Source: Candidatus Moraniibacteriota bacterium
GTDB taxonomy: Bacteria > Patescibacteriota > Minisyncoccia > Moranbacterales > UBA1568
Length of the DNA stretch: 64,000 bases
Direction of reading: 5' to 3'
NCBI GenBank assembly: GCA_016699385.1
Contig: CP064974.1
Location: 692,654-756,653 of the forward strand
The notes beneath the pieces are model-generated. The model was given only the letters and a program-made list of their open reading frames with translations. It did no database searches and was not told the origin of the DNA. Positions 1 to 64,000 of the stretch are shown piece by piece (positions within the stretch are counted from its first letter, which is position 1; the number at the start of each line of letters is the position of its first letter). The position numbers were made by a program, and so were the translations under genes.

Positions 1-617
1 TCCTGTTCTGCGACAGCAAGATCATACGGCGCTTTCTTCTTCGACACCCACCAGGCAGCAAGAAGATAGAAAATAACCCATACAAGAAATGCTCCACCAA
101 GGAAAGGAGACAAGATAAATAATGTCACAAGAATCCCCATCAAGTTAACCAGCGTCATCCATATCGAAAAAACAAACTGATCAAACAAATCCTCGAATGA
201 CTTCACATATCGTTTTGCCTTCGCTACCAAACTCCCTACGAAATTCCCCGAGAAAAAATGATAGCTATGTTGCTCCAACGCCGAAAATGTCCGATCGGAC
301 ACATGCTTCATGATCCGACTCTGCGCATACACTATAGAATAATCTCCCGCTCGATAGAACAGTTGGTACGCCACAATACAAACAACGAGCCAATGGAAAT
401 TCTGGAAGAGAAGCTCAACAACATCGCCTCGAACATCCGCGGTAGACACAGTATCGATAATACTCCGATAGACCAATGGGAGAATCGCATTGGAAATCAA
501 TGTCGCGAATCCATACGCAACAAACATGAAAAACATCCAAAAGCGATACCCCTTAAATGAAGGTGCATACGATAAAAAAACTCTCACGAGTAAATTATTC
601 GACTTTCGTTCTGACAT
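1..617 (-). CDS. ABC transporter transmembrane domain (MsbA-like), partial; runs off window start
   Basis: Manual translation of the minus strand from the ATG at 617 gives MSERKSNNLLVRVFLSYAPSFKGYRFW..., and the frame stays open to position 1. The product has hydrophobic helices typical of an ABC exporter TMD. It is absent from the ORF track because it has no stop in the window. Confidence 0.5.
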   Translation of the reverse strand, partial: MSERKSNNLLVRVFLSYAPSFKGYRFWMFFMFVAYGFATLISNAILPLVYRSIIDTVSTADVRGDVVELLFQNFHWLVVCIVAYQLFYRAGDYSIVYAQSRIMKHVSDRTFSALEQHSYHFFSGNFVGSLVAKAKRYVKSFEDLFDQFVFSIWMTLVNLMGILVTLFILSPFLGGAFLVWVIFYLLAAWWVSKKKAPYDLAVAEQ

Positions 618-782
618 ACACAATTTCTACGGACGAAATATCCCCATCCAAAGACGGGGATATTTCAAAAGCTTTATTCTAAACACTGTTGTGGGGGAAA
701 GATTTTCCCAGTCATCCGACGGAGCATCCGGTTGAATGACCGGATGAGCCTACAATCAACTCAATACTCCTCGTTCTCCATA

Positions 783-857
<75 letters not shown>

Positions 858-1084
858 ATATTTGAGTTGCTCTTTTCCGCAACCTGATTTCCAATATTTT
901 TCTCTTTTTCTTGCTGTTAACCTGTCATCGCAATACTCAATAATTTTCACGGACAAAATCTCCTTCTGTCTTGTTGATTGAGTTTTTCCTCTTTTATGTT
1001 CACTAAGCCTTCTTTCGAAGTTATCAGTCATTCCAACATACACAGTTCCATTCAAAAAGTAAAGTGCATACACTGTGTACATAA

Positions 1085-1165
1085 ATTTGAACCTGCAACC
1101 TCCTGGTTACCTGCCTGCCGGCAGGCAGGTGAGCCAGGCGAGCTGCCAGACTGCTCCACCCCGCG
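1085..1165 (-). pseudogene. Truncated tRNA-fMet copy (positions 1 to about 60) with a 20-nt perfect palindrome inserted in the anticodon
   Basis: Matches the tRNA-fMet at 784-857 from the acceptor 5' end through the T loop with one SNP. It lacks the 3' half of the T stem and the acceptor 3' strand. CCTGCCTGCCGGCAGGCAGG is inserted at 1110-1129 between anticodon positions 35 and 36. Confidence 0.6.
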
Positions 1166-1220
1166 ATAAATACTGCGCTATACTTCCCAAGAGTACAGAG
1201 AACTCTCAAAAAAGTCAATG

Positions 1221-1294
1221 TGGGCGTGCCAAGATTCGAACTTGGGACCTCGACATTATCAGTGTCGCGCTCTAACCACCTGAGCTACACGCCC
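1221..1294 (-). tRNA. tRNA-Ile (anticodon GAT)
   Basis: GGGCGTG acceptor, D arm GCTC/GAGC, anticodon stem CGACA/TGTCG, loop CTGATAA, T arm CCAAG TTCGAAT CTTGG, discriminator A. Confidence 0.9.
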
Positions 1295-1360
1295 AAAAAC
1301 CAACAAACGCGCCGAAGCACTTCAGAGAAAACTTACCAGAAAAACACTCCGAATGCAAGG

Positions 1361-2032
1361 CTAGCACTCCAAGAGATGACCATTCTCCTTGAGCCACCGT
1401 CGTTCTCGCTCAAAGTTGGGACACATAACCGCGACCGCTTGCCAAAACTTCCGCGAATGATTGGGATGCGCGAGATGTGCAAGTTCATGAGCAACCACGT
1501 AATCAATAACCGAAATCGGCGCCATCACCAAACGAAAAGTGAAGTTGAGATTCCCCTTCCCACTACATGACCCCCAGCGCGTCCGTGCGGTATTTATCCT
1601 GACTGAGCGATACACGAGCCCGTGCTTCTGTACAAAAAATGCGACGCGCTCCAAGAGAACTTTCTTCGCCTCTCGCCTATACCACGCAAGCAATCGATCT
1701 TTTGCTCGGCTCAGAAATCGCTCTGCAAGAACAAATTCGCCATTCGAAAAATTCAGAGAGTACTTCCCTGTTGCCGATATTCGAAGTGGGTATTGCTCTC
1801 CAAGATACCAGAAGCGTTCACCTTCACCGTATTGGTGCAAAGATACACGAAGATGAGCTTGCATCCGTTCCAGCGTCCGACGAATCCAATCAACATTGCG
1901 TTCAACAAATGATTCGATACATCCGACCGACGTCCATATTGGCGCTCGCACCGTAAGTGTTGCATCACGCGTCACAGAAAGCGCGACGCTCTTTCGCTTC
2001 GAGCGCACGAGTGTATAAGGAAATGACGACAT
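1361..2032 (-). CDS. YgjP/DUF45-family metal-dependent hydrolase (HEXXH)
   Basis: 223 aa with a C-terminal HELAHLAHPNHSRKFW motif typical of COG1451/DUF45 (SprT-like zinc hydrolase). Confidence 0.6.
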   Translation of the reverse strand: MSSFPYTLVRSKRKSVALSVTRDATLTVRAPIWTSVGCIESFVERNVDWIRRTLERMQAHLRVSLHQYGEGERFWYLGEQYPLRISATGKYSLNFSNGEFVLAERFLSRAKDRLLAWYRREAKKVLLERVAFFVQKHGLVYRSVRINTARTRWGSCSGKGNLNFTFRLVMAPISVIDYVVAHELAHLAHPNHSRKFWQAVAVMCPNFERERRWLKENGHLLEC

Positions 2033-2179
2033 AGAAATCTTCCCTTACTACAAATCCATCTCAGCATTACCCGAACGCAAAAGTTCGACAAGTTTCTCCG
2101 ACACGAAATCCGCGGTATCCATTGGTGATTGAGACTTATTTTCGATATGAATGAGATTTTTGTTGGGAAAAATCCCCTG

Positions 2180-2255
2180 TGGTGGACTGTAGGAGATTCG
2201 AACTCCTGACCCCCGCATTGCAAATGCGGTGCTCTACCAACTGAGCTAACAGCCC
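2180..2255 (-). tRNA. tRNA-Ala (anticodon TGC), CCA encoded
   Basis: GGGCTGT acceptor with the G3:U70 Ala identity pair, anticodon loop TTTGCAA, T arm AGGAG TTCGAAT CTCCT, ACCA 3' end encoded. Confidence 0.9.
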
Positions 2256-2506
2256 AAAAAACACACGATATTCAAAATTCAAAGAGCGAAAAATGCGCTC
2301 TTTAAAAGTGCCTCCATTGTAGGGAAAAGAAAGCAATTTGTCCACTCAAGCAAAATCCCGACAGAATATGTCGGGATTTTCTTGTTGAGAGGATGTCTCC
2401 CTGTATGGGAGAAAGGGCGGAGATCTCCGTCCCTCTTGTATTGAGGGGCTCGTCCGATAAAGGACAAAGCGATGAGTGGTGGCAAATTGTATATTAGTAT
2501 TGGTGT

Positions 2507-3349
2507 TTACATAGGCGTGGCGTTTCGTGAAGAATTGAGATGAACACGATGAAGGAGCAAGCGATATACAATACCTGCTGCCACAATTTCGAGGCATCCA
2601 ATGAGTCCAAGCGCTATCATGCCAATCGTACGAACCACTGTTTCCGACAACAGAAAGGTCGGAAAGGCTGTTAAAAAGTAATCATCGCGAGGAAGTGAAG
2701 TCGTCTCTGTACGACTTGCAAGAGGAGCTGCTGAAATATCCACATGAGAAGGATGATTCATTGCTTCAGTCTGCTCACGAGAAGCTACTGCTCCTGAAAC
2801 CACTGGAGAATCATTCGAGATATTCTTCCAAGGAGACGTATCAGCAATCGATTCACCAAATCGAGTTCCAAAAAGCTCGACCGTGAGAATCGTTGTCTTC
2901 CCATTCCAAGGAATCTCGGCAACTGCGATACCCGTTTCAACATATTTCGGGGAAAGAATATTCTCTCGATGCTTCTCACTTGCCATCCATGCTGATTCTT
3001 CACTTTCCACGTTTGTAAAATGAATTGCGAGATTCTCTCCGGCATAGCGATAGGTATACCCTGCCTTCTCGAAGAAATACCAAGGCGTCGTGCCATCTGG
3101 CGACGTATGGGAGAAATATTCTTTTGTCGCCATATCCTTTGCCTTCGCTGCTGCCGCCTCAGAAAGAGTCTCGTCAAGACGAAGAGGAGAGAGTCCGGCT
3201 GCCACACGATCCTGATTGACCTGATCAGCAACCTCTTGAGAGGAAAACGTCCCTGATTCCGCAAAAGCCTGCATAGGAACAAAAAGAAGCATGGCGAGAG
3301 CGACACCTTTTGTGAAGCATGTGGCAAATTGAAGGCAAATGTGTTTCAT
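2507..3349 (-). CDS. CAP/SCP/PR-1-like secreted protein (YkwD-like)
   Basis: Signal peptide, a CAP-domain-like core (DRVAAGLSPL...YAGENLA...SEKHRENIL) and a C-terminal hydrophobic anchor. Confidence 0.55.
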   Translation of the reverse strand: MKHICLQFATCFTKGVALAMLLFVPMQAFAESGTFSSQEVADQVNQDRVAAGLSPLRLDETLSEAAAAKAKDMATKEYFSHTSPDGTTPWYFFEKAGYTYRYAGENLAIHFTNVESEESAWMASEKHRENILSPKYVETGIAVAEIPWNGKTTILTVELFGTRFGESIADTSPWKNISNDSPVVSGAVASREQTEAMNHPSHVDISAAPLASRTETTSLPRDDYFLTAFPTFLLSETVVRTIGMIALGLIGCLEIVAAGIVYRLLLHRVHLNSSRNATPM

Positions 3350-3537
3350 AGGGCTTCCCCACAGGGGAAATGCTTAAAAAAAGAGGAAACGGGCGTTGTT
3401 CACCCGTTTCCTCATTGATTACACATCCATTATACCCCAGAAAACCACCCTTGTCAAACTAGACAAAGAAAATCGCGCCTCCTCACCGCGACTTTCCAGT
3501 CCTCCCTCTTCACCTCTATCAAACAACATCGAAAATC

Positions 3538-3948
3538 TTATGGACCAAAAAACACATCTCGAAAGGTCTCCGGCGTCTTTTCGTGTTCCGCCACTCGCGC
3601 ATCAAGCATACCAAGCGCTGAATTGAATCGTTCCTGTTGAAACTTCACTTGCTTGTTCTTGGACAGCCGATAGGATTGTTCTTCATCGGCACTCCAGTGA
3701 AACGCATACAGACTCTGATACCACGAAAAAACTCCCAAACCGGCAACAACAAGAAAAAGGAGGAGGAATACCCATGAGCTCCACTGCCGCCACCAAAGCC
3801 CTGCAACTCCAAGCGACCTCGAAAGAGAAAAATTCTTCGGAAGAGAAAGTGTCAACATAGCGCGTATGATAAAACTAGGGAGTGGTATAGATAACCGTCG
3901 AAAAAGATGCCTGCACTTCTGGAGGACGCTCTGGAGATACTTGCACAT
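3538..3948 (-). CDS. Small membrane protein (hypothetical), last gene of the pilus operon; the real start is probably M31 near 3858
   Basis: One predicted TM helix. The ORF as given overlaps the upstream gene by 74 nt, so an internal ATG start is more likely. Confidence 0.25.
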   Translation of the reverse strand: MCKYLQSVLQKCRHLFRRLSIPLPSFIIRAMLTLSLPKNFSLSRSLGVAGLWWRQWSSWVFLLLFLVVAGLGVFSWYQSLYAFHWSADEEQSYRLSKNKQVKFQQERFNSALGMLDARVAEHEKTPETFRDVFFGP

Positions 3949-4666
3949 CCTGAGGAGATGCTACCGACACAGAGGACGATTTCACAGCAAAAGGACTCGA
4001 TGAAACACCAGACACAGAAACCGGCACTGACTGCCCATCATCCGCTGTTTCTGCTGGAGAAATCTCCACAGACAACACATCGAGCAATACCGGCATCGTA
4101 TCGAGCTTCTGAAGAAATGCAAGCACATGATTATACGTACCCGTTACCTTGAACGTGATAAAGATAGATCGCTCTTCTGGCAACAACGACACAAGTATAT
4201 CTTTTGTCGGTGCCTCCCCCGTTTTTTCTGAGGACGCCGGTTCATCACTCGTTGGTACAACACTCTTCACCAACATCTTCTTTGCCGGAGGAGCCGCAAG
4301 AAGTGAAGTTGGAGAAGCCTCAGAGAGTACGGAAACACCAAGCTCCTGTCCAATTGACTCAAGAGACTCTACCAGCGAAACAATATGATCTTTCGGCAAA
4401 AAAACTTCGAGCTTTCCGTCCGCCGCCTGGATACGCTCCCACGTCTCACGCATGTTAGAAATCCCTGCTGATTGCTCTTCGAGCATCTTTCTATCAACCA
4501 TCGCCTGTTGAATCGACTCCATCTTTCCTTGATTGTTCTCCAAGATACGAACGACACCGAAGTAGATAAGCGCCACAAAAAACCCCGTCATACCAAGAGC
4601 GACGATAATTTCCCGTGATTGTTTCCAAAAAATTAACATACCAGGAAGATAAGAAATCTTTAACAA
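3875..4666 (-). CDS. pilO: PilO-like type IV pilus assembly protein
   Basis: N-terminal TM helix followed by a coiled-coil and a periplasmic domain. It lies directly downstream of pilN and pilM on the same strand. Confidence 0.45.
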   Translation of the reverse strand: MLKISYLPGMLIFWKQSREIIVALGMTGFFVALIYFGVVRILENNQGKMESIQQAMVDRKMLEEQSAGISNMRETWERIQAADGKLEVFLPKDHIVSLVESLESIGQELGVSVLSEASPTSLLAAPPAKKMLVKSVVPTSDEPASSEKTGEAPTKDILVSLLPEERSIFITFKVTGTYNHVLAFLQKLDTMPVLLDVLSVEISPAETADDGQSVPVSVSGVSSSPFAVKSSSVSVASPQDVQVSPERPPEVQASFSTVIYTTP

Positions 4667-4689
4667 GAAGCAAGCACACCTCGCAATCT

Positions 4690-5292
4690 CTACTCTTTCT
4701 GAGTGTCAACAAGGCACGATTTCCGTATAGTGGCGCTTAGCTGAAAATCGATATCTTCTTTCACAAGTTTGTCAGAGAGCGGTACCGTCGCATTCAAAAA
4801 ACAATCAGAGTTATTCATAGAATTTTCAAGAGCGAGCAGTGCCTCACGATTCGGCGCCGTACCGCTTGCTGAAAATGAAAGATCATTTCCGGCAAGCACC
4901 TTTGTATAGAACACTCCAAGAGGTGTCGCTCTATCAATTACCTGAAAGAAATGTGTCCATGAAACATGCTCTCCAAGAAGTCGGGAAATTTCTGATACTT
5001 GTTTATTGGTGTCTTGAAAAGTTTTCTCATATGACTCGATTTCTTTCTTTCCAGAAACAGTGGACGTCCCATCATTGGATAAGAGACCCTGCGCCGCCGA
5101 CAACTGTGAAGAAAGGAGCGCAGAAATACCAAGAAGCGCACAGCAATAGAAAAATCCGAGGAAAATAATACCAGAACCCTGCGCAACAACCATGCGAAAG
5201 CGCGTTTGCTTTCGCATCTCTGATTTTTTTTCAGCTGGAAGAAGATTAAGCAGGATTTTCATAGTTTCGTATACCGCGGAGCGCAAGTCCAA
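4690..5292 (-). CDS. pilN: PilN-like type IV pilus assembly protein
   Basis: N-terminal NLLPAEKK motif (PilN INLLP signature), a single TM helix and a periplasmic domain. It overlaps the 3' end of pilM. Confidence 0.55.
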   Translation of the reverse strand: MDLRSAVYETMKILLNLLPAEKKSEMRKQTRFRMVVAQGSGIIFLGFFYCCALLGISALLSSQLSAAQGLLSNDGTSTVSGKKEIESYEKTFQDTNKQVSEISRLLGEHVSWTHFFQVIDRATPLGVFYTKVLAGNDLSFSASGTAPNREALLALENSMNNSDCFLNATVPLSDKLVKEDIDFQLSATIRKSCLVDTQKE

Positions 5293-6367
5293 GCGCCGTT
5301 GAGTACTGCACTGACTGCTTTTTATTGATTACAGGGATAGATTTCCCAATGTGGAGATTGACCCAAGGGTTTCCAAATTCAACAGGCTTTCCCATTTTCC
5401 TTGCAAGATACGGGAGTATGCCACGCATATTGGAGCCACCACCACATAGAACCACTTTGTCTACCGCCGAAGAATACCGAAGCGTATTGAGATAGAAGTC
5501 CACCGACCTCTCCATCTCTGCTGTAAGACTCGAAAGCACTGGCTCCACCATACAAAAAAGCGGGTCGCCTTTCGTCTGTGAACCAATACCCTCAGAAATC
5601 TTGATACGTTCTGCTTCCTCAAACGGCACATTCATTCCCTTTGCAATAGAGTCAGTAATCATCTGAGACGAAAGCGGAATACTTGATGTAAAAACAGGAA
5701 TATTCCCAAGCGCAATCAAAAAACTCGTTCGCCGATCGCCGATATCAATAATGAGCGTCGTCACATCGCTTTCTTCTTCAGGAAGGAGAATACGCGCCTG
5801 CGCAATCGATTCCGTTTCAAAGCCCACTACCTCAAGCCCGGCGGATTCGAGCGCACCGACAAACTGATCGACAACCGATCGCGCAACTGCCACAACCAGA
5901 ACACTCATTTTTCCCGCATCTCGAGTGATATTGCGATCAAGAATTTGATAATCGTAGTACACCTGATCAAGCGTAAGTGGAATATTCGCCTCAATTTCCC
6001 ATTTAATCGCTTCCGTCACCTCGTCCGCATCCATCTTCGGCAAACTCACAATACGCAAGAACGCCTTCGTCTCCGGCAATGAACAAAAAACGCGACGAGA
6101 ATGAATCTTCCCTGGACCTGCCACCTGAAGAAGTGCCTTCACGCCAGCAATAACCGCTTCTTCTTTCAAAATTTTTCCATCAGACACGGATTCAAATGGG
6201 AGGTTGACGGCGCCATAACTCACAATCTTATCCCGCTCGCCCTCTTCATCAAGAAACACTGCCTTAAGAGACAGGTCGCTCAAATCCAACCCAAACGGTC
6301 GTGGCGTGAGTCGAAAGATATTTCTATTCCAAAGAGACATTTTGTTTGAATTTGTTTTGACGAACAA
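5246..6367 (-). CDS. pilM: PilM type IV pilus assembly ATPase-fold protein (actin-like)
   Basis: 373 aa with two actin/FtsA-like subdomains (LDLSDLSLKAVFLDEEG..., IIDIGDRRTSFLI..., VVLCGGGS). Confidence 0.7.
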   Translation of the reverse strand: MFVKTNSNKMSLWNRNIFRLTPRPFGLDLSDLSLKAVFLDEEGERDKIVSYGAVNLPFESVSDGKILKEEAVIAGVKALLQVAGPGKIHSRRVFCSLPETKAFLRIVSLPKMDADEVTEAIKWEIEANIPLTLDQVYYDYQILDRNITRDAGKMSVLVVAVARSVVDQFVGALESAGLEVVGFETESIAQARILLPEEESDVTTLIIDIGDRRTSFLIALGNIPVFTSSIPLSSQMITDSIAKGMNVPFEEAERIKISEGIGSQTKGDPLFCMVEPVLSSLTAEMERSVDFYLNTLRYSSAVDKVVLCGGGSNMRGILPYLARKMGKPVEFGNPWVNLHIGKSIPVINKKQSVQYSTALGLALRGIRNYENPA

Positions 6368-6382
6368 TGCCTATTCATTTTA

Positions 6383-7825
6383 TCACAGCTCTTCCCACAA
6401 ATCTATCAGATACTGCTTTCCTGTCGGGAAATATGGTGGTGGCGAAATAGAAAGATTTTCATCGAAATGAAGTTCGCGATCCTGATACCCTGTACCGTCC
6501 GTATATCCAAATCCAATACGTCCTTTCGATGCTATAGCACCAAAGATAGTAATCTTATTTTTTATATTCCCGTAATTCGCCCGCTGCACCGCACCCTTCT
6601 GAGCAAGAAGCGCCCCGTTTATCTCTAGGTTATTTGCAGAATCATAAGGAAAATCTATCGATCCCTCCGCAATAAATCCAAGCGCTTCTTGTCCGCCACT
6701 TCCATTCTTATATACTGCGCCGTCAATAATGTAAAGATTGGGATCGGTTCCAAATTCAAGGTCAGTAACAGCAAGAGTCATTCGTTCAGCATCCACCTCC
6801 ACTCCAGATACACCCTTACCGTCAAACCATACAGTATCTTCCACAAAAATAAGCCCCTTAGAAGGGAAATCTTTAGAGATTTTTGTAGAGTTATCAAGCT
6901 TGGTAATAGTATTTCGACTACTGTTAATTGTTTTTACCTCAGTAATGTCATATCCTGTTGGCTTGAAAGTGACAAGATATCCATACTGACCGCTTGGTCC
7001 GTAGTAGTGCGCTGCTGACCCGCTATTCTTTGCAATATCCTTCATGTACGAAAGGTCAGCAGTCACACTATTGAAATCAATAGTTGTCACGGGAAAGTTT
7101 TTTCCACCAAGAAATACTGAGTTACCAAGCGTTGTATTGTATTCCGTCCCCGGCCAATCACCTGTCCAAACTCCCGGACGTTCACAGCTATTTACAGTCG
7201 ACGTATCAGGATCGTCATAGCATGTCACCCCAGCAGACACAACATTATGTGCCACACCATCAAAACGGATACCGCCATTCCCATGCATCGGACCAAAAAT
7301 CTCTGTTGAACTACTCAATCGAAACGGATCGTTCCCAAGAATCATATACTCGCTCCAACTTGGTCGACGAAATCGAACCCGTATAGTGCGCGTATGACTC
7401 GGGTATTGATATGTCCACCCGGTCGACTCAAGCGTGAAGAGCGTTGAATTTGCCACGGGCGGTGTCACTGTAATGCGATATTTCCCCAATCCCTGGAAAT
7501 CATCTTCATAATCACTCCCGACACCAAGTGGCGACGGACTCGTAGATTGCCAAAATTCATTAATCTGCTCCGTATTTTTCCCATCAAGCTGATGAGCAAT
7601 GTACCATCGATAGAAATGCGCCCCCGCCTCCGCTACTTGAAGCGACTGCTCCCGAGAAGCTACAAACAATCCGTATTTCAAATGTGACACAACATACGAA
7701 ATAACACCGGAGAATATAATCGTTGCTATCGTCGTCACGACAAGCACAAACACCAGTGCAGACCCACGAATCTTTGACAGACGCCGAGAAAATATAGTAC
7801 GCAAGAAAGAAAATGGTAGAGACAT
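6383..7825 (-). CDS. PilX-like minor pilin / pilus tip-associated protein
   Basis: N-terminus RGSALVFVLVVTTIATIIFSGV resembles the PilX_N hydrophobic segment. A large extracellular domain follows, and the gene lies within the pilin gene cluster. Confidence 0.45.
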   Translation of the reverse strand: MSLPFSFLRTIFSRRLSKIRGSALVFVLVVTTIATIIFSGVISYVVSHLKYGLFVASREQSLQVAEAGAHFYRWYIAHQLDGKNTEQINEFWQSTSPSPLGVGSDYEDDFQGLGKYRITVTPPVANSTLFTLESTGWTYQYPSHTRTIRVRFRRPSWSEYMILGNDPFRLSSSTEIFGPMHGNGGIRFDGVAHNVVSAGVTCYDDPDTSTVNSCERPGVWTGDWPGTEYNTTLGNSVFLGGKNFPVTTIDFNSVTADLSYMKDIAKNSGSAAHYYGPSGQYGYLVTFKPTGYDITEVKTINSSRNTITKLDNSTKISKDFPSKGLIFVEDTVWFDGKGVSGVEVDAERMTLAVTDLEFGTDPNLYIIDGAVYKNGSGGQEALGFIAEGSIDFPYDSANNLEINGALLAQKGAVQRANYGNIKNKITIFGAIASKGRIGFGYTDGTGYQDRELHFDENLSISPPPYFPTGKQYLIDLWEEL

Positions 7826-7829
7826 AGGT

Positions 7830-8441
7830 TTATTTTCTCCAGAGATTTCTCAAGGAAGCAAATGATGAGATTTCAACAGCATGTGAACCCGCGAGAGGAG
7901 TTGCATCAACTAAAATAGAAACATGAACCATACGGACATCTGCGAGTGTTGGTGTTGCTGAAAGTGCAGCGTTGGTCCTGTCATAATAGGAAAAAACTGG
8001 TTCAGAACCATCATTCACAACAGAAGTAGCAACAACAGATACTGAATCATCACTTGCTGGATATGTTGGTGGCGTCGTCGTCGATGGATTAGTCACTCCA
8101 TATTTAATAGTCTTTGGCGTAGTGGATGTATCATAAAATAAATGCACTCGTTCTATTATTCCATCATGATTCTCATCGGCAAAAAATGAAAATTCTGTTG
8201 CCGTTGCCTGCGCAACAGGAAACGAGCCATCAGCACCTGTTTGCGCATTACGTATAAGATCCACCATTCCCTCAACACCACGTGATGCTGCAAACGAGTC
8301 CTGTCCAGTCTGCATTGTAAATGACTGTGTTCGCCAGACACTTGCCAAGAACGTCGACATGCCAAGCATAACAATCGACAGAATACCCATTGCCACAATG
8401 AGTTCCACCAAGGACATACCTCGAAGAGATGCTCGCGCCAT
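7830..8441 (-). CDS. Prepilin-type N-terminal cleavage/methylation domain protein (pseudopilin)
   Basis: MARASLRGMSLVELIVAMGILSIV: a class III signal with G at -1 and E at +5, followed by a hydrophobic helix. Confidence 0.6.
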   Translation of the reverse strand: MARASLRGMSLVELIVAMGILSIVMLGMSTFLASVWRTQSFTMQTGQDSFAASRGVEGMVDLIRNAQTGADGSFPVAQATATEFSFFADENHDGIIERVHLFYDTSTTPKTIKYGVTNPSTTTPPTYPASDDSVSVVATSVVNDGSEPVFSYYDRTNAALSATPTLADVRMVHVSILVDATPLAGSHAVEISSFASLRNLWRK

Positions 8442-8488
8442 ATTGAACTCCAAACAAAATAACATTCCTTACCAAGTATCACTCAGTA

Positions 8489-9865
8489 TCATAAAGCAAT
8501 AAGTGTCACCGATTCCTCAACAAGTCCATCTGAGATTGTCACCGTTCCGCTCTTGTTTTGATATCCAGTTGTTGTTATCTCATAGGAGTAGTCCTGAAGC
8601 AAAAGTGTTTCGCTTTCATCATGTGGGAAATACACCTTTCCAAACTGATCCGTCGTCGACGTATGGTCATACCCACTCGGATTAAGCGCATCAAAAAATC
8701 TCACTGAAGCATCCGGCACTGGAGACGTACCATCGGTCACTGTAAAGAATGCTCCCGGACGGGCATCGTCTATCGCAACCAGTGTAAAAGTATTCGGAGT
8801 CCCATCTGTACCGACTGATACAGAAAACGCATCCAAAACCGTTGCTGGATCAAGCTTCCAGTACCGGTAGGTTGAAGGAGAAATCGATGAACTCTCAACG
8901 AAATACGCTCCCGGCGGTGCGTTTGAAAGTGATACTTCACCCGTCACAGCTGTTGGAGAAAGTGAATATACCGGGCTATTTCCATCAGAAGGATTCGTCC
9001 CAAGAAGTCGTCCACCCGCAATCGAATAACTTACGGTATCCAGTGTGTCCCCAGACAATACTTCTTTTGGAGAAAATGCAATTGTGTATGACTGATCCAT
9101 CGTAAACGACACCGTTTGTAATTGACCCGACAGAATAGAAACATGCTTATAAATCGGATCAAGCGTTGACGTCGCATCAAGCGTTTCAACAGGCTCATAT
9201 CCGGACTTCGAAAGCGACACCTTGTACCGCGGCGTGAGTCTTTCATCAAGACCCACAAACAAACAGCTGCCGCTTTCGGTAATACATTGTGTCTGATTAC
9301 TGCTATCGAGATCAGTCACCGTTACTGTCACCGAAGACACGCTTGTGCCACTCGAATCAGAGACATTAACAACAAGATTGCCGCCACCAGCTGTTGTTTC
9401 TATACCATCGGGAACAAAACGCGTCGTCAGAGTAATGGCCTCTGTATCTGTCGCTCCCCACGATACTTTCACTGTCACTTTCTTCGAATCATTGGGCACT
9501 ATATCATTTGGCGACCCCCCTGCCGTCCCATCAAATGGGTCATCAATATTCTGCACAATTGTTTTCACTGTAAACGATGATCCAGCAGAAGAGACCGTTT
9601 TCTCTCGTTCGCTCGCCGGAAGCGTCCCACGAAGCGCTGTCGATATCTCATCTACAAAGCCAACATCGGTATAGGCGAGATTTCGAAGTTTTTCAAACTG
9701 TTCATTGGCTACAGAAACAGCAGCAAGCCGGCGCTTGGAGTCAAGCGCGAGTCGAGCGCCATTTGAATAGACCTCATAGAAAGACAAGGTAATAATCGAA
9801 AAAATTGCGAGCACGAGGAGTCCTTCGATAATCGTCATGCCTTTCTGGTTTTTTTTCTGTTGCAT
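8489..9865 (-). CDS. Pilin-like protein with prepilin N-terminus and a large Thr/Ser-rich extracellular domain
   Basis: Start at MQQKKNQKGMTIIEGLLVLAIFSIITL (G|MTIIE prepilin motif, 'cat' at 9863-9865). The upstream in-frame extension in the ORF track is judged non-coding. Confidence 0.55.
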   Translation of the reverse strand: MQQKKNQKGMTIIEGLLVLAIFSIITLSFYEVYSNGARLALDSKRRLAAVSVANEQFEKLRNLAYTDVGFVDEISTALRGTLPASEREKTVSSAGSSFTVKTIVQNIDDPFDGTAGGSPNDIVPNDSKKVTVKVSWGATDTEAITLTTRFVPDGIETTAGGGNLVVNVSDSSGTSVSSVTVTVTDLDSSNQTQCITESGSCLFVGLDERLTPRYKVSLSKSGYEPVETLDATSTLDPIYKHVSILSGQLQTVSFTMDQSYTIAFSPKEVLSGDTLDTVSYSIAGGRLLGTNPSDGNSPVYSLSPTAVTGEVSLSNAPPGAYFVESSSISPSTYRYWKLDPATVLDAFSVSVGTDGTPNTFTLVAIDDARPGAFFTVTDGTSPVPDASVRFFDALNPSGYDHTSTTDQFGKVYFPHDESETLLLQDYSYEITTTGYQNKSGTVTISDGLVEESVTLIAL

Positions 9866-9890
9866 GTGACAGTCACAATGGAAGAAAGCG

Positions 9891-11114
9891 TCATTTGATA
9901 TTCTCCAACACAGAGTACATCGGCTGCAACATCGCAACCGCAAAAAATCCGACACCACCACCAATCAAAAGCATAAGTATCGGCTCGATAATAGAAGACA
10001 TGTTCTTGGTAATCTGCGTCACTTCGTCTTCATAAAATGTCGCAAGCTTCTCAAGTACCATTTCAGTTTTCCCTGTTTCCTCACCAACCGCAATCATTTG
10101 AGGGACAAGAAGTGGAAAAATCCGCGGATACCGCAAGATAACCACGCTCAATTCCGTCCCGCGTTGTATCTCGCCGATTGCCTGCGTAATGGAGTTTTTG
10201 TATGCATCATTTGAAAGCACGCGCGAAACGATGCCAAGTCCGTCAACTACCGAGACACCACTTCGCAGAAGTGAACTGTAAATACGTGCAAACCGAGCGC
10301 AATTCACTTTGACAACGATATTTCCCACAATGGGCATATAGAGGAGCGAAATACTAAACGCACGCTTCCCTGCCGCCGTGCTCAGAAACATCTTCCCCGC
10401 GATAATACCACCAAGAACAAGAGCAATACTCGCAATGTAGTGCCCACGCAGAAAGTCGCTGATACCAATAATAAAAACTGTCATTGCTGGCAACTCGACA
10501 TCCATATCTTTAAAGGTGCCCACGATACTTGGCAGAATATATGTGAGCATGAGTATGGCGATACCAACCATCGCCACCAAGATGACTGCCGGATAAATAA
10601 GCGCGCCCTTCACCTTGCTCGTGATATCATGCTCTTTCTCCAATTGCGTCGCCAAAATTTCGAGTACCATTTCCAGGTTTCCCGATACCTCACCGACATA
10701 TACCATGTTGACAAAGAGCTCATTGAAAACGGATGGGAAGCGCGCCATACCTTCAGAAAGCGTCTTTCCGGTTTGAATATCAGCATGAACCGACTCGAGA
10801 ATATTTTGAAATTTTTTATTTTTTGTCTGCGTGCTGAGATTTTTGAGAGCACGAGACATTGTCAGCCCCGATGACACCATGACCGCGAGATTCCGCGTAA
10901 AAACCATCTTCTCTTTGAGAGACACGGATGTGAAACGATCAAAGAACTTCACATGAACACCATGCAATTCTTCTTCAATCACTTTGATCGAAGTCGGCAC
11001 GAAATCCTCAGCAGCAAGTGCCGCGGCAACACCTTTTTCGTCCTTCGCAGTAACCTCGCCACCTTTCGACTCTCCGGTTTTGAGATTTTTTGCAGTATAA
11101 AGATACTTCGGCAT
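9891..11114 (-). CDS. pilC: Type IV pilus / T2SS platform protein PilC/GspF
   Basis: 407 aa with two GspF repeats and three TM segments, typical of the PilC family. Confidence 0.85.
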   Translation of the reverse strand: MPKYLYTAKNLKTGESKGGEVTAKDEKGVAAALAAEDFVPTSIKVIEEELHGVHVKFFDRFTSVSLKEKMVFTRNLAVMVSSGLTMSRALKNLSTQTKNKKFQNILESVHADIQTGKTLSEGMARFPSVFNELFVNMVYVGEVSGNLEMVLEILATQLEKEHDITSKVKGALIYPAVILVAMVGIAILMLTYILPSIVGTFKDMDVELPAMTVFIIGISDFLRGHYIASIALVLGGIIAGKMFLSTAAGKRAFSISLLYMPIVGNIVVKVNCARFARIYSSLLRSGVSVVDGLGIVSRVLSNDAYKNSITQAIGEIQRGTELSVVILRYPRIFPLLVPQMIAVGEETGKTEMVLEKLATFYEDEVTQITKNMSSIIEPILMLLIGGGVGFFAVAMLQPMYSVLENIK

Positions 11115-11140
11115 AATTCACACAAAGATATATGCCCAAA

Positions 11141-12193
11141 TTATACCACAGTTTTGTCAAAAAATTTCAGATACAATCCATAACCCTTTGCTTCGAGTTC
11201 TTCTTTGGGGACGAACCTGAGCGCGGCGGAGTTCATGCAGTAGCGTTTGCCGCCCTTGTCTGCCGGACCGTCATCGAAAACATGTCCCAAATGTGAATTT
11301 CCTTTCTTTGATCGCACTTCCGTTCGCACTGAAGTCAGCTCCGTATCATCGTGAAGTGAAACTGCATCCGAATCAATCGGCTTCACAAATGAAGGCCAGC
11401 CCGTCCCGGAATCATATTTATCTTTCGAGAGAAACAATGGCTCGCCAGAAACCACATCGACATACAACCCCTCCGCTTTGTTGTTGCAGTATTCATTTTC
11501 AAACGGTCGTTCCGTTCCGGCGTTCTGCGTCACTTCATACTGAAGCGGAGAAAGCTTCGCACGCAATTCTTCTTTCGAAAGCTTCTCCAAGGAATCCTCA
11601 CTCGATGCAGATTCAAAAACCGCAGACATTCCGTCGTGATGCGCCGCGATAAACGCTTCGCGCCCAGAACCTGTTCGATACGCCTGATACCGAAGCGGAT
11701 TCTTCGCGGCATAGCCTTGGTGAAAATCTTCCGCTCGCCAAAATTTCACCCTCGGCACAATGAGAAGAGCAAGCGGTTTGTCATAGATTTTCTGCGCCTC
11801 CACATCTCGCACTACCCTCTCGGCAATATGTTTCTCCTCCTCGGTGTCGAAATAAATCGCCGGCGCATACTGCTCTCCACGATCAGCAAACAAGCCATTC
11901 GCATCCGTTGGGTCGCTATAGAAAATAATATGCTCTACCAAACTCCGATACGAAGTCTTCGTTGGGTCATACGTCACCTCAACCACTTCGCGATGTCCAC
12001 CCTTGGCATAATTCTCATACGTCGGATTCTCCGTCGTCCCGCCCGCATATCCCGACTCAACCTTCACGATGCCTGAGAGCTTCTCAAAATCCGCCTCCAC
12101 ACACCAAAAACACCCCCCAGCAAACATCGCCGTTTTGTATTCCGAAAGTTGTTTCACCTGCCGAGACAAAGAATCTTGCGAAGACTGCGTCAT
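11141..12193 (-). CDS. msrAB: Bifunctional methionine sulfoxide reductase MsrA-MsrB fusion
   Basis: N-terminal MsrA motif GGCFWCVEA and C-terminal MsrB motifs ([19 protein letters not shown]). Confidence 0.85.
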
Positions 12194-12351
12194 AGAAAAA
12201 TATCAAAAGTTGGAACACTCACATCACCAAAGAAAGTATACCAAACAATCTCACCAACCAAAAAAACTCCCCCGCCAGACATCCTGTCTGCGGGGGTTCA
12301 TATTCCCTTCAATCAATCCTTTCCATTTCATCCATACTTACACTCCTCACT

Positions 12352-14805
12352 TCAGTGAGCAATCGCTGCTGCTTGCTGCTGATAACCCTGTTCCGTACAT
12401 GTCACATCCTTGCACCCACACTTCCATACATCGTCCACCTGGTGACAGATATAGGCGAGAATGAGCGTCGGTTGTACTACCGAGCTCGTATCTACCTGAG
12501 CACCCGAGACAGTAAGCCTCGCACCACCCCGGCAGTAGTCACCCCACAGTTCACCCTCAGAGCATTCAACGGTGAGCGTTGTATCCACCCCCGTCTTGCT
12601 GTTGCGAACATGCACCGTCTTGTAGACAAGCACATTCGGGTCACCCTCCGTCCCGAATATCAGATCAAGCATATCGGGTTGGTTTGGAGAGCATATCGGG
12701 GAAATAACCAGACGATTCCCCGAAAACCAATCGAAGGGCGGTGAGTAGGGCTGCACACTCCATTTTTCCCACGTATCGGGAGTGATCAGCGGGCAAGCAA
12801 TCGGAGCATTTGGATCTACGAGCGTTCCGTCCTCTATGTCATCGTTTTCCGGTTCGGAAATGGTAAACGATATTGAGGCAGTCATCACACTCCGATCAGA
12901 CTGCGCTGTACGAAAGTCGTAGTCCACCTCTGCCGAGAACACATAGTCTCCCGGCATCGTCGGCATGACGAATGAAACTTCCTCCTGAGCCTCGTCATTG
13001 GTACGAAGATGATCATGTCTCGTTTGGTCGAAACCAATGACAATCGGATCGGGACCGTACTGCGGTCCTTGCACTCTCCACTCGGTATTCACCTTGTCGG
13101 AACCAAAGGGCGTGCCCGAATTCCGAATTCGCACATACGCCGTCACACCTTCTCCGGGTTGCGCTGCCGGGTTGGAAAACCACAGCTGCGATATGGAAAG
13201 ATGCGGGTTTTCCGTCAGCGTAAAGACCTGCTCACCTTTCCAATTGTTCTTCTCGTTCGATTCAGGCTCCCTGTTGTCGGGGTCAATGTGCACCCCGAAG
13301 TTGAATGCGCCCGGATACCCGGACGGGTAATTGTCTCCGTGGATATCAACGCAGTGCCTCGTAGTTGCTTTGGCTGTCCGTACCTTGCTGAGGTACTTCG
13401 CTGGAATCATTTCGGATCCAACCGGATCGGGATGCTTGTCTTCTCGATTGCCTTTCGAGACATAGAAAGTGATTTTCACATCTCTCGATACATCCTTGTT
13501 TCCGGCATTCTTACTCTCGGCAACCATACACACCGTGTCGCCAAAGCCAATGGTATTCCATACATGACCACTGCTTCGCTCCGTCCAGAGCTTGGTCACG
13601 ACGAGATCGGATTGTTTCCCGCTCGCATTGTTCCCTGTGATGGGAGCAAAGGTCTCGGCAGGATCCGCCTCGGCATAGCTGCCCAGGTCAATTGCCTTGT
13701 CTCCGTTCATACCGGGACCGTCAGTCAGGATAACCACCCGCTTATTTGTTCCCTTGATCTCATAGACTTCACCCGCATTGTGCACCACGAGATCTCGCTG
13801 AACCGATGGATCGGCAGCAAGCGCCGCTGGCGTTTGGACAAGACTGAAGAGCGAATCCAATCTGGAAAACAAGAAACTCAACCACGATGACCACCATGGA
13901 GCCTTCTCCACGCTAACGATATCGCTAACCTTTACGACTCCACCATTGTCCCTAGCGCTTTGTAGTGTGGACTCGATGGCTTTCTCGATTCCGGGACATG
14001 CCTCACTCTGACTCACTTCTTTCGTCACCCAGTAGTCACTCCTCAATCCATCAACAATCTTGAAGCGAGCATTCGCCGTAGCACAGAGGTCGGAACCTTG
14101 GTAGATATAGTCACCTCCTCGGTAAAAATCTTGTGTGCCTTTGGGGATGAGGGTGGCGGGGTGAATAGAATTTTGAAACGGATGAACAGTGCATAACGGG
14201 TCATTCCTGTCTGGATGATCAGAAATCAGCACTCGTCCAAAATGTTTTGGTGGGATGGTTATGCACTCATCCTTTGTATCCCACACCGTCTCATGAACAT
14301 GATCACCTCCGATATAATACCCTACCTTGCCAACAGGCTTCCCTGCTTTCACTAAGATATTTTTTCCAGAAATATCCTGCCGAAAACAACCTCCTTTTTC
14401 GCTCCTCTTTATTTGCTCCACACCATTTGAATCCTTTCCAAATCGCTCGTAAAAATCTTCCCATTGCATATGAGCAGAAAGAGAAGCAAATGGCCTGCCA
14501 TCATCCGTGTAATGACGAAACACAACACCGACATTTCCAGAGCCCCACCCATTACATGAGATATAGCTAATGATACCATCAGCCACCATCAGCACCTCAT
14601 AATTAAGAGGTGCTATTACATCAACAGATAGATGATCCCACAGTCCATCGCCAAGATAATCTTTCTCCATGTAGTCACCACCGACACTAAATTTAGATGT
14701 TCCGGTGGGGTAGTAGAGTCCATTCAGAGTTTGGTCAGCCGCGTGAACTACATTCAACAGTAATCCTTCGCCTATCAGAAAGAACAAACTCAACATTCTC
14801 TTCAT
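12352..14805 (-). CDS. Large secreted multidomain protein: N-terminal M23 (LytM) metallopeptidase domain plus vWA-like domain
   Basis: Signal peptide. M23 motifs HLSVD, ADG, AHM and GDHVHE are in the canonical order. ILTDGPG is a vWA-like motif. 817 aa. Confidence 0.5.
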   Translation of the reverse strand: MKRMLSLFFLIGEGLLLNVVHAADQTLNGLYYPTGTSKFSVGGDYMEKDYLGDGLWDHLSVDVIAPLNYEVLMVADGIISYISCNGWGSGNVGVVFRHYTDDGRPFASLSAHMQWEDFYERFGKDSNGVEQIKRSEKGGCFRQDISGKNILVKAGKPVGKVGYYIGGDHVHETVWDTKDECITIPPKHFGRVLISDHPDRNDPLCTVHPFQNSIHPATLIPKGTQDFYRGGDYIYQGSDLCATANARFKIVDGLRSDYWVTKEVSQSEACPGIEKAIESTLQSARDNGGVVKVSDIVSVEKAPWWSSWLSFLFSRLDSLFSLVQTPAALAADPSVQRDLVVHNAGEVYEIKGTNKRVVILTDGPGMNGDKAIDLGSYAEADPAETFAPITGNNASGKQSDLVVTKLWTERSSGHVWNTIGFGDTVCMVAESKNAGNKDVSRDVKITFYVSKGNREDKHPDPVGSEMIPAKYLSKVRTAKATTRHCVDIHGDNYPSGYPGAFNFGVHIDPDNREPESNEKNNWKGEQVFTLTENPHLSISQLWFSNPAAQPGEGVTAYVRIRNSGTPFGSDKVNTEWRVQGPQYGPDPIVIGFDQTRHDHLRTNDEAQEEVSFVMPTMPGDYVFSAEVDYDFRTAQSDRSVMTASISFTISEPENDDIEDGTLVDPNAPIACPLITPDTWEKWSVQPYSPPFDWFSGNRLVISPICSPNQPDMLDLIFGTEGDPNVLVYKTVHVRNSKTGVDTTLTVECSEGELWGDYCRGGARLTVSGAQVDTSSVVQPTLILAYICHQVDDVWKCGCKDVTCTEQGYQQQAAAIAH

Positions 14806-14895
14806 CGCAAAGATACCTCATGTCGTATTTTTAAAGAGCTCTTATCTCAAAGAACTCACATGTAGGAGTAAACCAACAAAACGTTAAGTCACGCC

Positions 14896-14934
14896 CTACA
14901 GATTTCACGCAAATTTATAACGTGAAATCTGTAG
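14896..14934 (-). other. Perfect 14-bp inverted repeat hairpin (CTACAGATTTCACG, 11-nt loop, CGTGAAATCTGTAG) 4 nt after the stop of the upstream gene
   Basis: Read directly from the sequence. There is no U-tract, so it is not a canonical intrinsic terminator. Confidence 0.4.
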
Positions 14935-14938
14935 AACA

Positions 14939-15604
14939 CTACTTTAGAAATGCCATCCTCGTAAGAATCCATGGGTACAGTGTAGCCAATTCCGACGGAT
15001 AAAAATTTTCGCCTGATTCAAATGTCCCATCTAATTCAGAGGAAACAAGATAATATTTATTCCCATAAAATATGTATGCTAACACATTGCCAAATCCATA
15101 AGATACAATAGTATCATAACCATCAACTCTCGTGTGCCACACCTTATTTTCAGGAGTTTTTATTCGACGAGAGAGAATATCATGAAATCTCGATGCTTGC
15201 AGATTTTCCCTGTCTGAAAAAGAAATCCGTATCGGACAAACAGATGTCTCTTCAACAAAGTACTTTCTTTCCTTTTCCTGCAAACAAACCCCTTCACCAT
15301 CCGCCTTTCCGCTCCAATCTTCTGGTATCTTCACCTCAAATCCTAATTCTTCGTCTCGATAGGTCTGCCAAGTGGAGGTATCAACCGGTGCAAAAGTATA
15401 CTCCCCATCAATGAGATCTTTAACGCTTTCAATCTCACTTTGAGAGGTGCTCCGTTGAGAATTAGATTGTTCCAAAGAAGAAATTTTATCCTGAACAGAC
15501 TGAGTCGTTTTCTGATTTCGGAAAACACACCACGCACCGACAATGGTGGCGATGAGAATTGCTGAAATGATACCGAAAAGCACGTACTTGTTTGGGAGTT
15601 TCAT
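14939..15604 (-). CDS. Membrane-anchored hypothetical protein
   Basis: N-terminal TM helix followed by a Ser/Gln-rich linker and a globular domain. No motif recognised. Confidence 0.4.
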   Translation of the reverse strand: MKLPNKYVLFGIISAILIATIVGAWCVFRNQKTTQSVQDKISSLEQSNSQRSTSQSEIESVKDLIDGEYTFAPVDTSTWQTYRDEELGFEVKIPEDWSGKADGEGVCLQEKERKYFVEETSVCPIRISFSDRENLQASRFHDILSRRIKTPENKVWHTRVDGYDTIVSYGFGNVLAYIFYGNKYYLVSSELDGTFESGENFYPSELATLYPWILTRMAFLK

Positions 15605-15665
15605 AAATGTGTGAATTACTATAGTTTATGTACGTATTTTTGTCAAATGTAAAAATGTACTCTCA

Positions 15666-16601
15666 CTACAAAACGGCGGTTTCGACGTCGCTCATGCGGC
15701 GGCGGAAGGATTCGAAGACTTGGGGACCGCGAGGATGCGGGAGGAAGACGAGTGCCTCATCGGTCGCCTCAATGATGCCTTCGGATGTATTCGTTTTTGG
15801 ATTCGCGGCAATTTTCTGCTTCTGAAGTCGGCGAAGCAGAGACTCAAAACCAATGCCTACCAAAAGTATTTCCCCTATCGTCCTCGACAGTCGCGCCCAG
15901 AAAGTGTCCGGGAGAAGCGCGCTGTGAGGGAGTCGCGCGCTTTCAAAATGCGGACGGAACCGGCGTATCCATCCGTTTGAGCGTTGGAATTTCCGAAAAA
16001 CAGACTCGCCGAAAAATGGAATAATGAAAAAGTACTCGCTCGATGAAAAAAGATCCTTGAGTCGAATCTCGAGTGAATGCGTCGTCACCCAGAAATTGAG
16101 ACAGGCTCGACGCGCAATATGTCTGCCGTGCCGACGCAATCCGAAGAGATGAAGCAGTGCCGTCACCGTCGCGCGCCCCGTCCAGATAGAGCCACTTCGA
16201 AGCACAATAAAGAAATCCCAGTCACTTCCGCGATCGGCGTTCTTCATGGAAAGACTCCCCGTCAACCCCACCATGCGCACAAAAGGAAAGAATCGCATAA
16301 TGCTCGCAATTTTCCGCGCGCCTCGGATATTCCGATCGGCGATTTTCTGCCGCTCAAGGCGCGTCGCGATGAGGCGTTCCCGCCCGCGCAAGAACACAAA
16401 CCCATACTCTCGTCCCAAGCGCTTCCGCAAATAACTTCCATTGAGAGTCTCCCTCACTTCGCGAAACGACACTTGCTCCATCGTCATTCCCTCACCATCG
16501 GACATCAAGAGGAATTTCCACACCTCAAATTCCGTAAGCGGATAGTCAAACGCATCATAGTACGCAACCGTCTCGAGAAGAGCGCGATGAAGAGAGGTCA
16601 T
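15666..16601 (-). CDS. Minimal nucleotidyltransferase (Pol-beta superfamily)-like protein
   Basis: GS-x9-SDWD in VGLTGSLSMKNADRGSDWDFFIV fits the hG[GS]...[DE]h[DE]h NTase signature. The rest is unrecognised. Confidence 0.35.
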   Translation of the reverse strand: MTSLHRALLETVAYYDAFDYPLTEFEVWKFLLMSDGEGMTMEQVSFREVRETLNGSYLRKRLGREYGFVFLRGRERLIATRLERQKIADRNIRGARKIASIMRFFPFVRMVGLTGSLSMKNADRGSDWDFFIVLRSGSIWTGRATVTALLHLFGLRRHGRHIARRACLNFWVTTHSLEIRLKDLFSSSEYFFIIPFFGESVFRKFQRSNGWIRRFRPHFESARLPHSALLPDTFWARLSRTIGEILLVGIGFESLLRRLQKQKIAANPKTNTSEGIIEATDEALVFLPHPRGPQVFESFRRRMSDVETAVL

Positions 16602-16614
16602 AGTATGAGAAACA

Positions 16615-19539
16615 TCACAAATACTTCCCCGTCAAGCTGCGTTTGCATTTCTTGAGATCGGTAGGCGTCCCCGCAAAGACAATTTCACCGCCAGCAGCAC
16701 CCCCTTCGGGTCCCAGATCGATTACCCAGTCACTATGGCGGATCACTTCAGAATTATGCTCAACAACAAGCACGGTGTTTCCTTTATCGACAAGTGCGTC
16801 GAGGATAAGGAGGAGTCGACGAATGTCCTCGAAGTGGAGACCGATAGTCGGTTCATCGAGAATATACAGCGTCTTGCCAGTTGCCTTCCGCGCGAGCTCG
16901 GTCGCAAGCTTGATACGTTGTGCTTCGCCACCCGAAAGATTGGTCGCGCTCTGTCCCAAAACAAGATAGCCCAGCCCCACTTCATCAAGCGCACGGAGCT
17001 TTTCCTCGACTGCCGACTGGTCAAAGAAAAACGCGCGTGCCTCGGTCACCGTCATATCGAGCACCTCGGACACGTTCATACCGCGATACTCGATTGCAAG
17101 TGTCCGCTCATTGTAGCGTGTCCCACCACAGGTCTCGCACGGCACATACATATCCGGCAAGAGATACATTTCAATCTTCCGCATACCACTTCCCTGACAG
17201 ACTTCGCATCGCCCGCCACGCATATTGAAGCTGAAATGACTCGCCGAAAACCCTGCCTTCTCCGCTTCTGCCGTCGCGGCAAAAAGATCCCGAATCGGCG
17301 TCCATGCACCCGTATAGGTGACCGCGTTCGAGCGTGGCGTCCGCCCGATTGCTTCCTGGTTAACGACAATCGCCTTATCGATATGTTCCATACCGCGAAT
17401 CGCTCGGTGCTTCCCAATCGAAGCGCGAGCACCATGAAACTCTCTGAGGAGCGCTCTCCCGAGAATATCCGTAATAAGCGTCGACTTCCCCGACCCGGAC
17501 ACGCCGGATACGACAACGAATGTCTCAAGTGGAATATGCATGTCAACATTTTTGAGATTGTGTTCTGTTGCGCCGATCACTGAAAGCATTTTTTTGGATT
17601 TTCGGAAAGATTTCTTCGTCGATACACTGCGTCGACCGGAAAGATACGCACCCGTCTCCGTCTTGGATTGCCACAAAGCCTTTGGTGTCCCAGAGAACAG
17701 CACCTCCCCGCCCTCGCGCCCAGCGCCAGGTCCCATATCAACCACCCAATCCGCTGCATGCATAATTGCCGGGTCATGCTCCACGACCACCAAAGAATTG
17801 TCTTGTCCTTGAAGCGCACGAAGCGTATCAATGAGACGTTCCGTATCGCGGTTGTGAAGCCCGATTGACGGCTCATCGAGAATATAGAGTATACCGGACA
17901 ATTCCGACTTCATCTGTGTCGCGAGCTTGATACGCTGAGCTTCCCCACCCGAGAGTGTCTCGGCACTTCGAGAGAGTTCCAAATAGCCAAGTCCGACCTG
18001 CCGCACCGCACCGAGTCGCTCCGTCGCTTCCCGCAAAAGCGGCGCCGTCATCCGATTTCCCTTGGCAAGAGACGCTTCTGCCAAAAGACCCAGAAGGTAC
18101 TGCTCCAACTGATCGACCGGCATATCAGACAGCTGATCAATTGACTTCCCATCGAACAATACCGAAAGTGCCTCCGGACGCAAACGTTTCCCTTTGCATG
18201 ATGGGCACGGCGATGATGACATGAATTTCTCGATGCTCGAGCGGATATGATCAGACTTTGTCTCGCGATATTTTTTCTCGAGAATCGGAATTACCCCGGG
18301 GAAAAATGGTTTCTTCGAACGACGCTCGCCAGACTCGCCAAAGAGCACTTCATTGAAATCGGCTTTCTTGAGTTTCGATACTGGCACATCAAGCGCAATG
18401 TGTCGCCGCCCGGCAAATGCACGCAACAATTCAAAGCTCCCATTGCCAGACTCGCGCTTCCCGTTTCCATTGCCATGCCCGGCACTCTCGAGCGTACCCG
18501 CATCGTCGTCATCATCTTCGCATCCATTCGACGGCGACGCACACGGTGTCCGACTCCACGGACGAATCGCCCCCTCGAGAAACGAGAGTTTCTTGTTTGG
18601 AAGTACCAAATCCGCATCAAGCTCGAGCTTCTTCCCAAGACCGGCGCAGGCCTTGCAGGCACCCTCGGGATTATTGAACGAAAACGTATGCGGTGTGATA
18701 TCCGTGATGCCCGTGCCACATGATGCGCAGAGATATTCGCGACTATAGTGACGCTCCTCCGATCCATTCACCACCACCGTGAGCGTTCCATGCCCCAACT
18801 TAAACGCCGTTTCAATCGAATCAAGCACCCGCTCGACATCCGGACGCTTTGCATTGAGCGTTATGCGGTCGATCACAACATCCATCTCAGAAAGCAACAT
18901 ATCGGAAGCGTGTGGCGTCGCTTCGGATATGAGCATGATTTGATTATGAAAACGCACGCGCGCATAGCCCGCTTGGAGTAGTATTTGAAGCGCCTCTTTC
19001 TCTGTCTTCTTGCGCGTCTGTTCCATTTTGGTCAGAAACATCGTCCGCGTCCCATCGGGAAAGTCGAGAATCTCTCGCAAAATATCCTGCGACTCTCGTC
19101 GGTCAAGACGCTTCCCACACATGGGACAGTGCGGCGCACCCGCCTTGGCAAAGAGCACGCGAATATAGTCATACGCTTCCGTGAGCGTCCCCACTGTCGA
19201 TCGCGGCGAGCGCGTGATACTCTTCTGATCGATAGATATCGATGGACTCAGGTTGGAGATAAAGTCCACGTCCGGCCGATCAAGAGCCTCCATGAAATGC
19301 CGCGCATACGACGAGACCGACTCCATGTACCGACGATTCGCCTCCGCATGAATAGTATCGAAGGCAAGCGACGATTTCCCCGACCCCGACAACCCCGTAA
19401 TCACCACAAATTTCTCACGCGGAATATCCACGTCCACTCCTTTCAAATTGTTTACGCGCGCACCCCGAATCTCGATTACCGCGCGTTTGGACTTCTTCTT
19501 CACTCCCGAGTCGACTCGTGCCACAGCAGTTTTTGGCAT
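16615..19539 (-). CDS. uvrA: Excinuclease ABC subunit A (UvrA)
   Basis: Two ABC ATPase modules (GLSGSGKSSLAFDT, GVSGSGKSTLI), zinc-finger cysteines and LSGGEAQR signatures. Start set at MPKTAV ('cat' at 19537-19539). Confidence 0.9.
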   Translation of the reverse strand: MPKTAVARVDSGVKKKSKRAVIEIRGARVNNLKGVDVDIPREKFVVITGLSGSGKSSLAFDTIHAEANRRYMESVSSYARHFMEALDRPDVDFISNLSPSISIDQKSITRSPRSTVGTLTEAYDYIRVLFAKAGAPHCPMCGKRLDRRESQDILREILDFPDGTRTMFLTKMEQTRKKTEKEALQILLQAGYARVRFHNQIMLISEATPHASDMLLSEMDVVIDRITLNAKRPDVERVLDSIETAFKLGHGTLTVVVNGSEERHYSREYLCASCGTGITDITPHTFSFNNPEGACKACAGLGKKLELDADLVLPNKKLSFLEGAIRPWSRTPCASPSNGCEDDDDDAGTLESAGHGNGNGKRESGNGSFELLRAFAGRRHIALDVPVSKLKKADFNEVLFGESGERRSKKPFFPGVIPILEKKYRETKSDHIRSSIEKFMSSSPCPSCKGKRLRPEALSVLFDGKSIDQLSDMPVDQLEQYLLGLLAEASLAKGNRMTAPLLREATERLGAVRQVGLGYLELSRSAETLSGGEAQRIKLATQMKSELSGILYILDEPSIGLHNRDTERLIDTLRALQGQDNSLVVVEHDPAIMHAADWVVDMGPGAGREGGEVLFSGTPKALWQSKTETGAYLSGRRSVSTKKSFRKSKKMLSVIGATEHNLKNVDMHIPLETFVVVSGVSGSGKSTLITDILGRALLREFHGARASIGKHRAIRGMEHIDKAIVVNQEAIGRTPRSNAVTYTGAWTPIRDLFAATAEAEKAGFSASHFSFNMRGGRCEVCQGSGMRKIEMYLLPDMYVPCETCGGTRYNERTLAIEYRGMNVSEVLDMTVTEARAFFFDQSAVEEKLRALDEVGLGYLVLGQSATNLSGGEAQRIKLATELARKATGKTLYILDEPTIGLHFEDIRRLLLILDALVDKGNTVLVVEHNSEVIRHSDWVIDLGPEGGAAGGEIVFAGTPTDLKKCKRSLTGKYL

Positions 19540-19685
19540 AGCGGAACAGGTATAAAAAACGATGCATTGCCACCCATTGTACCGCAATTTTCCGCAATTG
19601 TCACTTTTGCGGGAGTATTCGCATTCCACCGGACACAAATCACCAACATCGTGGCAAAACACAGATTTGTGCGATATACTGTATC

Positions 19686-20438
19686 TTGAAAGCAAGTGTG
19701 CTCGATATCGAGCAGAGATTCCCTCTTTATTTCTCCATGTTTATGACATCACTCTTTAGCGATCTCACAGAAGAAGACAAATCCAAAGCAGTCAAAGATC
19801 TCATTCACGAGTCAATGCCGCGACCATCGTTTTTCCTCCTCATTGGACTCTCCGTACTCATGGCGACCTTCGGTCTCGCGCTCAACAACTCCGCCGTCGT
19901 CATCGGCAGTATGCTTATCGCACCCATTCTTTCTCCGATTCTCTCCCTCTCTCTCGGTATCGTCATGTCCGACAGCTCACTCCTCATGCGATCCGTCCGC
20001 ACACTCTTCCTCTCATCCGCGCTCGGCGTGGGACTCGCCGCTGTCTCAACACTCTTTCTCTCGAATCCCTTCGGCGCAGAAGTCATGAGTCGCACCCTCC
20101 CCTCGCTCATCTATTTCTCCATCGCATTCGTCGCCGGATTCGCCGTCGCCTTCGCTCGCGTCAATCCCACCATGAGCGACACCATCCCCGGTATCGCTGT
20201 CTCCGTCTCCCTCATTCCGCCACTTGCCGTCATCGGCATGGGAATCGCCCGACTCAACTGGGCTATCACAAGCGGCGCCTTTCTCCTCTTCCTCACCAAT
20301 ATCGTCGGCATTGTCTTCGCCACCATGATTGTCTTCTCTCTCATGAACTTCTACATCAAGCGCTCCGTCGCGACCGCCACCCTCCAAGAAGAAATACGTA
20401 CTCAACAACTCGAAACCAAAGAAAAAGACGAGGAATAG
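19686..20438 (+). CDS. DUF389-family integral membrane protein
   Basis: Multi-TM protein with a MLIAPILSPIL-type DUF389 signature. The start may be the internal ATG near 19737. Confidence 0.5.
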   Translation: MKASVLDIEQRFPLYFSMFMTSLFSDLTEEDKSKAVKDLIHESMPRPSFFLLIGLSVLMATFGLALNNSAVVIGSMLIAPILSPILSLSLGIVMSDSSLLMRSVRTLFLSSALGVGLAAVSTLFLSNPFGAEVMSRTLPSLIYFSIAFVAGFAVAFARVNPTMSDTIPGIAVSVSLIPPLAVIGMGIARLNWAITSGAFLLFLTNIVGIVFATMIVFSLMNFYIKRSVATATLQEEIRTQQLETKEKDEE

Positions 20439-20444
20439 CAGTCT

Positions 20445-20545
20445 CCCTATTTCCAAAGAAAAAACAGGGGGTAAAACAAACTATTTTTCCGAGAAATAGG
20501 AGGGGGCTTGGAAAGGACTGTGGATAGTCCTTTAAGCCGCCCTCT
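20445..20545. terminator. Nested GC-rich hairpins between convergent genes, ending in a T-run (candidate bidirectional terminator)
   Basis: CTCCCTATTTC...GAAATAGGAG 11-bp stem, AAGGACT...AGTCCTT stem, then GCCGCCCTCTTTTTG. Confidence 0.35.
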
Positions 20546-20565
20546 TTTTGTTTCCAAATTCCCGA

Positions 20566-20952
20566 CTATCTGAAAACAGATTTTGTCCTACCATTTTTGA
20601 GCACGTCGCCTTCAAACATACACAGACATTCGCAAGGTTTCTGCTTAAGAATAACTCTTTGTTCATCTAAGGTATCAATAAACACGCTCTGGCTACTAGA
20701 ACCAATAGCAAATTGCTTATTAAGCGGGGTGTGATGCTTGTATCCGCGACGATCAAATTCTTTTACAAGCGCTTCGTGTCTCAAGTAGAGTGCCTTTTCT
20801 TTGCCAACCCAGCGCAAAGTCTCCGGATGTCTAGAATATCCACCCTTGCCTTTATGCTTGGTCAGAATATTCCAAAGTCCATGGAGTTCTCTATGCTCCG
20901 CGAGCAAGTGCTTCCGACACAAATGTTTCGGATGTATATCCCATACACGCAT
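20566..20952 (-). CDS. Pyrimidine-dimer DNA glycosylase (T4 endonuclease V / DenV family)
   Basis: MRVWDIHPKHLCRKHLLAEHRELHGLWNIL matches the DenV N-terminal L.DQHLMAEYREL catalytic region. 128 aa. Confidence 0.65.
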   Translation of the reverse strand: MRVWDIHPKHLCRKHLLAEHRELHGLWNILTKHKGKGGYSRHPETLRWVGKEKALYLRHEALVKEFDRRGYKHHTPLNKQFAIGSSSQSVFIDTLDEQRVILKQKPCECLCMFEGDVLKNGRTKSVFR

Positions 20953-20956
20953 ACCA

Positions 20957-21724
20957 TTATTTCTTTGGAAACATTGGAATAAATACGCTCACCCTTCTCT
21001 TATATTCGGCAAATTCCTGGTTCTCAGCCATTTTTTTCTCAAGCATTGGAATGCCAGATACCTTCAAAATTAAAAAGGTAATCGTGATCGGTCCAACAAT
21101 ACCAAGCAAACCATTTGGAACAGAGAGGGCGATGAACCACAAACCCCACCACTGCGCTACTTCACCAAAATAATTCGGGTGGCGAGTGTATGCCCAAAGT
21201 CCTTTTTGCATCAACTTTCCCTTATTTTCTGGATTTTTAATAAATTGTGCCAACTGTGCATCACCCACGGATTCAAAATAAAATCCAAAAAGCCACACGG
21301 CAACACCAAGTATATCGAGTATACCTAGTGCTGTTCCCGCACTCTTGTTTATAAGCAATACCGGCAGAACAATGAGAAATAAAAGTAGACCTTGCAAAAG
21401 ATACACTTGCGCATACGAACGCAGGTAAAACCATGTGCCCCATTCTTTACGCCACGCAAGATACCGATAATCCTCCGCCTTACCCTTGTTTCGATTGTAA
21501 ATATGCCACGCGAGGCGCAATCCCCAAATACTTACCAATACGCCCACCAAGACTCCCTGTATTCCGAAATCACCCGAAAGGAAAAAGGATGTCCATGTCA
21601 TAAGCACAAACCCCAAGCCCCACGCTACATCAGCCACATCATTTCTCTTTTTGACGAGAGACACCACAAACCATAGGCTCATGTATACAAACAATACCAA
21701 AATGATGTTTAGGTAATAATTCAT
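20957..21724 (-). CDS. ICMT / steroid-5alpha-reductase-like membrane enzyme (DUF1295 family)
   Basis: Multi-TM protein with the C-terminal RHPNYFGE...EKKMAENQEFAEYKRRVSVFIP motif typical of the ICMT/PEMT/DUF1295 superfamily. Confidence 0.55.
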   Translation of the reverse strand: MNYYLNIILVLFVYMSLWFVVSLVKKRNDVADVAWGLGFVLMTWTSFFLSGDFGIQGVLVGVLVSIWGLRLAWHIYNRNKGKAEDYRYLAWRKEWGTWFYLRSYAQVYLLQGLLLFLIVLPVLLINKSAGTALGILDILGVAVWLFGFYFESVGDAQLAQFIKNPENKGKLMQKGLWAYTRHPNYFGEVAQWWGLWFIALSVPNGLLGIVGPITITFLILKVSGIPMLEKKMAENQEFAEYKRRVSVFIPMFPKK

Positions 21725-22119
21725 AAACCAGTTTTAATCGCGATGAAATAGGTTATGGTTGATACAGAAGCTGCAAGCACTGCCCCCCACACCAAATCCA
21801 CCATTGTCACCAGAAGTGGCCAATCTTTCGCAACTGCCAAATTCGTTAGGTCATAGGTAGCATAGCAAACTAAGCCAAACAAAGCGCCGAAAAGAAGCGC
21901 GTGAGTCCATGATCCTTTCTCAATCGCTGGTGTAATAATAAAAACTACAAGACCAACGATAAATAAGAGATAAAAAAGAATTGCCGCTGTCCAATTCACA
22001 TCTGGTTTCAAGAGCGAACCAATTTGTTTGGCATAAAATCCTTTGGCAACCACTCCAAGCCAAAGCATATCAATAGCAAGGAATACCGGTAATGCAATTG
22101 CGTATAGTTTTATAAACAT
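21721..22119 (-). CDS. DUF2177-like small membrane protein
   Basis: 132 aa with four TM helices. It overlaps the downstream gene start by 4 nt, indicating operonic coupling. Confidence 0.4.
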   Translation of the reverse strand: MFIKLYAIALPVFLAIDMLWLGVVAKGFYAKQIGSLLKPDVNWTAAILFYLLFIVGLVVFIITPAIEKGSWTHALLFGALFGLVCYATYDLTNLAVAKDWPLLVTMVDLVWGAVLAASVSTITYFIAIKTGL

Positions 22120-22132
22120 AAAATGTAAGAAA

Positions 22133-22771
22133 TTAGTTACTCATTTCCACCAACACTTCGTTGCGATTCATCCACGGTGGTGTCCATGGCGCATTGTATC
22201 CGGCGTATGAAGCGCCCTGTTGTACCACGACTCCGTCACGAGCAAGGAGTGAGAGTAATTTTTCTTGCATACTTTTTATTCTCGCATCCGACCGATACCA
22301 AGAAAACTTCATCACCGCGTATTTCTTTTCTGGAATCATTACGATCTTAACTCTCGAATCATTTGGTGTCGGCAGTGTTTCTAGGGTATACGAGCGTGGC
22401 ATACCAAAAGATATCGTCTGCGAGTCTCCCTCCCCCGTCACCATAACGGGCGCGGTCATAGCGATGTTTTCCGAAACATTCTTCACTCCTTCTTTTTGTG
22501 CTACCACCGGCGCGGTCATGGCAATGCTTTCTTTCTTGGCATTCCCGCCAAAAATATATCCCGCCACAATTCTAAAACCATTAGCCATCGATTCTCCATA
22601 GGAACCACGCACTGTCGTCTGAGCGACAATATGCGCCGGATATTGTCGCACTTCATAACCACTCATCTTCTTCACCACCGTATAGTCGGCCTGTTCGACA
22701 CGAGAACCAAAAAATCCCCAAATAGACCAGAGCACGACAATGACGACCAGAGCGATGAGGACACTATTCAT
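22133..22771 (-). CDS. SOUL/HBP-family heme-binding protein
   Basis: N-terminal TM anchor followed by a SOUL fold pattern (YPAHIVAQTTVRG...GFRIVAGYIFGGN...IAMTAPV). Confidence 0.6.
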   Translation of the reverse strand: MNSVLIALVVIVVLWSIWGFFGSRVEQADYTVVKKMSGYEVRQYPAHIVAQTTVRGSYGESMANGFRIVAGYIFGGNAKKESIAMTAPVVAQKEGVKNVSENIAMTAPVMVTGEGDSQTISFGMPRSYTLETLPTPNDSRVKIVMIPEKKYAVMKFSWYRSDARIKSMQEKLLSLLARDGVVVQQGASYAGYNAPWTPPWMNRNEVLVEMSN

Positions 22772-22775
22772 AATT

Positions 22776-23180
22776 CTATTTATTGAGATACGTTATAGTT
22801 AATTGTAAACAAGTGGCAAAGGTGCCCCAGAGAAGATACGGGATGTTGACATAGACTACCCAACGGAGTTCAGGTACATTGTGCCAAACTGTATAGAATG
22901 CCCAGATAAGGGTACCAACAACGAACAAGATATCCACTGCCGCTAGTAGGTTATTTTTGAGTCCGAATTGAATTGGCGTGAAAGCAAAATTAAAAAGTAA
23001 ATTGAGTGCAAAAGGCAAAGCCACAACCCAAGGAATCTGCTTGGTGAACACCCTATAAAAAACAGTGCCAAAGGAGACGGCAATAATCGCATACAAAACT
23101 GTCCACACTGGTCCAAAGAGCCAGCTCGGCGGAGCCCATGTTGGTTTTATTAATTGTGAATACCAGTTGTATGTATTCAT
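22776..23180 (-). CDS. tspO: TspO/MBR tryptophan-rich sensory protein
   Basis: WYSQLIKPTWAPPSWLFGPVWTVLY is the canonical TspO N-terminal signature. Five TM helices, 134 aa. Confidence 0.85.
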   Translation of the reverse strand: MNTYNWYSQLIKPTWAPPSWLFGPVWTVLYAIIAVSFGTVFYRVFTKQIPWVVALPFALNLLFNFAFTPIQFGLKNNLLAAVDILFVVGTLIWAFYTVWHNVPELRWVVYVNIPYLLWGTFATCLQLTITYLNK

Positions 23181-23452
23181 AGAGTTATTATTTTAATAGT
23201 CTACTTATGCAACCAGGTAGGTGTCTTTCTCTCATGCGACAGAAAAGATACACCCACTAAAGACTAAGAAGCCGGAAAAGAAGATGAAGATGGGGCTCCA
23301 TGTGATCGCGATACCCCAAAGAAGCAATGCCATTCCGATGATGAGTAAAATTATGCGCCCGTCCGTCACTCTCCTCATCGCGCACACAATCCATTACCAG
23401 TGTACTCGAAATTGCCAAAGAAAGCATCCACTCCACTATTCATCGTTCGTTT

Positions 23453-23968
23453 TCACTGAGAGGAATTCATAGATCGCTTCACTGCAGCTTCAAGTTCTTC
23501 GGGAACATCCGTTCCTATGCGATAGACTTTTCCATTTTTCAGAGTTATCTCAACCGCATCAAAACCCGAAACATTGTATATCCACATTTTGGGCCACAGC
23601 CACAATCGTATTCCCCATCCATAATACCAACGATTCTTTACCGATCTGACTGAAGCTATCTGATCCAGCGCAAACTTCTTGGAAAAAATTCCGCAACCAA
23701 ATTTGATCCGAAGAAAATTTTCATCAATCAAGACTGTTAGCGTGACAAACGATGCAAGCACAAACAGAATAAACACCATTACAGCAGAAATGGCGAAATT
23801 TGGACCAGAGTCAACTGAAGGAGGCTCAGCCAAAGCCGAAATATAAACCCTCACAAAGAGCCCCAGCACGGCCAACAGAACAACCAACATCAGATATCCA
23901 ATTTGCGTGTGTTTGTATGGAGTCATAGATTTTGATTCCAACCGGTGATGGAGATTTCTCAATACCAC
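23453..23968 (-). CDS. Hypothetical membrane protein
   Basis: Two TM helices plus a C-terminal soluble domain. No motif recognised. Confidence 0.3.
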   Translation of the reverse strand: MVLRNLHHRLESKSMTPYKHTQIGYLMLVVLLAVLGLFVRVYISALAEPPSVDSGPNFAISAVMVFILFVLASFVTLTVLIDENFLRIKFGCGIFSKKFALDQIASVRSVKNRWYYGWGIRLWLWPKMWIYNVSGFDAVEITLKNGKVYRIGTDVPEELEAAVKRSMNSSQ

Positions 23969-24232
23969 AGGCTTGATACAGAAAGAGTAAGATGAAATAA
24001 GAGCGAACTTGCTTAATGTTCAATTGAAAGATTTAACAACATTTTTTCATTACATTCTCGCTTTCACATATCCACAGCGAGCTTGTCTCACACCATAGCC
24101 ACACACTTCAGGGTAGTGCGCATAACAGTGTTTCTCTCTGGATAAATTAAATCTTTAAAGGTTTTTGCATTTGAGTAACGAAAAATAATATTTCGAGCGA
24201 CTTCTGGCGACCCGTTTCCACGCCAACAAGAT

Positions 24233-24436
24233 CTATGATCCCGTCCATTCTTCCTCGCATTCAGCACAACGGTTATTTCCAGTATGCTCAAACATGTCGG
24301 TAAAGCCGTTTGGCTGATACATCCTCTCCTTATCACTCCAAAAAAACTCGTCATCAATAAGTGTTTCAACGAACTTGCGCTCTGCCCCACAATGTTGGCA
24401 CGCATGTTTTGGGTATTTTTTTGTTTCACTCTTCAT
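24233..24436 (-). CDS. Small zinc-ribbon protein (CxxC...CxxC)
   Basis: 67 aa with CQHCG and CAEC pairs. It starts 27 nt after the stop of the DpnI-like gene on the same strand. Confidence 0.3.
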   Translation of the reverse strand: MKSETKKYPKHACQHCGAERKFVETLIDDEFFWSDKERMYQPNGFTDMFEHTGNNRCAECEEEWTGS

Positions 24437-24462
24437 GCCCAGATCTTTGATCGAATCTATTC

Positions 24463-25230
24463 TTATGTCAAGCGATATTTTCCATCCCCCACAAACTCGA
24501 GATACCCCTTATCCCGTAAAAATTGTAACTGCTGTCTTACTTTTGGCTTAATATTCTTGTTTTCAGGGTGAATTACAGATAAATCACTCTCAAAAGCATA
24601 CACTTCTTGCAATGTAAATTCTTTTTTATTAATTGAATCAACGCAATTCATAATATCCAAAATCCAACCCTTAGCATCAGTTTTTTTAACTTTTTTCAGA
24701 AATACGGTCTTTTGCCATTTTTCCAAAACATCTTTTTTGGCAAGCTCTTTCCCGTTTTCGATATAGAAAATTTGTCCTGCTTTTGGTATTTTAGAGAATA
24801 AAATATTTGAACCAATCCAACCAGCTCGCCTTGCGTTTTCTGCTAGAGGTTTTCGTTTTTCGATAATTTCAGAAACAAAAAAATGCTTTGGAATAACAAA
24901 AAAATCATTAACGCTTAACATCTCCAAAAGATAGTTCATGAAAAAGAAATTTGGTTTTCCATTGGAGTTAATCCTCTCTACCATTTTTGAGTAAGCGCCT
25001 GCAGATACCTTTTTTCCAAACTTTCTCTGTTTTGATTTAAGTTCAAAGTCTTCCATGCATTTCACACAATAAAAATCAGCAACAGGCCTGTTATTTTGAT
25101 ATTCAAAAATTGATTCGCCGCAACTTGGACAATAAATTTCTCGCAAAACCCAGCCCTCACTCAAAACTCGGATTTTTTGAGAGGAGCTGGTATAGTTCGC
25201 TATTAAATTTTCATCAAAAGTCAGCTTCAT
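24463..25230 (-). CDS. dpnC: DpnI-like type IIM methyl-directed restriction endonuclease (cuts Gm6ATC)
   Basis: 255 aa, co-linear with S. pneumoniae DpnI: SSQKIRVLSEGWVLREIYCPSCG...NNRPVADFYCVKCMEDFELKSKQ...RKPLAENARRAGWIGSNI...QQLQFLRDKGYLEFVGDGKYRLT. This gives an N-terminal PD-(D/E)XK catalytic domain and a C-terminal winged helix. Confidence 0.85.
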   Translation of the reverse strand: MKLTFDENLIANYTSSSQKIRVLSEGWVLREIYCPSCGESIFEYQNNRPVADFYCVKCMEDFELKSKQRKFGKKVSAGAYSKMVERINSNGKPNFFFMNYLLEMLSVNDFFVIPKHFFVSEIIEKRKPLAENARRAGWIGSNILFSKIPKAGQIFYIENGKELAKKDVLEKWQKTVFLKKVKKTDAKGWILDIMNCVDSINKKEFTLQEVYAFESDLSVIHPENKNIKPKVRQQLQFLRDKGYLEFVGDGKYRLT

Positions 25231-25247
25231 GTGTTTCCAAATTTTAG

Positions 25248-25460
25248 CTACTGTCCGATATTTTCGGACACTTCAGAGTAGCCCTCTTTTATAAGTTTTT
25301 TCTTGAGGTCGCTCCAATATTTTCGGGGGCGCGCGGTATCTGTTAAAACCTCGATAACATCAATTATAGAAAACCACCATTCATTTTTATAAAGAATCTT
25401 TCGAACTTCCTTTTTCTGAAATATCACTATCTTGGTACTTGTTTGATTTTGCGTGGTCAT
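25248..25460 (-). CDS. Bro-N / DinD-like N-terminal domain small protein
   Basis: KIVIFQKKEVRKILYKNEWWFSIIDVIEVL fits the Bro-N pattern (F.F..vR....e.wF...Dv...L). It is translationally coupled to the HTH gene by a 4-nt overlap. Confidence 0.35.
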   Translation of the reverse strand: MTTQNQTSTKIVIFQKKEVRKILYKNEWWFSIIDVIEVLTDTARPRKYWSDLKKKLIKEGYSEVSENIGQ

Positions 25461-25462
25461 AA

Positions 25463-25669
25463 TTATTTCAAAAGTTCGTTAATCGGAACACCTAGAGCCT
25501 TGGCCAGATTCGCAATAGTCGAAAGCGTCGGATTTGTCTTCCCATTCTCAATGTTGCTAATAAAAGATTTATCAACAGCGAGTTGTCTGGCAATCTCGGT
25601 CTGAGTAGTATTTTTCCTTGTTCTGATTTCCTTGAGATTTTCTCCAAGCTTTTTCGAGTAGTCTTCCAT
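25463..25669 (-). CDS. XRE-family HTH transcriptional regulator (controller-protein-like)
   Basis: 68 aa containing QTEIARQLAVDKSFISNIENGKTNPTLSTIANLAKALGV, the classic Cro/C1 HTH. Confidence 0.8.
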   Translation of the reverse strand: MEDYSKKLGENLKEIRTRKNTTQTEIARQLAVDKSFISNIENGKTNPTLSTIANLAKALGVPINELLK

Positions 25670-25687
25670 AAAAAGAATATATCACAC

Positions 25688-25709
25688 TTGTTGTATTTTA
25701 CTACAACAA
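25688..25709. promoter_or_regulatory. Inverted repeat TTGTTGTA-N6-TACAACAA upstream of the HTH gene (candidate operator)
   Basis: A perfect 8-bp arm inverted repeat lies 19-40 bp upstream of the HTH start codon. This geometry is typical of C-protein or XRE autoregulatory operators. Confidence 0.35.
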
Positions 25710-26076
25710 TATAACTTTTTGCAAATACAATTTGGGAGCAAGAAAAGGCCGGAAAACGGGCTCACTATTATGCAATAAAGTTCGAGATTCAGAGGTTTTC
25801 AAAAATGCAAAAGTTCTTTCTGGGGACGAAAGAAGAGGTCAGTATCCCAGGTATCGATATTCAAGGGTATGCCAAGTACCTTCTCCGAAGAGGAACAAAC
25901 GAGGAGAAGCGAGAAATACTCGGTTGTTTAAAAAGTCGGATCTATCCCACTCAGAAGAAGATTACTCTAGAAAGGTAACCAAAGATCAAGGCAAGTAAAA
26001 AGCACGGAAATCCCGTGCTTTTTACTTTGTAACCGACCAATATTGCAGGTAAGCATCTCATGCTACCTGCTGACTG

Positions 26077-26163
26077 CGGAGAGGCAGGGATTCGAACCCT
26101 GGAAGGGGTTTCCCCCTTAACACATTAGCAGTGTGCTGCTTTCAGCCGCTCAGCCACCTCTCC
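26077..26163 (-). tRNA. tRNA-Ser (anticodon GCT), type II with long variable arm
   Basis: GGAGAGG acceptor, 3-bp D stem, anticodon stem GCACA/TGTGT with loop CTGCTAA, variable arm GGGGG/CCCCT, T arm CAGGG TTCGAAT CCCTG, discriminator G. Confidence 0.8.
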
Positions 26164-26528
26164 AAATTCTCTGGTAACGATTTTTCAAACAACTTGCCTC
26201 TCGGAAATCCACCAACCCCTCTGAAGATGCACACAAACCAGGTGCAAGGAGGCACAAGGCGTGCATAGGAGCAGTGTATCACTGCCAAACGCCCTCTGGC
26301 AAGGCGAGAATGCACATGTCAGCCCGCAAGCCCCACCTCTTGCACAAAGATGAGAAGCATGCTACACTTGCGCCAGTAGTAAGTTTTCTCTCAATGGGTT
26401 TCTAGCGAAATCCCGCTTCGGTGGGATGTTCTAAGGGCGAGATATTCGAGCTTTTAGGGAAAGCGGGAGCAGAGAAAGGAGAAGGTCGACTTACTCGCGT
26501 TACTCTTACCTATAGGATTAGAATCTCT

Positions 26529-26840
26529 ATGGCACAGAAGCTCTACGTCGGAAACCTCTCATATGGCACCACGGATGACAGCCTCCGAGAAGCATTCTCG
26601 GAAGCAGGATCCGTCACGTCAGCGAGCGTCATTACCGATCGCGCTACTGGTCGTTCAAAAGGCTTCGGCTTTGTTGAAATGGCTAGTGATGCAGATGCCG
26701 AAAAGGCGATCTCCATGTGGAACGGAAAGGATCTCGATGGTCGTACCCTCGTTGTAAACGAGGCTCGCCCATTCGAACCCCGCCCGCGCCAAGGTGGAAA
26801 TGATGGCGGTTACGGCGGTGGCAACAAGCGGGACTGGTAA
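26529..26840 (+). CDS. RRM-type RNA-binding protein (glycine-rich C-terminus)
   Basis: MAQKLYVGNLSY (RNP-2) and KGFGFVEM (RNP-1) motifs. Start set at MAQ rather than the upstream in-frame ATG. Confidence 0.8.
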   Translation: MAQKLYVGNLSYGTTDDSLREAFSEAGSVTSASVITDRATGRSKGFGFVEMASDADAEKAISMWNGKDLDGRTLVVNEARPFEPRPRQGGNDGGYGGGNKRDW

Positions 26841-26866
26841 TTCTCTCCTGACAGTTGTTCTCCAAA

Positions 26867-26900
26867 AGACTCCCCGAGCAATCGGGGAGTCTTTATTTTT
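26867..26900 (+). terminator. Rho-independent terminator after the RRM gene
   Basis: AGACTCCCCGAGCAATCGGGGAGTCT hairpin followed by TTATTTTT. Confidence 0.55.
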
Positions 26901-26942
26901 CCTCTTTCTCTAGAATTTCATTTTCATTGCACTCCGCCAGCT

Positions 26943-28121
26943 TCAGTGCACTGTCACGGGCGTGCCGATATCCGTCCAGGTATAGACGCGTTCGGCAGGA
27001 CCGACGCCGAGACGGACACAACCATGTGAGACGGGTGTCCCGAGATGATTCGCGCCCTCTTTGTACCCGCCCGGCCACTCAGGGAGCTCATGAATACCAT
27101 ATTTCCCACTCGCAACAAGCGCCATCCAATACGGCATATAGAGACCATACGACTTGGACCAGGCGCGCGGCGCCTTGTTGTGGATAGTATAGTCCCCTTT
27201 CGGCGTATCCATACCCCGCTTGCCGGACGATACCATATAGGCGTCCAGCACTTTCCCATCTTCGAATATCGTCATAACTTGAGTCTCCGTATTGATATCG
27301 ATATACTTTCCCGTTATCACTGTGGGCACAGTGTAGCGTTTTGCATTGAGGAGTCGCGTCGGGAAATCCGCCGCCATGACAGAGGGCGCAGGTGGAAGCG
27401 TCGCAAAGCTTCCCGTATACGCCGTTTCAAATGAGGCATCCGACGACTCTCGATTCCGCACGCGAACCACGAGCGAATACGTCACACCCGACTGAACATT
27501 GTTCGGAAGAATGCGAAACTCCTGCTTATCTGAATCAATACCATACACCACTGCCTTTTCTCCATTGAATGAAAAATCAAGAAACGAGTCCTTTGCTGAT
27601 CGGTCAAGACGAACGACAACCGGATCTTCCGCCCCGAGGAGCACATCTTGCGCGCCATCCTCCGGAGAAACCGACATGACGACCGGAGGCGACCAGGTTT
27701 CGAAAGAAAGCGTTGTCGCTGGAATCGTTCCAAGCCATACAGTTTTCCCCGCTGGGAGTGAAAGCGCATACCGAGTTCCCGATACCCAAAATGTTGCCGG
27801 CTTAATGAGAAGTTTTCGATTTTCATCCTTCCATTCAAAAACAACCGGAATATCCGGCGTCAGGTGAACGCCCTCTGTAAATCCATCCGTATCAACCGAA
27901 GAAGGAAAGGTAACGCCAAGAGTGCTCTCAGGCTTCACGTCTGCAATTATGGTATCAAATGACGGTCGCGCTTCAAGAATGCGAGCATAGGCACGAAATC
28001 CATAGACACCTGCTGACATCAAGAAAAGCCCGATAATAAAAAGAGGCAATATGCCCCATCGCACACCTCGCTTCCCGCTCTTTTTTGATTGTTGTTTTCT
28101 CGACAAAAAATTGAAGGTCAT
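26943..28121 (-). CDS. L,D-transpeptidase (YkuD domain) with N-terminal membrane anchor
   Basis: C-terminal catalytic region YGIHELPEW...GTPVSHGCVRL with the conserved H and C. Start set at MTFNFL ('cat' at 28119-28121). Confidence 0.8.
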   Translation of the reverse strand: MTFNFLSRKQQSKKSGKRGVRWGILPLFIIGLFLMSAGVYGFRAYARILEARPSFDTIIADVKPESTLGVTFPSSVDTDGFTEGVHLTPDIPVVFEWKDENRKLLIKPATFWVSGTRYALSLPAGKTVWLGTIPATTLSFETWSPPVVMSVSPEDGAQDVLLGAEDPVVVRLDRSAKDSFLDFSFNGEKAVVYGIDSDKQEFRILPNNVQSGVTYSLVVRVRNRESSDASFETAYTGSFATLPPAPSVMAADFPTRLLNAKRYTVPTVITGKYIDINTETQVMTIFEDGKVLDAYMVSSGKRGMDTPKGDYTIHNKAPRAWSKSYGLYMPYWMALVASGKYGIHELPEWPGGYKEGANHLGTPVSHGCVRLGVGPAERVYTWTDIGTPVTVH

Positions 28122-28225
28122 ACAAATACGGAAATACGCGTTGTAATCAAAATGCCTTTCGACTTCTCCTACCAACAGAAGTCATTCTGAGTATATCAGA
28201 ATGACTTCCGAAAGGACTCTCCCCT

Positions 28226-28456
28226 CTACATTTGTGACATATCTGTTCCGCACACCCGGCAACCCTTCTTGTGCATTGTAACTTCATAGAGGGCTGCGAC
28301 ACCTACCAATACATAGATGAGTCGCGACACCGGCGCATCCATCCCGCCAAAGAGAAAATCTCCGATATCCGAACCAAACACCCCAACAAGCAACCAATTG
28401 ATTCCCCCAACAATGAGGAGAATGAAGGCTGCCATATGCATCATCTTCATACGCAT
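28226..28456 (-). CDS. DUF378-family small membrane protein
   Basis: 76 aa with two TM helices. The GINWLLVGVFGSD...RLIYVLVGVAALY pattern is typical of DUF378. Confidence 0.55.
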   Translation of the reverse strand: MRMKMMHMAAFILLIVGGINWLLVGVFGSDIGDFLFGGMDAPVSRLIYVLVGVAALYEVTMHKKGCRVCGTDMSQM

Positions 28457-28635
28457 GTGCGTAAATAATTATGCCATCGCTTTCTGCAAAAATTATACCA
28501 CAAATATGAACGATGCGGGAGGTCTATGCACCACAAGCATCTCCCCCCAAAAGACTCTTAAAGCCCACAAAAGAAGTGCCACAAAACAAACTTCTCACAC
28601 TGTTTTTCAAAGAAACAACCCTTCTTGATAGATTC

Positions 28636-29493
28636 TTATTGTTTCGGCTGATGAATAACCCGTTGCGGAAACGGAATTTCAATACCCTCTTTATCGAAGG
28701 CAATCTTGATTCGCTTGCGGAGTTCGCCCGTCACATCCCACTGCTTTATTGGTTGTGTGTCACCAAGAATTTTGATAACAATTGCCGAGTCGCCAAAGTC
28801 ATCGACGCGAAGAAATTGTGGTGGTGCGATAATCATATCTTTCCAATTCGGGTCATTGGAAAGTTCCATACCAACGCGATTCACCACCGCAATGACATGC
28901 TCCAAATCGGCATTATAGGCGATACCTATATTGAGATTGACCCGCGAAAAATTTTTGGAAAGATTCGACACCTGCTTCACCTCGCCATGCGGCACATGAT
29001 GGACGGTTCCATCCATATCGCGGAGCGTCGTCATACGAAGACTGATATCTTCAACCAAGCCACAGGTACTATCGAAACACACTACATCGCCAATCCGATA
29101 CTGATTCTCCATGATAATGAACAACCCACTGATGAGATCGCGGATAAGGTACTGCCCGCCAAATCCAAACGCAAGTCCCGCTACTCCGGCTGCCGCAATA
29201 AGCGGCCCTACCGCAAAGCCCAGTTCTGAAAGTCCCATTAGCCCAACGAGCATCCACAGCAATATTTCAACCGACGTCGTAAAAATACGAATCAGCGTGT
29301 CCTCGCGCTTTCGCTCGGCCTCCTTACTCAGAAATCGACTTGGCACCACAAGCCTCCGCACAGATTTCTCGATAAATATTCCCGTAAACCGCTGAATAAT
29401 CAGCGCTGAAACAACGATAGCTAGTACCTTAACCCCATGATCCAGAAACCACGGCGTCACATTCTCCACAAGAGATTGGATGAAATTTTGCAT
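28636..29493 (-). CDS. mscS: Small-conductance mechanosensitive channel (MscS family)
   Basis: Three TM helices followed by the MscS beta-domain motif LIRDLISGLFIIMENQYRIGDVV. Confidence 0.85.
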   Translation of the reverse strand: MQNFIQSLVENVTPWFLDHGVKVLAIVVSALIIQRFTGIFIEKSVRRLVVPSRFLSKEAERKREDTLIRIFTTSVEILLWMLVGLMGLSELGFAVGPLIAAAGVAGLAFGFGGQYLIRDLISGLFIIMENQYRIGDVVCFDSTCGLVEDISLRMTTLRDMDGTVHHVPHGEVKQVSNLSKNFSRVNLNIGIAYNADLEHVIAVVNRVGMELSNDPNWKDMIIAPPQFLRVDDFGDSAIVIKILGDTQPIKQWDVTGELRKRIKIAFDKEGIEIPFPQRVIHQPKQ

Positions 29494-29523
29494 AGAAAAG
29501 AAATTTTCTTATAGAAAATAATG

Positions 29524-29613
29524 TGGCGGTGGGGGTGAGATTCGAACTCACGGTACCGTTTCCGGTACGGCAGTTTTCAAGACTGCTACCTTAAACCGCT
29601 CGGTCACCCCACC
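29524..29613 (-). tRNA. tRNA-Ser (anticodon TGA), CCA encoded
   Basis: GGTGGGG acceptor, anticodon loop CTTGAAA, long variable arm CGTACCGGAAACGGTACC, T arm GTGAG TTCGAAT CTCAC, GCCA 3' end. Confidence 0.85.
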
Positions 29614-29738
29614 AAATACGACGCGCCGCAACACCAAAAAACTTCTTCCCTCCCCAGACTACCAAGAAAGAAACGGCTTGTAAAACATGCTATACTATAT
29701 TCATCTTCAGTCTCATCTTCAAAAAAGCGTGACTTCCT

Positions 29739-30206
29739 ATGGAACACGATTCTTCACAACTCATCTGGATGGCACCGGAATTCGATGAGTCGCCCATACA
29801 CCAGCGAGCGCTCCTTATACTCCTCGTGGTTTTTCTTGCCATCATTATATATGCGCTAATCGAAAACAGTTCCATAATGGCAATGACCTTTGTACTCCTT
29901 GGAACTATCACCTTCCTCCACAGCCGGAAGCCTCCAAAAACACTCGACTGTGCTATCGCATCAGAAAGCGTTGTTGTCGAAAAAGAAGCGTACATGTTCG
30001 AAAATATTGAGTCATTTTGGATTATCTACGAAGAAGATGAGAAAAGTCTTTCCCTCAAAACACGCGGTTCACTCATTGCTTCCGTCCGCATCCCGCTCGG
30101 CACTATGAATCCAAACACCGTTCGAGATACGCTGCTCAAATACATCCGAGAAGTCCGATACGAGCCGACACTGGTTGACACCCTCTCTCGTTTCCTGCAT
30201 ATTTAA
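29739..30206 (+). CDS. Hypothetical membrane protein
   Basis: 155 aa with two TM helices. No motif recognised. Confidence 0.3.
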   Translation: MEHDSSQLIWMAPEFDESPIHQRALLILLVVFLAIIIYALIENSSIMAMTFVLLGTITFLHSRKPPKTLDCAIASESVVVEKEAYMFENIESFWIIYEEDEKSLSLKTRGSLIASVRIPLGTMNPNTVRDTLLKYIREVRYEPTLVDTLSRFLHI

Positions 30207-30216
30207 ACGAGGTTGC

Positions 30217-30289
30217 GCGCTCGTAGCTCAGTGGATAGAGCGTCTGGTTGCGGTCCAGAAGGTCGCAGGTTCGATTCCTGCCGAGCGCA
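30217..30289 (+). tRNA. tRNA-Arg with anticodon GCG (unusual; ACG is expected in bacteria)
   Basis: GCGCTCG acceptor, D arm GCTC AGTGGATA GAGC, anticodon stem TCTGG/CCAGA with loop TTGCGGT, T arm GCAGG TTCGATT CCTGC, discriminator A. Confidence 0.75.
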
Positions 30290-30372
30290 CTATCGACAAA
30301 TCATCAAGGGAGAAGCAAGAAAAAGACAGGCAAGTCGCCTGTCTTTTTCTCTTGCAAAGAAGCTACATGAGA

Positions 30373-30978
30373 CTACGCACCGCTCCAGAAGCTCATCATA
30401 ATGCCGAGATCACGGGTGTTTACCACATTATCAGCATTCACATCGGAGGCAAATCCCGACCCTGTCTTCAGCCAGTCAACAACCAATGCTGTAAAATCGG
30501 CGATAGAATAGGTCTTAACCTGAGTATTTGCGGAAACAACCGTCGACTGCGCCGACTCTCCAAATCCACTATACGCTGTCACAGCATAAACATATGCTCC
30601 GGATGAGAGTCCGGTATCAGAATAGGTGGTTGTTGTTGCATTTGTTGTTCCGATTTTCGTTGTCGGCGTGCAACTAGCACCACTACATCGGTAGATATTG
30701 TATCCCGAAAGCCATCCGTCCGTCACCGCATCCCATGACAGGTTAATCTGTGTTGCTGAAGGAGATGATGCAACAAGATTCTGCGGCACTGGCGGTGCAC
30801 CTGATGGCGGTGGAGGTGGAGGTGGAAGCGCAGCGAACACTGATGGAATAAAAGATAATGCTGCAATCGAGAGGACTCCAAGGAGCACGCTTCTAAATGC
30901 TCGCCTCCCCCTCTTCTTAAAGATGCTCGATTTTCGCTTCATAAGATTCTGCGATGGATGAATTAAGACTTGCTTCAA
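30373..30978 (-). CDS. Secreted protein with a fibronectin type III domain and a C-terminal dockerin-like Ca-binding repeat
   Basis: Pro-rich linker PPPPPPPSGAPPVP, FN3 pattern INLSWDAV...GYNIYR, and C-terminal DVNADNVVNTRDLGIMMSFW resembling a dockerin segment. Confidence 0.45.
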   Translation of the reverse strand: MKQVLIHPSQNLMKRKSSIFKKRGRRAFRSVLLGVLSIAALSFIPSVFAALPPPPPPPSGAPPVPQNLVASSPSATQINLSWDAVTDGWLSGYNIYRCSGASCTPTTKIGTTNATTTTYSDTGLSSGAYVYAVTAYSGFGESAQSTVVSANTQVKTYSIADFTALVVDWLKTGSGFASDVNADNVVNTRDLGIMMSFWSGA

Positions 30979-30998
30979 AAGGCACTCGCTAGAGAAAA

Positions 30999-32873
30999 TT
31001 ACCGAACGCGGATAAGAATAGTCTTCGATGTGCTATTGCCGACATCGTCATACACTTTGAGTTCGAACATGTGAATACCGACTGGTGTATTCGCTGGAAT
31101 ATTGAAAGATTTACTCTTTGTCGTCTTCCAGTATCCAAGGAATTGATAGCGATAATGGTCAATATCCTTGTTGTCTACGGCATCCCACCATACTTTTTCA
31201 CCACGCGCCTTGGAGAGGAACAGAGGGAGATCGGTAATCTCCGGATCCTTATCATCTACGAAAATGGTATAAGTGGCCGATTTATCAATCTCATTTCCAT
31301 TCATATCAAGGTATCGGATGGAGTATCGGAATGATCCGTTCTCTTTTTCCGTCACCTTAATCGACCAGTCTCCATTACCGTTCACACTGGTTTTATCCTT
31401 CAATTTTCCTTCACGATAAACCTCAACCTTCCCATTCTTTATATCATCATCTGACCCCTTGAAAGAGAGTCTCGAATCATTTGTCATAATCTTATCGCGC
31501 TTTCCAAACTTCGTTTTTTCACCGACTACCTCAATAGAATCTCGCGAGAACTTTCCGCGATCATTTGAAGAAACATCGACCGTGCAGGACTGCTCAATGT
31601 CTGGATTGCCACCCGAGCACCCACTGGGAATCCCTACTGAATCACGACTTTGCTTCCCTCCCAAGCATGACCCCCATTCACCATAGGAGAAGCTCGAGCA
31701 AACCACTGTCGGAGGTGTATAGGTGCAACTCTGGCTCGAGGACGGCGGAGTACCACCGGAGCACCCTGCCGGGACACCGGACACCGTACGAATCTGCGTA
31801 TTATCTACCTGGCAATCACCCCACGAAGACGTCGTAAAACTGGTACACGTTGTATCTCCCCCGGTATAGGTACAGCTCTGCGTCGATGCTGGTGGAGTAC
31901 CGCCGGAGCATCCAGCTGGGACGCCCGTCACCGTCTGTGTCTGTGTGCCATTCGGCTGGCACTCTCCCCATCCTGACTCCGTAAAGCTCGTACAGGTTGG
32001 CGGCGTATAGGTACACGACTGTGTTGTCACTGCTGCCACACCACCCGAACAAACATCTGGAACAGTCGAGACAACCGTTTGCGTCTGCGTACCATCGGGC
32101 TGGCACGCGCCCCATCCGGAATAGACATAATCAGTGCACGCTGGCGCACCAACAAGTGCCCGAATACCAGAGACGCTCGCGAGCAAATCATTGCCATTTG
32201 CCCCTTCCTCAATCACATCTGAATCAGTTGAATTATCTGCTCCCACATAAGTAAACCGGATATTATTCGTCGAGGAAGATACCGATCGAAGCGCTTTGAA
32301 CGTTAAAGTTGCCAAAAGACCGGCATTGTTCCGAACACCCGGCGCCGGCTTGGCAAGTGTCAAAGAAATCGTCCCACCAGCCGTATCATTGTCTACGATT
32401 TGACAGGGATTTCCCTGATAGACACAGCTATTACTGACGCCAAATATAGATCCACTCGTATCCCATCCGGTCAGCTGGAAATCCGCCGGGTCATAGGTCA
32501 CAATAGCGCGCGTCGCCACCACATCAACACCACCCGTATCCAACACCAAATCTACAGAGAACGTATCGTCTTGCGCAACATTGACCGTTGTCCCGTCACC
32601 CGATGCATCCGGCGACGTCATAGAAAGCGTCGCCGTTCCACTTGCCTTGGAGAGACTCTCGATTTCCAGTGACACACTCCATACAAATGATACAAAGGCG
32701 CCGGACACAAACGCAAGCATGAAAAGCCCTTGCCATGTCTTTACACGTGCACGCGACACAAAAACCCATGACTTCCCGAGAAGCGGGAGGGTATCGTTTG
32801 CAACACTATCAATATGCCGATTCATGGTCCCACCTGTTTGAAGTGGATCTTTTTTTTGTTTTTCTTCAGCCAT
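30999..32873 (-). CDS. Membrane-anchored protein with a cohesin-like domain and four TSP1-like Cys repeats
   Basis: N-terminal TM helix and a cohesin-like beta-sandwich region. A repeat of about 43 aa (Y.GWG.CQ..GTQTQTV...P..CSGG.....TQSCTYT) occurs four times. 624 aa. Confidence 0.45.
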   Translation of the reverse strand: MAEEKQKKDPLQTGGTMNRHIDSVANDTLPLLGKSWVFVSRARVKTWQGLFMLAFVSGAFVSFVWSVSLEIESLSKASGTATLSMTSPDASGDGTTVNVAQDDTFSVDLVLDTGGVDVVATRAIVTYDPADFQLTGWDTSGSIFGVSNSCVYQGNPCQIVDNDTAGGTISLTLAKPAPGVRNNAGLLATLTFKALRSVSSSTNNIRFTYVGADNSTDSDVIEEGANGNDLLASVSGIRALVGAPACTDYVYSGWGACQPDGTQTQTVVSTVPDVCSGGVAAVTTQSCTYTPPTCTSFTESGWGECQPNGTQTQTVTGVPAGCSGGTPPASTQSCTYTGGDTTCTSFTTSSWGDCQVDNTQIRTVSGVPAGCSGGTPPSSSQSCTYTPPTVVCSSFSYGEWGSCLGGKQSRDSVGIPSGCSGGNPDIEQSCTVDVSSNDRGKFSRDSIEVVGEKTKFGKRDKIMTNDSRLSFKGSDDDIKNGKVEVYREGKLKDKTSVNGNGDWSIKVTEKENGSFRYSIRYLDMNGNEIDKSATYTIFVDDKDPEITDLPLFLSKARGEKVWWDAVDNKDIDHYRYQFLGYWKTTKSKSFNIPANTPVGIHMFELKVYDDVGNSTSKTILIRVR

Positions 32874-32963
32874 AGTGCTGCAAAAAGATATTTAAAATTA
32901 TGGGTATTGCTAATTTCGAATAGGTATTAGATACTGGAGTCATAACCCATAACTCCACGATCT

Positions 32964-33353
32964 ATGCCCTGTCCCAAATGTGCCTCCGAACGCTTCACAA
33001 AGAACGGTTTTCTGAAACAACGCCAACGGTATCTCTGCCAAGAATGCGGGTACACCTACTCAACACCTCACGGTCACGGTAAACCCAAAGAAATGAAGCG
33101 TCAGGCACTTCGGCTGTATCTCGAGGGAATGGGATTTCGGGGTATCGGACGGATTCTCGGAGTAAGCAATGTGGCGGTTTTGAAGTGGATGAATCTTGCC
33201 GCCGATCGTTTGCGGATGCATCTTCAACGGGAAATGCCGAAACAATCGAAGAAAATATCGGTGATGGAATGGGATGAGTTGTGGCATTTTGTTCGAAAAA
33301 AAAGTCAAAACTCTGGATCTGGCTGGCAGTGGATAGAGAAACAATGGCCATAG
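32964..33353 (+). CDS. insA: IS1 InsA-like protein (zinc finger plus HTH); N-terminal part of the transposase
   Basis: CPKCASERFTKNGFLKQRQRYLCQEC parallels the IS1 InsA Cys4 motif. GFRGIGRILGVSNVAVLKWM is the HTH. Confidence 0.7.
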   Translation: MPCPKCASERFTKNGFLKQRQRYLCQECGYTYSTPHGHGKPKEMKRQALRLYLEGMGFRGIGRILGVSNVAVLKWMNLAADRLRMHLQREMPKQSKKISVMEWDELWHFVRKKSQNSGSGWQWIEKQWP

Positions 33354-33658
33354 TTGATTTTGCGGTAGGAAGCCGAGGAGCGAGTACTGGAAAAAAGCTC
33401 TGGAAGAAGATACGGCATTTGGATTGTTCGCTTCATACGTCGGATTATTGGGAAGCCTATCGGAAGTTTTTGCCACAGGATAAGCATATCACTTCAAAAG
33501 CGGAAACGTTTTCAGTTGAAGGAATGAATAATCTGCTCCGGCATTTCATCGCTCGTTTCAAAAGAAGGACGCATTGCTATTCGAAGAGTGTAGTCATGGT
33601 GCTGAAGACGCTTTTGCTCTTTCAGTATCGGGAAATGGTGGTTTCTATTTTAAGTTAG
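33281..33658 (+). CDS. insB: IS1 InsB-like transposase catalytic part, in the -1 frame relative to InsA; the frames switch within an A8 run
   Basis: KLWIWLAVDRETMAIVDFAVGS...TSDYWEAYRKF...SKAETFSVEGMNNLLRHFIARFKRRTHCYSKS parallels IS1 InsB (RWLFYAYD...MTDGWPLYE...[32 protein letters not shown]). The frame switch occurs inside the DDE domain at AAAAAAAA (33293-33300). Confidence 0.65.
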   Translation: MAFCSKKKSKLWIWLAVDRETMAIVDFAVGSRGASTGKKLWKKIRHLDCSLHTSDYWEAYRKFLPQDKHITSKAETFSVEGMNNLLRHFIARFKRRTHCYSKSVVMVLKTLLLFQYREMVVSILS

Positions 33659-33719
33659 CAATACCAAATTATGATCTCCGTAAAAAATAATCTCAAGAAA
33701 GTGCCCGAGATGGTAGCCT

Positions 33720-34238
33720 TCACGATACTGGAAAATCAAATGACTTCAATACATCTGCAATTGCCACTATACCTACCATAATATCATCACTACTCGTCAC
33801 TGGGAAGACACTGAGCCCTGTTTCTTTGAATTTCCCAATAAGTTCCTGAACCGACATACTTTCTAGCACTACCTGGCATGGCGAACTCATGATATCCTTT
33901 GCTTTTGCTTGCATAAGACGATCCACCATTTCTCGCCGACTCCCATTCATCTCACTCGCAACACGCATCTTCCGCATGAAATCTATATATGAGGGGAGAT
34001 AGATATTCGACGAATCTTTCGTGAAAAAGTCCGTCTCCGTAATAATACCAACTATTTTCCCTCCATCAAGCACCGGAACGCCATGAATGCGATTCTCAGT
34101 AAGAATCGACGCCACCTTCTGCAAAGGTTCATTCGGTTCAACAGAAATAACCGAAACGGTCATAATATCCCTCACAACAGAATCACTCATACGTGCAAGA
34201 AAATATATAGAAAATATTCCTTCAGAGGAAGTACTCAC
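33720..34238 (-). CDS. CBS-domain pair protein
   Basis: Two CBS motifs (VRDIMTVSVISVEPNEPL...HGVPVLDGGKIVGIITETD and AKDIMSSPCQVVLESMSV...LSVFPVTSSDDIMVGIVAIADV). Confidence 0.75.
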   Translation of the reverse strand: MSTSSEGIFSIYFLARMSDSVVRDIMTVSVISVEPNEPLQKVASILTENRIHGVPVLDGGKIVGIITETDFFTKDSSNIYLPSYIDFMRKMRVASEMNGSRREMVDRLMQAKAKDIMSSPCQVVLESMSVQELIGKFKETGLSVFPVTSSDDIMVGIVAIADVLKSFDFPVS

Positions 34239-34355
34239 AGTATAAACTATTCTCTCTCCATTCGCAAAATCGAATGTAAAGTACCCGTGTCAATATGCGA
34301 GACAAATACTCCTCTCCGCCTTTACAATCAAACAAAAAAACGCTCTATTGGAAGT

Positions 34356-36440
34356 ATGACATCCTATCAAACTCCCATCACTGCCCTTCCGACGATTAAG
34401 AAAACATTCGTCCAGAAATTCGCGACACTCGGGATATACACCGTTCGCGACCTCCTCTTCCATATCCCTTCACGATACGAAGACTTCTCGCAAATAAAGA
34501 AAATCACCGAGGCGATCGAGGAAGAAAAGACAACCTTTGAAGGAACGGTTGCGCCCTTCCGAGAAAAGAAAACGTGGAAGCGACAGATGACGATATTTGA
34601 AACTGACCTGACTGACGAATCGGGAACCATTCGCCTCGTCTGGTTCAATCAGAAGCTCATTGCAAACAGCCTCGTGCCGGGCACACGGATTCGCGTCTCC
34701 GGCAAAGTCTCGAGCGACCGCGATGGACTCGTCATGGTTTCACCCGCCTTCGAGCGCGCCAATCGTCGCCCGACACACACCGCACGCCTCGTCCCCATCT
34801 ATCCAGAAACGTATGGTCTGACGTCAAAATTCATTCGCTGGCAAATCGAAAGTCTCTTCGAAAAGAAAATTGGTGTACCGGATCCACTTCCAGAAACACT
34901 CACTGACAAGCTCCATCTCCCGACACTACCTCGTGCCCTCCGCATGATTCACTTCCCCACATCCATCAATGAGGTGGAGATCGCTCGCAAGCGACTCGCC
35001 TTCGACGATATGTTCCTCGCACAACTCAAAAGCCTCGAGCTCAAATCACTCTGGAAACAATCTGCCGCCGTTTCTTTCCCAATGGACATCACGTTCACTG
35101 AACGTAACGCTTCACTTTTCCCTTTCCCCCTCACCAACGCGCAGAACAAAGCTCTCGAAGAAATCCTCCTCGACCTCGATCGCACCATGCCGATGAATCG
35201 CCTTGTGAATGGCGACGTCGGCTCCGGCAAGACCGCTATTGCGGCACTCGCTGGACTTCGCGTCGTGCAAGGCGGATTCCAAGTAGCACTCCTTGCGCCG
35301 ACAGAAGTACTTGCCCGACAACATTTCGAAACATTTTCCACACTCTTCGCCCAATCGTCATTTCAAGTTGCCCTCCTCACACGCTCTTCGCAAATACTTG
35401 CAGCTGAAACCGTCGCCAAAGAAACACTCAAAAATGCCATCCGGAGCGGACTCGCGAGCATCGTTATCGGCACGCACGCCCTGCTTCAAGAAGATGTGTC
35501 ATTCAAAAATCTCGCACTCGTCATCGTAGACGAACAGCACCGTTTCGGCGTCTCCCAGCGCGCCGCTCTGCAAGAAGCGACACGACATTCGGCAGACGGT
35601 CTCCCCGCCACGACGCCACACCTCCTCACACTGACAGCGACTCCCATACCACGCACGCTCGCCATCACTTTCCTTGGCAATCTCGATATCTCCGTACTCG
35701 ACGAAATGCCAAAGCATCGCATCCCCATTACAACCAAAATCGCCGCATCGCGCGATGCGAGAGAAACCGTTTTCCGATTTGCAAGACAAGAAATAAAGAA
35801 AGGTCGACAAGTCTTCATCATCCTGCCACTCGTCGAAGAATCCGCTGCTCTCTCCGAAGTCAAAGCTGCCAAAACCGAACACGAGAAGCTCTCCGCAAAA
35901 GTATTCCCCGAATTTTCTGTCGGACTCCTCTACGGAAAAATGAAATCTTCTGACAAAGAAAAAGTCATGCGCGATTTCAAAGATGGAAAAATACACGTGC
36001 TCGTCTCAACCTCCGTCGTCGAAGTGGGCGTCGACGTGCCCAATGCCACCGTCATGATTATCGAAAACGCCGACCGATTCGGACTCTCTCAGCTCCACCA
36101 ATTCCGCGGTCGTGTCGGACGCGGTGCTCACCCATCTTACTGCTTCCTCCTCCCTGGAAAAAACGGCGCCAACAATGACCGTCTCGATGCCCTCGTCGAG
36201 AGCAACAATGGCTTTTTCCTCGCAGAGAAAGACCTCGAAATACGTGGTCCAGGCGCATTCTTCGGACTCCGACAGTCTGGCATCCCCGATATTGCAATGA
36301 GTCATCTCGGCAATGCCCGCCTCATAAAAATCGCCCAAGAAGAGGCCTCATCACTCCTCCTTGCTGACCCCTCCCTCGAACAGCACCCTCATCTCCGCAA
36401 AGCCCTCGCAGAAATGACCGAAAACGTACATTTGGAATAA
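34356..36440 (+). CDS. recG: ATP-dependent DNA helicase RecG
   Basis: Wedge/OB-fold N-terminal domain and helicase motifs (GDVGSGKT, DEQHRFG, TATPIPRT, QLHQFRGRVGRG). Start set at MTSYQT (ATG at 34356). Confidence 0.9.
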   Translation: MTSYQTPITALPTIKKTFVQKFATLGIYTVRDLLFHIPSRYEDFSQIKKITEAIEEEKTTFEGTVAPFREKKTWKRQMTIFETDLTDESGTIRLVWFNQKLIANSLVPGTRIRVSGKVSSDRDGLVMVSPAFERANRRPTHTARLVPIYPETYGLTSKFIRWQIESLFEKKIGVPDPLPETLTDKLHLPTLPRALRMIHFPTSINEVEIARKRLAFDDMFLAQLKSLELKSLWKQSAAVSFPMDITFTERNASLFPFPLTNAQNKALEEILLDLDRTMPMNRLVNGDVGSGKTAIAALAGLRVVQGGFQVALLAPTEVLARQHFETFSTLFAQSSFQVALLTRSSQILAAETVAKETLKNAIRSGLASIVIGTHALLQEDVSFKNLALVIVDEQHRFGVSQRAALQEATRHSADGLPATTPHLLTLTATPIPRTLAITFLGNLDISVLDEMPKHRIPITTKIAASRDARETVFRFARQEIKKGRQVFIILPLVEESAALSEVKAAKTEHEKLSAKVFPEFSVGLLYGKMKSSDKEKVMRDFKDGKIHVLVSTSVVEVGVDVPNATVMIIENADRFGLSQLHQFRGRVGRGAHPSYCFLLPGKNGANNDRLDALVESNNGFFLAEKDLEIRGPGAFFGLRQSGIPDIAMSHLGNARLIKIAQEEASSLLLADPSLEQHPHLRKALAEMTENVHLE

Positions 36441-36698
36441 CCGATAAAATCTACACGTATAAAAAGACCTGATTCCTCGTCATTCCCGTCCCGCCAGGGC
36501 GAGAAGAATCCAAATACCACTTGCTCAATATAACCGATTTACAAACAAACCCTGTATTATGCCCCCTGAAAGCTGGTGGAACCTAGACACGCCCGCCCTC
36601 GCGAGTGTGACGAGTGAGGAGTTTTGGCTTATATTGAGAGAAAGATTCATTTCGCACGAGGTAAGTAATCAGATTAGTGGCGATGCAAAATATTCTCC

Positions 36699-38033
36699 TT
36701 ACGTGAGAAGCGCATCATCTCGAGCACACACACCAAGAAGAAACCCTAAAAACAGGGCGCCAAAATGCCCGCTCCACAACCAGTGATCAATCAGAAGCAT
36801 TGGCACAAGCGCAAAGAGTATCGAAAGCGAAAGCACATTCCTTTGTTTCCATGCCCGAGCAAATCCAAAAGCAAAGAGCAAAAGAAAAAGTACAAAACCA
36901 ATCACGCCAAGCTCGACAAAGACCAGTATTGGCACCATATGGACCGGCTGAAATGCTCCGACAAACGCCCCCGCATCCGGGAAGCGCTCCATCGAAAACG
37001 CCGTGAAATTCCCCCCGCCCACACCGAGTATTGGATGCTCGCGTATTGCAACAAGCGCCTGCTCCATATAGACTGCCCGATCCGAAAGCGACCCCTCACG
37101 AGCAAGTGTCTCATCCGAAAACCGACTCATTGCGATATCTCGAACCAAAAGGAATCCAAGAGAGAAAGAAGTTCCTACAAAAAACAACGATATAGCAAGA
37201 CGCTGTGCCACTTTCCGAACGGCGATTATTCTTCTATTTAAATTTATCAAGCCAAGAAATAATACTCCTCCACCACAACCAAGTGCCATCCACGCACTCC
37301 GCGAAAAGGTGACAACCAATGCAAAACTCGACACAACCGTCATGCCAAGAAGTGCAACTCGTACACAGAGTCGCCGTGCCGTCACCGAAAGCCACACGCC
37401 AAAAAGTATCGCCATTGCAAGCGCTCCCCCCAAAACGTTCGGATGCTCGAATCCGCCATATGCCCGGAGAAACCGCCCACTCTCCGTCTTCAATACAAAC
37501 GTCCCCCATTGCGAAGGATCATGCTGAGCAATACCAAAAAGACTTGAGGAAAAAACGAATTGCGAAACCCACTGCGAAAGCGCAAGTCCCGCCTGTACCG
37601 TCATGGAAAAAAGAAACATCGCAATCGTTTTCCGAAAAGAAACGCCGCCATACCGCATGCACACATACACAAGCGTCATAAGAAAAACGCGCCACACCGA
37701 AAGGAGCGCGAGTTCTCGATTGATTGCCCAGAGTGTCGAAAGAAGCGACCATGCAAGGAGCGCCACAAAAATCCGCACGAACACATCGCGAGACAATTCT
37801 CGCCACGTTTCACGCGACGCGCACAGATAGAAAAAAATCGCAAACGCCACGAGCACTATATCCGACACATACATCCCAATAGTCGCATACTGCCATTTCT
37901 CCCCATCAACAAACACCTCGCGAAAAATCCACACCGTCTGCCACGGCAAAAGAAAGACAAAAGTGTACCACAGAAAATTTTTGACGCGTTCACCCATACC
38001 AAAAAGCATATCACCCGCCACCCAAGAGAACAA
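36699..38033 (-). CDS. O-antigen ligase / Wzy-like polytopic membrane protein
   Basis: About 10-12 TM helices with a large periplasmic loop near the C-terminus, typical of the Wzy_C family. Confidence 0.5.
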   Translation of the reverse strand: MFSWVAGDMLFGMGERVKNFLWYTFVFLLPWQTVWIFREVFVDGEKWQYATIGMYVSDIVLVAFAIFFYLCASRETWRELSRDVFVRIFVALLAWSLLSTLWAINRELALLSVWRVFLMTLVYVCMRYGGVSFRKTIAMFLFSMTVQAGLALSQWVSQFVFSSSLFGIAQHDPSQWGTFVLKTESGRFLRAYGGFEHPNVLGGALAMAILFGVWLSVTARRLCVRVALLGMTVVSSFALVVTFSRSAWMALGCGGGVLFLGLINLNRRIIAVRKVAQRLAISLFFVGTSFSLGFLLVRDIAMSRFSDETLAREGSLSDRAVYMEQALVAIREHPILGVGGGNFTAFSMERFPDAGAFVGAFQPVHMVPILVFVELGVIGFVLFLLLFAFGFARAWKQRNVLSLSILFALVPMLLIDHWLWSGHFGALFLGFLLGVCARDDALLT

Positions 38034-38060
38034 ACAAAAAAGCCCTCAAAGAGCTCCATA

Positions 38061-38101
38061 AAAAATCGGGGGCGGATGGGAATTCATTTCCACATCCGCC
38101 C
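38061..38101 (-). terminator. Intrinsic terminator-like hairpin (9-bp GC stem GGGCGGATG/CATCCGCCC) followed by TTTTTT on the minus strand, 28 nt upstream of the O-antigen ligase start
   Basis: Read directly from the sequence. On the minus strand it reads hairpin, then CGA, then TTTTTT. Confidence 0.45.
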
Positions 38102-38420
38102 AAAAATATTACCGGTAACTGCCGCGGAATCCACCCTGTCCTGGACGGACAAGGCTATTCTGACGACGATTCTGAGACTTATGATTACCCCCGCTCTGAT
38201 GAGAATAATCAGATTTTGTCCATCCAATCACCATGGCGACATTCTGCAACTCAGCAGAGCTACCAACGTTGATGGAGACAACATTACCACCAGTTCTTAT
38301 TTGCAGCATTTCTCTTCCTCCGAAAGTGGTCGTCTTTTGGCGACCTGTTAAAAAAACTTCCGACCGTTTGAAAATCTCGAACTCCTCAGCTCAAGACTCT
38401 AAACAAAGTGGCATCAGACA

Positions 38421-38762
38421 TCAGGACTGAATAATTCTTAAATACTCTTTCCTCATGCCATAAAACAATGCGTATTCTACATCTTCTGGCGTTACAACAA
38501 AATATTCAGGATCTCTGATATAATGAGAATCTTCCGTCAAAATAACACGGAGACGACGCCCTAATAGTTCTCCGAAACAAGAAGATCTTGCCTCTTCTTC
38601 AGAGCATTTGACTTCGTAAACTTCCTCCGAAACATCCACCTCAGAAAAAGAGTGAGGGGATCCTTTTTTGGCTCCCGGGGTAGAACTGCACTTCATTTTC
38701 ATACCACCCTCCTTTCGGGTGAGAAAAAATTCTGACAAACATTCCCTGTCAAAGAACCACAC
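38421..38762 (-). CDS. Hypothetical protein
   Basis: ORF only, with no recognisable motif. It could be shorter (internal MKMK start). Confidence 0.2.
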   Translation of the reverse strand: MWFFDRECLSEFFLTRKEGGMKMKCSSTPGAKKGSPHSFSEVDVSEEVYEVKCSEEEARSSCFGELLGRRLRVILTEDSHYIRDPEYFVVTPEDVEYALFYGMRKEYLRIIQS

Positions 38763-38909
38763 GTTTTCTATCCTAGCACAAGACCACTATTCTGTCAATA
38801 TAAACCGACATAAATGGCATATCAGCGGTATTTTCTCGAGAGAAAAGCAAGAAAACAGCCAGTCATGACTGTTTTCTTTGCTCCCTTTTTCTCATCACTA
38901 GGCACTCGC

Positions 38910-40709
38910 TCACTTCCCCTTCCGTCCCGCTTTCACGCGATCGTTCTCCGTGAGAAATTGCTTGCGGAGGCGGACACTTTCGGGAGTGATTTCGAGATAT
39001 TCGTCGCCAGACATCACTTCGAGTCCGCGCTCGATAGAGAGTGTCCATGGTGGCGTGAGCTGTATCGCATCATCAGCGCCAGAAGAACGCATGTTTGTAA
39101 GCTGTTTGCCTTTGGTCGGATTGACACTCATGTCATCCCCCTTCGAGGCATTGCCGATTACCTGTCCTTCATAAACATCCGTTGCGGCGCCAATATAGAG
39201 CACACCACGCTCCTGCAAATTCCAAAGCGAGAAACCGAGCGCCTTTCCTGTCGCCATCGAAATCATCGAACCGACGCTTCGGTGTTCGATATTCCCCACA
39301 TGCGGACGAAACTCCAGAAATCGCGAAGAAAGTATTCCTTCACCCTTTGTATCAACGGTAAATTGCCCGCGATACCCCAAAAGTCCGCGCGTCGGAATCT
39401 CAAAGAGGAGTCGGGAGTCATTTCCCTGCCCTTGCTTCATATCGATCATGATGCCCTTGCGCTTGCCCATCCGCTCGATAACCACACCTGAGTATTCCGT
39501 CGGCACATCCACCGTCACCTCTTCAAACGGCTCGCATTTCTTGCCGTCGATTTCCTTCATAATAACTTTTGGCTGAGACACCTGACATTCATAGCCCTCG
39601 CGACGCATCGTTTCCAAGAGAATCGCGATATGAAGCTCGCCACGCCCAGACACGAGGAAATTCTCGCCCGAATCAAAATCAATCTTGAGCCCCACATTTA
39701 TCTCGAGCTCGCGACGCAAACGCTCGCGAATTTGCTCTCGCGTGACAAACTTCCCCTCCCGTCCAGCAAAGGGCGAATCATTCACGAGGAAATGCAGAGT
39801 AATCGTCGGCTCATCAATCGCAATCGACGGAAGATTTTCCACTTCTTTGGTATGAGCAATCGTATCGCCGATATACACATCCGCAATGCCGGAGATAAGC
39901 GCAATATCACCCGCAGACACTTCCGGCGATTCTTCGCGATTCATACCACGGAAGGTGAAAATTTTGGTAATGCGCCCCGAAGAAACTTCGCCTGTCGGCT
40001 TCTTGGCAAATACGGTGTCACCCACCTTTGCCGAGCCTTCGTAGACACGACAGATAGCGAGTCGCCCGAGGAAATTGTCATAGCCGAGATTGAACGGTTG
40101 AGCGCGAAACGGCGAAGCGGTATCCTGCCCCGCTGCCGGCACTGCTTCGAGAATCGTGTCGAGGAGCGGCGAGAGGTCCGACGACTCATCAGCCATATTC
40201 CGCTTGGCGATTCCCTGCTTGGCAATCGCATACACTGTCTTGAATTCCAACTGCTCATCCGTCGCTCCCAAGTCAAGGAAAAGCTCAAACACCTGGTCGA
40301 GTACCCACTCGACGCGCGCCGCCGGCTTGTCCACCTTATTGATGACGACAATCGGTTTGAGCCCAAGTTCAAGCGACTTCTTGAGCACAAATCGCGTCTG
40401 AGGCATCGGACCCTCCTGCGCATCGACGACGAGAAGCACCGAATCAATCGAGCGAAGCACACGCTCTACTTCACTGCCAAAGTCCGCATGCCCAGGAGTA
40501 TCGACAATATTTACTTTCGTCTCCTTATAAAACAACGCCGCGTTCTTGGAATAAATCGTGATACCACGCTCCTGCTCAAGCGCATTCGAATCCATGCTCG
40601 CCCCCTCCTCAGTCATGCCTGTTTGGCGCATCAAAGCATCGGTCAGGGTTGTCTTCCCGTGATCGACGTGCGCGATAATAGCGATATTTCGGATTTCCAT
40701 AAGCAACAC
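38910..40709 (-). CDS. typA: Translational GTPase TypA/BipA
   Basis: G1-G4 motifs ([19 protein letters not shown]), EF-G-like domains and a C-terminal BipA domain. 599 aa. Confidence 0.9.
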
Positions 40710-41105
40710 TTTAGCGCGAAAGAAGTGAAAACAAAAAAACCAACAAAAAACGGCTCTTGCCGCAGAAGTCTTGACAGACTACCAAAGAAACCCAAATTTG
40801 TCAAAAGTCAGGCACCTTGCCTTTTCGGCAATAAAAAACTCTTGCTCATATCGCTATACACAGAGTATGGGACGAGAGCAAGAGTAAAAATCAGCACTTT
40901 CTATTTCGCCAAGAGGCTACATCCAACCGTGAAGTCGGTGATGAATGCGAGCGAGCATGTCATAGACAATCCATCGCCACTTTCCCCGAGTCCATTGCTG
41001 AACAGATTTCGTATCAAACCACTCATTCGAAAGGAAATCTGTCGCGAAAGCAATTCGCACTCCAAATATTTTCGTGCGATGGAATCCAGTTTGAAAATCG
41101 GTGAT

Positions 41106-41504
41106 TTATGAAGATGCAAGAGCTTGACGTACTCGCTTTACCATATCAGGAAGTGCAATATTCGATTTCACGATATAATCAAGCGCGCCAAGCTCTTTGG
41201 CGTGCGCAATATCTTTTCCCTGACTCAAGTTCGACATCACAATCACACGAATATCTGACAGAGCCGCATCCGCACGAAAGTCAGCAAGCACCTGAAAGCC
41301 GTCCTTGAGTGGGATCATGATATCAAGAAGCACAAGATCCGGCTTCCGTTCATGAGCCTTTCGAATCGCTTCTTCACCATCTCGCGCAAGGTCAACCTCA
41401 AATCCCTCAAGGACTAGCTTTCTCTCGTAAACATCCGAGATGAACTCATCATCTTCGACAATGAGTATATATTTCATAGATTGCTGCACATTCTTATTGT
41501 TCAT
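41106..41504 (-). CDS. Stand-alone response regulator receiver domain (CheY-like)
   Basis: DD acidic pocket, phospho-acceptor D in LVLLDIMIP, conserved T/S and K. No output domain. Confidence 0.85.
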   Translation of the reverse strand: MNNKNVQQSMKYILIVEDDEFISDVYERKLVLEGFEVDLARDGEEAIRKAHERKPDLVLLDIMIPLKDGFQVLADFRADAALSDIRVIVMSNLSQGKDIAHAKELGALDYIVKSNIALPDMVKRVRQALASS

Positions 41505-41522
41505 AGGAAAACTAGCAAAATA

Positions 41523-43217
41523 TTATTTTTTAGCAAGTGGAAGCTCAACAAGAAAAGTTGTTCCTTTTCCCTCTTTACTTTCAAATGAAACGCGACCACC
41601 CATCTCTTCAACAAAATTCTTTACTACAGCAAGTCCCAATCCTGATCCTTCGGTCTTCCAACGAAGCGCATTCGAGGCTCGGAAGAATTTCCCAAATATT
41701 TTCTCGCGCTCTGATTTCGGAATGCCGATACCCGTATCGGAAACCGAGAAGACAATCTTGTCTTCTGTAGTTGTATCCAGATGAATCGTAACTGTTGATC
41801 CCGAAGGGCTGTATTTCACGGCATTATGGATGAGATTTTCACACACTTCATGAAGACGCCGTGGGAACGACAGCACTTTCCAACTATTCGATTTTTTCGA
41901 TGGAGCAAAGTCGATATGCACGCCGGATTTCTCAGCGAGCGATTGCAATTCCCCAAGAACCGTCGATATTGTCTCGACAACACCAACCGCTTCGGATGAT
42001 TCAGGATCCTGCCCCGCATCAAGCAGTGCAACATTCAAAAGATCATTGATAAGTCCGATCATACGAAGCGTATTCGCGTGTATCTTTTTCACAGTTTCCG
42101 TGGCTTCCGGAGAAATCTCTCCAACATCACCACCAAGCAGCATCTCCATATTCCATCGCATTCCCGAAAGCGGTGTCCGAAGCTGATGCGCTGCAACAGA
42201 GAGGAAGCGGTCTTTGGCGTTATCCATCGCGCGTTCTTCCGTCATATCCTTGAAAACAATCATGCATCCAAGCAACCGATTGTCGTCGGAGTGAATCGGA
42301 TTGATAGAGTACGAAATTGGCAATGTCTCCAAACCCTTACGAACCAACAAACCGCGAGTGTCCTCCAGAGAAGACTTCTTCGTAATTATCTGCTCGAGAA
42401 AATCTATCGGGACATTCGGACGTTTCTCAGTTGCAAGCGAAAAGAAATCCTGACATCGGTTCCCCAATACAGACTGAGATTTGACATCATACTCCGGAAT
42501 ACCGAGAATACTCCCCGCCGCCTCATTGAGAAAGAGGATATTCCCACCAAGATCAACAGCTATAACGCCATCACCAATAGATTGCAAGAAGCGAAGAACC
42601 GAATCACGCTCTTCTTTCTCTCGACCAAGTGATTCATTCGCAACTTTCAAATCCTCCGATTGAGCCACCAGTTGCTTTTCATACTGACGCCGTTTGGTAA
42701 TATCTCGTTCAACACCAACAAAGAAACGAACGTCTCCTTGTTCATCGAGAAGTGGAGAAACGCCGATTTCTGCTATGTACTGCTCGCCTGACTTCCGCCT
42801 ATTCGTCACCTCACCCGAAAATCGTTTTTTCTGTTCCTTGATAGTCTTCCAAAAATTCTTGTAGAAATCAATTCCCATTTGACCTCCCCACAACGCCGGA
42901 GTTTTCCCGAGTATTTCATCAATCGAGAAGCCCGTAATATGTTCGACTGCTGGGTTGGCATAAAGTACAGTACCATCCGGATCAGTGATGACCATATGGT
43001 CAAAACTCCCTTCCGCCGCCATACGGAATTTCTTCAATTCATCAGCCTGATCTCGAAGCTGACCCTCAAGAATACGTGCATCATCAAGTACGTTGAGTAT
43101 CGCTTTCTCCGTATCCTCGAGCTGATGAACTTTCTTCTCAAGATCACGCACATACTCTGCCGAAACAGGCGTGCTTTCCAAATCCAATACCCCTTGTGAT
43201 TTCGTAGCGTGTGGCAT
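41523..43217 (-). CDS. Cytoplasmic PAS-domain sensor histidine kinase
   Basis: Two or three PAS-like segments, HisKA H-box (LSVAAHQLRTPLSGM) and HATPase_c N, G1 and G2 boxes (NLIHNAVKYS, DTGIGI, GSGLGLA). No TM helix. Confidence 0.85.
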   Translation of the reverse strand: MPHATKSQGVLDLESTPVSAEYVRDLEKKVHQLEDTEKAILNVLDDARILEGQLRDQADELKKFRMAAEGSFDHMVITDPDGTVLYANPAVEHITGFSIDEILGKTPALWGGQMGIDFYKNFWKTIKEQKKRFSGEVTNRRKSGEQYIAEIGVSPLLDEQGDVRFFVGVERDITKRRQYEKQLVAQSEDLKVANESLGREKEERDSVLRFLQSIGDGVIAVDLGGNILFLNEAAGSILGIPEYDVKSQSVLGNRCQDFFSLATEKRPNVPIDFLEQIITKKSSLEDTRGLLVRKGLETLPISYSINPIHSDDNRLLGCMIVFKDMTEERAMDNAKDRFLSVAAHQLRTPLSGMRWNMEMLLGGDVGEISPEATETVKKIHANTLRMIGLINDLLNVALLDAGQDPESSEAVGVVETISTVLGELQSLAEKSGVHIDFAPSKKSNSWKVLSFPRRLHEVCENLIHNAVKYSPSGSTVTIHLDTTTEDKIVFSVSDTGIGIPKSEREKIFGKFFRASNALRWKTEGSGLGLAVVKNFVEEMGGRVSFESKEGKGTTFLVELPLAKK

Positions 43218-43231
43218 AGAAAAAATTTCGA

Positions 43232-44782
43232 TCAGTTATGTTTCTTGTCGATGAGTTTTCGACACTCGCCTATTTCCTTCTTGAGTTCGATCATGCGAAG
43301 CTCTCGACTCACCATGATAGCATTCAAACGCTCGGTCTCTTTTCGCTTCTGCACCTCTGCCTCCTCTAGCTCTTTCCGTTCAGTTATATCGACCGCCGTA
43401 TGGAGAAATCCCAAGAAGACACCGGATGAATTCGAAAATGGAACGCTATTGTCGAGCATCCATCGATACTGATTCTTCGCCAGCGAAACACGATATTCCA
43501 TCCGAAGAGGCTTCCGATTCTCAAATGCAGAGACGCACTGCGCGCGATATCCAGGCTCGTCATCAGGATGAATACTCTTCTGCCACACCTCCGTGAAATG
43601 TTCTTTCGAAGTCTCTCCGATGAGCAACAAGGTTTGTTTGTTTACATAGAGACACTTCCGTTCCCTATCAATCATCCAGAGAAACGCCGGCATGGTATCC
43701 GCAATCGTTTGAAACCGACGCTCAGCGAGATCACCTCGCTCACGCACCTGCAAGAGCGATCGAAGCATCGCATTAATCTCTTCGGCGAGTTTTGCAATCT
43801 CATCGCTCCCAGAGAATTCTATACCCGATTTCGACACTCCTCTCTCTCTTGCATGAGCGAGCGAGCGGCTCAGATAGTTCACACGAGAAAGTACTGCCCA
43901 ATGAAGTAAGAAAAAAATAAGTAATGTTGAGACCAAGAAAAAGCCAATCAAAGAAAGTACGACAATTATCTTTGATACACCAAATGCTGTGGGTATCGCC
44001 CGTTCAATCTTATAAAACAGCAGCGGACTCCCAAATACATCCGCAACGAATCCGTAGCCAGAAATAGTTGCCTCTCCAACAAAAGTCTTAGGTTTATTGG
44101 AAGATGTGAGTTGACCCGCAATATTCGCAAAATCCGATGGAAAACTCTTTGATCCATACAACTCGAATGAAACAGGGTATCCGAGAAAATTGGATATTCC
44201 ATAGCGATATGAGTCATCAATCATCTTCACAAACGCCAATGTCCCGCGAGATGGTCCCTCTCCATGCGACGTCATAATCGGTCGCGTCGCGATAAATGCA
44301 AGTCCTGATGAAAGTTGAATAATCCCCGAATGCACCTCTGTATTGGAATCAAATGTCGAAAGGAGAGAACCCGGTTTAAGTTGATCTTCAACATCATCAG
44401 GAACGGGAATCTGTTCCCGAGTCTTCATGTCCACTCCCTGTCGCGCAAGCACCGTCCCGTCCCGCTTGGCGATAACGATGAAGTTCACACCAAGAACATC
44501 AAGGGAGTCCGTTGGAAGATTCGACTTGACAAACTCTTCCGTTGGCGCACCTGCAAACGAATACATATCATCCCATTGCGACCAATCAAGAAGCTGATGA
44601 TCCAGAGTCCGCATATCTCTCGCAATCACCCGACCCGTCCACTCAACATTCTCTTGAACAGCATGCTGTTCATTCTCAACAAGTCGCCCCAAGAAGAAAA
44701 TGCCAAGCCACGCATAGAGAGCAATCAAGACACCTTCCAATGCATATGCCACAATGAAAAATATTTTCTTTTGCAGAGTCAT
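43232..44782 (-). CDS. Membrane-anchored sensor protein with a periplasmic domain and a C-terminal PAS domain (no kinase domain)
   Basis: N-terminal TM, extracytoplasmic domain of about 250 aa, second TM, then a PAS domain (FQTIADTMPAFLWMIDRERKCLYVN...RMEYRVSLAKNQYRWM) and a coiled coil. Confidence 0.5.
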   Translation of the reverse strand: MTLQKKIFFIVAYALEGVLIALYAWLGIFFLGRLVENEQHAVQENVEWTGRVIARDMRTLDHQLLDWSQWDDMYSFAGAPTEEFVKSNLPTDSLDVLGVNFIVIAKRDGTVLARQGVDMKTREQIPVPDDVEDQLKPGSLLSTFDSNTEVHSGIIQLSSGLAFIATRPIMTSHGEGPSRGTLAFVKMIDDSYRYGISNFLGYPVSFELYGSKSFPSDFANIAGQLTSSNKPKTFVGEATISGYGFVADVFGSPLLFYKIERAIPTAFGVSKIIVVLSLIGFFLVSTLLIFFLLHWAVLSRVNYLSRSLAHARERGVSKSGIEFSGSDEIAKLAEEINAMLRSLLQVRERGDLAERRFQTIADTMPAFLWMIDRERKCLYVNKQTLLLIGETSKEHFTEVWQKSIHPDDEPGYRAQCVSAFENRKPLRMEYRVSLAKNQYRWMLDNSVPFSNSSGVFLGFLHTAVDITERKELEEAEVQKRKETERLNAIMVSRELRMIELKKEIGECRKLIDKKHN

Positions 44783-44839
44783 AAAAAATTGCTTCGTTTT
44801 ATTTTCTTGAGGAAAAAGGTTCGAAAAAACACCGGGCGC

Positions 44840-47092
44840 CTACTCATATCGAAGGGCATTTAGCGCAGATATTTTCGTCGCGCGTCGCGCCGGATAGAGC
44901 CCAGTCAACACGCCGACAGCGAGAGAAAATATGAGAATGGTAACTACGAAAAGATTTGGTATATATGCCACATCAAGAACACCGAGATTTTTATCACGGA
45001 AAAATGCCACAGTAGAAATAAGCACGCCAATCGATTTGCCAGCAAGAAATCCCAAGAAAAGGCCGAGGACACCGCCAAAAAACGACATCACCATAGACTC
45101 AGTGAGAAAAAGCTCCTGCACCTCGAACGCCTTCATGCCCATTGCTTTCATGAGTCCGACTTCGCGTGTTCGTTCAAGAAGTGAAACGGTCAACGTATTG
45201 AACATACCGAGCGCTGCAACACCAAGCGCTGCCATACCAAGAAGCGCAAGCACAATACGAGCTGTTCCAAAGAAGTTATTGATCTGCTCCACCGTATCCG
45301 CAACAGATGTCGTCACATATCCCGTACCTTCGACTTGTCGACGAACATTTGCGAGCGATTCTTGAGTGGCAACCGTCAGTTTCACTTGGGAATAGTTGGT
45401 CACACCAAGTGTCCGCACATCAATGAAAGGAATATAGAATACGGGAGTCTTGTCATCAGGGATAACGCCGATAATCGAATATTCCGACTCGACGGATTCA
45501 ATCTTTTGCGCCTTACCACCAAACAATGCTCCGGTAATAACAAAAGACACATTGAACTTTTTGCCAACTGCTTCTGATTCAGAAAGTGAAAGTACCTGAA
45601 GCATCGCGCGATTCACAACCGCCTCACGTTTTGCCGCCTCTCCAAGCGTCGCTTGCTCAACCGTTTTGTCTCCCTTTGACGTATCGCCAAGATCAATTTC
45701 CACCCACTCACCATCGGATGCAGATACCTTGATATTGTTCACCGTCGACGATGAATCGGTCGCGGAATCAGTTGTACTAGCAGAGGCTTCTGTTGTTGCA
45801 GCAGTCTCTGTAGACGCTGTCGCCTCGGTACTTTCACCAAGCACAAGACCCGAGTCATCAAGCGATGTTTCATGAGCCTTGTCTATCGGAGTAACAACAA
45901 TATCCTCATCCACAAGAGCAAAGTATCCCTGTTCAACCAGAACCAATCCATCAGCGCCTTTCATCGAGGTGAAGCCCCCGGCACATTCATCCGAAGAATC
46001 GCACTGGGAAGATTTCTCCCACAAAGAAGTTTCGATTGAAATCCATTTCCCCAAGGTCTCTCCATGGGAATCTTGATATGCTTCCCCTGAATGAGAAACC
46101 GTGCTCCCATACGGCTTCCCTGCAACGATATCACCATCAATAGGGATACGAGAAAGTCGACTATATCCGAGAAGTCGCGATTTCGGATCAGGAGATTCTC
46201 GCAGTCGAACCCACACTATCGAAGGTGTTTGCACCGAAGCCGGCTCGAGGATATCGCCGAAACCTTCGGGAGACAGAGGAGCCGAATCGGACACGCCAGC
46301 AACCGTTTCCGTCGTTGGAAGGCTCGCTGAGAGATCATTACTCTCAAATATCGTGCCAGACGATGGTTGGATTGCCGATTGGCGAAGATAATCCGACGTC
46401 ACCGCATAGACAGCCATATCCGACACCGATCCCTGATAATTCACTTTGCCGACCACTGCAACAAGCGGTGCAACCGATTCGACATTTGGAATCTCCCGCA
46501 TGTTCGCAAGTGTTTCATCGTTTATCTTCACCTTACCGCCTGCCTGAGGAGACACATCCATTTGTCGCATCTCTTCGAGTCTCGCCACTTGGGAGATTAC
46601 CAGCCGCTGGACACCATACCCAAGCGAGACAAGAAATACAATCGAGGCAATACCGAGTGCCATACCTCCGATAGTAATTGCTGTTCGAGTCTTCTTCACC
46701 TTCATATTGCGAACAGCAATACCAATAAGACTGATACGATCGATAGACTGTCGTCGTTCGATACGAAAAAGTTTCTCAATTTTGCTATAGAGTGCCGCAA
46801 ACATTTCTTCACTCGAACGCGGAGACGGACGACGAATAATCTTGAGCACTCGACCATACGCCGAAAACACCCCACGCGCAACAATGTAAAACAAGAGAAG
46901 TACCACAAAGAGAACCAATCGAAGAAATGTGCTCTTAAAAAACTCAGGAATCCCCACTATCCATCGCCACAGCCGCACAAAAAACGCGACGTGTTGAAGA
47001 GGAGCAGAGACTTCAAGAATCGCCACACCATGTGCGGCAGCATCTTGAACATCTTTGATCGGTTTTTTCTTTCCAAAGAAAGGGAAATGCAT
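44840..47092 (-). CDS. MacB-like ABC transporter permease (FtsX family) with a large extracytoplasmic domain
   Basis: N-terminal TM, an extracellular domain of about 500 aa, and a C-terminal FtsX three-TM bundle (...VLGLFLGFLAGKSIG...LYPARRATKISALNALRYE). Confidence 0.65.
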   Translation of the reverse strand: MHFPFFGKKKPIKDVQDAAAHGVAILEVSAPLQHVAFFVRLWRWIVGIPEFFKSTFLRLVLFVVLLLFYIVARGVFSAYGRVLKIIRRPSPRSSEEMFAALYSKIEKLFRIERRQSIDRISLIGIAVRNMKVKKTRTAITIGGMALGIASIVFLVSLGYGVQRLVISQVARLEEMRQMDVSPQAGGKVKINDETLANMREIPNVESVAPLVAVVGKVNYQGSVSDMAVYAVTSDYLRQSAIQPSSGTIFESNDLSASLPTTETVAGVSDSAPLSPEGFGDILEPASVQTPSIVWVRLRESPDPKSRLLGYSRLSRIPIDGDIVAGKPYGSTVSHSGEAYQDSHGETLGKWISIETSLWEKSSQCDSSDECAGGFTSMKGADGLVLVEQGYFALVDEDIVVTPIDKAHETSLDDSGLVLGESTEATASTETAATTEASASTTDSATDSSSTVNNIKVSASDGEWVEIDLGDTSKGDKTVEQATLGEAAKREAVVNRAMLQVLSLSESEAVGKKFNVSFVITGALFGGKAQKIESVESEYSIIGVIPDDKTPVFYIPFIDVRTLGVTNYSQVKLTVATQESLANVRRQVEGTGYVTTSVADTVEQINNFFGTARIVLALLGMAALGVAALGMFNTLTVSLLERTREVGLMKAMGMKAFEVQELFLTESMVMSFFGGVLGLFLGFLAGKSIGVLISTVAFFRDKNLGVLDVAYIPNLFVVTILIFSLAVGVLTGLYPARRATKISALNALRYE

Positions 47093-47113
47093 AGAAAGGC
47101 TCCTTGAGAAAAT

Positions 47114-48025
47114 TTATGTCGCAGGCTGGGAAGCTTGTTTTCCGCCACTCGACCCTCCATACGAAAACACGATTGGTTCAGCATTTGGATCTTCTTCGAT
47201 ACCCGCACCCTGCTGAATACTCACACCTCGTTTATACTTCAACTCTTTTTCCAAATTCGCTTTTTCTTCGCCTCGATAAATTCCGAGGAGATGACCGTCT
47301 CGCATAGAGAGTGCCGTCTTTGCATACGCGAGATACTCGAGGTCATGCGTCACCATGATGAGCGTCTTTCCATTTTCATTCAGAGACCGGAGAAGTTTCA
47401 ACAACATTTCACCGGCATCGTAGTCGAGATTTCCCGTCGGTTCATCCGCAATAATCACTTCCGGATCGGTAATAAGTGCCCGCGCCACAGCGATGCGCTG
47501 TTGCTGTCCACTCGAGAGATCCATCGGGTGATATTCCGCCCAATCAATAAGCTCTACCGAGCGAAGCGCTTCTCTCGCCCGTTCAAATGCCGCCAGCCGA
47601 TCCCATCCAAGCAAGAACAAGGGAAACGCGATATTTTCCAAAACGCTCAAAGATTTCACCCAATTCGACTGCTGATACACCATGCCAATGTGTTTTTTGC
47701 GAAACTCCGATCGGACATCCTCTTCTATTCCCGGACCATACAAATTCTTTCCGAGAAATGTCATATCCCCTTTCGACGGTCCCTCAAGTCCAAGAATAAT
47801 ATGAAGAAGCGTCGACTTTCCGCATCCGGAAGGACCAAACACGATTAAGAAATCCGATCGTTCCACAGTGAAACTGATGCCCTTCAAAACGTCAATGACC
47901 TGCGCCCCAACATGGAAGGATTTATACACATCCGTCACCGTAATGACCGATTCCCCTGCTTGAGGAACCGATTCATACCCTCCGGAAAAAGGCTGTTGCG
48001 AAAGAGGAGTAATGACTTCTGACAT
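47114..48025 (-). CDS. ABC transporter ATP-binding protein (MacB/LolD-like)
   Basis: Walker A GPSGCGKST, Q-loop, ABC signature LSSGQQQRIAVARAL, Walker B IIADEPT, H-loop. It has a C-terminal extension of about 70 aa. Confidence 0.9.
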   Translation of the reverse strand: MSEVITPLSQQPFSGGYESVPQAGESVITVTDVYKSFHVGAQVIDVLKGISFTVERSDFLIVFGPSGCGKSTLLHIILGLEGPSKGDMTFLGKNLYGPGIEEDVRSEFRKKHIGMVYQQSNWVKSLSVLENIAFPLFLLGWDRLAAFERAREALRSVELIDWAEYHPMDLSSGQQQRIAVARALITDPEVIIADEPTGNLDYDAGEMLLKLLRSLNENGKTLIMVTHDLEYLAYAKTALSMRDGHLLGIYRGEEKANLEKELKYKRGVSIQQGAGIEEDPNAEPIVFSYGGSSGGKQASQPAT

Positions 48026-48033
48026 AACAAAGT

Positions 48034-51000
48034 TTACTGACCAAAAATAGACTTCAGACTCGAGAATACGATATCGAGCGCATTCTGAGTTGCCTTCGGC
48101 GCAATGGAAACAATATCGATTGATTCCCCGATATTCCCCGCTTTGTCTTTTGAAAGAACACGCAAGTGATACACTTTCGACGGCGTCAGTTTCGAAATAA
48201 CCACCGTATGATTCGACACCAATGAAGCATCCTCCTGTGTCTTCTGCGGATAGACTGACCCCGTGCCTTCGCCATACTCAACCTGCGCTGTTGCCGATTC
48301 ATCTGTTGTCCATGTGACAACAAGTTGTGCTTCCGGTTCGCCCTGACTTCCATCGGCCGACTTCACGATAAGTCCCTCGACATTCGCATCAATAATTTGC
48401 GGGGCACGCGTATCCGTTGCCGTCGTAAATTGCAGAGCAGTGGATTTTGCCTCATTCCCAAAATTATCCCGACCTTTCACGATGAGCGAATACGGTGTCT
48501 GTGGCAAAAGATCTCGAAGCAATATCCGGTGTTCCCCGGTCACCATCTTTGCATCAACCTCATCCTTCGCATCACCATCGCGTCCTTCAGGAGAGTATGT
48601 GACAATAGAAGATGTTTCGGTATTTGTTTTCCACGAAATAAGCAGTACTGTTTGCGCCGTTCCTTTCACCTGTTGAATACGCACCTCTTCAATCTTCGGT
48701 CGTGGCAATGTTTCAAAAGAAAGTGTACTCCCTTCGTATTCTTCTTCCTCACTATCAACCGTATTTATCTTGTAGTAATATTTCGTCCCATCAAGGAGAT
48801 CTTCAAGACTCGTCGTGTATGTTGTTTCAGAGGTTGATGTAGCCACTTCTTTCACGAGACCGAAGGCTTCTGTTAGCCCGTAGTATATTTTCACTTTGCT
48901 TGCCCCCTTTGCTGTAAATTCCAAGATAGCACTCGTGAGTCCCGCGCTTTTCAAATTTGGATCAACCACCGTCGGAGCGGGATCTGTTTTGAACGACTTT
49001 TCTCCCGAGAGCCCCGTGTTGCCATCTTCATCTGTCCAACGCGCACGATAGTGATATGTCGTCCCCGGAGAGAGATTCGAGAGCTTAATCTCATGATCCG
49101 TCACCTGCTCGGAGTTGCTCGGCTCTTCGGAGTAGTATGACCCGGATCCTTTTCCATACTGCACTTTACTATCTGATGTCCGATCGGTAGACCAGCCAAT
49201 CGTCGCACTCTTTGTCGTAATAAGTGAAACTAATGGACCAGATGCGAGTCCAGCTGCTTCGGTATATTTTCCCGTTGGATATGCCGAGACAATTTCACTA
49301 AAGGCTCCGCAATTGTTAACACTATCACAAGCACGAATCTTGTAGTAATGAACCACCTGCGTCAATCCCGTATCCACAAAGGCGATACCACTCGTCGAAG
49401 CAACCTTTGTATATGTCCCGCCTTCACTCAGCGAGTGATATATCTGATAGGAATCGACACCAGAGCCAATATCTGATGGAGCTTCCCATGAAACGGCAAG
49501 CTTCCATGACTCGGTATTCTTCACCGATACGTCAGCAATATCCATACTCAGAGGAATCCCTGGCGCACTTGTATTGGCAACAAACTCAGCCGTTTCATAG
49601 GCGCCATAGTTGATAACCCCTCCCAAATCCTCCGGGTTCTTGGCAACCACATAGAAGGTATTCGTTCCCTTCTGCGTCGCAAACGAAGATGCTGCTACCG
49701 ACTCCACACCAGGAAGCGTAAATGAACAAGTATCTTCCGATGGCACTGCATTCACGGTATAGCAATACGTCAGGTCACTAGCGTCTCCCGAAAAACTAAA
49801 CGGCGGATCCCAAATGAAAGCAAAAGAGTTCGCAGTGTTTGTAGCCGGTATTGCCTGAACATTCTGCGGCGCCGTCGGTCCCGATCCAGCATAGTAGAAC
49901 GACGTGCGAACATTTCCCGAGCTCACATTGCCCGCGACATCGATAGTACGCAAATAGAAGAAATTCTCCCCGGTTTGATAGGCAGCACCAGTGATATCCA
50001 CCTGAAGAGCCGTCGTCGTTGTTGACCACCCATCACTTGCGACGACGGCAGCGATCTGATATTGATATCCAGCAATCATAGAATTTGTTGCTGGGTTGCC
50101 ATTTCCATCTGTTCCAGCACTCCAGAGGAATGAGAAATCAGCATCGGGAGAATAGACCGCCGGCGCCGCTGTCACACCAAGGGGATTCGTTGGAGCAGTC
50201 GAGTCAAGCCAATACGAAAATGCTACCGGAAACACTACACTCGTATTCTGTGCGATATCTTTCGCTTTCACGATAAGATAGTATTTCTGTCCACTCACCA
50301 GTGCATTCCCATCTGTATCGACGGTTGCCACGTAGCTATTCCCCACCTGGAAATGCCCCTGTGTCGTCGGCTCGGCACTTGCCGAAGTACCAAAGTACAC
50401 AAAGTATCCTGACACACCCGATCCGCCCGTATCTGTCGCCGGAGACCATTCAAAATAAGGCGCCGTATAAGAATACCAGGTACCCGTTGTAAGATCTGTC
50501 GAGCCACCATCTGAGTCCTTCGCACTCAGGGTCGGCGTTCCTCCCCACGCCGGCGCCACAATATCCGCTGTAGCCGTCAAGTCAACGGAATTGAGCTGAA
50601 CCAGTTCATTTCCATCTCCAAGAAATATTGCCTGCCACAAAAGTCCGCCAGATCCCGCGGGAAATGTCGAGATATTCGTCGATATCGTTGAGGCATCATT
50701 CGACTGTGCATATCCAGATGATGTCGCCCATGCGGAACCATTCCAATACTGCCACGTTGACCCACCATTATCCGAGAGGCGATAGGTAAGAGTGCCGGGC
50801 GACTCCTCGTCCGTGACAAATGCATCCCATTTCTTCACTCCAGAAGTATGCACTGCAGAAGCAAGTGTCACCGTTTCATATCCACTCGAGTAAGGGGTTG
50901 ACTGAAAAGATGTGCGTGCAACAGAGCTAATGCGGAGCTCATCAAGAGAACCCTGAAAGAACCCTTCTGGTTTCCCGTACTCGCGACCAGCATAGGTTGT

Positions 51001-54000
51001 CCCAATCAAGATATCACTCGATGAATCTGAAATGGACATCGAGATAGATCGCGAATTATTCAGTGTCCCATCGACATACAAACTCATGGTCGAACCATTA
51101 TAAGTCGCTGCAACATGATGCCAATTGGTATCGAAAGAGCTTGTCGCCGACTGGAGAAACGCATTGTTTCCAAATGACCACACCGCCGCATCAGCATTGG
51201 CTGTATTTCCAGTTCCAGCATAAAACTTTCCCTTGTAAGCACTAAATGCTCCCACCTCTTCAATCGTTGATCCCCAACTTCCATTCACATTATCACCGCC
51301 GACCTGCGACCACGACGACCCGACATACCGCCACACCTCTCCATCTCCGGCAGTTGTCCCCAATCCCGCATAGAGTGCTCCATTATATACCGCGAGTGTC
51401 CGGACCCGTTCATACGTCCCACTCGACCAACTCCCGCCGACATCATCTCCGCCAATTTGTATCCAGGACGAACCATCATATTTCCACACCTCCGCATCAT
51501 CAGTCGATGTTCCGAGTCCTACATAGAGAAACCCCGCATAGACAATCAGACTATCCACTTGCTCATAGGTACTGTTTGCCCAGCTCGAATTTACACCATC
51601 TCCGCCAACACGACTCCATACTGGAGTACCTTCGCAATTCGTGCACTCCCAAACTTCAGCATCACCAGCGCTCGACCCGAGACCCGCATAAATTTTCCCC
51701 GCATGCACACCAAGTGCTGTCACGCGCTCAAAGTTCGTCGTCCAGCCGGAGTTGAGACTGTCACCACCGACCTTGGTCCATGTCGAACCATCCCATCGCC
51801 ACACTTCAGCATCATTGGCGCTATTTCCAAGTCCAGCATAAAGAAATCCGCCATATGAAGCGAGTGAGTTTACCTCCTCAAAATTTGTCGTCCAGCCGGA
51901 ATTGAGACTATCGCCACCAATCTGTTCCCACGTTGATCCATCCCAATGCCACACTTCAGCATCATTAGCACTTGATCCTAAGCCGACATAAAGCTCACCC
52001 TCGTGTCCAATAAGACTCGTCACAGTTTCATAGGTATTCGCATCCCAGCTCCCATTCACACCCTGACCGCCAACAAGTGTCCAGGTTGTTCCATCAAACT
52101 GCCACACCATGGCATTACCAATAGTGGCAACTCCCGTCCCGGCATAGAGATAATCGCCTGTCACATTCAAAACTTCAACGCTTCGAAGGCCACGAAATCC
52201 CCAGCTAAAATTTACATAATCACCACCGATAAGTGTCCACGAAGAACCATTCCATGACCATTCTTGCGCTGAAACAGTGCTACTTGAAGTGCTAATACCC
52301 GCATAGAGTGTTGAACCGTCCACTGCGAGCGTACTCACAATAGTATGTGTATTTGTAAAGCTCCCATTCACTCCGTCACCACCGATTTTGGTCCATGTCG
52401 AACCATTAAAACTCCACACCTCATTATCACCAGCAGTCGATCCAAGACCAGCATACAATGTCGTTCCATCGTTCACGAGAGAATACACCATTTCATAGCT
52501 TGAGCTATCCCAACTCGAATTCACGGTATCGCCACCTATTTTGCTCCATGTCGAGCCATTCCATTTCCACACTTCGGCATCACCCGCCGTGAGGCCGAGA
52601 CCCACATAGAGATTCCCGCCAAAATACGTCATCGAATAAACATATTCGTAGGTTGCATCCCAACTCGAATTGAGGCCATCTCCACCGATTTTTGTCCACG
52701 ATGAACCACTCCATTTCCACACCTCTGAGTCACCCGCCGTCAAACCGAGACCGGCATACACATTCGTGCCGTCATTTGTCAAACTATAAACACCTTCATA
52801 ATTCGTCGTCCAGCCGGAATTGAGACTATCGCCACCAATCTTGGTCCATGTCGAGCCATCCCATCTCCATACTTCGGCATCATTGGCGCTATTTCCTAGA
52901 CCCGCATAGAGATACCCTCCGACAAATGTCAGCGAATTCACCGCTTCAAAGGTGTTTATTTGCCAACTCGAATTCAACGCATCGCCACCTATTTTGCTCC
53001 ATGTCGAGCCATCCCATTTCCATACTTCGGCATCACCCGCCGTCAGACCAAGACCCACATAGAGATTTGTTCCGTCATTCGCCATGACATACACTGCTTC
53101 AAAAGTGTTAATCGCCCAACAGTTATTCAATCCATCTCCGCCAATCTGCGTCCATCTCGTCCCATCCCACTTCCACACTTCCGCATCACCTGTCCCATTT
53201 CCAGTACCGACGTACAAATTCCCACCAAGAACATTTGACGATTCTATTGTTGGATTCCCATTCAAATCCCAACTTCCATTAATGTCGTTCCCCGCCTGCT
53301 GTGTCCATCCGGACGCCGAGGCATTTGCCAATTCATAGGTAAGCTTTCCTGTTTCATTATCAAAGTAGAGCTGATAATCCCCCTTATCGACAATTCCCTG
53401 TCGTTGAGGGTGGCTCCCCACCGAGAAAGCCGACGAAAACTTCGTCCATGCCTCAATCGTATTTGCCTGCGACAAAGAATTTGCAGCCGAATCCGGAGCT
53501 GATGCAAACGCCGTCGTCCCATTGAATGAAAGTGCATTATTGAGGTTGCCTGAAGCAAAGCTTCCTCCCGACACAGTTGCGTTGTTTGCATTCGCCGAGC
53601 TATCAGTGGCAGTTGTCCCGTTTGACTCGTCGAAGTGATAGAGTGCGACAGTGTCACTGTCACTTGTATAATTCTTGACCGAGAGATGCGACTCCGTATT
53701 CGCACCATCAACCGTCACGCCACTTGAAGCAACATAGTCTCCCGACGTCGCAAAATCCCATGTTTCGGTAATCTCCCCATCAGCAAAAATATTGTGGATA
53801 CGTCCAGAGAAAAATAAAAAAGCGCCCGCTACTACAGAGGCAGACAGAACAGAAAAAACAACATACCGTGGCTTCAAACTCCACAGCAGCCGAATACTCC
53901 AAGCAACCAATCGCCCCAAGGAAACTCCCCAGAACAAAAGTCGCGAATAAAACGTTTTGTATTTTTGCATATACCAGACCACGAGAATATCCCGCAGTTG

Positions 54001-54021
54001 GAAAGACATCTCATTTCTCAA
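48034..54021 (-). CDS. Giant (1995 aa) membrane-anchored surface protein: LamG-like domains, about 17 tandem Kelch-like beta-propeller repeats, multiple FN3/Ig-like C-terminal domains
   Basis: N-terminal TM. LamG motifs (ALYHFDE...TIEAW and WHHVAATYNGSTMSLYVDG). A 48-aa repeat LY.GLG...GDAEVW.WDGS.W..IGGD..NS.W. FN3-like segments in the C-terminal 700 aa. Confidence 0.7.
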   Translation of the reverse strand: MRNEMSFQLRDILVVWYMQKYKTFYSRLLFWGVSLGRLVAWSIRLLWSLKPRYVVFSVLSASVVAGAFLFFSGRIHNIFADGEITETWDFATSGDYVASSGVTVDGANTESHLSVKNYTSDSDTVALYHFDESNGTTATDSSANANNATVSGGSFASGNLNNALSFNGTTAFASAPDSAANSLSQANTIEAWTKFSSAFSVGSHPQRQGIVDKGDYQLYFDNETGKLTYELANASASGWTQQAGNDINGSWDLNGNPTIESSNVLGGNLYVGTGNGTGDAEVWKWDGTRWTQIGGDGLNNCWAINTFEAVYVMANDGTNLYVGLGLTAGDAEVWKWDGSTWSKIGGDALNSSWQINTFEAVNSLTFVGGYLYAGLGNSANDAEVWRWDGSTWTKIGGDSLNSGWTTNYEGVYSLTNDGTNVYAGLGLTAGDSEVWKWSGSSWTKIGGDGLNSSWDATYEYVYSMTYFGGNLYVGLGLTAGDAEVWKWNGSTWSKIGGDTVNSSWDSSSYEMVYSLVNDGTTLYAGLGSTAGDNEVWSFNGSTWTKIGGDGVNGSFTNTHTIVSTLAVDGSTLYAGISTSSSTVSAQEWSWNGSSWTLIGGDYVNFSWGFRGLRSVEVLNVTGDYLYAGTGVATIGNAMVWQFDGTTWTLVGGQGVNGSWDANTYETVTSLIGHEGELYVGLGSSANDAEVWHWDGSTWEQIGGDSLNSGWTTNFEEVNSLASYGGFLYAGLGNSANDAEVWRWDGSTWTKVGGDSLNSGWTTNFERVTALGVHAGKIYAGLGSSAGDAEVWECTNCEGTPVWSRVGGDGVNSSWANSTYEQVDSLIVYAGFLYVGLGTSTDDAEVWKYDGSSWIQIGGDDVGGSWSSGTYERVRTLAVYNGALYAGLGTTAGDGEVWRYVGSSWSQVGGDNVNGSWGSTIEEVGAFSAYKGKFYAGTGNTANADAAVWSFGNNAFLQSATSSFDTNWHHVAATYNGSTMSLYVDGTLNNSRSISMSISDSSSDILIGTTYAGREYGKPEGFFQGSLDELRISSVARTSFQSTPYSSGYETVTLASAVHTSGVKKWDAFVTDEESPGTLTYRLSDNGGSTWQYWNGSAWATSSGYAQSNDASTISTNISTFPAGSGGLLWQAIFLGDGNELVQLNSVDLTATADIVAPAWGGTPTLSAKDSDGGSTDLTTGTWYSYTAPYFEWSPATDTGGSGVSGYFVYFGTSASAEPTTQGHFQVGNSYVATVDTDGNALVSGQKYYLIVKAKDIAQNTSVVFPVAFSYWLDSTAPTNPLGVTAAPAVYSPDADFSFLWSAGTDGNGNPATNSMIAGYQYQIAAVVASDGWSTTTTALQVDITGAAYQTGENFFYLRTIDVAGNVSSGNVRTSFYYAGSGPTAPQNVQAIPATNTANSFAFIWDPPFSFSGDASDLTYCYTVNAVPSEDTCSFTLPGVESVAASSFATQKGTNTFYVVAKNPEDLGGVINYGAYETAEFVANTSAPGIPLSMDIADVSVKNTESWKLAVSWEAPSDIGSGVDSYQIYHSLSEGGTYTKVASTSGIAFVDTGLTQVVHYYKIRACDSVNNCGAFSEIVSAYPTGKYTEAAGLASGPLVSLITTKSATIGWSTDRTSDSKVQYGKGSGSYYSEEPSNSEQVTDHEIKLSNLSPGTTYHYRARWTDEDGNTGLSGEKSFKTDPAPTVVDPNLKSAGLTSAILEFTAKGASKVKIYYGLTEAFGLVKEVATSTSETTYTTSLEDLLDGTKYYYKINTVDSEEEEYEGSTLSFETLPRPKIEEVRIQQVKGTAQTVLLISWKTNTETSSIVTYSPEGRDGDAKDEVDAKMVTGEHRILLRDLLPQTPYSLIVKGRDNFGNEAKSTALQFTTATDTRAPQIIDANVEGLIVKSADGSQGEPEAQLVVTWTTDESATAQVEYGEGTGSVYPQKTQEDASLVSNHTVVISKLTPSKVYHLRVLSKDKAGNIGESIDIVSIAPKATQNALDIVFSSLKSIFGQ
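50760..53210 (-). repeat. Tandem coding repeats (about 144-bp units, about 17 copies) encoding Kelch-like blades
   Basis: Periodic nucleotide and amino-acid repetition (GGDSLNSGWTTNFE.V.SL...G.LYAGLGSSANDAEVW.WDGSTW). It produces many spurious repeat-derived ORFs in other frames. Confidence 0.6.
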
Positions 54022-54164
54022 ATTTTACAACAAAATACAAAAAACTCCTAGCACGAGAAAACAAACGAAAACCTCTCTATTCCAAAAAGTTTCTCTGCAA
54101 ATATTCTCAACTTGCCCGAATGGCTATTCATGCTAGAGTAAACATAAGGGAGAGCCTCAAAATT

Positions 54165-54611
54165 ATGCCTACTTTTGCCTACAACAAACGTGCGCGATTT
54201 GACTACGAACTCCTCGAAACAATCGAAGCGGGTATTGCTCTCTTGGGACATGAAGTCAAATCCATCAAAACCGGACACATTAGTCTCCAGGGGAGCTTCG
54301 TCACGATTCATGGCAATGACCTCATGCTCACCAATGCACTCATCCCCTTCTACCCCTTTGCCGGCGACTCCTCACGCTACGAACCCACGCGCCCGCGCCG
54401 ACTCCTCATCAAGAAAAACGAAGCAAAACGCCTCATCGGCAAAGTCCGGACAAACGGCTTGACACTCATTCCGCTTCGGGTCTATACTAAGAGACACCTT
54501 GTGAAGGTCGAGTTTGCTTTGGCAAAAGGAAAGAAAGAGTACGACAAACGTGCCACAACACAGAAACGCGAAGCCGACCGAAAAATGGCACGGGCAATGA
54601 GAGAACACTGA
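54165..54611 (+). CDS. smpB: SsrA-binding protein SmpB
   Basis: 148 aa with KRARFDYELLETIEAGIALLGHEVKSIKTGHISLQGSFV matching the SmpB core. ATG at 54165 with an upstream AGGGAG. Confidence 0.9.
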   Translation: MPTFAYNKRARFDYELLETIEAGIALLGHEVKSIKTGHISLQGSFVTIHGNDLMLTNALIPFYPFAGDSSRYEPTRPRRLLIKKNEAKRLIGKVRTNGLTLIPLRVYTKRHLVKVEFALAKGKKEYDKRATTQKREADRKMARAMREH

Positions 54612-54782
54612 GGGATTCCTAATAAGGTGAGGGAAAAGCATACATCTCGTACTGTTCTTCCGGGAAAATTATTTTCTGCAGCTTTCGAAGCAAATATAGA
54701 CAAACAAAAAAATAATTTTCCCTGAAAAATAACCTCTAGACAAATGTACAATGCTGAGAATTCAAAATATTCTCATCGTCGT

Positions 54783-55183
54783 GGGGTTGTCTAGATTCGA
54801 CAGGATGCACTTTGAAAATACGCAAGCCGATTATGAAGGTGATATCGCAAATCTCTCCTTCACGATGACATCTGCAAACTTCATCACAAAGGCAAAGCAA
54901 GCCTTCGCGCAAGCGTTCCAGCCTGCTTTCGCTTCCGCTCTCGCCTAACTTCGTTCGGTGAGTGCCATCGGACTCCCGACTCCCGATAGGGAATGTTCCG
55001 GTGTTATATTTTCGGGAAAACCCGATACTCTCGCCTCATGGAGTATCGATCGTTTCTGCACATGAGACACGTCGACCCGTTTTCGCACGCTTTTACGGTC
55101 CGACGCATATGAAGCGCGCTATGCTTGTAGACTATTTTTAAACCTCATCACTGGACATGGGTGCAATTCCCATCAACTCCACC
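54783..55183 (+). ncRNA. ssrA: tmRNA (ssrA), standard one-piece form
   Basis: 5' GGGGTTGTCTAGATTCGACAGGA. tRNA-like 3' end GGAC ATGGG TGCAATT CCCAT CAACTCC ACC with a G3:U70 pair. Internal tag reading frame ending ...AFQPAFASALA-TAA. Confidence 0.8.
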
Positions 55184-55203
55184 TATTTTTTTACACAAAA
55201 AGA

Positions 55204-55752
55204 ATGCGTCGACGTCGTTACCGAAGGCCCAGACCGAAAATTGTCGAAGCACCGAAAGCACGTGTCAATGAGCACATTCGTGTGCCATTTGTGTTTGTCG
55301 TCGATGCAGACGGAACCGTCAATGAGAATATGCCTACCGAACAGGCAATTGCCCGCGCCAAGGAGCAGGAGCTCGACCTCGTCGAAGTCTCCCCAAAGGC
55401 ATCCCCTCCGGTCTGCAAGATTCTCGACTACGGCAAGTACCTCTACGCCGAGGGAAAAAAGGAACAGAAAGCCAAGAGCAAGCAGAAGAAAGTCGAGACC
55501 AAAGGTATCCGCCTCCGTCTGCGCACCGACACGCACGATCTCGACTTCAAACGAACACAGACAGAAAAATTCCTCACGCGCGGACACAAGGTAAAGATAG
55601 AAATCGTGCTCCGTGGTCGCGAGAAGGCGCTCCCCGACAAAGCAAGAGATGCAATCCGCGAATTTCTCAACAGTATAAAAGCAACCTTCACGGTCGAAGA
55701 AGACATGAAACGATTCCCCAACGGACTCCACATCATCATCGCTCCCAAATAA
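55204..55752 (+). CDS. infC: Translation initiation factor IF-3
   Basis: IF3 N- and C-terminal domains (ELDLVEVSPKASPPVCKILDYGKY..., KVKIEIVLRGRE). The exact start codon is uncertain. Confidence 0.85.
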   Translation: MRRRRYRRPRPKIVEAPKARVNEHIRVPFVFVVDADGTVNENMPTEQAIARAKEQELDLVEVSPKASPPVCKILDYGKYLYAEGKKEQKAKSKQKKVETKGIRLRLRTDTHDLDFKRTQTEKFLTRGHKVKIEIVLRGREKALPDKARDAIREFLNSIKATFTVEEDMKRFPNGLHIIIAPK

Positions 55753-55763
55753 GGCACACACCT

Positions 55764-55958
55764 ATGAAGCAGAAAACTCGGAAATCCGTCACAAAGAAAG
55801 TCAAAGTCACCAAGAGTGGCAAAGTGATTCGTCGTACAACCAAGCAGAATCACTACAATCTCCGCGAAACCAAAGATTCCAAACGAGCCAAGCGACGAGA
55901 TATCACCATGACCGGCAAAGACGCCAAAAACATCAAAGCCGCCCTCCCCTACGCCTGA
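55764..55958 (+). CDS. rpmI: 50S ribosomal protein L35
   Basis: 64-aa basic protein MKQKTRKSVTKKVKVTKSGKVIRR, typical of L35, directly after infC. Confidence 0.85.
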   Translation: MKQKTRKSVTKKVKVTKSGKVIRRTTKQNHYNLRETKDSKRAKRRDITMTGKDAKNIKAALPYA

Positions 55959-55983
55959 TAAATAACCTCTAGAAAGTACTCTT

Positions 55984-56328
55984 ATGCCACGAGTCAAGCG
56001 CGGTGTCACCGCCAATAAACGAAGAAAGAACGTTCTCAAGATGGCAACCGGTTTCCGCTGGCGCCGCAAGACAAACTACCGCGCCGCCAAAGAAGCTATC
56101 ATGAAGGCGGGCAAATACGCCTACCGCGACCGACGCGCCAAGAAGCGCTCTTTTCGAAGCCTCTGGATTGTCCGTCTCAACAATGCACTTCGCGAACACG
56201 GTCTCACCTATGCGCGATTCATCGATATTGAGAAGAAAAAAGGCATCGAGCTTGACCGCAAAGTCCTCTCCGAACTCGCCGTACAGCATCCTGCTATCTT
56301 CAAGACCTTCGTCACCTCGGTGAAATAG
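55984..56328 (+). CDS. rplT: 50S ribosomal protein L20
   Basis: [29 protein letters not shown]... is the canonical L20 N-terminus. It completes the infC-rpmI-rplT operon order. Confidence 0.9.
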
Positions 56329-56348
56329 AACCCACTCCTATACGAAAA

Positions 56349-56378
56349 CCGCCCTCATAAAACGAGGGTGGTTTTTTC
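56349..56378 (+). terminator. Rho-independent terminator after rplT
   Basis: CCGCCCTC-ATAAAA-CGAGGGTGG hairpin followed by TTTTTT. Confidence 0.6.
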
Positions 56379-56638
56379 TCATTATTTCGGACACAATTTC
56401 CACACATTGGGTTGGACATACCCGTCGTGATACCAAATCACAACCACGGAATCATGGTAATCGAAAACGACACAATGAAAAATCGGGCACAGGGCGGAAA
56501 TTCGAAAACAGGCGAGGATAAACCGCCGCCCCTATGGAACAACACTGAATCTGTAGGGGAGCCCCTCATGGGTGCCCTGCTCCCACATAGCTCCCTATTT
56601 CTGTTCCCGCGTGGGCATTACAAACTATACTGCAGAAA

Positions 56639-57070
56639 TCACTTCCCTTTCTTCCTCATCCACCACGGGAAAATAATGAGACAAAAGATCAACGAAAGAA
56701 AAATTCCTGTGGCGTCGATAACAATATCGGAAACCCTTCCCTGTCGACCGGTCACAAAGAGTTGATGTGCCTCATCGGAAATAGCAAATGGCAACGAGAT
56801 CAAGAGCGTTCCAGCCGCGACTATGTGCGTATTATGAGGAAACCAATGCCTAAAGAGCCGGAAAGAAAGCGCTCCGAGAATGAAATACTCGGCAATATGC
56901 GCACCCTTACGCACCAAGAGATAGGGAAGCGAGATATGCTGCCCCGCGACGCCAAGGCTTGGCTGAGCAGACAGCAAGAAAATAACACCCATCCATACAA
57001 CAACCGGCACCACATAGAAATAGAGTGAAACGCCACACTGCGCCAGCCGTTCCGAAAAAGTATGTTTCAT
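56639..57070 (-). CDS. VanZ-like family membrane protein
   Basis: Four TM helices with the VanZ-family core LLVRKGAHIAEYFILGAL. Confidence 0.6.
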   Translation of the reverse strand: MKHTFSERLAQCGVSLYFYVVPVVVWMGVIFLLSAQPSLGVAGQHISLPYLLVRKGAHIAEYFILGALSFRLFRHWFPHNTHIVAAGTLLISLPFAISDEAHQLFVTGRQGRVSDIVIDATGIFLSLIFCLIIFPWWMRKKGK

Positions 57071-57421
57071 GATTCACGATCGATATGGAGTAAGCGAGCT
57101 CCGCCCTATTTCTTGGAACGATTGGTGATCTCCTTCACAAGGATACCAAAAGCAAAAAACGGAAGCCATAACCACAGCGTTTTCTTGAGAATTTTTTCGA
57201 GAAACTGTCCCATATTTATGACAAAAAACAATTATCGTCGCTATCTCCTCACCCTCCTCTCCTTTGTAAGTGGAGGAGCCTCGTATTCGAGGTGGAGGGG
57301 TTCCATACACCAACCACCTCCAGCCCTTCCTTGCAAAGGAAGAGTGGCAAATCATTATGTCATTCAGCTTCGATTCCTGCCAAGGTGGGATCGCTTCGGT
57401 CAAGATGAAGCAAAGGGCGCC

Positions 57422-58156
57422 TTATTTATGCAAAGGAAGCGAGTGATAACACTTCGGGTCTATTTCGTATACAACATCCTTCTTTTCTACTACGATACGC
57501 CAACTATTTTTTTCTGCCACGGCTTTGAGATTTTCATTGGGATTGAAAGCAATCGGATGTTCGACCAATTCCAAAAACTTGATATCCGACTCCGTATCAC
57601 CAATGCCGTAGGAATCAGCAAACGACACGTGATATTCTTCAAAAAGTTTTCGCGCTGCCGTCCCCTTGTCCCGACTCGGCTCATACGATGCCACGCCCGT
57701 GTATCGCCCATCCTCCCCTATTTCATAGACACTCCCGACAACCGTATCAAAGTGAAGATAGTCGCGATTGTACGCCTCGACAATCTCAAGTGGCGATCCA
57801 GAAATAGCAAAGAGAAGATACCCGTCATCTCGGAGCTTGGTAATGAGATTCTCAGCAAATATATAGGTCTGTCGCTCACGAAACGGCACCACACTCTCTG
57901 CCGCTCGCGCCACATCTTCCGGCGTACACCCGCGTAGAAACCGCGCGTAGAGATCGATAAGCGCGATACGATAGTCCTCATAGGTTCCCGTATGCGTGAG
58001 CCACTTTGAGTAGAGGTCGACCAATGTCTTCCGCACATGCGACGGAAAGATGCGCAACCACGACAATTCATTGATAAGTTCGAAATGAAGATTCTTCCGA
58101 AATATCGTTCCATCTATATCGAAAATAGCCGCTTTGGTTTTCTTTGTTGATTTCAT
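57422..58156 (-). CDS. HAD-superfamily hydrolase, subfamily IB (phosphoserine-phosphatase-like)
   Basis: Motif I IFDIDGTI, motif II AISGSP, motif III/IV K...GDTESD. Start set at MKSTKK ('cat' at 58154-58156). Confidence 0.75.
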   Translation of the reverse strand: MKSTKKTKAAIFDIDGTIFRKNLHFELINELSWLRIFPSHVRKTLVDLYSKWLTHTGTYEDYRIALIDLYARFLRGCTPEDVARAAESVVPFRERQTYIFAENLITKLRDDGYLLFAISGSPLEIVEAYNRDYLHFDTVVGSVYEIGEDGRYTGVASYEPSRDKGTAARKLFEEYHVSFADSYGIGDTESDIKFLELVEHPIAFNPNENLKAVAEKNSWRIVVEKKDVVYEIDPKCYHSLPLHK

Positions 58157-58187
58157 AAAAGAAGTATATCGACTTCTGCACAGACGG

Positions 58188-59201
58188 TCAACGCGAGCGA
58201 AATACTTCATACGCCGCATTCCAGAGCGCGGGAGTCTCCCGTTTCTCTTTGAGCCAGTACCACCACTCCGCTCCCCAGAGATACACCTCCGAAAAACCAA
58301 CCTGCTGTGCATATCGGACATTCTCAATGAGCTGCCCAGCATTCATCGTCTTCCACTGTTCATCGAGCGAAACATCCGTCAACGATCCATTTGCCCACGG
58401 CTCTGCCTGAAGTTCAATGACCATAAATCGTTCTTGATGCGTAAACAGCCGAACAAGCATTTCCTTGAAGCGAAAGAAATTCGGTCCAATCGGATACGTG
58501 ATATACCCAAAACGATTGCTCCAGAGCTTCCGATAGAGCGTTGTCCCAAATGCATCTCCGCGACTCGCTGCCGGAATCCACGTCGAAAGCTCGCCACTGT
58601 CGGTCGTGAGTATCGAACGAGAAGGATCTGCCATATGCGCAGCGGCAACCTCCCGATCAAGCACGTCACTCGAAATGGGCGGACAAATACCAAAAGCAAG
58701 AAACGGCTCATTCTCAATCTGCCAGAGAGAGATCTCTGAATGATTCTTGTATCGACCAATCGTCTCTTGAATAAAGCGAATCGCAGCTTCGTTTTTCAAT
58801 GCTTCTGTATCTGCCCATGCTGGGACAAAACACTCCGGCCATCGTGGCACCTTCTGCCCCACCGCGAGGATTACTTCGGCGCCATACTGCCGCGCCATAT
58901 CAAGTTGCCAGTCTATGTCCGAAAAATCAAAACTCCCGCGCTCACGCTCAACCGCATCCCAGTATACCGGGATGCGCACCCTCCGAACGCCCAGGTCAGA
59001 GAGAATCGCTCGCAGCGTTTCAGACGCATCGAGTCCCAAGTCCCGCGCAAACCGACTCGAGAATGTCACTCCGAACTGCACATCTTCGCGAGGTGCTGGC
59101 CCCGGAAGGTTGAAGTACACAAAAAGAATCACCGAAAGAATACAAACAAAAAGAACCATCCACAGAGAAAATTTCAAAAACAGAAAAAATATTTTTTTCA
59201 T
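58188..59201 (-). CDS. Glycoside hydrolase, clan GH-A (GH5-like) with N-terminal membrane anchor
   Basis: (beta/alpha)8 hallmarks including the catalytic acid in WQIENEP and a late ELQAEPW nucleophile region. Start at MKKIFF. Confidence 0.55.
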   Translation of the reverse strand: MKKIFFLFLKFSLWMVLFVCILSVILFVYFNLPGPAPREDVQFGVTFSSRFARDLGLDASETLRAILSDLGVRRVRIPVYWDAVERERGSFDFSDIDWQLDMARQYGAEVILAVGQKVPRWPECFVPAWADTEALKNEAAIRFIQETIGRYKNHSEISLWQIENEPFLAFGICPPISSDVLDREVAAAHMADPSRSILTTDSGELSTWIPAASRGDAFGTTLYRKLWSNRFGYITYPIGPNFFRFKEMLVRLFTHQERFMVIELQAEPWANGSLTDVSLDEQWKTMNAGQLIENVRYAQQVGFSEVYLWGAEWWYWLKEKRETPALWNAAYEVFRSR

Positions 59202-59206
59202 TTCTT

Positions 59207-60202
59207 TTAGAAAAGAGAAATCTCTCCGCGAACCGAGAGCCACACGCCGATTGATATACAAACAAAAGCGCCTGCCTTCCGAAGCCAATCTGCATGAGAC
59301 AATCTCTCCGAAAAAATAGTGGGAAATCTCCCTGAAAGGAGAAGTGCTATCAAGAAGACAAATGCAAATTGAACACCGACAAGCGCTTGAACAAGCGCAA
59401 CCGGTCCACGATATGTCGCAAATATGATGAGAATCGCACCAATCCCACCAAGCGTCTTGCCGGAAATAAAAATAAGCCATGTCGGGAGAGCGCCCGTCTG
59501 CCGACGTTGCAGAGTATTGCTCTGCGAAAGAGCAGAGCGAGAAAACATTGCTTTCCAAGAAGGCATCTTCTTGGGCAAAAATGGCATAATATCTCGACGA
59601 TATATGGGAATAAAAAGCAAAAGCATTCCACCAAGAAACACTCCAAATCGCGACCAGATGAGTCCACTCACAAAATTCGCCCCACTCCCTTCGCCAAACT
59701 TTATGAGAAGATAAAATCCTGCAAGAAATACACCCGAAAGAAGCGAAAGTCCAACATCTCTCCGCGAATACGGTCGCCCATCGGAGCCGGAAAAAGAAAG
59801 CAATACCGCGCCACCAAGCAACAAGAAAAACGAAAGAAAACCAAAAATGGGAATCTCCCCTGAAATAAAAATACGAACAATCGAAGGCAACAAAGTCACA
59901 ATCGCCGAGAAGATACCAACGAGTGGCAAAATCCTAGATACTTCACCTGTCTGAAATGCTGTAAACAAAAAAAGCAAGCTCCAGGAAAAGAGCATCCCCG
60001 ACACCAAGAAAATCGCCATCCCCATCGGCGGAAGTATCTGTAGTCCAAATGGTGCGAGCACAAATGAAACAAGGCTAAACAATGTTAAAAGTACAACATA
60101 TACAACCGGCTTCTCGATTCGCCCAGACACCAAAAACTTATCAGCAACCCCTGAAAGCGCCGTCATCCCATACCCCCCAATAGCCGCGAAGAGCCAGAGC
60201 AT
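59207..60202 (-). CDS. EamA-like (DMT superfamily) 10-TM transporter
   Basis: Two similar five-TM halves. No soluble domains. Confidence 0.45.
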   Translation of the reverse strand: MLWLFAAIGGYGMTALSGVADKFLVSGRIEKPVVYVVLLTLFSLVSFVLAPFGLQILPPMGMAIFLVSGMLFSWSLLFLFTAFQTGEVSRILPLVGIFSAIVTLLPSIVRIFISGEIPIFGFLSFFLLLGGAVLLSFSGSDGRPYSRRDVGLSLLSGVFLAGFYLLIKFGEGSGANFVSGLIWSRFGVFLGGMLLLFIPIYRRDIMPFLPKKMPSWKAMFSRSALSQSNTLQRRQTGALPTWLIFISGKTLGGIGAILIIFATYRGPVALVQALVGVQFAFVFLIALLLSGRFPTIFSERLSHADWLRKAGAFVCISIGVWLSVRGEISLF

Positions 60203-60315
60203 ATCTTTTTGTATTACAGCAAAGAAGAGTGACCTTCTTTCATTATACCATCAAAGCACTCAAAAAAGAGTGTAAAAAAGACAGCTACTCCTCTCTCGTT
60301 GACCACACCAAAAAA

Positions 60316-60972
60316 TCAGAAAAACCTCGAATAGACTCCTTTCACATCCGCAATCCACTTGGCAACGCTCTCTGGAGAGTGCCCCTCACAAGATGAACCA
60401 CACTTCCACACGATGAGTCGCTCCGGAGAATCCAGATGCTTCTCGTGGACAAGCTCAGAAAGCCGATTGCCTACGGTTTCAATTGCTTCCTCTGGACCTG
60501 CAAAACACGCGTAGCCCATACTCGTACCGCGACTCCCCGTTCCTTTGTAGCCCCAGTAATTGTAACAGTCAAGACTATCCTTCGTCGGCGCGTGCTCGCC
60601 CCACGAGCTTTCCTTCCGAGCAATGCTCACCAAAAATGCCGCCGTCTCATGGTCACGCTTCGCAAGAAAAGGCACCATCGTTTCCATCGGCTCGCCCTGA
60701 AGCGTCGAGGCAAGAAGCATTCGAAATCGGAAGTCTTCCTCTGATTCACCCGTCCTTGGAGATGTTTCCGCTTCACATGACGGAGAAACAAACGCCTCTT
60801 CCACACTGAAATCAGCGCTACCTCCATGAAATTCCAACGGGTTGTCCTGCACACTTATATCCGACGCCTGTACCACAGTCGGCATCCCACTAAAAAAGAA
60901 CGCAAAAAAGAGGCTCAAAAAGCCAAAGAGTCCGAAAATACGCCGTGTCCCCCTGCATAAAGGAATATCCAT
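60316..60972 (-). CDS. Secreted GH73-like glucosaminidase-domain protein (paralog A)
   Basis: Signal peptide. LVSIARKESSWGEH...NYWGYKG resembles the GH73 AQA.LESGWG...NNLFGIK catalytic region. The C-terminal domain is shared with the next gene. Confidence 0.45.
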   Translation of the reverse strand: MDIPLCRGTRRIFGLFGFLSLFFAFFFSGMPTVVQASDISVQDNPLEFHGGSADFSVEEAFVSPSCEAETSPRTGESEEDFRFRMLLASTLQGEPMETMVPFLAKRDHETAAFLVSIARKESSWGEHAPTKDSLDCYNYWGYKGTGSRGTSMGYACFAGPEEAIETVGNRLSELVHEKHLDSPERLIVWKCGSSCEGHSPESVAKWIADVKGVYSRFF

Positions 60973-61021
60973 ATAAAAAAGTGTTACCGAACGATAACAC
61001 TTATTTCTATCATATTTAATT

Positions 61022-62071
61022 CTATTCGTCAAGCTGGTGGAAATAGAGATCGACATCCTGAATCCACTTCTTCGTGTCCGCTTTGTTGTGAGTCGAGCAG
61101 TCATATCCGCACTTCCACACCACCATCATTTCTGCCGGCGTATCGACTTTCTCCGCATAGATGAGTTTCTCCAGACGACGCGACACCGTATCAACCGCAT
61201 CCTTCGGGCTATTGAAACACGTATGCCCGCCCGTCCCCATGAGGCGACGCTTCCCGCGATACCCCCAATAATTGAAGCAATCGTGACTCTTCAAGAGCGG
61301 CACTCGCTTCCCCCATGCACTCTCTTTCTTGGCAATGCCGACGAGAAATGCCGCCACAATTTTATCTTTCTCCATAATATACGGCACCATGTCTTCTATC
61401 GGATACCCCGAAACCATCTCTCGAATCTTTACTTCAAGCGCTTCTTTTTCTTCAATCTCCCGAATGCTCTCAAGATCATCCGTCACCTCGTTTACAAAAC
61501 GATCATCAGACTGATCACTCGCCCCGAGGACAGTTGGCTCATCTGGTATCACTGGTTCAGGGCGTTCTAGGACAACCTTTGAAGTGGCTATGGATTCTCC
61601 CTGAGCAAAGGCGTGCTCACCAAAATATCGATAGGTCAATGTTGTCGAAATCACGCCAAGAAAAACTGCGCCGACGAGCGACGTGCGAAGTGCGAGACGT
61701 GGAGAAAGTGAGAAGAGAGCGCCTGTTCTTATAATACATTTTTCAACCGCACGAAGCCGACACGCATACCGATACCGCAGAGACACTGGGTGCAAGTGCT
61801 TACTCTCGGCAGACATGCCCGGAGAACGCAACCGAATATCATCAATATGCTTCCGTGATAATCCTTCTGATTCTTTCGAGTGGGGACGACCACCATAGGC
61901 AATGCGACTTCCACGAAAAAACACGGTTGATTCAAGTGGCTGTGCAAGAAAATCACGAGAAGAATGTACGTTCTTCCGGACAACGGCGGTCTCTGATTGT
62001 TTTTGTTTCAGAGCAACATCGATATACACGCGCCCTCTCGCACCTCGCGATGTTTGTGAAGGTAAATTCAT
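61022..62071 (-). CDS. Secreted GH73-like glucosaminidase-domain protein (paralog B); start uncertain
   Basis: LVGIAKKESAWGKR...NYWGYRG and C-terminal MVVWKCGYDC... are paralogous to 60316-60972 (MVPYIMEKD vs MVPFLAKRD, VWKCG.C). Confidence 0.4.
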   Translation of the reverse strand: MNLPSQTSRGARGRVYIDVALKQKQSETAVVRKNVHSSRDFLAQPLESTVFFRGSRIAYGGRPHSKESEGLSRKHIDDIRLRSPGMSAESKHLHPVSLRYRYACRLRAVEKCIIRTGALFSLSPRLALRTSLVGAVFLGVISTTLTYRYFGEHAFAQGESIATSKVVLERPEPVIPDEPTVLGASDQSDDRFVNEVTDDLESIREIEEKEALEVKIREMVSGYPIEDMVPYIMEKDKIVAAFLVGIAKKESAWGKRVPLLKSHDCFNYWGYRGKRRLMGTGGHTCFNSPKDAVDTVSRRLEKLIYAEKVDTPAEMMVVWKCGYDCSTHNKADTKKWIQDVDLYFHQLDE

Positions 62072-62087
62072 GATTTCACTTCTATTT

Positions 62088-62489
62088 CTATTGAATGCCA
62101 GCTTTCTCTTTAAAGAACTTTTCAGCATCTGGCCCACCAACAAAACATTTCCCTTCCGCCCAGACAAATGGCACGCCCATGCTGGACTTTTCTATCTTAC
62201 ATTCATCGGCTCGGCTCTGCATTTCGCGAGAGTTTTTCGTATTGTGCCACACTTCTTTCTTCGCAAAAGAAACCTTCTCGGCGATATGATTTTCTTCGAG
62301 AAATTTCTCAAGATCTTTGCAATGCGGACATTCTTTCCCGTAATAATAGACTATCGACGAATTGGGATCACCAGAATCATCAGGTGATGGAGCGCTTGCC
62401 GATGGCGCACTCGTGATTCCCCAGGCAATAAAACCCAAGATTCCCACGACGAGAGCACCTATAAGAGCCACCTTTGCATACTGAGACAT
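62088..62489 (-). CDS. Membrane-anchored thioredoxin-fold protein (CPHC active site)
   Basis: N-terminal TM helix, then YYYGKECPHCKDLEKFL glutaredoxin/thioredoxin-like CxxC. Confidence 0.6.
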   Translation of the reverse strand: MSQYAKVALIGALVVGILGFIAWGITSAPSASAPSPDDSGDPNSSIVYYYGKECPHCKDLEKFLEENHIAEKVSFAKKEVWHNTKNSREMQSRADECKIEKSSMGVPFVWAEGKCFVGGPDAEKFFKEKAGIQ

Positions 62490-62507
62490 ACATGCGCAAA
62501 TAAAGGA

Positions 62508-63356
62508 TTACCCTGTACGAGAAAGTATAGCATTTCTTCCCTTTCTCATCCACCACAAGAGAATTCCTGCAGCAACAATCAGCGCCAAGCAAAGGATCTG
62601 TCCTAACGTAAAAATACTCCAAATAAAGCCGATCTGCCTGTCTGGCTCACGGAGATATTCGAGAAAGAATCGAATCCCTCCATACAAACCAAGCGCCCAG
62701 GCAAAAAGTTTCCCCGGAATCTTCATTCGCTTTGAGAGAACAAGAAGCGCCGCCCAAAGAACCACTCCTTCGCCACACGCCTCATAGAGTTGGGACGGAT
62801 GATGAAGGAATGCATCGCCAGCACGCGGAAAGAACATGCCCCATGACACACTCGTCACGCGACCAAAGAGCTCTCCCGTAAAAAAGTTCCCGAGACGCCC
62901 AAAGAAAATAGCAATCGGCACAGAGAGCGCTACCGCATCCAACAATACACACACAGACTTCCGATACTTCCAAGCAAAAACAAGTACTGCGAGCACTATA
63001 CCAACAATTCCCCCATGAGCGCTCATACCAGCAATACCAATCCATGCGCCCGTTTCAAGATCAAATGGCGAGACAAGCGAAGCGGGATGTGCAACGAAAA
63101 AAGCAGCATTATAGAAAATCGCGTATCCAAATCGAGCACCAATAATTGCACCACCGAGAAGAAACAGAGAAAAATCTAAGAATTCCTCTCGAGAAAGCAC
63201 TGCTATAGAATCTCGGCAAGTCACTCCCCACAAAAATAACAAAGAAAAAAGTGCACCAAGAAGAAAAGTGACGCTATACCAAGAAAGAGAAAAACTGCCG
63301 AAAGAACAAACAATCGGATTAATGTGTTCTGGAATATGCTGCCACCAATTCATCAT
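62508..63356 (-). CDS. lgt: Prolipoprotein diacylglyceryl transferase
   Basis: Lgt signature GRLGNFFTGELFGR. Conserved H and Y in early TM helices. 282 aa. Confidence 0.85.
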   Translation of the reverse strand: MMNWWQHIPEHINPIVCSFGSFSLSWYSVTFLLGALFSLLFLWGVTCRDSIAVLSREEFLDFSLFLLGGAIIGARFGYAIFYNAAFFVAHPASLVSPFDLETGAWIGIAGMSAHGGIVGIVLAVLVFAWKYRKSVCVLLDAVALSVPIAIFFGRLGNFFTGELFGRVTSVSWGMFFPRAGDAFLHHPSQLYEACGEGVVLWAALLVLSKRMKIPGKLFAWALGLYGGIRFFLEYLREPDRQIGFIWSIFTLGQILCLALIVAAGILLWWMRKGRNAILSRTG

Positions 63357-64000
63357 GCCGATCCACTCTGATTGTAGGTATCAAGATCCACCTTGAACTC
63401 CCGCGCATAGATCCGAACCAGTGCAAGAAAAAACGAAACAATGATCGGTCCGATAAGCAACCCCACAATACCAAAAAGAGCAATACCGCCAAGCGTTGAG
63501 AAAAACACTAGGAGCGGATGAATCTGCGTATCGCGCCCCACAAATTTCGGTCGAAGTACATTGTCTATCGTCGAAATAATCCCTACGCCAAAAGCAAGCA
63601 GAAAGGCCCCTTGCCATGCATCTCCTGAGAAAAGGAGCCAAAGCCCCATCGGAAGCCAGACAATACCAGACCCGACCGCCGGAATAAGCGAGAAAAATCC
63701 CATCACTGCTCCCCAGATAGCCGGCGATGAAACCCCGGCGACTGCGACACCAATACCACCCACAACTCCCTGCAGAATCGCGACAGCGATAGAACCCTTC
63801 ACGACCGCCCGACTCATAGATGCAAAGTCATACATAAGCTCCTCATCATCACGATCCGACAGAGGGCTCATACGTTTCAAGAAATTCAGCACGCACTCAC
63901 CATCAATGAGAAAGTAAAAGAGCGCGAAGAAGAGTGCAAATATCCAAAGAATCAACCCCGCGACACTTCCATAGAGTGCTTGCAGAAACGAAATGAAAGC
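63353..64000 (-). CDS. AI-2E family transporter (PerM/UPF0118), partial; continues beyond the window end
   Basis: C-terminal GIVGLLIGPIIVSFFLALVRIYAREF is typical of AI-2E. The frame remains open upstream of 63955 to position 64000. It overlaps lgt by 4 nt. Confidence 0.7.
   Translation of the reverse strand, partial: AFISFLQALYGSVAGLILWIFALFFALFYFLIDGECVLNFLKRMSPLSDRDDEELMYDFASMSRAVVKGSIAVAILQGVVGGIGVAVAGVSSPAIWGAVMGFFSLIPAVGSGIVWLPMGLWLLFSGDAWQGAFLLAFGVGIISTIDNVLRPKFVGRDTQIHPLLVFFSTLGGIALFGIVGLLIGPIIVSFFLALVRIYAREFKVDLDTYNQSGSA

Follow-up and report, generated by a model that had tools for sequence, protein, structure and literature searches.

In a window of 64,000 nucleotides from Candidatus Moraniibacteriota bacterium (contig CP064974.1; "the window" refers to this whole stretch), five tightly packed genes encode a TspO protein, a SOUL heme-binding-family protein, a DUF2177 membrane protein, a DUF1295 protein and a Pyr_excise protein resembling T4 endonuclease V (DenV). 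The same families are grouped, far more often than by chance, in many CPR lineages, and the locus would hold all members of a mosaic stress-defence cassette found widely among Patescibacteria. With moderate confidence, we favour the reading that CPR have in this cassette their own variant of a known (photo-)oxidative-stress cluster, one in which a T4-endonuclease-V-like enzyme replaces the photolyase.

The five-gene cluster and its products

The five ORFs are all located on the minus strand (23180-20566; Table 1), at the coordinates given for them in the first-pass annotation from the ORF listing of the window. From tspO to the denV-like gene the intergenic spacings are 4, 13, -4 and 4 nt, the negative value being an ATGA overlap between the DUF2177 stop and the DUF1295 start, and an overlap of these two genes was also observed in other loci. 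Pfam matches of all five proteins far exceed the gathering cut-offs, and the five genes were confirmed as a real, tightly packed cluster.

Table 1 Features of the cluster and its surroundings (positions in the window)
Feature	Position	Strand	Description
tspO	22776..23180	-	Cluster gene 1; 134 aa; PF03073 TspO_MBR
SOUL heme-binding-family gene	22133..22771	-	212 aa; PF04832
DUF2177 membrane protein gene	21721..22119	-	132 aa; PF09945
DUF1295 gene	20957..21724	-	255 aa; PF06966
denV-like (Pyr_excise) gene	20566..20952	-	Last gene of the cluster; 128 aa; PF03013
GC-rich stem-loop	20500..20544	-	3' of the denV-like gene, between convergent genes; probable transcript end
Spacer	23181..23452	-	272 nt, 5' of tspO; presumed promoter region
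Hydrophobic ORF	23387-23232	-	51 codons, in the upstream spacer; doubtful reality
171-aa membrane protein gene	23453..23968	-	Possible accessory gene

Co-transcription had been proposed in the first-pass annotation from these spacings, which it gave correctly, and is very probable; we infer that a single mRNA probably spans all five genes, from the upstream spacer to the 3' hairpin. When the region 20440-20570 was folded, a free energy of -45.4 kcal/mol was obtained (z -3.9), and none of 200 shuffled sequences was as stable. The RNA structure of the upstream spacer is not significant (z -0.16) and the spacer has no Rfam match, and no riboswitch or other known RNA was found in or near the cluster. 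In a consensus scan, promoter-like and terminator-like sites inside the cluster were not above shuffled expectation. No common operator-like motif was seen by eye 5' of the CPR cassettes. AT-rich extended -10-like boxes were seen, also by eye, 5' of several of them.

The 171-aa membrane protein encoded beyond the spacer belongs to no Pfam or NCBIfam family (bPH_4 matched only faintly). Homologues are found near the cassette in two other loci (L020 and L033), and in L033 one of them starts a nine-gene run. UvrA was considered as a further member of the module and was ruled out, as a plus-strand gene lies in between and UvrA is not recurrent near cassettes.

The TspO protein matches PF03073 with 8.6e-27 and 94 bits (cut-off 24) over profile positions 20-144 of 145. 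The family assignment of the first-pass annotation was therefore retained, with the correction that this is an N-terminally short form without TM1, having four predicted helices instead of the canonical five. Its residue 5 aligns with residue 29 of Rhodobacter TspO, residue 32 of mouse TSPO and residue 58 of the Bacillus cereus TspO construct. In the alignments to 4RYI, 8E7X and 2MGY, WY..L.KP.W.PP and PYLLW..FAT are retained, and the short N-terminus is common to TspO homologues of 131-134 aa. Restoration of TM1 by read-through or frameshift was ruled out by three in-frame stops upstream and by the conserved short N-terminus. Supply of TM1 in trans by the hydrophobic ORF of the upstream spacer was also ruled out: hydrophobic small ORFs are present upstream in 18 of 95 short-TspO loci and their sequences are unrelated.

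The function of TspO is disputed. TspO is a protoporphyrin IX oxygenase, an activity known for the Bacillus cereus, Xenopus tropicalis and human proteins (PMC12002307), and protection against ROS from free porphyrins has been proposed (PMC8243069). The TM1-less protein may bind or oxidatively degrade tetrapyrroles, a putative role in which it may differ from characterised TspOs because one of the five canonical helices is missing.

The SOUL protein (PF04832, 1.6e-47; 162 bits, cut-off 27) begins with a hydrophobic helix (MNSVLIALVVIVVLWSIWGFFGS), which may be a membrane anchor or a signal peptide. An IAMTAPV motif is duplicated inside the protein and is seen at the DNA level as repeat D1. The two other membrane-arm candidates also score above threshold, DUF2177 against PF09945 (9.6e-47; 159 bits) and DUF1295 against PF06966 (8.1e-76; 255 bits). 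Weaker Pfam matches of the DUF1295 protein are Steroid_dh (1.5e-9), PEMT and ICMT, and its sole match among PDB sequences is human SRD5A2 (7BW1; E 0.017); the protein is probably either a methyltransferase or an ene-reductase of the SRD5A type.

Linkage of the cassette families in CPR genomes

A census anchored on the DenV-like gene was made with 77 testable species-level Patescibacteria loci, each from a different species. In 34 of the 77, a gene of a cassette family, or of a second, long TspO-like family that is found in the TspO slot, lies directly upstream on the same strand (TspO in 24 loci, DUF2177 in five, DUF1295 in two, long TspO-like in two and SOUL in one). The gap between the TspO and DenV-like genes is 1-15 nt in 24 loci. 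No unrelated gene family was found near the DenV-like gene in more than nine of 80 loci, and the grouping of the cassette families with it far exceeds chance. When TspO was used as the anchor, the sole recurrent neighbours were DUF2177 (19 of 80), SOUL (11), DUF1295 (9) and the DenV-like gene (8-12).

The identical five-gene set is present on an independent metagenome contig (L091). Other arrangements include TspO-Flavodoxin_2-SOUL-TMEM175-DUF2177-DUF1295-x-Pyr_excise on one strand (L006), TspO-SOUL-DUF2177-Pyr_excise (L004), TspO-Pyr_excise (L001) and MsrB-MsrA-SOUL-TspO-like-DUF2177-DUF1295-DenV-ASCH (L033). The CPR cassettes are mosaic: single genes are gained or lost and the same five families re-associate, usually in the same order and on the same strand. 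The linkage is facultative, as about half of the DenV-like genes and more than half of the close TspO genes stand without a partner. The first-pass annotation had made the functional link depend on whether the genes are found together beyond this genome; because the same families are recurrently and mostly collinearly linked across many CPR lineages, we regard a functional link as supported.

We strongly disfavour the view that there is no functional coupling and that the genes are neighbours through a horizontally mobile block or by accident in a compact genome. This view is consistent with the low-GC block at 20.5-25.5 kb of the window (0.34-0.44, against 0.51-0.54 on both flanks), which ends at a tRNA-Ser and also holds a DpnI gene, and with the 75-90 % identity of the cassette proteins across nominally distant CPR groups, where the flanking genes are otherwise not common between loci and show no synteny. 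However, mobility accounts for the spread of the genes and not for the repeated re-assembly of a mosaic cassette with its usual order, strand and close spacing, and in unrelated phyla, too, the same families occur together, with co-regulation known from an alga (see below). No convincing att-like direct repeats were found at the borders of the low-GC block.

The DenV-like protein

The DenV-like protein matches PF03013 with 4.5e-25 and 88.3 bits (cut-off 23) over profile positions 1-79 of 81. When it was aligned with T4 endonuclease V using hhalign (E 2.4e-4), E22 and R21 corresponded to Glu23 and Arg22, so that the Arg-Glu catalytic pair is shared. Among 122 divergent DenV-like representatives, E22 is kept in 114 and the N-terminal MR[IV]WD is almost invariant. 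T4 endonuclease V uses the N-terminal alpha-amino group of Thr2 as nucleophile. The N-terminus of the DenV-like protein may be at the equivalent position, M1 and R2 corresponding to T4 Thr2 and Arg3 by the hhalign offset, with the alignment proper starting only at residue 10; the CPR form has a Met-Arg N-terminus, whereas that of the T4 enzyme is a processed Thr2. In the AF2 model (pLDDT 74), the top PDB fold match is T4 endonuclease V itself (2END; see also 1VAS), with a probability of 0.92 and TM scores of 0.53/0.50, but the match is weak (Foldseek E 0.35). A sequence search of the PDB gave no matches, T4 endonuclease V included, and in a profile search spurious matches to interleukin-4 were ranked above T4 endonuclease V (E 0.75).

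Several features separate the CPR form from the T4 enzyme. Typical CPR proteins have 113 aa, compared with 138 aa in T4, and end near residue 113 with KPCECLL and no aromatic tail; the protein in the window has a 15-aa C-terminal tail that is absent from its homologues of about 113 aa. In T4 endonuclease V, Arg26 and the C-terminal residues Trp128, Tyr129 and Tyr131 are implicated in dimer binding. The equivalent of Arg26 (position 25) is Gly or Ala in DenV-like proteins, and the C-terminal aromatic WYKYY segment is lacking. The CPR form also has a co-varying C12-H15-C107-C109 set, absent from T4 endonuclease V, which is a probable metal site. The first-pass annotation had named a DenV-type pyrimidine-dimer glycosylase. 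The family stands (PF03013 and the 2END fold), and the specificity for cyclobutane dimers is putative at most, Arg26 and the aromatic segment being absent.

It appears quite unlikely that the protein is not primarily a DNA-repair glycosylase here, with the endonuclease-V fold recruited to a TspO-linked role such as action on a different substrate or physical work with the membrane protein. The unusually tight pairing with TspO, the long TspO-like family in the same slot, a conservation that is very high for CPR (75-89 % identity among homologues) and the probable metal site would fit such a recruitment, as would the relatives fused to the non-repair domains DUF1722, 2-thiouracil desulfurase, methyltransferase and AIRC. 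Nevertheless, Pfam membership is clear, the catalytic-type Glu and the fixed N-terminus hardly vary, about half of the CPR family members have no TspO neighbour, and nothing positive points to another substrate.

A related claim, to which we give a rather low probability, is that the short TspO and the DenV-like protein constitute a two-gene unit of their own throughout CPR. In organisms that lack tetrapyrrole synthesis and in many cases inhabit dark places, this unit would not serve UV repair; it would couple tetrapyrrole or oxidant handling at the membrane to the excision of sensitised or oxidative DNA lesions. If true, the endonuclease V fold would have a new range of substrates, possibly zinc-dependent, and a TspO with four helices would be functional.

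Related clusters and the role of the cassette

Outside CPR, families of the cassette are grouped with photolyase. The plasmid NZ_CP008818.1 of Brucella anthropi carries genes for photolyase, DUF1295, FAD-oxidoreductase, DUF1365, CFA synthase, DUF2177, TspO, ChrR and ECF sigma, and in Mesorhizobium DUF2177, DUF1295, ChrR and CFA synthase are found together. The B. anthropi cluster belongs with the SigmaE-ChrR singlet-oxygen clusters of Alphaproteobacteria, another example of which is RSP1091-1087 with phrA in Rhodobacter sphaeroides; the Rhodobacter operon encodes the synthesis of furan fatty acids (PMC7380195). The CPR cassette shares with them the theme of membrane and DNA protection from photo-oxidative damage and, in B. 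anthropi, the grouping of TspO/MBR, DUF2177 and DUF1295 with a gene for repair of UV damage. In contrast to the CPR cassette, that repair gene encodes a photolyase and not a Pyr_excise glycosylase, TspO is of full length, SOUL is absent from the cluster, and ChrR/ECF sigma, CFA synthase, a UfaD-like oxidoreductase and DUF1365 (UfaO) are present. None of CFA synthase, UfaD and DUF1365 was found in the window, and none is a recurrent neighbour across 160 CPR loci. Likewise, ChrR, ECF sigma factors, photoreceptors and photolyase were not found among the window ORFs scanned, and neither ChrR/ECF sigma nor another light regulator is among the recurrent neighbours in the 160 loci. A PAS histidine kinase (41523-43217) was ruled out as a LOV photoreceptor, having no LOV cysteine motif.

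In Listeria (photolyase-DUF2177-DegV-DUF1295), DUF2177 and DUF1295 are again on one strand with a UV-repair gene, but DegV lies between the two, which overlap directly in the window, and TspO, SOUL and the glycosylase are missing. The phrB-tspO-mmpL2 cluster of Mycobacterium kansasii, which is induced about 30-fold by light (PMC9861118), resembles the cassette in that TspO and a repair enzyme for pyrimidine dimers are encoded side by side in a small cluster; it differs in having photolyase for glycosylase and an added MmpL transporter, with no SOUL, DUF2177 or DUF1295. In Aspergillus fumigatus, the two most light-induced genes are those of TspO and photolyase (PMC3604765). The SAK1 singlet-oxygen regulon of Chlamydomonas reinhardtii includes SOUL1/2, DUF2177, DUF1295, DUF1365 and CFA synthases (PMC4067076), and so co-induces three of the families; unlike the cassette, it is a dispersed eukaryotic regulon and no operon, and TspO and the glycosylase are not listed in it. 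In the neighbourhoods of heliorhodopsins, those of Patescibacteria included, DUF2177 and DUF1295 are enriched, as is DegV, and SOUL and photolyase are also present (bioRxiv 10.1101/2021.02.16.431466). We also found a divergent Pyr_excise gene directly 3' of a heliorhodopsin gene and an NmrA-like gene. Nothing informative came from the gene neighbourhoods of the Haladaptatus homologue or of P0236, P0190 and P0171.

These photolyase-linked clusters and the published induction by light or singlet oxygen are the reason for reading the cassette as a CPR variant, and by the same comparison (Brucella, Listeria, M. kansasii and Chlamydomonas) the light and photodamage theme of the first-pass annotation is supported. 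A strictly UV reading is weakened, because many carrier MAGs bear names (DeMMO2, nzgw, FW305, CG10 and Hainich H41) that we take to denote aphotic groundwater or a deep mine. The locus had also been called an operon type not yet described; TspO or DUF2177/DUF1295 with photolyase has been described, and the substitution by a DenV-type enzyme appears to be new, as a pyrimidine dimer glycosylase together with TspO was not found in the literature searched.

For the same reason, several carriers being by name from dark groundwater, a serious rival is a defence that works independently of light against toxic oxidants or tetrapyrroles (heme), with UV irrelevant, and we consider it possible though on the less probable side. 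Such a defence would shield a fermentative, monoderm episymbiont against free heme or porphyrin, and against ROS encountered on a host or at an oxic interface: TspO and SOUL would sequester or degrade tetrapyrroles, DUF2177 and DUF1295 would repair lipids, and the DenV-like enzyme, which lacks the aromatic segment that binds dimers in T4, would be mainly an AP lyase or an oxidised-base glycosylase. The cassette or the TspO-DenV pair is kept in three loci that are dark by name (L026 FW305, L038 CG10 and L040 DeMMO2), and DUF2177-DegV-DUF1295 is found in Acetoanaerobium noterae, a sludge-digester isolate that we take to be a strict anaerobe. MsrA and MsrB recur near cassette genes, methionine sulfoxide reductases being the next commonest neighbours (in L033 within the same run), and a fused MsrA-MsrB gene lies 8 kb from the cassette in the window. 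The ROS protection proposed for TspO points in the same direction. On the other hand, the habitat labels are crude, being read from MAG names only, and all experimental work on homologous families has found light or singlet oxygen to be the inducer. The partner in other phyla is photolyase, which is useful only in light, and a relative of the DenV-like protein is linked to heliorhodopsin.

In the CPR counterpart of the light and singlet-oxygen clusters that we favour, where TspO, SOUL, DUF2177 and DUF1295 travel with photolyase elsewhere, the DNA-repair slot would be taken by a light-independent glycosylase/AP-lyase of the T4-endonuclease-V type; here we infer the inducing stress and all biochemical activities. 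Free tetrapyrroles, photosensitising and pro-oxidant compounds that would come from hosts or the environment, would be bound by the TM1-less TspO and a membrane-anchored SOUL protein, with oxidative degradation by TspO as a possible further step. DUF2177 and DUF1295, as a translationally coupled pair, would complete this membrane arm by remodelling oxidation-prone lipids. As the DNA arm, the DenV-like enzyme would excise UV dimers and/or sensitised base damage via its N-terminal amine and Glu22.

To our knowledge, no function in bacteria has been established for DUF2177, DUF1295 or bacterial SOUL, and their repeated association with a DNA-repair enzyme in a compact cassette offers a clean and testable context for them. 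The carriers have minimal genomes, presumably without tetrapyrrole synthesis, and the cassette suggests that CPR invest in protecting themselves from (photo-)oxidative damage, and that in an ancient gene partnership photolyase can give way to a glycosylase that needs no light. With its four predicted helices, the TspO calls into question whether five are required. If the cassette turns out to be active in the dark, TspO-linked clusters in general would have to be rethought.

The five-gene cluster and its surroundings

The first-pass annotation had described a cluster of five genes (tspO, SOUL, DUF2177, DUF1295 and a DenV-like gene resembling T4 endonuclease V), and this cluster was confirmed: all five ORFs are on the minus strand with exactly the proposed ends and each was assigned a Pfam family (see table). 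When the spacings were read from the sequence, they were 4, 13, -4 (an ATGA overlap) and 4 nt from the first gene to the fifth. An NCBIfam search of the five ORFs gave nothing above threshold beyond Pfam, a consensus scan showed no excess of promoter- or terminator-like sites within the cluster over shuffled sequence, no Rfam family matched the cluster region, and the 272-nt leader had no significant fold. A strong GC-rich hairpin (fold z -3.9) lies in the 127-nt spacer 3' of the last gene. Because of the tight spacing, the lack of internal signals above shuffled sequence and this hairpin, the layout fits a predicted single transcription unit.

Coordinates of the features analyzed (positions in the window unless a locus is named)
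Feature	Position	Strand	Details
TspO_MBR ORF	23180-22776	-	Pfam 8.6e-27
SOUL ORF	22771-22133	-	Pfam 1.6e-47
DUF2177 ORF	22119-21721	-	Pfam 9.6e-47
DUF1295 ORF	21724-20957	-	Pfam 8.1e-76; weaker Steroid_dh, PEMT and ICMT matches
Pyr_excise (DenV-like) ORF	20952-20566	-	Pfam 4.5e-25
GC-rich hairpin	20500-20544		3' of last gene
Low-GC block	20500-26163		contains cluster
171-aa membrane protein	23453-23968	-	upstream of cluster
DpnI-family endonuclease gene	24463-25230		within low-GC block
XRE HTH gene	25463-25669		within low-GC block
tRNA-Ser(GCU)	26076-26163		end of low-GC block
Fused MsrA-MsrB gene	11141-12193	-	≤9 kb downstream of cluster
uvrA	16615-19695	-	≤9 kb downstream of cluster
Response regulator, PAS-PAS histidine kinase, CHASE4-PAS protein	41106-44782	-	in succession
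1995-aa ORF	48034-54021	-	fibronectin-III, laminin-G-like and purple-acid-phosphatase N-terminal domains
L033 (Magasanikbacteria MAG)	4047-8688	one strand	nine genes: homologue of the 171-aa protein, MsrB, MsrA, SOUL, TspO-like, DUF2177, DUF1295, DenV-like, ASCH
253-aa TspO-like protein, L033	6064-6828
253-aa TspO-like protein, L020	6992-7753
253-aa TspO-like protein, L007	5244-5996
L181 (Acetoanaerobium noterae)	5890-9004	one strand	unannotated record: DUF2177, 591-aa gene, DUF1295

The low-GC block has a GC content of 0.34-0.44 against 0.51-0.54 on both flanks and may be an acquired island; flanking repeats were searched for around it and none was found. Near the DenV-like genes of other Patescibacteria (CPR) loci, MsrA and MsrB recur and uvrA does not. 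The remaining content of the window is CPR-like (type IV pilus genes, large surface proteins, RecG, BipA, tmRNA and few metabolic genes), and CPR metagenome-assembled genomes (MAGs) account for almost all of the closest relatives of the DenV-like and TspO proteins and of the long TspO-like protein. The 1995-aa ORF probably encodes a giant surface protein. The PAS proteins were rejected as an obvious light sensor, their PAS domains having no LOV cysteine motif.

Linkage of the five families across CPR

The linkage is conserved across CPR, as a mosaic. The exact 128-aa DenV-like protein was also found on independent metagenome contigs, among them L091 with the same five genes. Contigs reached through close DenV-like homologues carry subsets or expansions of the cassette, always on one strand, such as TspO-Pyr_excise (L001), TspO-SOUL-DUF2177-Pyr_excise (L004), TspO-Flavodoxin_2-SOUL-TMEM175-DUF2177-DUF1295-x-Pyr_excise (L006) and DUF2177-DUF1295-Pyr_excise (L095).

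The first-pass annotation had suggested comparing gene order in related genomes, and this comparison revealed recurrent linkage. DenV-like genes were used as anchors in 80 loci (one genome per species), 77 of which had enough upstream sequence, and neighbours were identified by naive ORF calling followed by phmmer and HMMs built from the matches. A partner family stood directly upstream on the same strand in 34 of the 77 loci (TspO 24, DUF2177 5, DUF1295 2, long TspO-like 2 and SOUL 1), with TspO-DenV-like gaps of 1-15 nt in those 24 loci, and at least one of these partner families lay within 8 kb in 47. When the neighbours were clustered all-against-all, no other real gene family occurred in more than 9 loci, the most frequent being a GIY-YIG protein (9), MsrA (7) and MsrB (5). 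In the reverse scan, in which metagenomic genes for close relatives of the TspO served as anchors (80 loci), the sole recurrent neighbours were DUF2177 (19), SOUL (11), DUF1295 (9) and DenV-like (8-12), and about 45 TspO genes had no partner nearby. Since only CPR sequences went into the HMMs, these counts are probably underestimates. The usual order is TspO, SOUL, DUF2177, DUF1295 and DenV-like, the last at the end; exceptions are SOUL before TspO (L099 and L100) and TspO after DenV (L090). The five families are mutually preferred neighbours in otherwise non-syntenic contexts, and their association is facultative. The mosaic repeatedly re-assembles, which makes it unlikely that they stand together through hitch-hiking alone.

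Between CPR MAGs of different candidate phyla (L011-L176), the products of all five cassette genes share 75-90 % identity and the flanks differ, which would fit either horizontal spread or very strong constraint. Horizontal spread is plausible given this unusual similarity and the low-GC block beside tRNA-Ser.

Features of the encoded proteins

The Pfam match of the window TspO begins at profile position 20, its residue 5 pairs in alignments with Rhodobacter TspO at residue 29 and with mouse TSPO at residue 32, and three stops lie in frame upstream of the gene. TspO homologues adjoining DenV-like genes are mostly 131-134 aa, with the motif WY..L.KP.W.PP at residues 5-7, and the TspO genes of L001-L176 are mostly of this form. 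From the profile start, the upstream stops and the mostly short homologues, it was concluded that TM1 is absent family-wide; the family still has its Trp-rich loop and the motif PYLLW..FAT. Supply of the helix in trans by a small ORF was ruled out, as no such ORF is conserved. To our knowledge, no four-helix TspO family has been described. In nine loci, the place of TspO upstream of DenV-like or DUF2177 genes is taken by a membrane protein of 253 aa. It is named 'tryptophan-rich sensory protein' at NCBI and some members have weak precomputed PF03073 matches; our Pfam scan of it gave no match, and it resembled TspO only weakly when the two profiles were compared (E 0.04).

The DenV-like protein is a Pyr_excise member by Pfam. 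When it was aligned by hhalign with T4 endonuclease V (sequence checked against 2END), E22 was matched to the catalytic Glu23 and R21 to Arg22. The sole meaningful PDB match of its AlphaFold2 model (pLDDT 74) was 2END (probability 0.92, TM 0.53, but E 0.35). Among 122 divergent representatives, the N-terminus MR[IV]WD is nearly universal, and E22, H20, H24, H42-P43-E44 and R47-W48 are almost invariant; the fixed N-terminus would be compatible with N-terminal amine chemistry of the endonuclease V type. Unlike T4 endonuclease V, the family has Gly or Ala for Arg26, is missing the C-terminal aromatic segment and possesses C12, H15, C107 and C109, which co-vary (CHCC in 55 representatives, jointly replaced elsewhere) and suggest a metal site.

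Relatives P0139, P0171, P0179, P0257, P0182 and P0172 are fused to other domains, the partners being DUF1722, 2-thiouracil desulfurase (PF04463), a methyltransferase and an AIR-carboxylase domain. We take DUF1722 to be the domain found in E. coli YbgA, whose gene lies immediately upstream of phr. On a 22-kb contig (JGI sample 3300056388), the gene for a Pyr_excise protein (P0165, 41 % identical to the window protein) directly follows those for heliorhodopsin and an Epimerase/NmrA/DUF2867 protein, all three being contiguous on one strand. The heliorhodopsin adjacency and the DUF1722 fusions are light-related links of the DenV-like family itself.

The SOUL protein has a hydrophobic helix at its N-terminus. 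The sole PDB sequence match of the DUF1295 protein is human SRD5A2, and UsgR, a DUF1295-like fungal protein, is an ene-reductase (PMC8597850).

Comparison with light and singlet-oxygen clusters

The DUF2177 protein was compared with plasmids by tblastn, annotated regions were then read, and three loci were informative. On a Brucella anthropi plasmid, photolyase and DUF1295 are divergent from FAD-oxidoreductase, DUF1365, CFA synthase, DUF2147, DUF2177 and TspO/MBR, and the block adjoins genes for an ECF sigma factor and the anti-sigma factor ChrR. Listeria monocytogenes has photolyase-DUF2177-DegV-DUF1295 on one strand, and in Mesorhizobium DUF2177 and DUF1295 occur together with ChrR and CFA synthase. 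Published findings point the same way. Furan fatty acids are the product of the Rhodobacter sigmaE-ChrR operon (PMC7380195). In M. kansasii, light raises expression of phrB-tspO-mmpL2 about 30-fold (PMC9861118). In Aspergillus fumigatus, no genes are more strongly light-induced than TspO and photolyase (PMC3604765), and in both Pseudomonas and Rhodobacter STRING connects TspO to PhrB (PMC4237140). The SAK1-dependent singlet-oxygen genes of Chlamydomonas include SOUL1/2, DUF2177, DUF1295, DUF1365 and CFA synthases (PMC4067076), and heliorhodopsin neighbours include DUF2177, DUF1295 and DegV, also SOUL and photolyase (bioRxiv 10.1101/2021.02.16.431466). In the literature searched, no paper was found that has 'pyrimidine dimer glycosylase' together with 'TspO'.

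The window cassette has a Pyr_excise enzyme, whereas the Brucella anthropi and Listeria clusters have a photolyase; among the ORFs scanned in the 64-kb window, no gene for photolyase, ChrR, an ECF sigma factor, CFA synthase or heme synthesis was found. The best non-CPR match to the window DUF2177 (53 % identity) is from Acetoanaerobium noterae, a sludge-digester isolate that we take to be a strict anaerobe. In its L181 record, the 591-aa gene sits where DegV stands in Listeria.

The proposal that the cassette is a light and photodamage module was supported in part, by its resemblance to light and singlet-oxygen clusters elsewhere. The chief competing explanation is that the cassette would defend against oxidative or tetrapyrrole damage independently of light. 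In its favour are the names of cassette-bearing MAGs, which we read as suggesting dark aquifers and a deep mine, the linkage of MsrA and MsrB to the cassette (in L033 in one run from MsrB to ASCH) and the DUF2177-DegV-DUF1295 trio in the presumed anaerobe A. noterae. The best-supported reading is that the cassette would be a CPR variant of a (photo-)oxidative-stress cluster, in which the photolyase slot would be filled by a light-independent enzyme of the endonuclease V type. Three features lend themselves to direct testing: the conserved pairing of TspO with the DenV-like gene, the TspO with four helices and the orphan pair of putative lipid enzymes.

Follow-up and report, generated by a model that had tools for sequence, protein, structure and literature searches.

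The locus

Within a 64-kb stretch of DNA from the 1.11-Mb genome of a Candidatus Moraniibacteriota bacterium, referred to here as the window, a small restriction cassette lies next to a tRNA gene. Every feature of the cassette named in the initial annotation was recovered, with all genes on the minus strand: a helix-turn-helix (HTH) regulator gene preceded by a palindrome, a truncated Bro-N domain gene, a gene for a DpnI-like endonuclease and a gene for a small zinc-ribbon protein. The G+C content drops to a trough of 0.32-0.37 over positions 24400-26000, while the flanks lie at 0.41-0.55. The 64-kb window contains 193 GATC sites, an observed/expected ratio of 0.62.

The adjacent tRNA-Ser(gct) gene (26076-26163, minus strand), identified by ARAGORN and Rfam, points its 3' end toward the cassette and the island remnant to which, as discussed below, it belongs; this 3' end is the probable integration target of the island. 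Together with its downstream DNA, it aligns to the tRNA-Asp-adjacent region of one related locus (related loci are designated by L numbers; here L173) and to the tRNA-Ser-adjacent region of another (L175). Between the tRNA gene and a recombinase gene remnant, a repeat search detected a perfect, terminator-like 15-bp hairpin with T/A runs flanking both sides (25993-26027, no strand assigned), which is 94% conserved in L181.

A DpnI-family endonuclease

The largest gene of the cassette (24463-25230, minus strand) encodes a 255-aa protein with PD-(D/E)XK catalytic and winged-helix domains, which Pfam, PDB and PADLOC searches place among the DpnI-family Type IIM restriction endonucleases. It matches Pfam DpnI (PF06044, 7e-74) over residues 1-180, DpnI_C (PF17726, 2e-32) over residues 185-253 and PADLOC mREase_II (7e-103), and the co-linearity with DpnI proposed in the initial annotation is borne out by an essentially full-length alignment to PDB 4esj (E 3.5e-78 over residues 1-253, 48% identity). 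The cysteines C34, C37, C56 and C59 of DpnI, which we take to be its zinc site, are all four aligned and conserved.

In DpnI, catalysis depends on D53, E64 and K66, and GATC readout and the methyl-binding cleft involve Q18, N48, R126, L129, R135, W138 and G140 (PMC4117772). The catalytic residues are conserved as D52, E63 and K65, and the seven readout and cleft residues are all identical. The winged-helix domain likewise binds Gm6ATC and is altered in the K229A/R231A variant of DpnI (PMC4117772); both K229 and R231 are conserved in the C-terminal domain of the 255-aa protein. All residues with an assigned role in DpnI structures are thus kept, which lends weight to the earlier proposal on specificity, and the protein is predicted to cleave solely methylated GATC.

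The gene yields dN/dS values of 0.06-0.09 against its counterparts in L005, L007, L008 and L009, indicating strong purifying selection, though values of this order mostly reflect longer shared history; identical copies are present in five further metagenome contigs. In itself the gene is unremarkable: its family is well studied, it has already been annotated in GenBank as 'restriction endonuclease' (QQR77182.1), and it has more than 5000 homologues, most of them in Patescibacteria. Searches of phage and plasmid collections returned no close relatives, the only matches being Neisseria drg and isolated winged-helix domains. The suggestion that such a system was unreported therefore does not hold for the gene itself; as to the HTH-led arrangement, the literature searched contained nothing on it or on DpnI or C-protein control in the Candidate Phyla Radiation (CPR).

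A zinc-ribbon partner and a GATC-pair element

The zinc-ribbon neighbour said to follow DpnI is present at 24233-24436 (minus strand) and encodes a 67-aa four-cysteine (CxxC...CxxC) protein, in which C13, C16 and C60 are invariant and C57 nearly so. The gene is a conserved partner of this DpnI clade, and its dN/dS of 0.05-0.06 indicates strong purifying selection. Of the first 84 loci, 16 have it immediately 3' of DpnI, as do four further contexts. The family comprises 64 clusters only and has no Pfam domain; a Pfam scan at E values up to 0.1 gave no match to DpnD/PcfM, and PADLOC and NCBIfam likewise gave none. A recognisable fold was sought in vain, as the AlphaFold model is poor (pLDDT 67, pTM 0.36) and Foldseek retrieved nothing from the PDB below E=1. 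Metagenome gene callers choose an overlapping 113-aa ORF (24088-24429), the tail of which is a methyltransferase remnant. The 67-aa frame shows stronger conservation (88% vs 68% to L008) and a dN/dS of 0.05, and we therefore rejected the longer ORF as the coding frame.

Motif counts revealed a conserved promoter-like element, TTGACA-N13-GATCAAAGAT(C), between the DpnI and zinc-ribbon genes (24443-24471, minus strand). It can be read as a -35 box, a 17-nt spacer and a -10 box AANGAT, with the ATG of the zinc-ribbon gene 6 nt further downstream, and it contains two GATC sites. A search of 850 kb of DpnI loci found its general form, TTGACW-N13-GATCAANGATC, 39 times, with 37 of these copies just 3' of DpnI; this form is absent from 375 kb of control loci and occurs once only in the window. 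The next start codon follows 15-19 nt after the first G of the element in 28 of 42 loci. On this comparative evidence, the GATC-pair element is conserved across Patescibacteria, and it is previously unreported. An RNA hairpin was considered as the cause of the element and discarded, the folding signal being weak (mean z ~-1.5, mononucleotide shuffles) and promoter geometry fitting better. A further GATC pair, at the stop codon of the zinc-ribbon gene (24230-24240), was set aside as well; it is probably due to chance, because it lacks conservation at other loci.

The conserved GATC-pair element, just after the DpnI stop codon, probably drives a separate, leaderless transcript of the zinc-ribbon gene. 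A bolder and rather doubtful extension is that, through the two DpnI/Dam target sites in the -10 region of this leaderless promoter, GATC methylation sets the expression of the partner gene, which varies between loci, so that the cassette would sense Dam and the partner could modulate DpnI. We know of no methylation-sensing promoter tied to a methylation-dependent nuclease. The strongly conserved element may shed light on how methylation-dependent enzymes are controlled or kept from doing harm.

The HTH regulator and its operator

The leader gene of the cargo operon encodes a 68-aa XRE-family HTH regulator (25463-25669, minus strand; Pfam HTH_3, 4e-17). It lies 233 nt upstream of DpnI in the same orientation, with only the 70-aa gene remnant between them; the gaps measure 2 nt from the HTH gene to the Bro-N remnant and 17 nt from the remnant to DpnI, and no terminator-like site was found in them. 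A weak promoter-like site inside the operon (25346-25319) could also transcribe DpnI. A consensus scan placed a sigma-70-like promoter ahead of the HTH gene (25695-25724, minus strand), with a -35 box TTGCAA at 25724-25719, an 18-nt spacer and a -10 box TAAAAT at 25700-25695; the -10 box and a TTGnnA -35 box recur at equal distance in homologous HTH loci.

The palindrome described in the initial annotation, a perfect 22-bp putative operator reading TTGTTGTA-GTAAAA-TACAACAA on the minus strand (25688-25709, no strand assigned), spans the -10 box of this promoter. Taken alone, a repeat of the form TTGTTGTA-N6-TACAACAA is only mildly improbable: in simulations, such a repeat turns up in about 4% of 135-nt AT-rich intergenic regions, and the 64-kb window holds 62 inverted repeats of this kind. 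Its significance comes from its invariance across six independent loci (L173, L175, L178, L179, L181 and L182), where it is unchanged from the window while positions -45 to -70 vary; it is near-identical in L183-L186. The HTH homologues downstream of the invariant palindrome are 79-100% identical to the regulator. The only second repeat nearby is a lone TTGTATTT half-site-like copy close to the -35 box. Judged by this conservation, the regulator and palindrome are a real, functional regulatory unit, and to this extent the proposed controller stands.

The unit is not specific to DpnI. HTH homologues with the same operator (74-91% identity) head T5orf172-HsdM, HsdR, HsdR-like plus N6_Mtase, and HaeIII-type restriction enzyme plus C5 methyltransferase operons; the genes immediately after such a homologue include HsdR-like and HaeIII-type ones. 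With Type I, HaeIII-type and HsdR-like systems all led by its closest relatives, the HTH protein is not DpnI's own controller. An intact HTH gene stands upstream in 4 of about 79 distinct DpnI loci. Two loci, L006 and L015, keep DpnI beside a degraded HTH pseudogene, and, together with the weak internal promoter-like site, the persistence of DpnI in L006 implies that HTH control may matter little for the endonuclease.

The HTH protein could alternatively be a classical controller (C) protein, a delayed activator-then-repressor that sets the timing of DpnI expression once the island has reached a new cell. Several observations speak for this reading. The small XRE gene opens an operon that contains a co-oriented restriction enzyme gene, PADLOC Control_protein models match it over their full length (2e-12), C.BclI and C.AhdI are among its top PDB matches (~1e-7), and in L186 the first gene of a C-R-M-like HaeIII-type operon encodes a homologue with 76% identity. 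However, XRE proteins that are not C proteins match equally strongly (DdrO, CylR2, HipB, CapH and HTH_VI; in PADLOC, HTH_VI at 1.6e-17 and capH at 2.6e-12; in the PDB, DdrOC at ~1e-7). C-boxes consist of two palindromic sites in tandem, located at the -35 box or further upstream, typically with a GTG spacer, although single-palindrome classes are also listed (PMC2632904); here a single palindrome sits centrally over the -10 box, an arrangement that points to simple autorepression. A Type IIM enzyme, moreover, has no protective methyltransferase to await, and all that remains of a methyltransferase in the cassette is a 93-nt N6_N4-type remnant. Together with the survival of DpnI beside HTH pseudogenes, these points make a classical C protein unlikely, and we favour a simple autorepressor.

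A decayed island with interchangeable cargo

Remnants of three further genes surround the intact ones. The ORF that had been described as a truncated Bro-N gene (25248-25460, minus strand) has only a weak Bro-N match of its own (2e-3), and its 70 residues are 90% identical to residues 1-70 of the full-length, 284-aa product of L005 4146-5000, which matches Bro-N (1.5e-12) and the PADLOC candidate defence gene PDC-S13 (5e-121). An exact deletion of 621 bp (L005 4357-4977, missing from the window by blastn) accounts for the truncation; of a protein that is about 280 aa long when complete, the window retains residues 1-70 only. Whether the HTH and Bro-N genes form a stand-alone repressor/antirepressor or toxin-antitoxin module was also considered. 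In 80 metagenome loci harbouring close homologues of Bro-N (PDC-S13), no HTH gene stood upstream (0/71) and no DpnI gene downstream (0/58), and this idea was abandoned; these homologues sit instead in CRISPR-cas and restriction-modification loci.

On the other side of the HTH gene, some 65 codons from the 3' end of a large serine recombinase gene remain at 25775-25978 (plus strand). They share 80% identity with residues 373-437 of the L173 recombinase (439 aa), which carries the Pfam domains Resolvase and Recombinase, and 50% with that of L024; positions 1711-2890 of L173 are absent from the window by blastn, so that about 1.18 kb of the recombinase gene has been deleted. At the opposite end, 24163-24255 (minus strand) is the 5'-end remnant of an N6_N4-type DNA methyltransferase gene, recognised by tblastn and by alignment to L008, up to position 4591, and to L007 2324-2398 (88%). 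In relatives, an N6_N4 methyltransferase gene follows the zinc-ribbon gene, and the full-length genes match PF01555 (1e-20) and PADLOC MTase_II (2e-78). Neither tblastn nor a motif scan detected an intact DNA methyltransferase, Dam-type included, in the window. Truncated Dam-like genes stand beside DpnI in the relatives L009, L011 and L068 and are absent from the window; in L170, a complete, divergent D12 methyltransferase gene immediately precedes that of the DpnI homologue.

Several of the loci with HTH homologues also encode a divergent serine recombinase of 439 aa, and several adjoin tRNA genes; in L173 and L175 the intact recombinase backbone stands beside tRNA genes. By blastn, the backbone homology of the window covers 25969-25784 and 25779-25457, and cargo homology begins at 25476 and runs downward. 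The comparison places the regulator and operator within an island backbone that carries different restriction systems elsewhere. The initial view that this AT-rich, tRNA-adjacent segment was laterally acquired is strengthened by the recombinase and methyltransferase remnants and by the presence of the same backbone beside tRNA genes of other genomes. The segment lies at a tRNA 3' end with a recombinase gene remnant adjacent to it, and flanking att repeats are lacking: no att direct repeats were found around the island, the tRNA 3' end is not duplicated elsewhere in the window, and there is no convincing direct repeat across 23400-26250. The distal end of the island has been lost by deletion. 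With the recombinase reduced to about 65 codons and no att repeats detectable, the island is no longer able to move.

This backbone raises a second alternative, in which the HTH protein is chiefly an immunity-type repressor of the divergent recombinase, controlling mobility, and its linkage to DpnI is incidental. The divergent arrangement of the HTH and recombinase genes around a conserved intergenic region in L173-L182 is what such a function would predict. The palindrome, however, lies 19-40 nt upstream of the HTH start, on the HTH gene's own -10 box and remote from the recombinase start about 125 nt away, and L183-L186 retain HTH, operator and cargo in the absence of a recombinase. We consider this role quite improbable and retain autorepression of the cargo operon. 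It is very improbable that the cassette is a non-functional fossil whose DpnI is unexpressed or inactive and merely the last piece to decay, as the deletion of three neighbours (recombinase, Bro-N and methyltransferase) might suggest, given that the DpnI, HTH and zinc-ribbon ORFs are intact with all functional residues present, that dN/dS is below 0.1 (though this figure mostly reflects longer shared history), that the promoter and operator are undamaged and match those of active-looking relatives exactly, and that the identical sequence was recovered from five other assemblies.

Proposed model

We consider it likely that positions ~24163-26075 represent the immobilised remnant of a defence island at tRNA-Ser(gct), in which the HTH protein autorepresses the operon and DpnI restricts Dam-methylated DNA. 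The backbone has a large serine recombinase gene facing one way and the HTH gene the other, the latter leading an operon of interchangeable restriction cargo that here originally comprised Bro-N/PDC-S13, DpnI, its 67-aa zinc-ribbon partner and the N6_N4 methyltransferase. Deletions then took most of the recombinase, most of Bro-N and nearly all of the methyltransferase, leaving HTH, DpnI and zinc-ribbon genes. An HTH dimer bound to the palindrome would block RNA polymerase and keep DpnI low and steady through autorepression of the operon. DpnI, in turn, would bind fully methylated Gm6ATC through both of its domains and cut it, thereby restricting Dam-methylated phage or plasmid DNA, and the host's own GATC sites, predicted to be unmethylated, would be spared. 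The model predicts a host lineage without GATC methylation.

The genomes of Patescibacteria (CPR) are tiny and contain few CRISPR systems, which probably gives restriction enzymes a central place in the defence of these bacteria. The cassette shows that in this group DpnI-type methylation-dependent enzymes are one cargo among several interchangeable ones located downstream of a common regulator and operator, and it offers a concrete, testable view of restriction-specificity swapping on tRNA-targeting recombinase islands in this group.

Comparison with known systems

The closest parallel in enzyme structure is R.DpnI of the dpnC-dpnD cassette of Streptococcus pneumoniae (PDB 4esj, 4kyw), which has the same two-domain architecture and is co-linear with the 255-aa protein over 251 residues at 48% identity. 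The pneumococcal endonuclease gene is followed by dpnD, a small gene of unknown function (PMC4471560), and a small gene follows the endonuclease here too. The match is positional only, however, since the downstream gene in the window encodes the 67-aa four-cysteine protein, without a DpnD/PcfM match, and a GATC-pair element separates it from the endonuclease gene. Moreover, dpnC-dpnD occupies a fixed chromosomal slot and is exchanged by homologous recombination, whereas the cassette described here lies on a recombinase island next to a tRNA gene, downstream of an HTH leader gene.

Drg, the dam-replacing gene product of Neisseria, is another DpnI-family, GmeATC-specific endonuclease, laterally acquired and of low G+C (PMC4269198, PMC516771). 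Lateral acquisition and a G+C content low relative to the host genome are shared with the present gene, but the proteins are only ~41% identical, and Neisseria Drg replaces dam at the leuS/dam locus, without HTH, zinc-ribbon partner or GATC-pair element.

In gene order, the cassette resembles the operons of C.PvuII, C.AhdI, C.BclI and C.Esp1396I, in which a small XRE HTH gene comes first, the endonuclease belongs to the operon and a palindrome lies at the regulator's own promoter; the HTH protein is also similar in sequence to C.BclI, C.AhdI and the PADLOC Control_protein models. It differs from them in having a single palindrome on the -10 box in place of tandem C-boxes with a GTG spacer, a methylation-dependent enzyme with no cognate methyltransferase in the window, and a regulator and operator that serve several cargo types.

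Finally, the locus can be set beside tRNA-targeting serine-recombinase defence islands. Although its recombinase is reduced to the last ~65 codons and no att repeats are detectable, it shares with them the tRNA 3' end as a site, a deviant composition, a tRNA-proximal recombinase and variable defence cargo.

Layout of the cassette

Four open reading frames (ORFs), all on the minus strand of the window, make up the cassette: a 68-aa XRE-type helix-turn-helix (HTH) gene (25463-25669), a 70-aa Bro-N remnant (25248-25460), a 255-aa DpnI-family endonuclease gene (24463-25230) and a gene for a 67-aa CxxC...CxxC zinc-ribbon protein (24233-24436), with successive gaps of 2, 17 and 26 nt. Upstream of the HTH lies a perfect inverted repeat, TTGTTGTA-N6-TACAACAA (25688-25709), and a tRNA-Ser(gct) gene (26076-26163) has its 3' end towards the cassette. 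The G+C content is 0.32-0.37 across 24400-26000, against 0.41-0.55 outside, and a consensus scan of 23900-26300 found no terminator-like sites. The ORFs, repeat, tRNA and AT-rich stretch listed in the initial annotation are all present as written. A tmRNA gene missed by ARAGORN (54783-55184; Rfam RF00023, 93.8 bits) is unrelated to the cassette.

A DpnI-family endonuclease

The 255-aa protein matches Pfam DpnI (7e-74), DpnI_C (2e-32) and the PADLOC model 'Type II methyl-directed restriction enzyme' (7e-103). Its proposed co-linearity with DpnI is borne out by a full-length alignment with S. pneumoniae R.DpnI (PDB 4esj; E 3.5e-78, residues 1-253, 48% identity). In DpnI, D53, E64 and K66 are catalytic, Q18, N48, R126 and R135 read bases, the methyl pocket consists of L129, R135 and W138 with G140 packed against W138, and K229 and R231 are the positions mutated in a double-alanine variant (PMC4117772). 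We take the last two as winged-helix contacts. All of these residues are identical in the window protein, as are cysteines C34/C37/C56/C59, presumably the zinc site of DpnI. Because every residue with an assigned role is retained, the enzyme is predicted, with good support, to be specific for Gm6ATC. Its dN/dS is 0.06-0.09 against four relatives, and five other metagenome contigs encode an identical protein.

More than 5000 DpnI-family homologues exist; the closest 120 are 73-98% identical to the window protein, and those named by taxon are Patescibacteria, as are most of the closest genome loci (55-88% identity). In itself, the enzyme is a typical representative of a known family.

A shared leader with exchangeable cargo

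The palindrome alone is weak evidence of an operator, as such a repeat turned up in about 4% of AT-rich intergenic sequences simulated at the same size. The HTH protein (QQR77184.1, 'helix-turn-helix transcriptional regulator' in GenBank) has many close homologues (74-91% identity), and contexts were retrieved for ten. Six loci (L173, L175, L178, L179, L181 and L182) have exactly the same 22 bp, TTGTTGTAGTAAAATACAACAA, ahead of the HTH start but differ in their DNA at -45 to -70, so the proposed operator is real; L183-L186 carry a variant, TTGTTGTAGTTTAATACAAC, at the same position. A promoter scan gave a -35 box TTGCAA and a -10 box TAAAAT, the latter at the centre of the palindrome, and relatives have a TTGnnA -35 at matching distance. 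The HTH protein bound there should occlude RNA polymerase, which makes simple autorepression the most economical reading.

Control of the C-protein type had also been proposed. The HTH matches PADLOC Control_protein models (2e-12) and its best PDB matches include C.BclI and C.AhdI, but DdrO, CylR2, HipB, CapH and 'HTH_VI' match it as well or better. Most C proteins act on a tandem C-box operator (PMC2632904), whereas the cassette has one palindrome over the -10 box, and the 64-kb window holds no methyltransferase for a controller delay. Classical C-box control is therefore not supported. In our reading the HTH acts as restriction-operon leader regulators do, and it may fall within the C-protein group in the broad sense.

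What follows the HTH in these relatives is not DpnI, and it varies: T5orf172-HsdM of a Type I system (L173, L174, L182), T5orf172-HsdR (L178), an 850-aa HsdR-like protein with an N6_Mtase/Eco57I protein (L183-L185), or a HaeIII-type endonuclease with a C5 methyltransferase and SIR2 (L186). A divergently arranged gene for a 439-aa large serine recombinase is present at several of these loci, and several adjoin tRNA genes. An intact HTH stands upstream of DpnI in only 4 of ~79 distinct DpnI loci (L005, L007, L008 and L068), where it is only 34-63% identical to the window HTH and the repeats differ; L006 and L015 have an intact DpnI beside HTH pseudogenes. By blastn, homology to the recombinase-HTH backbone (L173) stops at 25457 and homology to the restriction cargo (L005) begins at 25476, which places the junction at the stop codon of the HTH and the start codon that follows it. 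Given the non-DpnI cargo, the rarity of the HTH at DpnI loci and this junction, sequence comparison shows the HTH to be a common leader for exchangeable restriction genes rather than a controller evolved for DpnI. Thus the 'own HTH controller' of the initial annotation is real as regulator and operator, but not specific to DpnI. Its claim that the system was unreported fails for the enzyme, with its thousands of homologues and a GenBank entry as 'restriction endonuclease' (QQR77182.1). For the HTH-led arrangement, we found no published description of Patescibacteria in which one regulator and operator lead restriction genes that can be swapped.

The slot 2 nt after the HTH always encodes a protein with a phage-type DNA-binding domain, T5orf172/MUG113, Bro-N or DinD-like (L173 3210-3806, L178 1519-2124, L182 1454-2056, L175 3210-3374), often truncated (54 aa in L175-L177, 70 aa in the window). 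The 64-kb window is strongly depleted of GGCC (29 observed vs 131 expected, ratio 0.22), and no HaeIII-like gene was found in it; the HaeIII-type pair of L186 (3336-4166) occupies an HTH-led slot with similar neighbours (DUF1295, TspO).

The partner gene and a GATC-pair element

The zinc-ribbon neighbour was correctly recognized: the 67-aa gene (QQR77181.1, 'hypothetical') directly follows DpnI in the window, and 16 of the first 84 loci, as well as all additional contexts inspected, have it ~30 nt past DpnI. Its family comprises only 64 clusters and has no known domain; C13, C16 and C60 are invariant, C57 nearly so, and dN/dS is 0.05-0.06. Structure prediction was poor and gave no structural match. 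Metagenome gene callers chose a 105-aa ORF here (window 24088-24429, minus strand; L001 2001-2318), which is in the wrong frame, the 67-aa frame being the conserved one; the tail of this long ORF is a methyltransferase remnant. In the pneumococcal cassette the gene after the endonuclease is dpnD (PMC4471560), whose position the 67-aa gene occupies, but the two are not homologous by Pfam. Other DpnI loci have unrelated small genes at this position.

TTGA(C/T)-N12-15-GATCAA comes directly after the stop codon of DpnI in 47 distinct loci (L005, L008, L009, L015-L017, L019, L020, L022, L026, L027, L030-L032, L034-L036 and others), extended in most to a second GATC, TTGACW-N13-GATCAANGATC. The single window copy (24443-24471, minus strand) lies between DpnI and the partner gene. 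Across 850 kb of DpnI loci there are 39 copies of the full motif, of which 37 sit immediately 3' of DpnI in its orientation and two precede partner genes; 375 kb of control loci contain none. If the spacer is taken as 17 nt, the -10 is AANGAT. In 28 of 42 loci the partner start codon lies 15-19 nt from the first G, hence 6-10 nt past the -10. As judged from sequence, this spacing is that of a leaderless promoter. Two Dam/DpnI target sites fall within its -10 and immediately before it, and the element might be a methylation-sensitive promoter of the partner gene. No published description of such an element coupled to a small partner gene was found, and it is absent from Neisseria drg. A GATC-N3-GATC pair over the zinc-ribbon stop codon (24230-24240) is not conserved in other loci.

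Decay and origin of the island

As initially proposed, the Bro-N gene is truncated: the 70-aa ORF is the initial 70 codons of a 284-aa gene. L005 and L007 have this gene intact, with a 4-nt overlap with the DpnI start, and exactly 621 bp (L005 4357-4977) are missing from the window. The full-length protein matches the PADLOC candidate defence gene PDC-S13 (5e-121) and Pfam Bro-N, as does the DinD-like protein in the same slot of L008 (PDC-S13, 2e-114). Close homologues in metagenome loci L102, L123, L133, L148 and L159 have neighbours resembling cas genes by eye, e.g. Cas1 just downstream, and others adjoin restriction-modification genes; Bro-N/PDC-S13 looks like a frequent passenger of defence operons.

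Between tRNA and cassette, 25805-25978 (plus strand) encodes a serine recombinase C-terminus that shares 80% identity with residues 373-437 of the L173 protein, and ~1.18 kb of the gene is absent. Downstream of the zinc-ribbon gene, 24163-24255 is what remains of the 5' end of an N6_N4 methyltransferase gene; L007, L008, L009 and L011 have it at full length. No att repeats were found at the island. The recombinase and methyltransferase remnants at a tRNA-adjacent site, together with the Bro-N remnant, make the suggested lateral acquisition well supported, and with no att repeats the element is no longer able to move. L005 has a second, partial tRNA-Ser 3' end (3536-3623 and 3760-3790) ~140 nt past the tRNA and before the HTH-led cassette, which suggests successive integrations there. 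The cassette combines components of known kinds, namely an XRE leader regulator and a DpnI-family Type IIM enzyme on a serine-recombinase island of the tRNA-targeting type.

Host methylation and possible dam replacement

GATC does occur throughout the 64-kb window, with 193 sites (observed/expected 0.62), and no DNA methyltransferase gene was found there. In L009 (5254-5997) and L011 (5260-5997), which belong to a cluster of seven loci with a D12 gene ~4 nt upstream of DpnI, the Dam-like D12 gene ends soon after its DPPY motif and DpnI begins 4 nt later. In L068 DpnI is preceded by a 78-aa fragment (2409-2645), which we take to resemble the DpnA N-terminus. These D12 genes and this fragment look like scars of 'dam replacement'. 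A full-length yet divergent D12 methyltransferase adjoins DpnI in L170 (2357-3223), and therefore either the replacement rule is not absolute or that enzyme differs in specificity. The apparent scars in L009, L011 and L068 echo the 'dam-replacing' history known in Neisseria (PMC516771, PMC4269198).

Follow-up and report, generated by a model that had tools for sequence, protein, structure and literature searches.

The 64-kb window analysed here (the whole stretch of 64,000 nucleotides, from a genome of Candidatus Moraniibacteriota, CPR) contains an intact 763-bp insertion sequence of the IS1 family at positions 32903–33665. Comparison with related sequences indicates that this is very probably an active element with a programmed recoding site at a run of eight adenines (A8) in its transposase gene. 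The reading that we propose is as follows. An IS1-family element, probably autonomous, has transposed recently into the spacer that separates a CBS-domain gene from a cohesin-domain gene, duplicating 8 bp in the process, and its transposase would be obtainable only via programmed recoding at the A8 run. Standard decoding would yield a 129-aa ORF A protein comprising a zinc ribbon, a helix-turn-helix (HTH) and strand β1, and this protein may, by analogy with InsA of IS1, bind the element ends and serve as a regulator or inhibitor. A −1 shift at the run, taking place in a minor share of expression events, would give a 231-aa ORF AB transposase, in which D104 from the ORF A frame is united with D161 and E186 from the ORF B frame. 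The anatomy, the recent insertion, the conservation of the run and of the split frames, the purifying selection on both of them and the modelled fold with the place of the slip site are observed; the recoding itself, its efficiency, its mechanism and the regulatory role of ORF A are what we infer.

Anatomy and recent insertion of the element

The features of the element are collected in Table 1. The preliminary description of this DNA, made from its letters, had claimed an intact 763-bp IS1-family element with matching terminal repeats, a fresh 8-bp target site duplication (TSD) and a recent transposition, and each of these points was upheld. Inverted repeats, ORFs and a full-length match to the family profile were all present. 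On re-inspection the inverted repeats (IRL and IRR, 21 nt each) were found to be complementary at 18 positions, and a degenerate pattern of them had exactly two matches in the 64-kb window, both being the repeats themselves, where 0.03 were expected; none of 100 shuffled controls had two or more. The ends were confirmed independently, as homology with 11 other copies was limited exactly to bases 1 and 763. Neither the pattern search nor sequence comparison detected further copies of the element in the 64-kb window. In G+C content the element (45%) differs little from the window (47.5%). A search of IRL for a sigma-70-like promoter of the transposase on the + strand gave no match.

Table 1. Features of the IS1-family element; positions refer to the 64-kb window.
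Feature	Position	Strand	Remarks
TSD, left copy, AAATTATG	32895–32902		Exact direct repeat outside the inverted repeats; single in the empty sites L102 and L100
IRL, GGTATTGCTAATTTCGAATAG	32903–32923	+	18/21 complementary to IRR; homology to other copies starts at 32903
ORF A, 129 aa	32964–33353	+	Zinc ribbon CxxC...CxxC, helix-turn-helix, linker, β1, 16-residue out-of-frame tail
D104, putative first catalytic Asp	33273–33275 (codon)	+	ORF A frame, predicted strand β1
A8, candidate slip site, heptamer A_AAA_AAA	33296–33303	+	Encodes K112–K114, predicted turn between β1 and β2
ORF B part after slip	33302–33658	+	−1 frame; β2 to the C-terminus of the DDE core
D161, putative catalytic	33443–33445	+	ORF B frame
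E186, putative catalytic	33518–33520	+	ORF B frame
ORF B stop, TAG			Inside IRR
IRR	33645–33665	−	Homology to other copies stops at 33665
TSD, right copy, AAATTATG	33666–33673		Direct repeat outside IRR

The insertion point lies in a 76-bp spacer. On either side, the encoded proteins match QQR77191, QQR77194 and QQR77195 of a Candidatus Moraniibacteriota MAG with full identity, and ORF A itself is identical to QQR77192.1, annotated as 'IS1 family transposase'. A metagenomic ENA contig (L102) from a closely related strain carries the site without the element: it aligned to the window with 100% identity up to 32902 and with 99.9% identity from 33666 on, and the two alignments overlapped by exactly 8 bp, corresponding to a single AAATTATG. 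The same empty site, again with one AAATTATG, was found in a second, slightly diverged strain (L100). The filled allele was recovered as a Logan contig (L099) that is 100% identical to the window, and a further contig (L101) stops within the right end of the element, as expected of a repeat. As empty sites with a single copy of the duplicated octamer exist besides the filled ones, the insertion is recent and polymorphic in natural populations.

The element was also found elsewhere. Another Moraniibacteriota MAG (L007) holds a 100% identical 763-bp copy in a different context, adjoining an IS5-family transposase gene. A variant of approximately 90% identity occupies at least 10 distinct contexts, among genes of the IS5 family and of IS200/IS605 type, and its ORF A is indexed in 72 collection blocks. 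Perfect 8-bp duplications were present in four copies with both flanks, including L016, L008/L010 and L009. The rarity of IS elements that the preliminary description had assumed therefore does not apply to this lineage.

IS1-family members in ISfinder span roughly 740–1180 bp and have termini beginning GGnnnTG, and the size of the element and its GGTATTG termini fit this range and pattern (the corresponding end of E. coli IS1A reads GGTGATG). ISfinder accepts single-ORF members as well, so the position of the slip site is not family-defining. IS1 duplicates 8 or 9 bp of its target (PMC12903888), which the 8-bp duplication fits. As in IS1 proper, there are two overlapping ORFs in a −1 relation; the switch takes place at residue 113, compared with residue 86 in IS1 proper. 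The open stretch of the ORF B frame extends from 33281 to 33658, and the two frames overlap at the A8 run. Altogether this is apparently an IS1-family member without a name so far, carried by a CPR host.

A conceptual −1 fusion, read in frame 0 to the run and in the −1 frame thereafter, is 231 aa long. It matched the NCBIfam profile NF033558 (IS1 family transposase) at 214.6 bits (cut-off 100) over profile positions 1–199 of 199, of which ORF A alone covered 1–117 and ORF B alone 105–199. The Pfam domain PF03400 (DDE_Tnp_IS1) matched fusion residues 100–215 at 76.8 bits (cut-off 24.1); for ORF B the E-value was 1.1e-18. This catalytic-domain match includes residue 113, at which the frame changes, in line with the preliminary description. 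In the N-terminal part, the IS1/IS1595 Zn-binding domain NF050000 scored 38.7–40.9 bits (cut-off 28; ORF A 40.9), with the zinc-binding residues C3, C6, C25 and C28 conserved. A match to HTH_23 remained under the threshold at 17.9–19.6 bits; helices were predicted in this region at residues 42–53, 58–65 and 69–90.

An AlphaFold model of the fusion (mean pLDDT 87, pTM 0.74) displayed the order of an RNase H-like core: β1 at residues 97–110 with D104, a turn at 111–114 (RKKK), β2 at 115–124, β3 at 129–136, a helix at 140–150, β4 at 154–160 followed by D161, and a long helix at 183–196 with E186. Its best matches in the PDB were the ISCth4 transposase, retroviral integrase cores and the Mu transposase. 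In this model the A8 run encodes the turn of the β1–β2 hairpin, and D104, D161 and E186 are the putative catalytic residues of a DDE triad. In an alignment of the fusion with 12 single-ORF relatives all three were invariant across the 13 sequences, as was K113 at the slip site. Since ORF A supplies D104, whereas D161 and E186 come from the ORF B frame, neither ORF alone could give an active enzyme.

Conservation of the A8 run and of both reading frames

Homologues of ORF A were used to fetch 11 further full-length copies, 10 at approximately 90% and one at 75% nucleotide identity, and A8 was found at the same position in all of them. The close copies at 100%, approximately 90% and 75% identity numbered 17 when three from the metagenome scan described below were added; they come from independent NCBI, ENA, Logan and JGI assemblies and all 17 have A8. 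Compared with the copies at approximately 90%, the frame 0 part before the run had a dN/dS of 0.025 and the −1 frame part after it one of 0.07, at dS of 0.46–0.66, and a wrong-frame control of the downstream part resulted in dN/dS of 1.4–1.6. A search of 5.8 billion proteins showed 129-aa ORF A proteins to be abundant at 57–90% identity, all ending in ...DE(L/M)WH(F/Y)xxKK and a short out-of-frame tail; a single-ORF version above 50% identity was absent among the matches listed. Judging by these substitution rates, the split arrangement is one that has long been maintained under purifying selection.

The junction was surveyed further across the family. A metagenome scan returned 80 related loci, which reduced to 68 non-redundant junctions in which the frame of the C-terminal half was related to that of the N-terminal half. 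A run of A7–A11 was present at this spot in 68 of 68, between a DE(L/M)W motif and an (L)WIW strand. The C-terminal half was in the −1 frame in 55 (A7 in 12, A8 in 33, A9 in nine and A11 in one), in frame in eight (A7–A10) and in the +1 frame in five (A7 in three, A9 in two). Insertion of one A produced an uninterrupted ORF, 205 aa or longer and with an N-terminal CxxC, in 45 of the 55 −1 junctions, and the run and the −1 arrangement span a wide clade at 30–65% protein identity. The IS1 family thus has slip sites at two positions, either after the HTH or inside the core beyond the first catalytic Asp, and in the 68 junctions surveyed the in-core type always consists of an A7–A11 run. As far as these sequences indicate, the in-core site is the usual placement in a large IS1 branch. 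The preliminary description had called its position unusual, which is correct relative to IS1 proper; it is not, however, peculiar to this element, being the rule in that branch. Among the explanations then put forward, the conservation of the run and of the −1 arrangement, together with the purifying selection on both halves, supports a programmed slippery site at a different position.

The other two explanations fared poorly against the same data. One holds that the switch of frame stems from an indel introduced in sequencing or assembly, or from a recent inactivation, the locus being in truth one continuous ORF or a dead pseudogene. Errors often take the form of homopolymer indels, and some of the more distant IS1-family relatives (P0002, P0003, P0005, P0009 and an ISAcma4-family copy) do have a single ORF. 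The same A8 is nevertheless present in the NCBI genome, in the MAG L007, in the Logan contig L099 and in 14 more ENA, Logan and JGI contigs; the −1 arrangement recurs in most non-redundant relatives; the sequence downstream of the run is constrained in the −1 frame; and a dead copy would not yield identical copies at new sites or polymorphic insertions. With both frames long kept under selection, sequencing error and recent inactivation are effectively excluded, and we reject the artefact as hardly credible.

The second explanation, which we regard as very improbable, is that A8 acts as a phase-variable switch at the DNA level, replication slippage toggling the run between A8 and A9 and thereby turning the transposase off and on in subpopulations. 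Homopolymers are mutable, near-identical distant relatives that differ by one A were found (A8 in L037, A7 in L042 and L034), and PMC1088944 reports Nostoc IS copies with A8–A10. Among the 17 close copies, however, neither A9 nor A7 occurred; no in-frame (A9) version of this lineage was seen among the fetched copies or the protein matches listed, where the 129-aa ORF A abounds; and selection has acted on both frames while the arrangement was retained across dS above 0.5. The on/off switch suggested in the preliminary description is accordingly unsupported.

Possible routes of the proposed −1 shift

The programmed shift could be brought about in two ways: by transcriptional slippage, with RNA polymerase adding an extra A to the RNA, or by ribosomes slipping −1 on A_AAA_AAA. 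Both routes yield an identical RKKKSKL junction. The native slip-site sequence is CGAAAAAAAAGT.

On sequence grounds we give transcriptional slippage a slight preference as the principal route, with a ribosomal contribution being likely. This preference is based on several properties of the surveyed junctions. Among the 55 −1 members the shortest run is A7, whereas E. coli IS1 manages with A6N. The run is found in all three codon phases among relatives. At this same site some elements have A9 and an intact +1 configuration (L036, L038 and L040, and Gloeothece PCC 7424, whose RefSeq CDS is 3n+1 nt), which −1 ribosomal slippage cannot decode. No significant RNA structure follows the run. Finally, there are precedents in which A8/A9 runs conserved in IS elements were interpreted as transcriptional slippage sites (Baranov et al. 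2005, PMC1088944). As described in PMC5009743, +1 shifts in IS elements have been ascribed to transcriptional realignment as opposed to ribosomal frameshifting, and in reporter cassettes frameshifting climbed with the length of the run, from 10% at A7 to 40% at A9 and 63% at A11 (PMC3711429).

A purely ribosomal −1 frameshift on A_AAA_AAA with no polymerase slippage is a serious possibility, albeit one that we think somewhat improbable, and it would alter the choice of mechanism and nothing else in the reading. In the window, the frame 0 phasing CGA AAA AAA AGT presents the canonical X_XXY_YYZ motif as CG[A AAA AAA] AGT, and an in-frame A_AAA_AAN heptamer occurs in 51 of the 55 −1 relatives, so that ribosomal frameshifting alone could explain the −1 cases. 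In addition, 12 of those 55 have A7, a short run by the standard of efficient polymerase slippage in E. coli; there are few +1 configurations, and with 99.6–100% identity to each other they have diverged so little that they could be copies inactivated recently; and part of the A-richness of the site may reflect protein constraint, given the invariant Lys-rich turn. IS1 proper frameshifts at about 1–2% (PMC12903888) and in E. coli slips on A_AAA_AAC, A_AAA_AAN-type motifs predominate in the IS1 and IS3 families (PMC4066793), and ISCaa4, also of the IS1 family, is interpreted as ribosomal in PMC3196728. What a solely ribosomal route leaves unaccounted for is the absence of six-A runs among −1 members, the lack of a conserved phase, the four A7 runs in phase 0 that lack the canonical heptamer, the intact +1 configurations on A9 and the failure to find a conserved downstream stimulator.

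The codon phase of the run was also considered as a discriminator between ribosomal and transcriptional slippage and was discarded as uninformative, because any A8 holds an in-frame A_AAA_AAN heptamer. Folding of the 60 nt and 100 nt after the run gave z-scores of +1.26 and 0.03, meaning that no downstream structure was detected over these lengths. Stimulators are optional, and none is established for E. coli IS1 (PMC4066793). Upstream, a hairpin at 33267–33294 that ends one base before the run was predicted in the window (−7.3 kcal/mol, z = −3.05). It was evaluated as a conserved signal like that of the Roseiflexus IS630 element and rejected: the mean z was −0.09 over the 55 −1 junctions, just 19 of these have a hairpin of −4 kcal/mol or lower ending within 3 nt of the run, and in the 75% relative (L018) the hairpin reached only −3.0 kcal/mol. 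It is not a conserved signal, since it arises from self-complementarity of the D-E-M-W-H-F codons.

Relation to named elements and implications

E. coli IS1A (NC_000913.3, 19796–20563) resembles the element in length (768 and 763 bp), in TSDs of 8–9 bp and in having a zinc finger and HTH, a DDE core, ORF B at −1 and an A-rich slip site. Its ORF A product, InsA, can act as a DNA-binding regulator (PMC12903888), a role that ORF A of the element may share by analogy. The proteins are distant, just 67 residues being identical in a pairwise alignment of InsAB' (232 aa) with the fusion. The preliminary description had placed the shift of canonical IS1 upstream of the catalytic domain, and the comparison bears this out: E. 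coli IS1 slips on A6C after InsA residue 86, right behind the HTH and upstream of the whole catalytic core, approximately 24 residues before the Asp of AEMDEQW, leaving all three DDE residues in the InsB' frame. The slip site of the element, in contrast, follows 27 codons later, 9 residues past its putative first catalytic Asp, and divides the triad between the frames. It aligns with GAKSRQ of InsAB', likewise 9 residues after the AEMDEQW Asp. In ISDge2 the shift is directly after the HTH, as in E. coli IS1.

Elements from a cyanobacterium, an archaeon and a member of the Bacteroidota, at 37–45% protein identity to the window element, have the −1 arrangement at the same position. These are Nostoc sp. 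C057 (WP_179076330.1; A8, CDS of 692 nt equal to a 230-aa fusion), Methanomethylovorans hollandica (WP_156811300.1; A8, 683 nt, 227 aa) and Tenacibaculum finnmarkense (WCC41133.1; A7, 659 nt, 219 aa), and their runs sit between DE(L/M)x(T/H)(F/Y) and (I/C)W(L/I)W. As the extents of these coding sequences are 3n−1 and equal to the −1 fusions with their stop codons, the RefSeq pipeline evidently treats the site as a programmed frameshift. Gloeothece PCC 7424 has A9 in a +1 arrangement at this site, and the ISAcma4-family copy has only A6, in frame.

For ISCaa4 of Amoebophilus asiaticus (IS1 family), PMC3196728 describes two overlapping ORFs, as in the element, a 226-aa transposase predicted by a −1 shift at AAAAAAG, and nearest relatives among Methanosarcinaceae elements. 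Methanosarcinaceae is the family of the Methanomethylovorans element examined here. A downstream stem-loop is predicted for ISCaa4 in the same source, whereas none of significance was found for the window element; the recoding site of ISCaa4 is probably of the same type. In the IS elements of Baranov et al. (PMC1088944) and the Roseiflexus IS630 element (PMC5009743), a conserved A run of 8–9 is located at the orfA/orfB overlap, with the same logic of an A inserted in the transcript producing an ORF fusion. The Nostoc and Deinococcus elements of Baranov et al. are compared here by A run and ORF logic alone, the accessible text leaving their IS family unstated. Annotated relatives already have recoding sites of this type, and the arrangement as such is nothing new. 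An explicit statement that the slip site splits the catalytic triad was not found in the accessible literature text.

It is conceivable, though we consider it unlikely, that selection placed the slip site in the β1–β2 turn across a large IS1 branch, as a 'split active site' design decoded mainly by transcriptional slippage. If true, an internally initiated ORF B product could never be active, and the ORF A product, carrying strand β1, could be a dominant-negative partner of the transposase. The element would then also represent the first programmed transcriptional realignment documented in a CPR bacterium.

With regard to annotation, the two short genes called at this locus (129 aa, and 104 or 125 aa) correspond to one transposase gene that would need −1 recoding, and the same applies to hundreds of metagenomic 'transposase-like' fragments that end in ...DE(L/M)WH(F/Y)xxKK. 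The in-core A7–A11 junctions provide a natural series with which ribosomal slippage may be separated from transcriptional slippage. Filled and empty alleles, an identical copy elsewhere and a variant of approximately 90% identity at 10 or more sites demonstrate that this IS is mobile in natural Candidatus Moraniibacteriota populations, which makes it useful for the study of CPR genome dynamics.

Run-length variation and the hairpin preceding the A8 run

Variation in the length of the homopolymer was observed among more distant relatives of the IS1-family element, the set comprising the metagenomic locus L037 compared with L042 and L034, the metagenomic loci L036, L038 and L040, and locus L107. 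The elements of L037 and of L042 and L034 were near-identical yet one A apart, the former carrying A8 with a -1 arrangement and the latter A7 with +1. An intact +1 arrangement on an A9 run was found in three samples (L036, L038 and L040) and in Gloeothece PCC 7424, for whose element RefSeq annotates a 3n+1 CDS. These differences could reflect either natural polymorphism or homopolymer sequencing error.

In the window, a hairpin of 10 bp, four of them G-U pairs (-7.3 kcal/mol, z = -3.05), stops one base 5' of the A8 run and is similar to the transcriptional-slippage stimulator of Roseiflexus IS630. Its conservation was checked in the relatives and the hairpin was not conserved.

Close copies of the element

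The table lists three contigs with copies of the element. An identical copy was present in another Candidatus Moraniibacteriota MAG, GCA_049663265.1, where no target duplication was found around it and an IS5-family transposase gene lay 115 bp away. This setting suggests that IS elements are clustered here or that copies have recombined with rearrangement of the locus. The other two copies listed were a truncated one and one with a modified left terminal inverted repeat (IRL), the latter adjoined by a Y1 (IS200/IS605-type) transposase gene.

Coordinates of the copies and of features in the window
Feature	Location	Strand	Remark
Region with the identical IS copy	L007 446-2300		GCA_049663265.1
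Truncated IS copy	L017 322-781		first 460 bp only
IS copy, shorter IRL	L014 872-1632		IRL 2 bp shorter (GGTATCTAAC...)
624-aa cohesin-domain protein gene	30999-32873	minus	weak Pfam Cohesin and Big_13 matches
T8 run (coding strand A8)	32850-32857		codons 5-9 (MAEEKQKKD) of the cohesin-domain gene
Spacer, ATG to IS element	32873-32902		ATG at 32873, minus strand
Hairpin	33267-33294		
Sigma-70-like site TTGAGA-17-CATAAT	33668-33696	minus	

The cohesin-domain gene beside the insertion

Four Cys-rich modules (...SGWG.CQP.GTQTQTV...CSGG...QSCTYT...) are arranged in tandem along the cohesin-domain protein, which looks like a repetitive cell-surface protein. A T8 run lies near the start of its gene; in the whole 64-kb window just four runs of A or T reach a length of 8 or more, this one included. 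The run was likewise T8 in the diverged strain L100, and is a possible slippage-prone site.

The IS element lies 22 bp upstream of the ATG of this gene. The sigma-70-like site was the only match within 32750-33800, a weak result given that 1.8 were expected by chance, and its -10 hexamer falls inside the target duplication on the right-hand side of the element. As the element is thereby placed between this hexamer and the ATG, the insertion may, on this weak indication, have split the cohesin-domain gene from its promoter.
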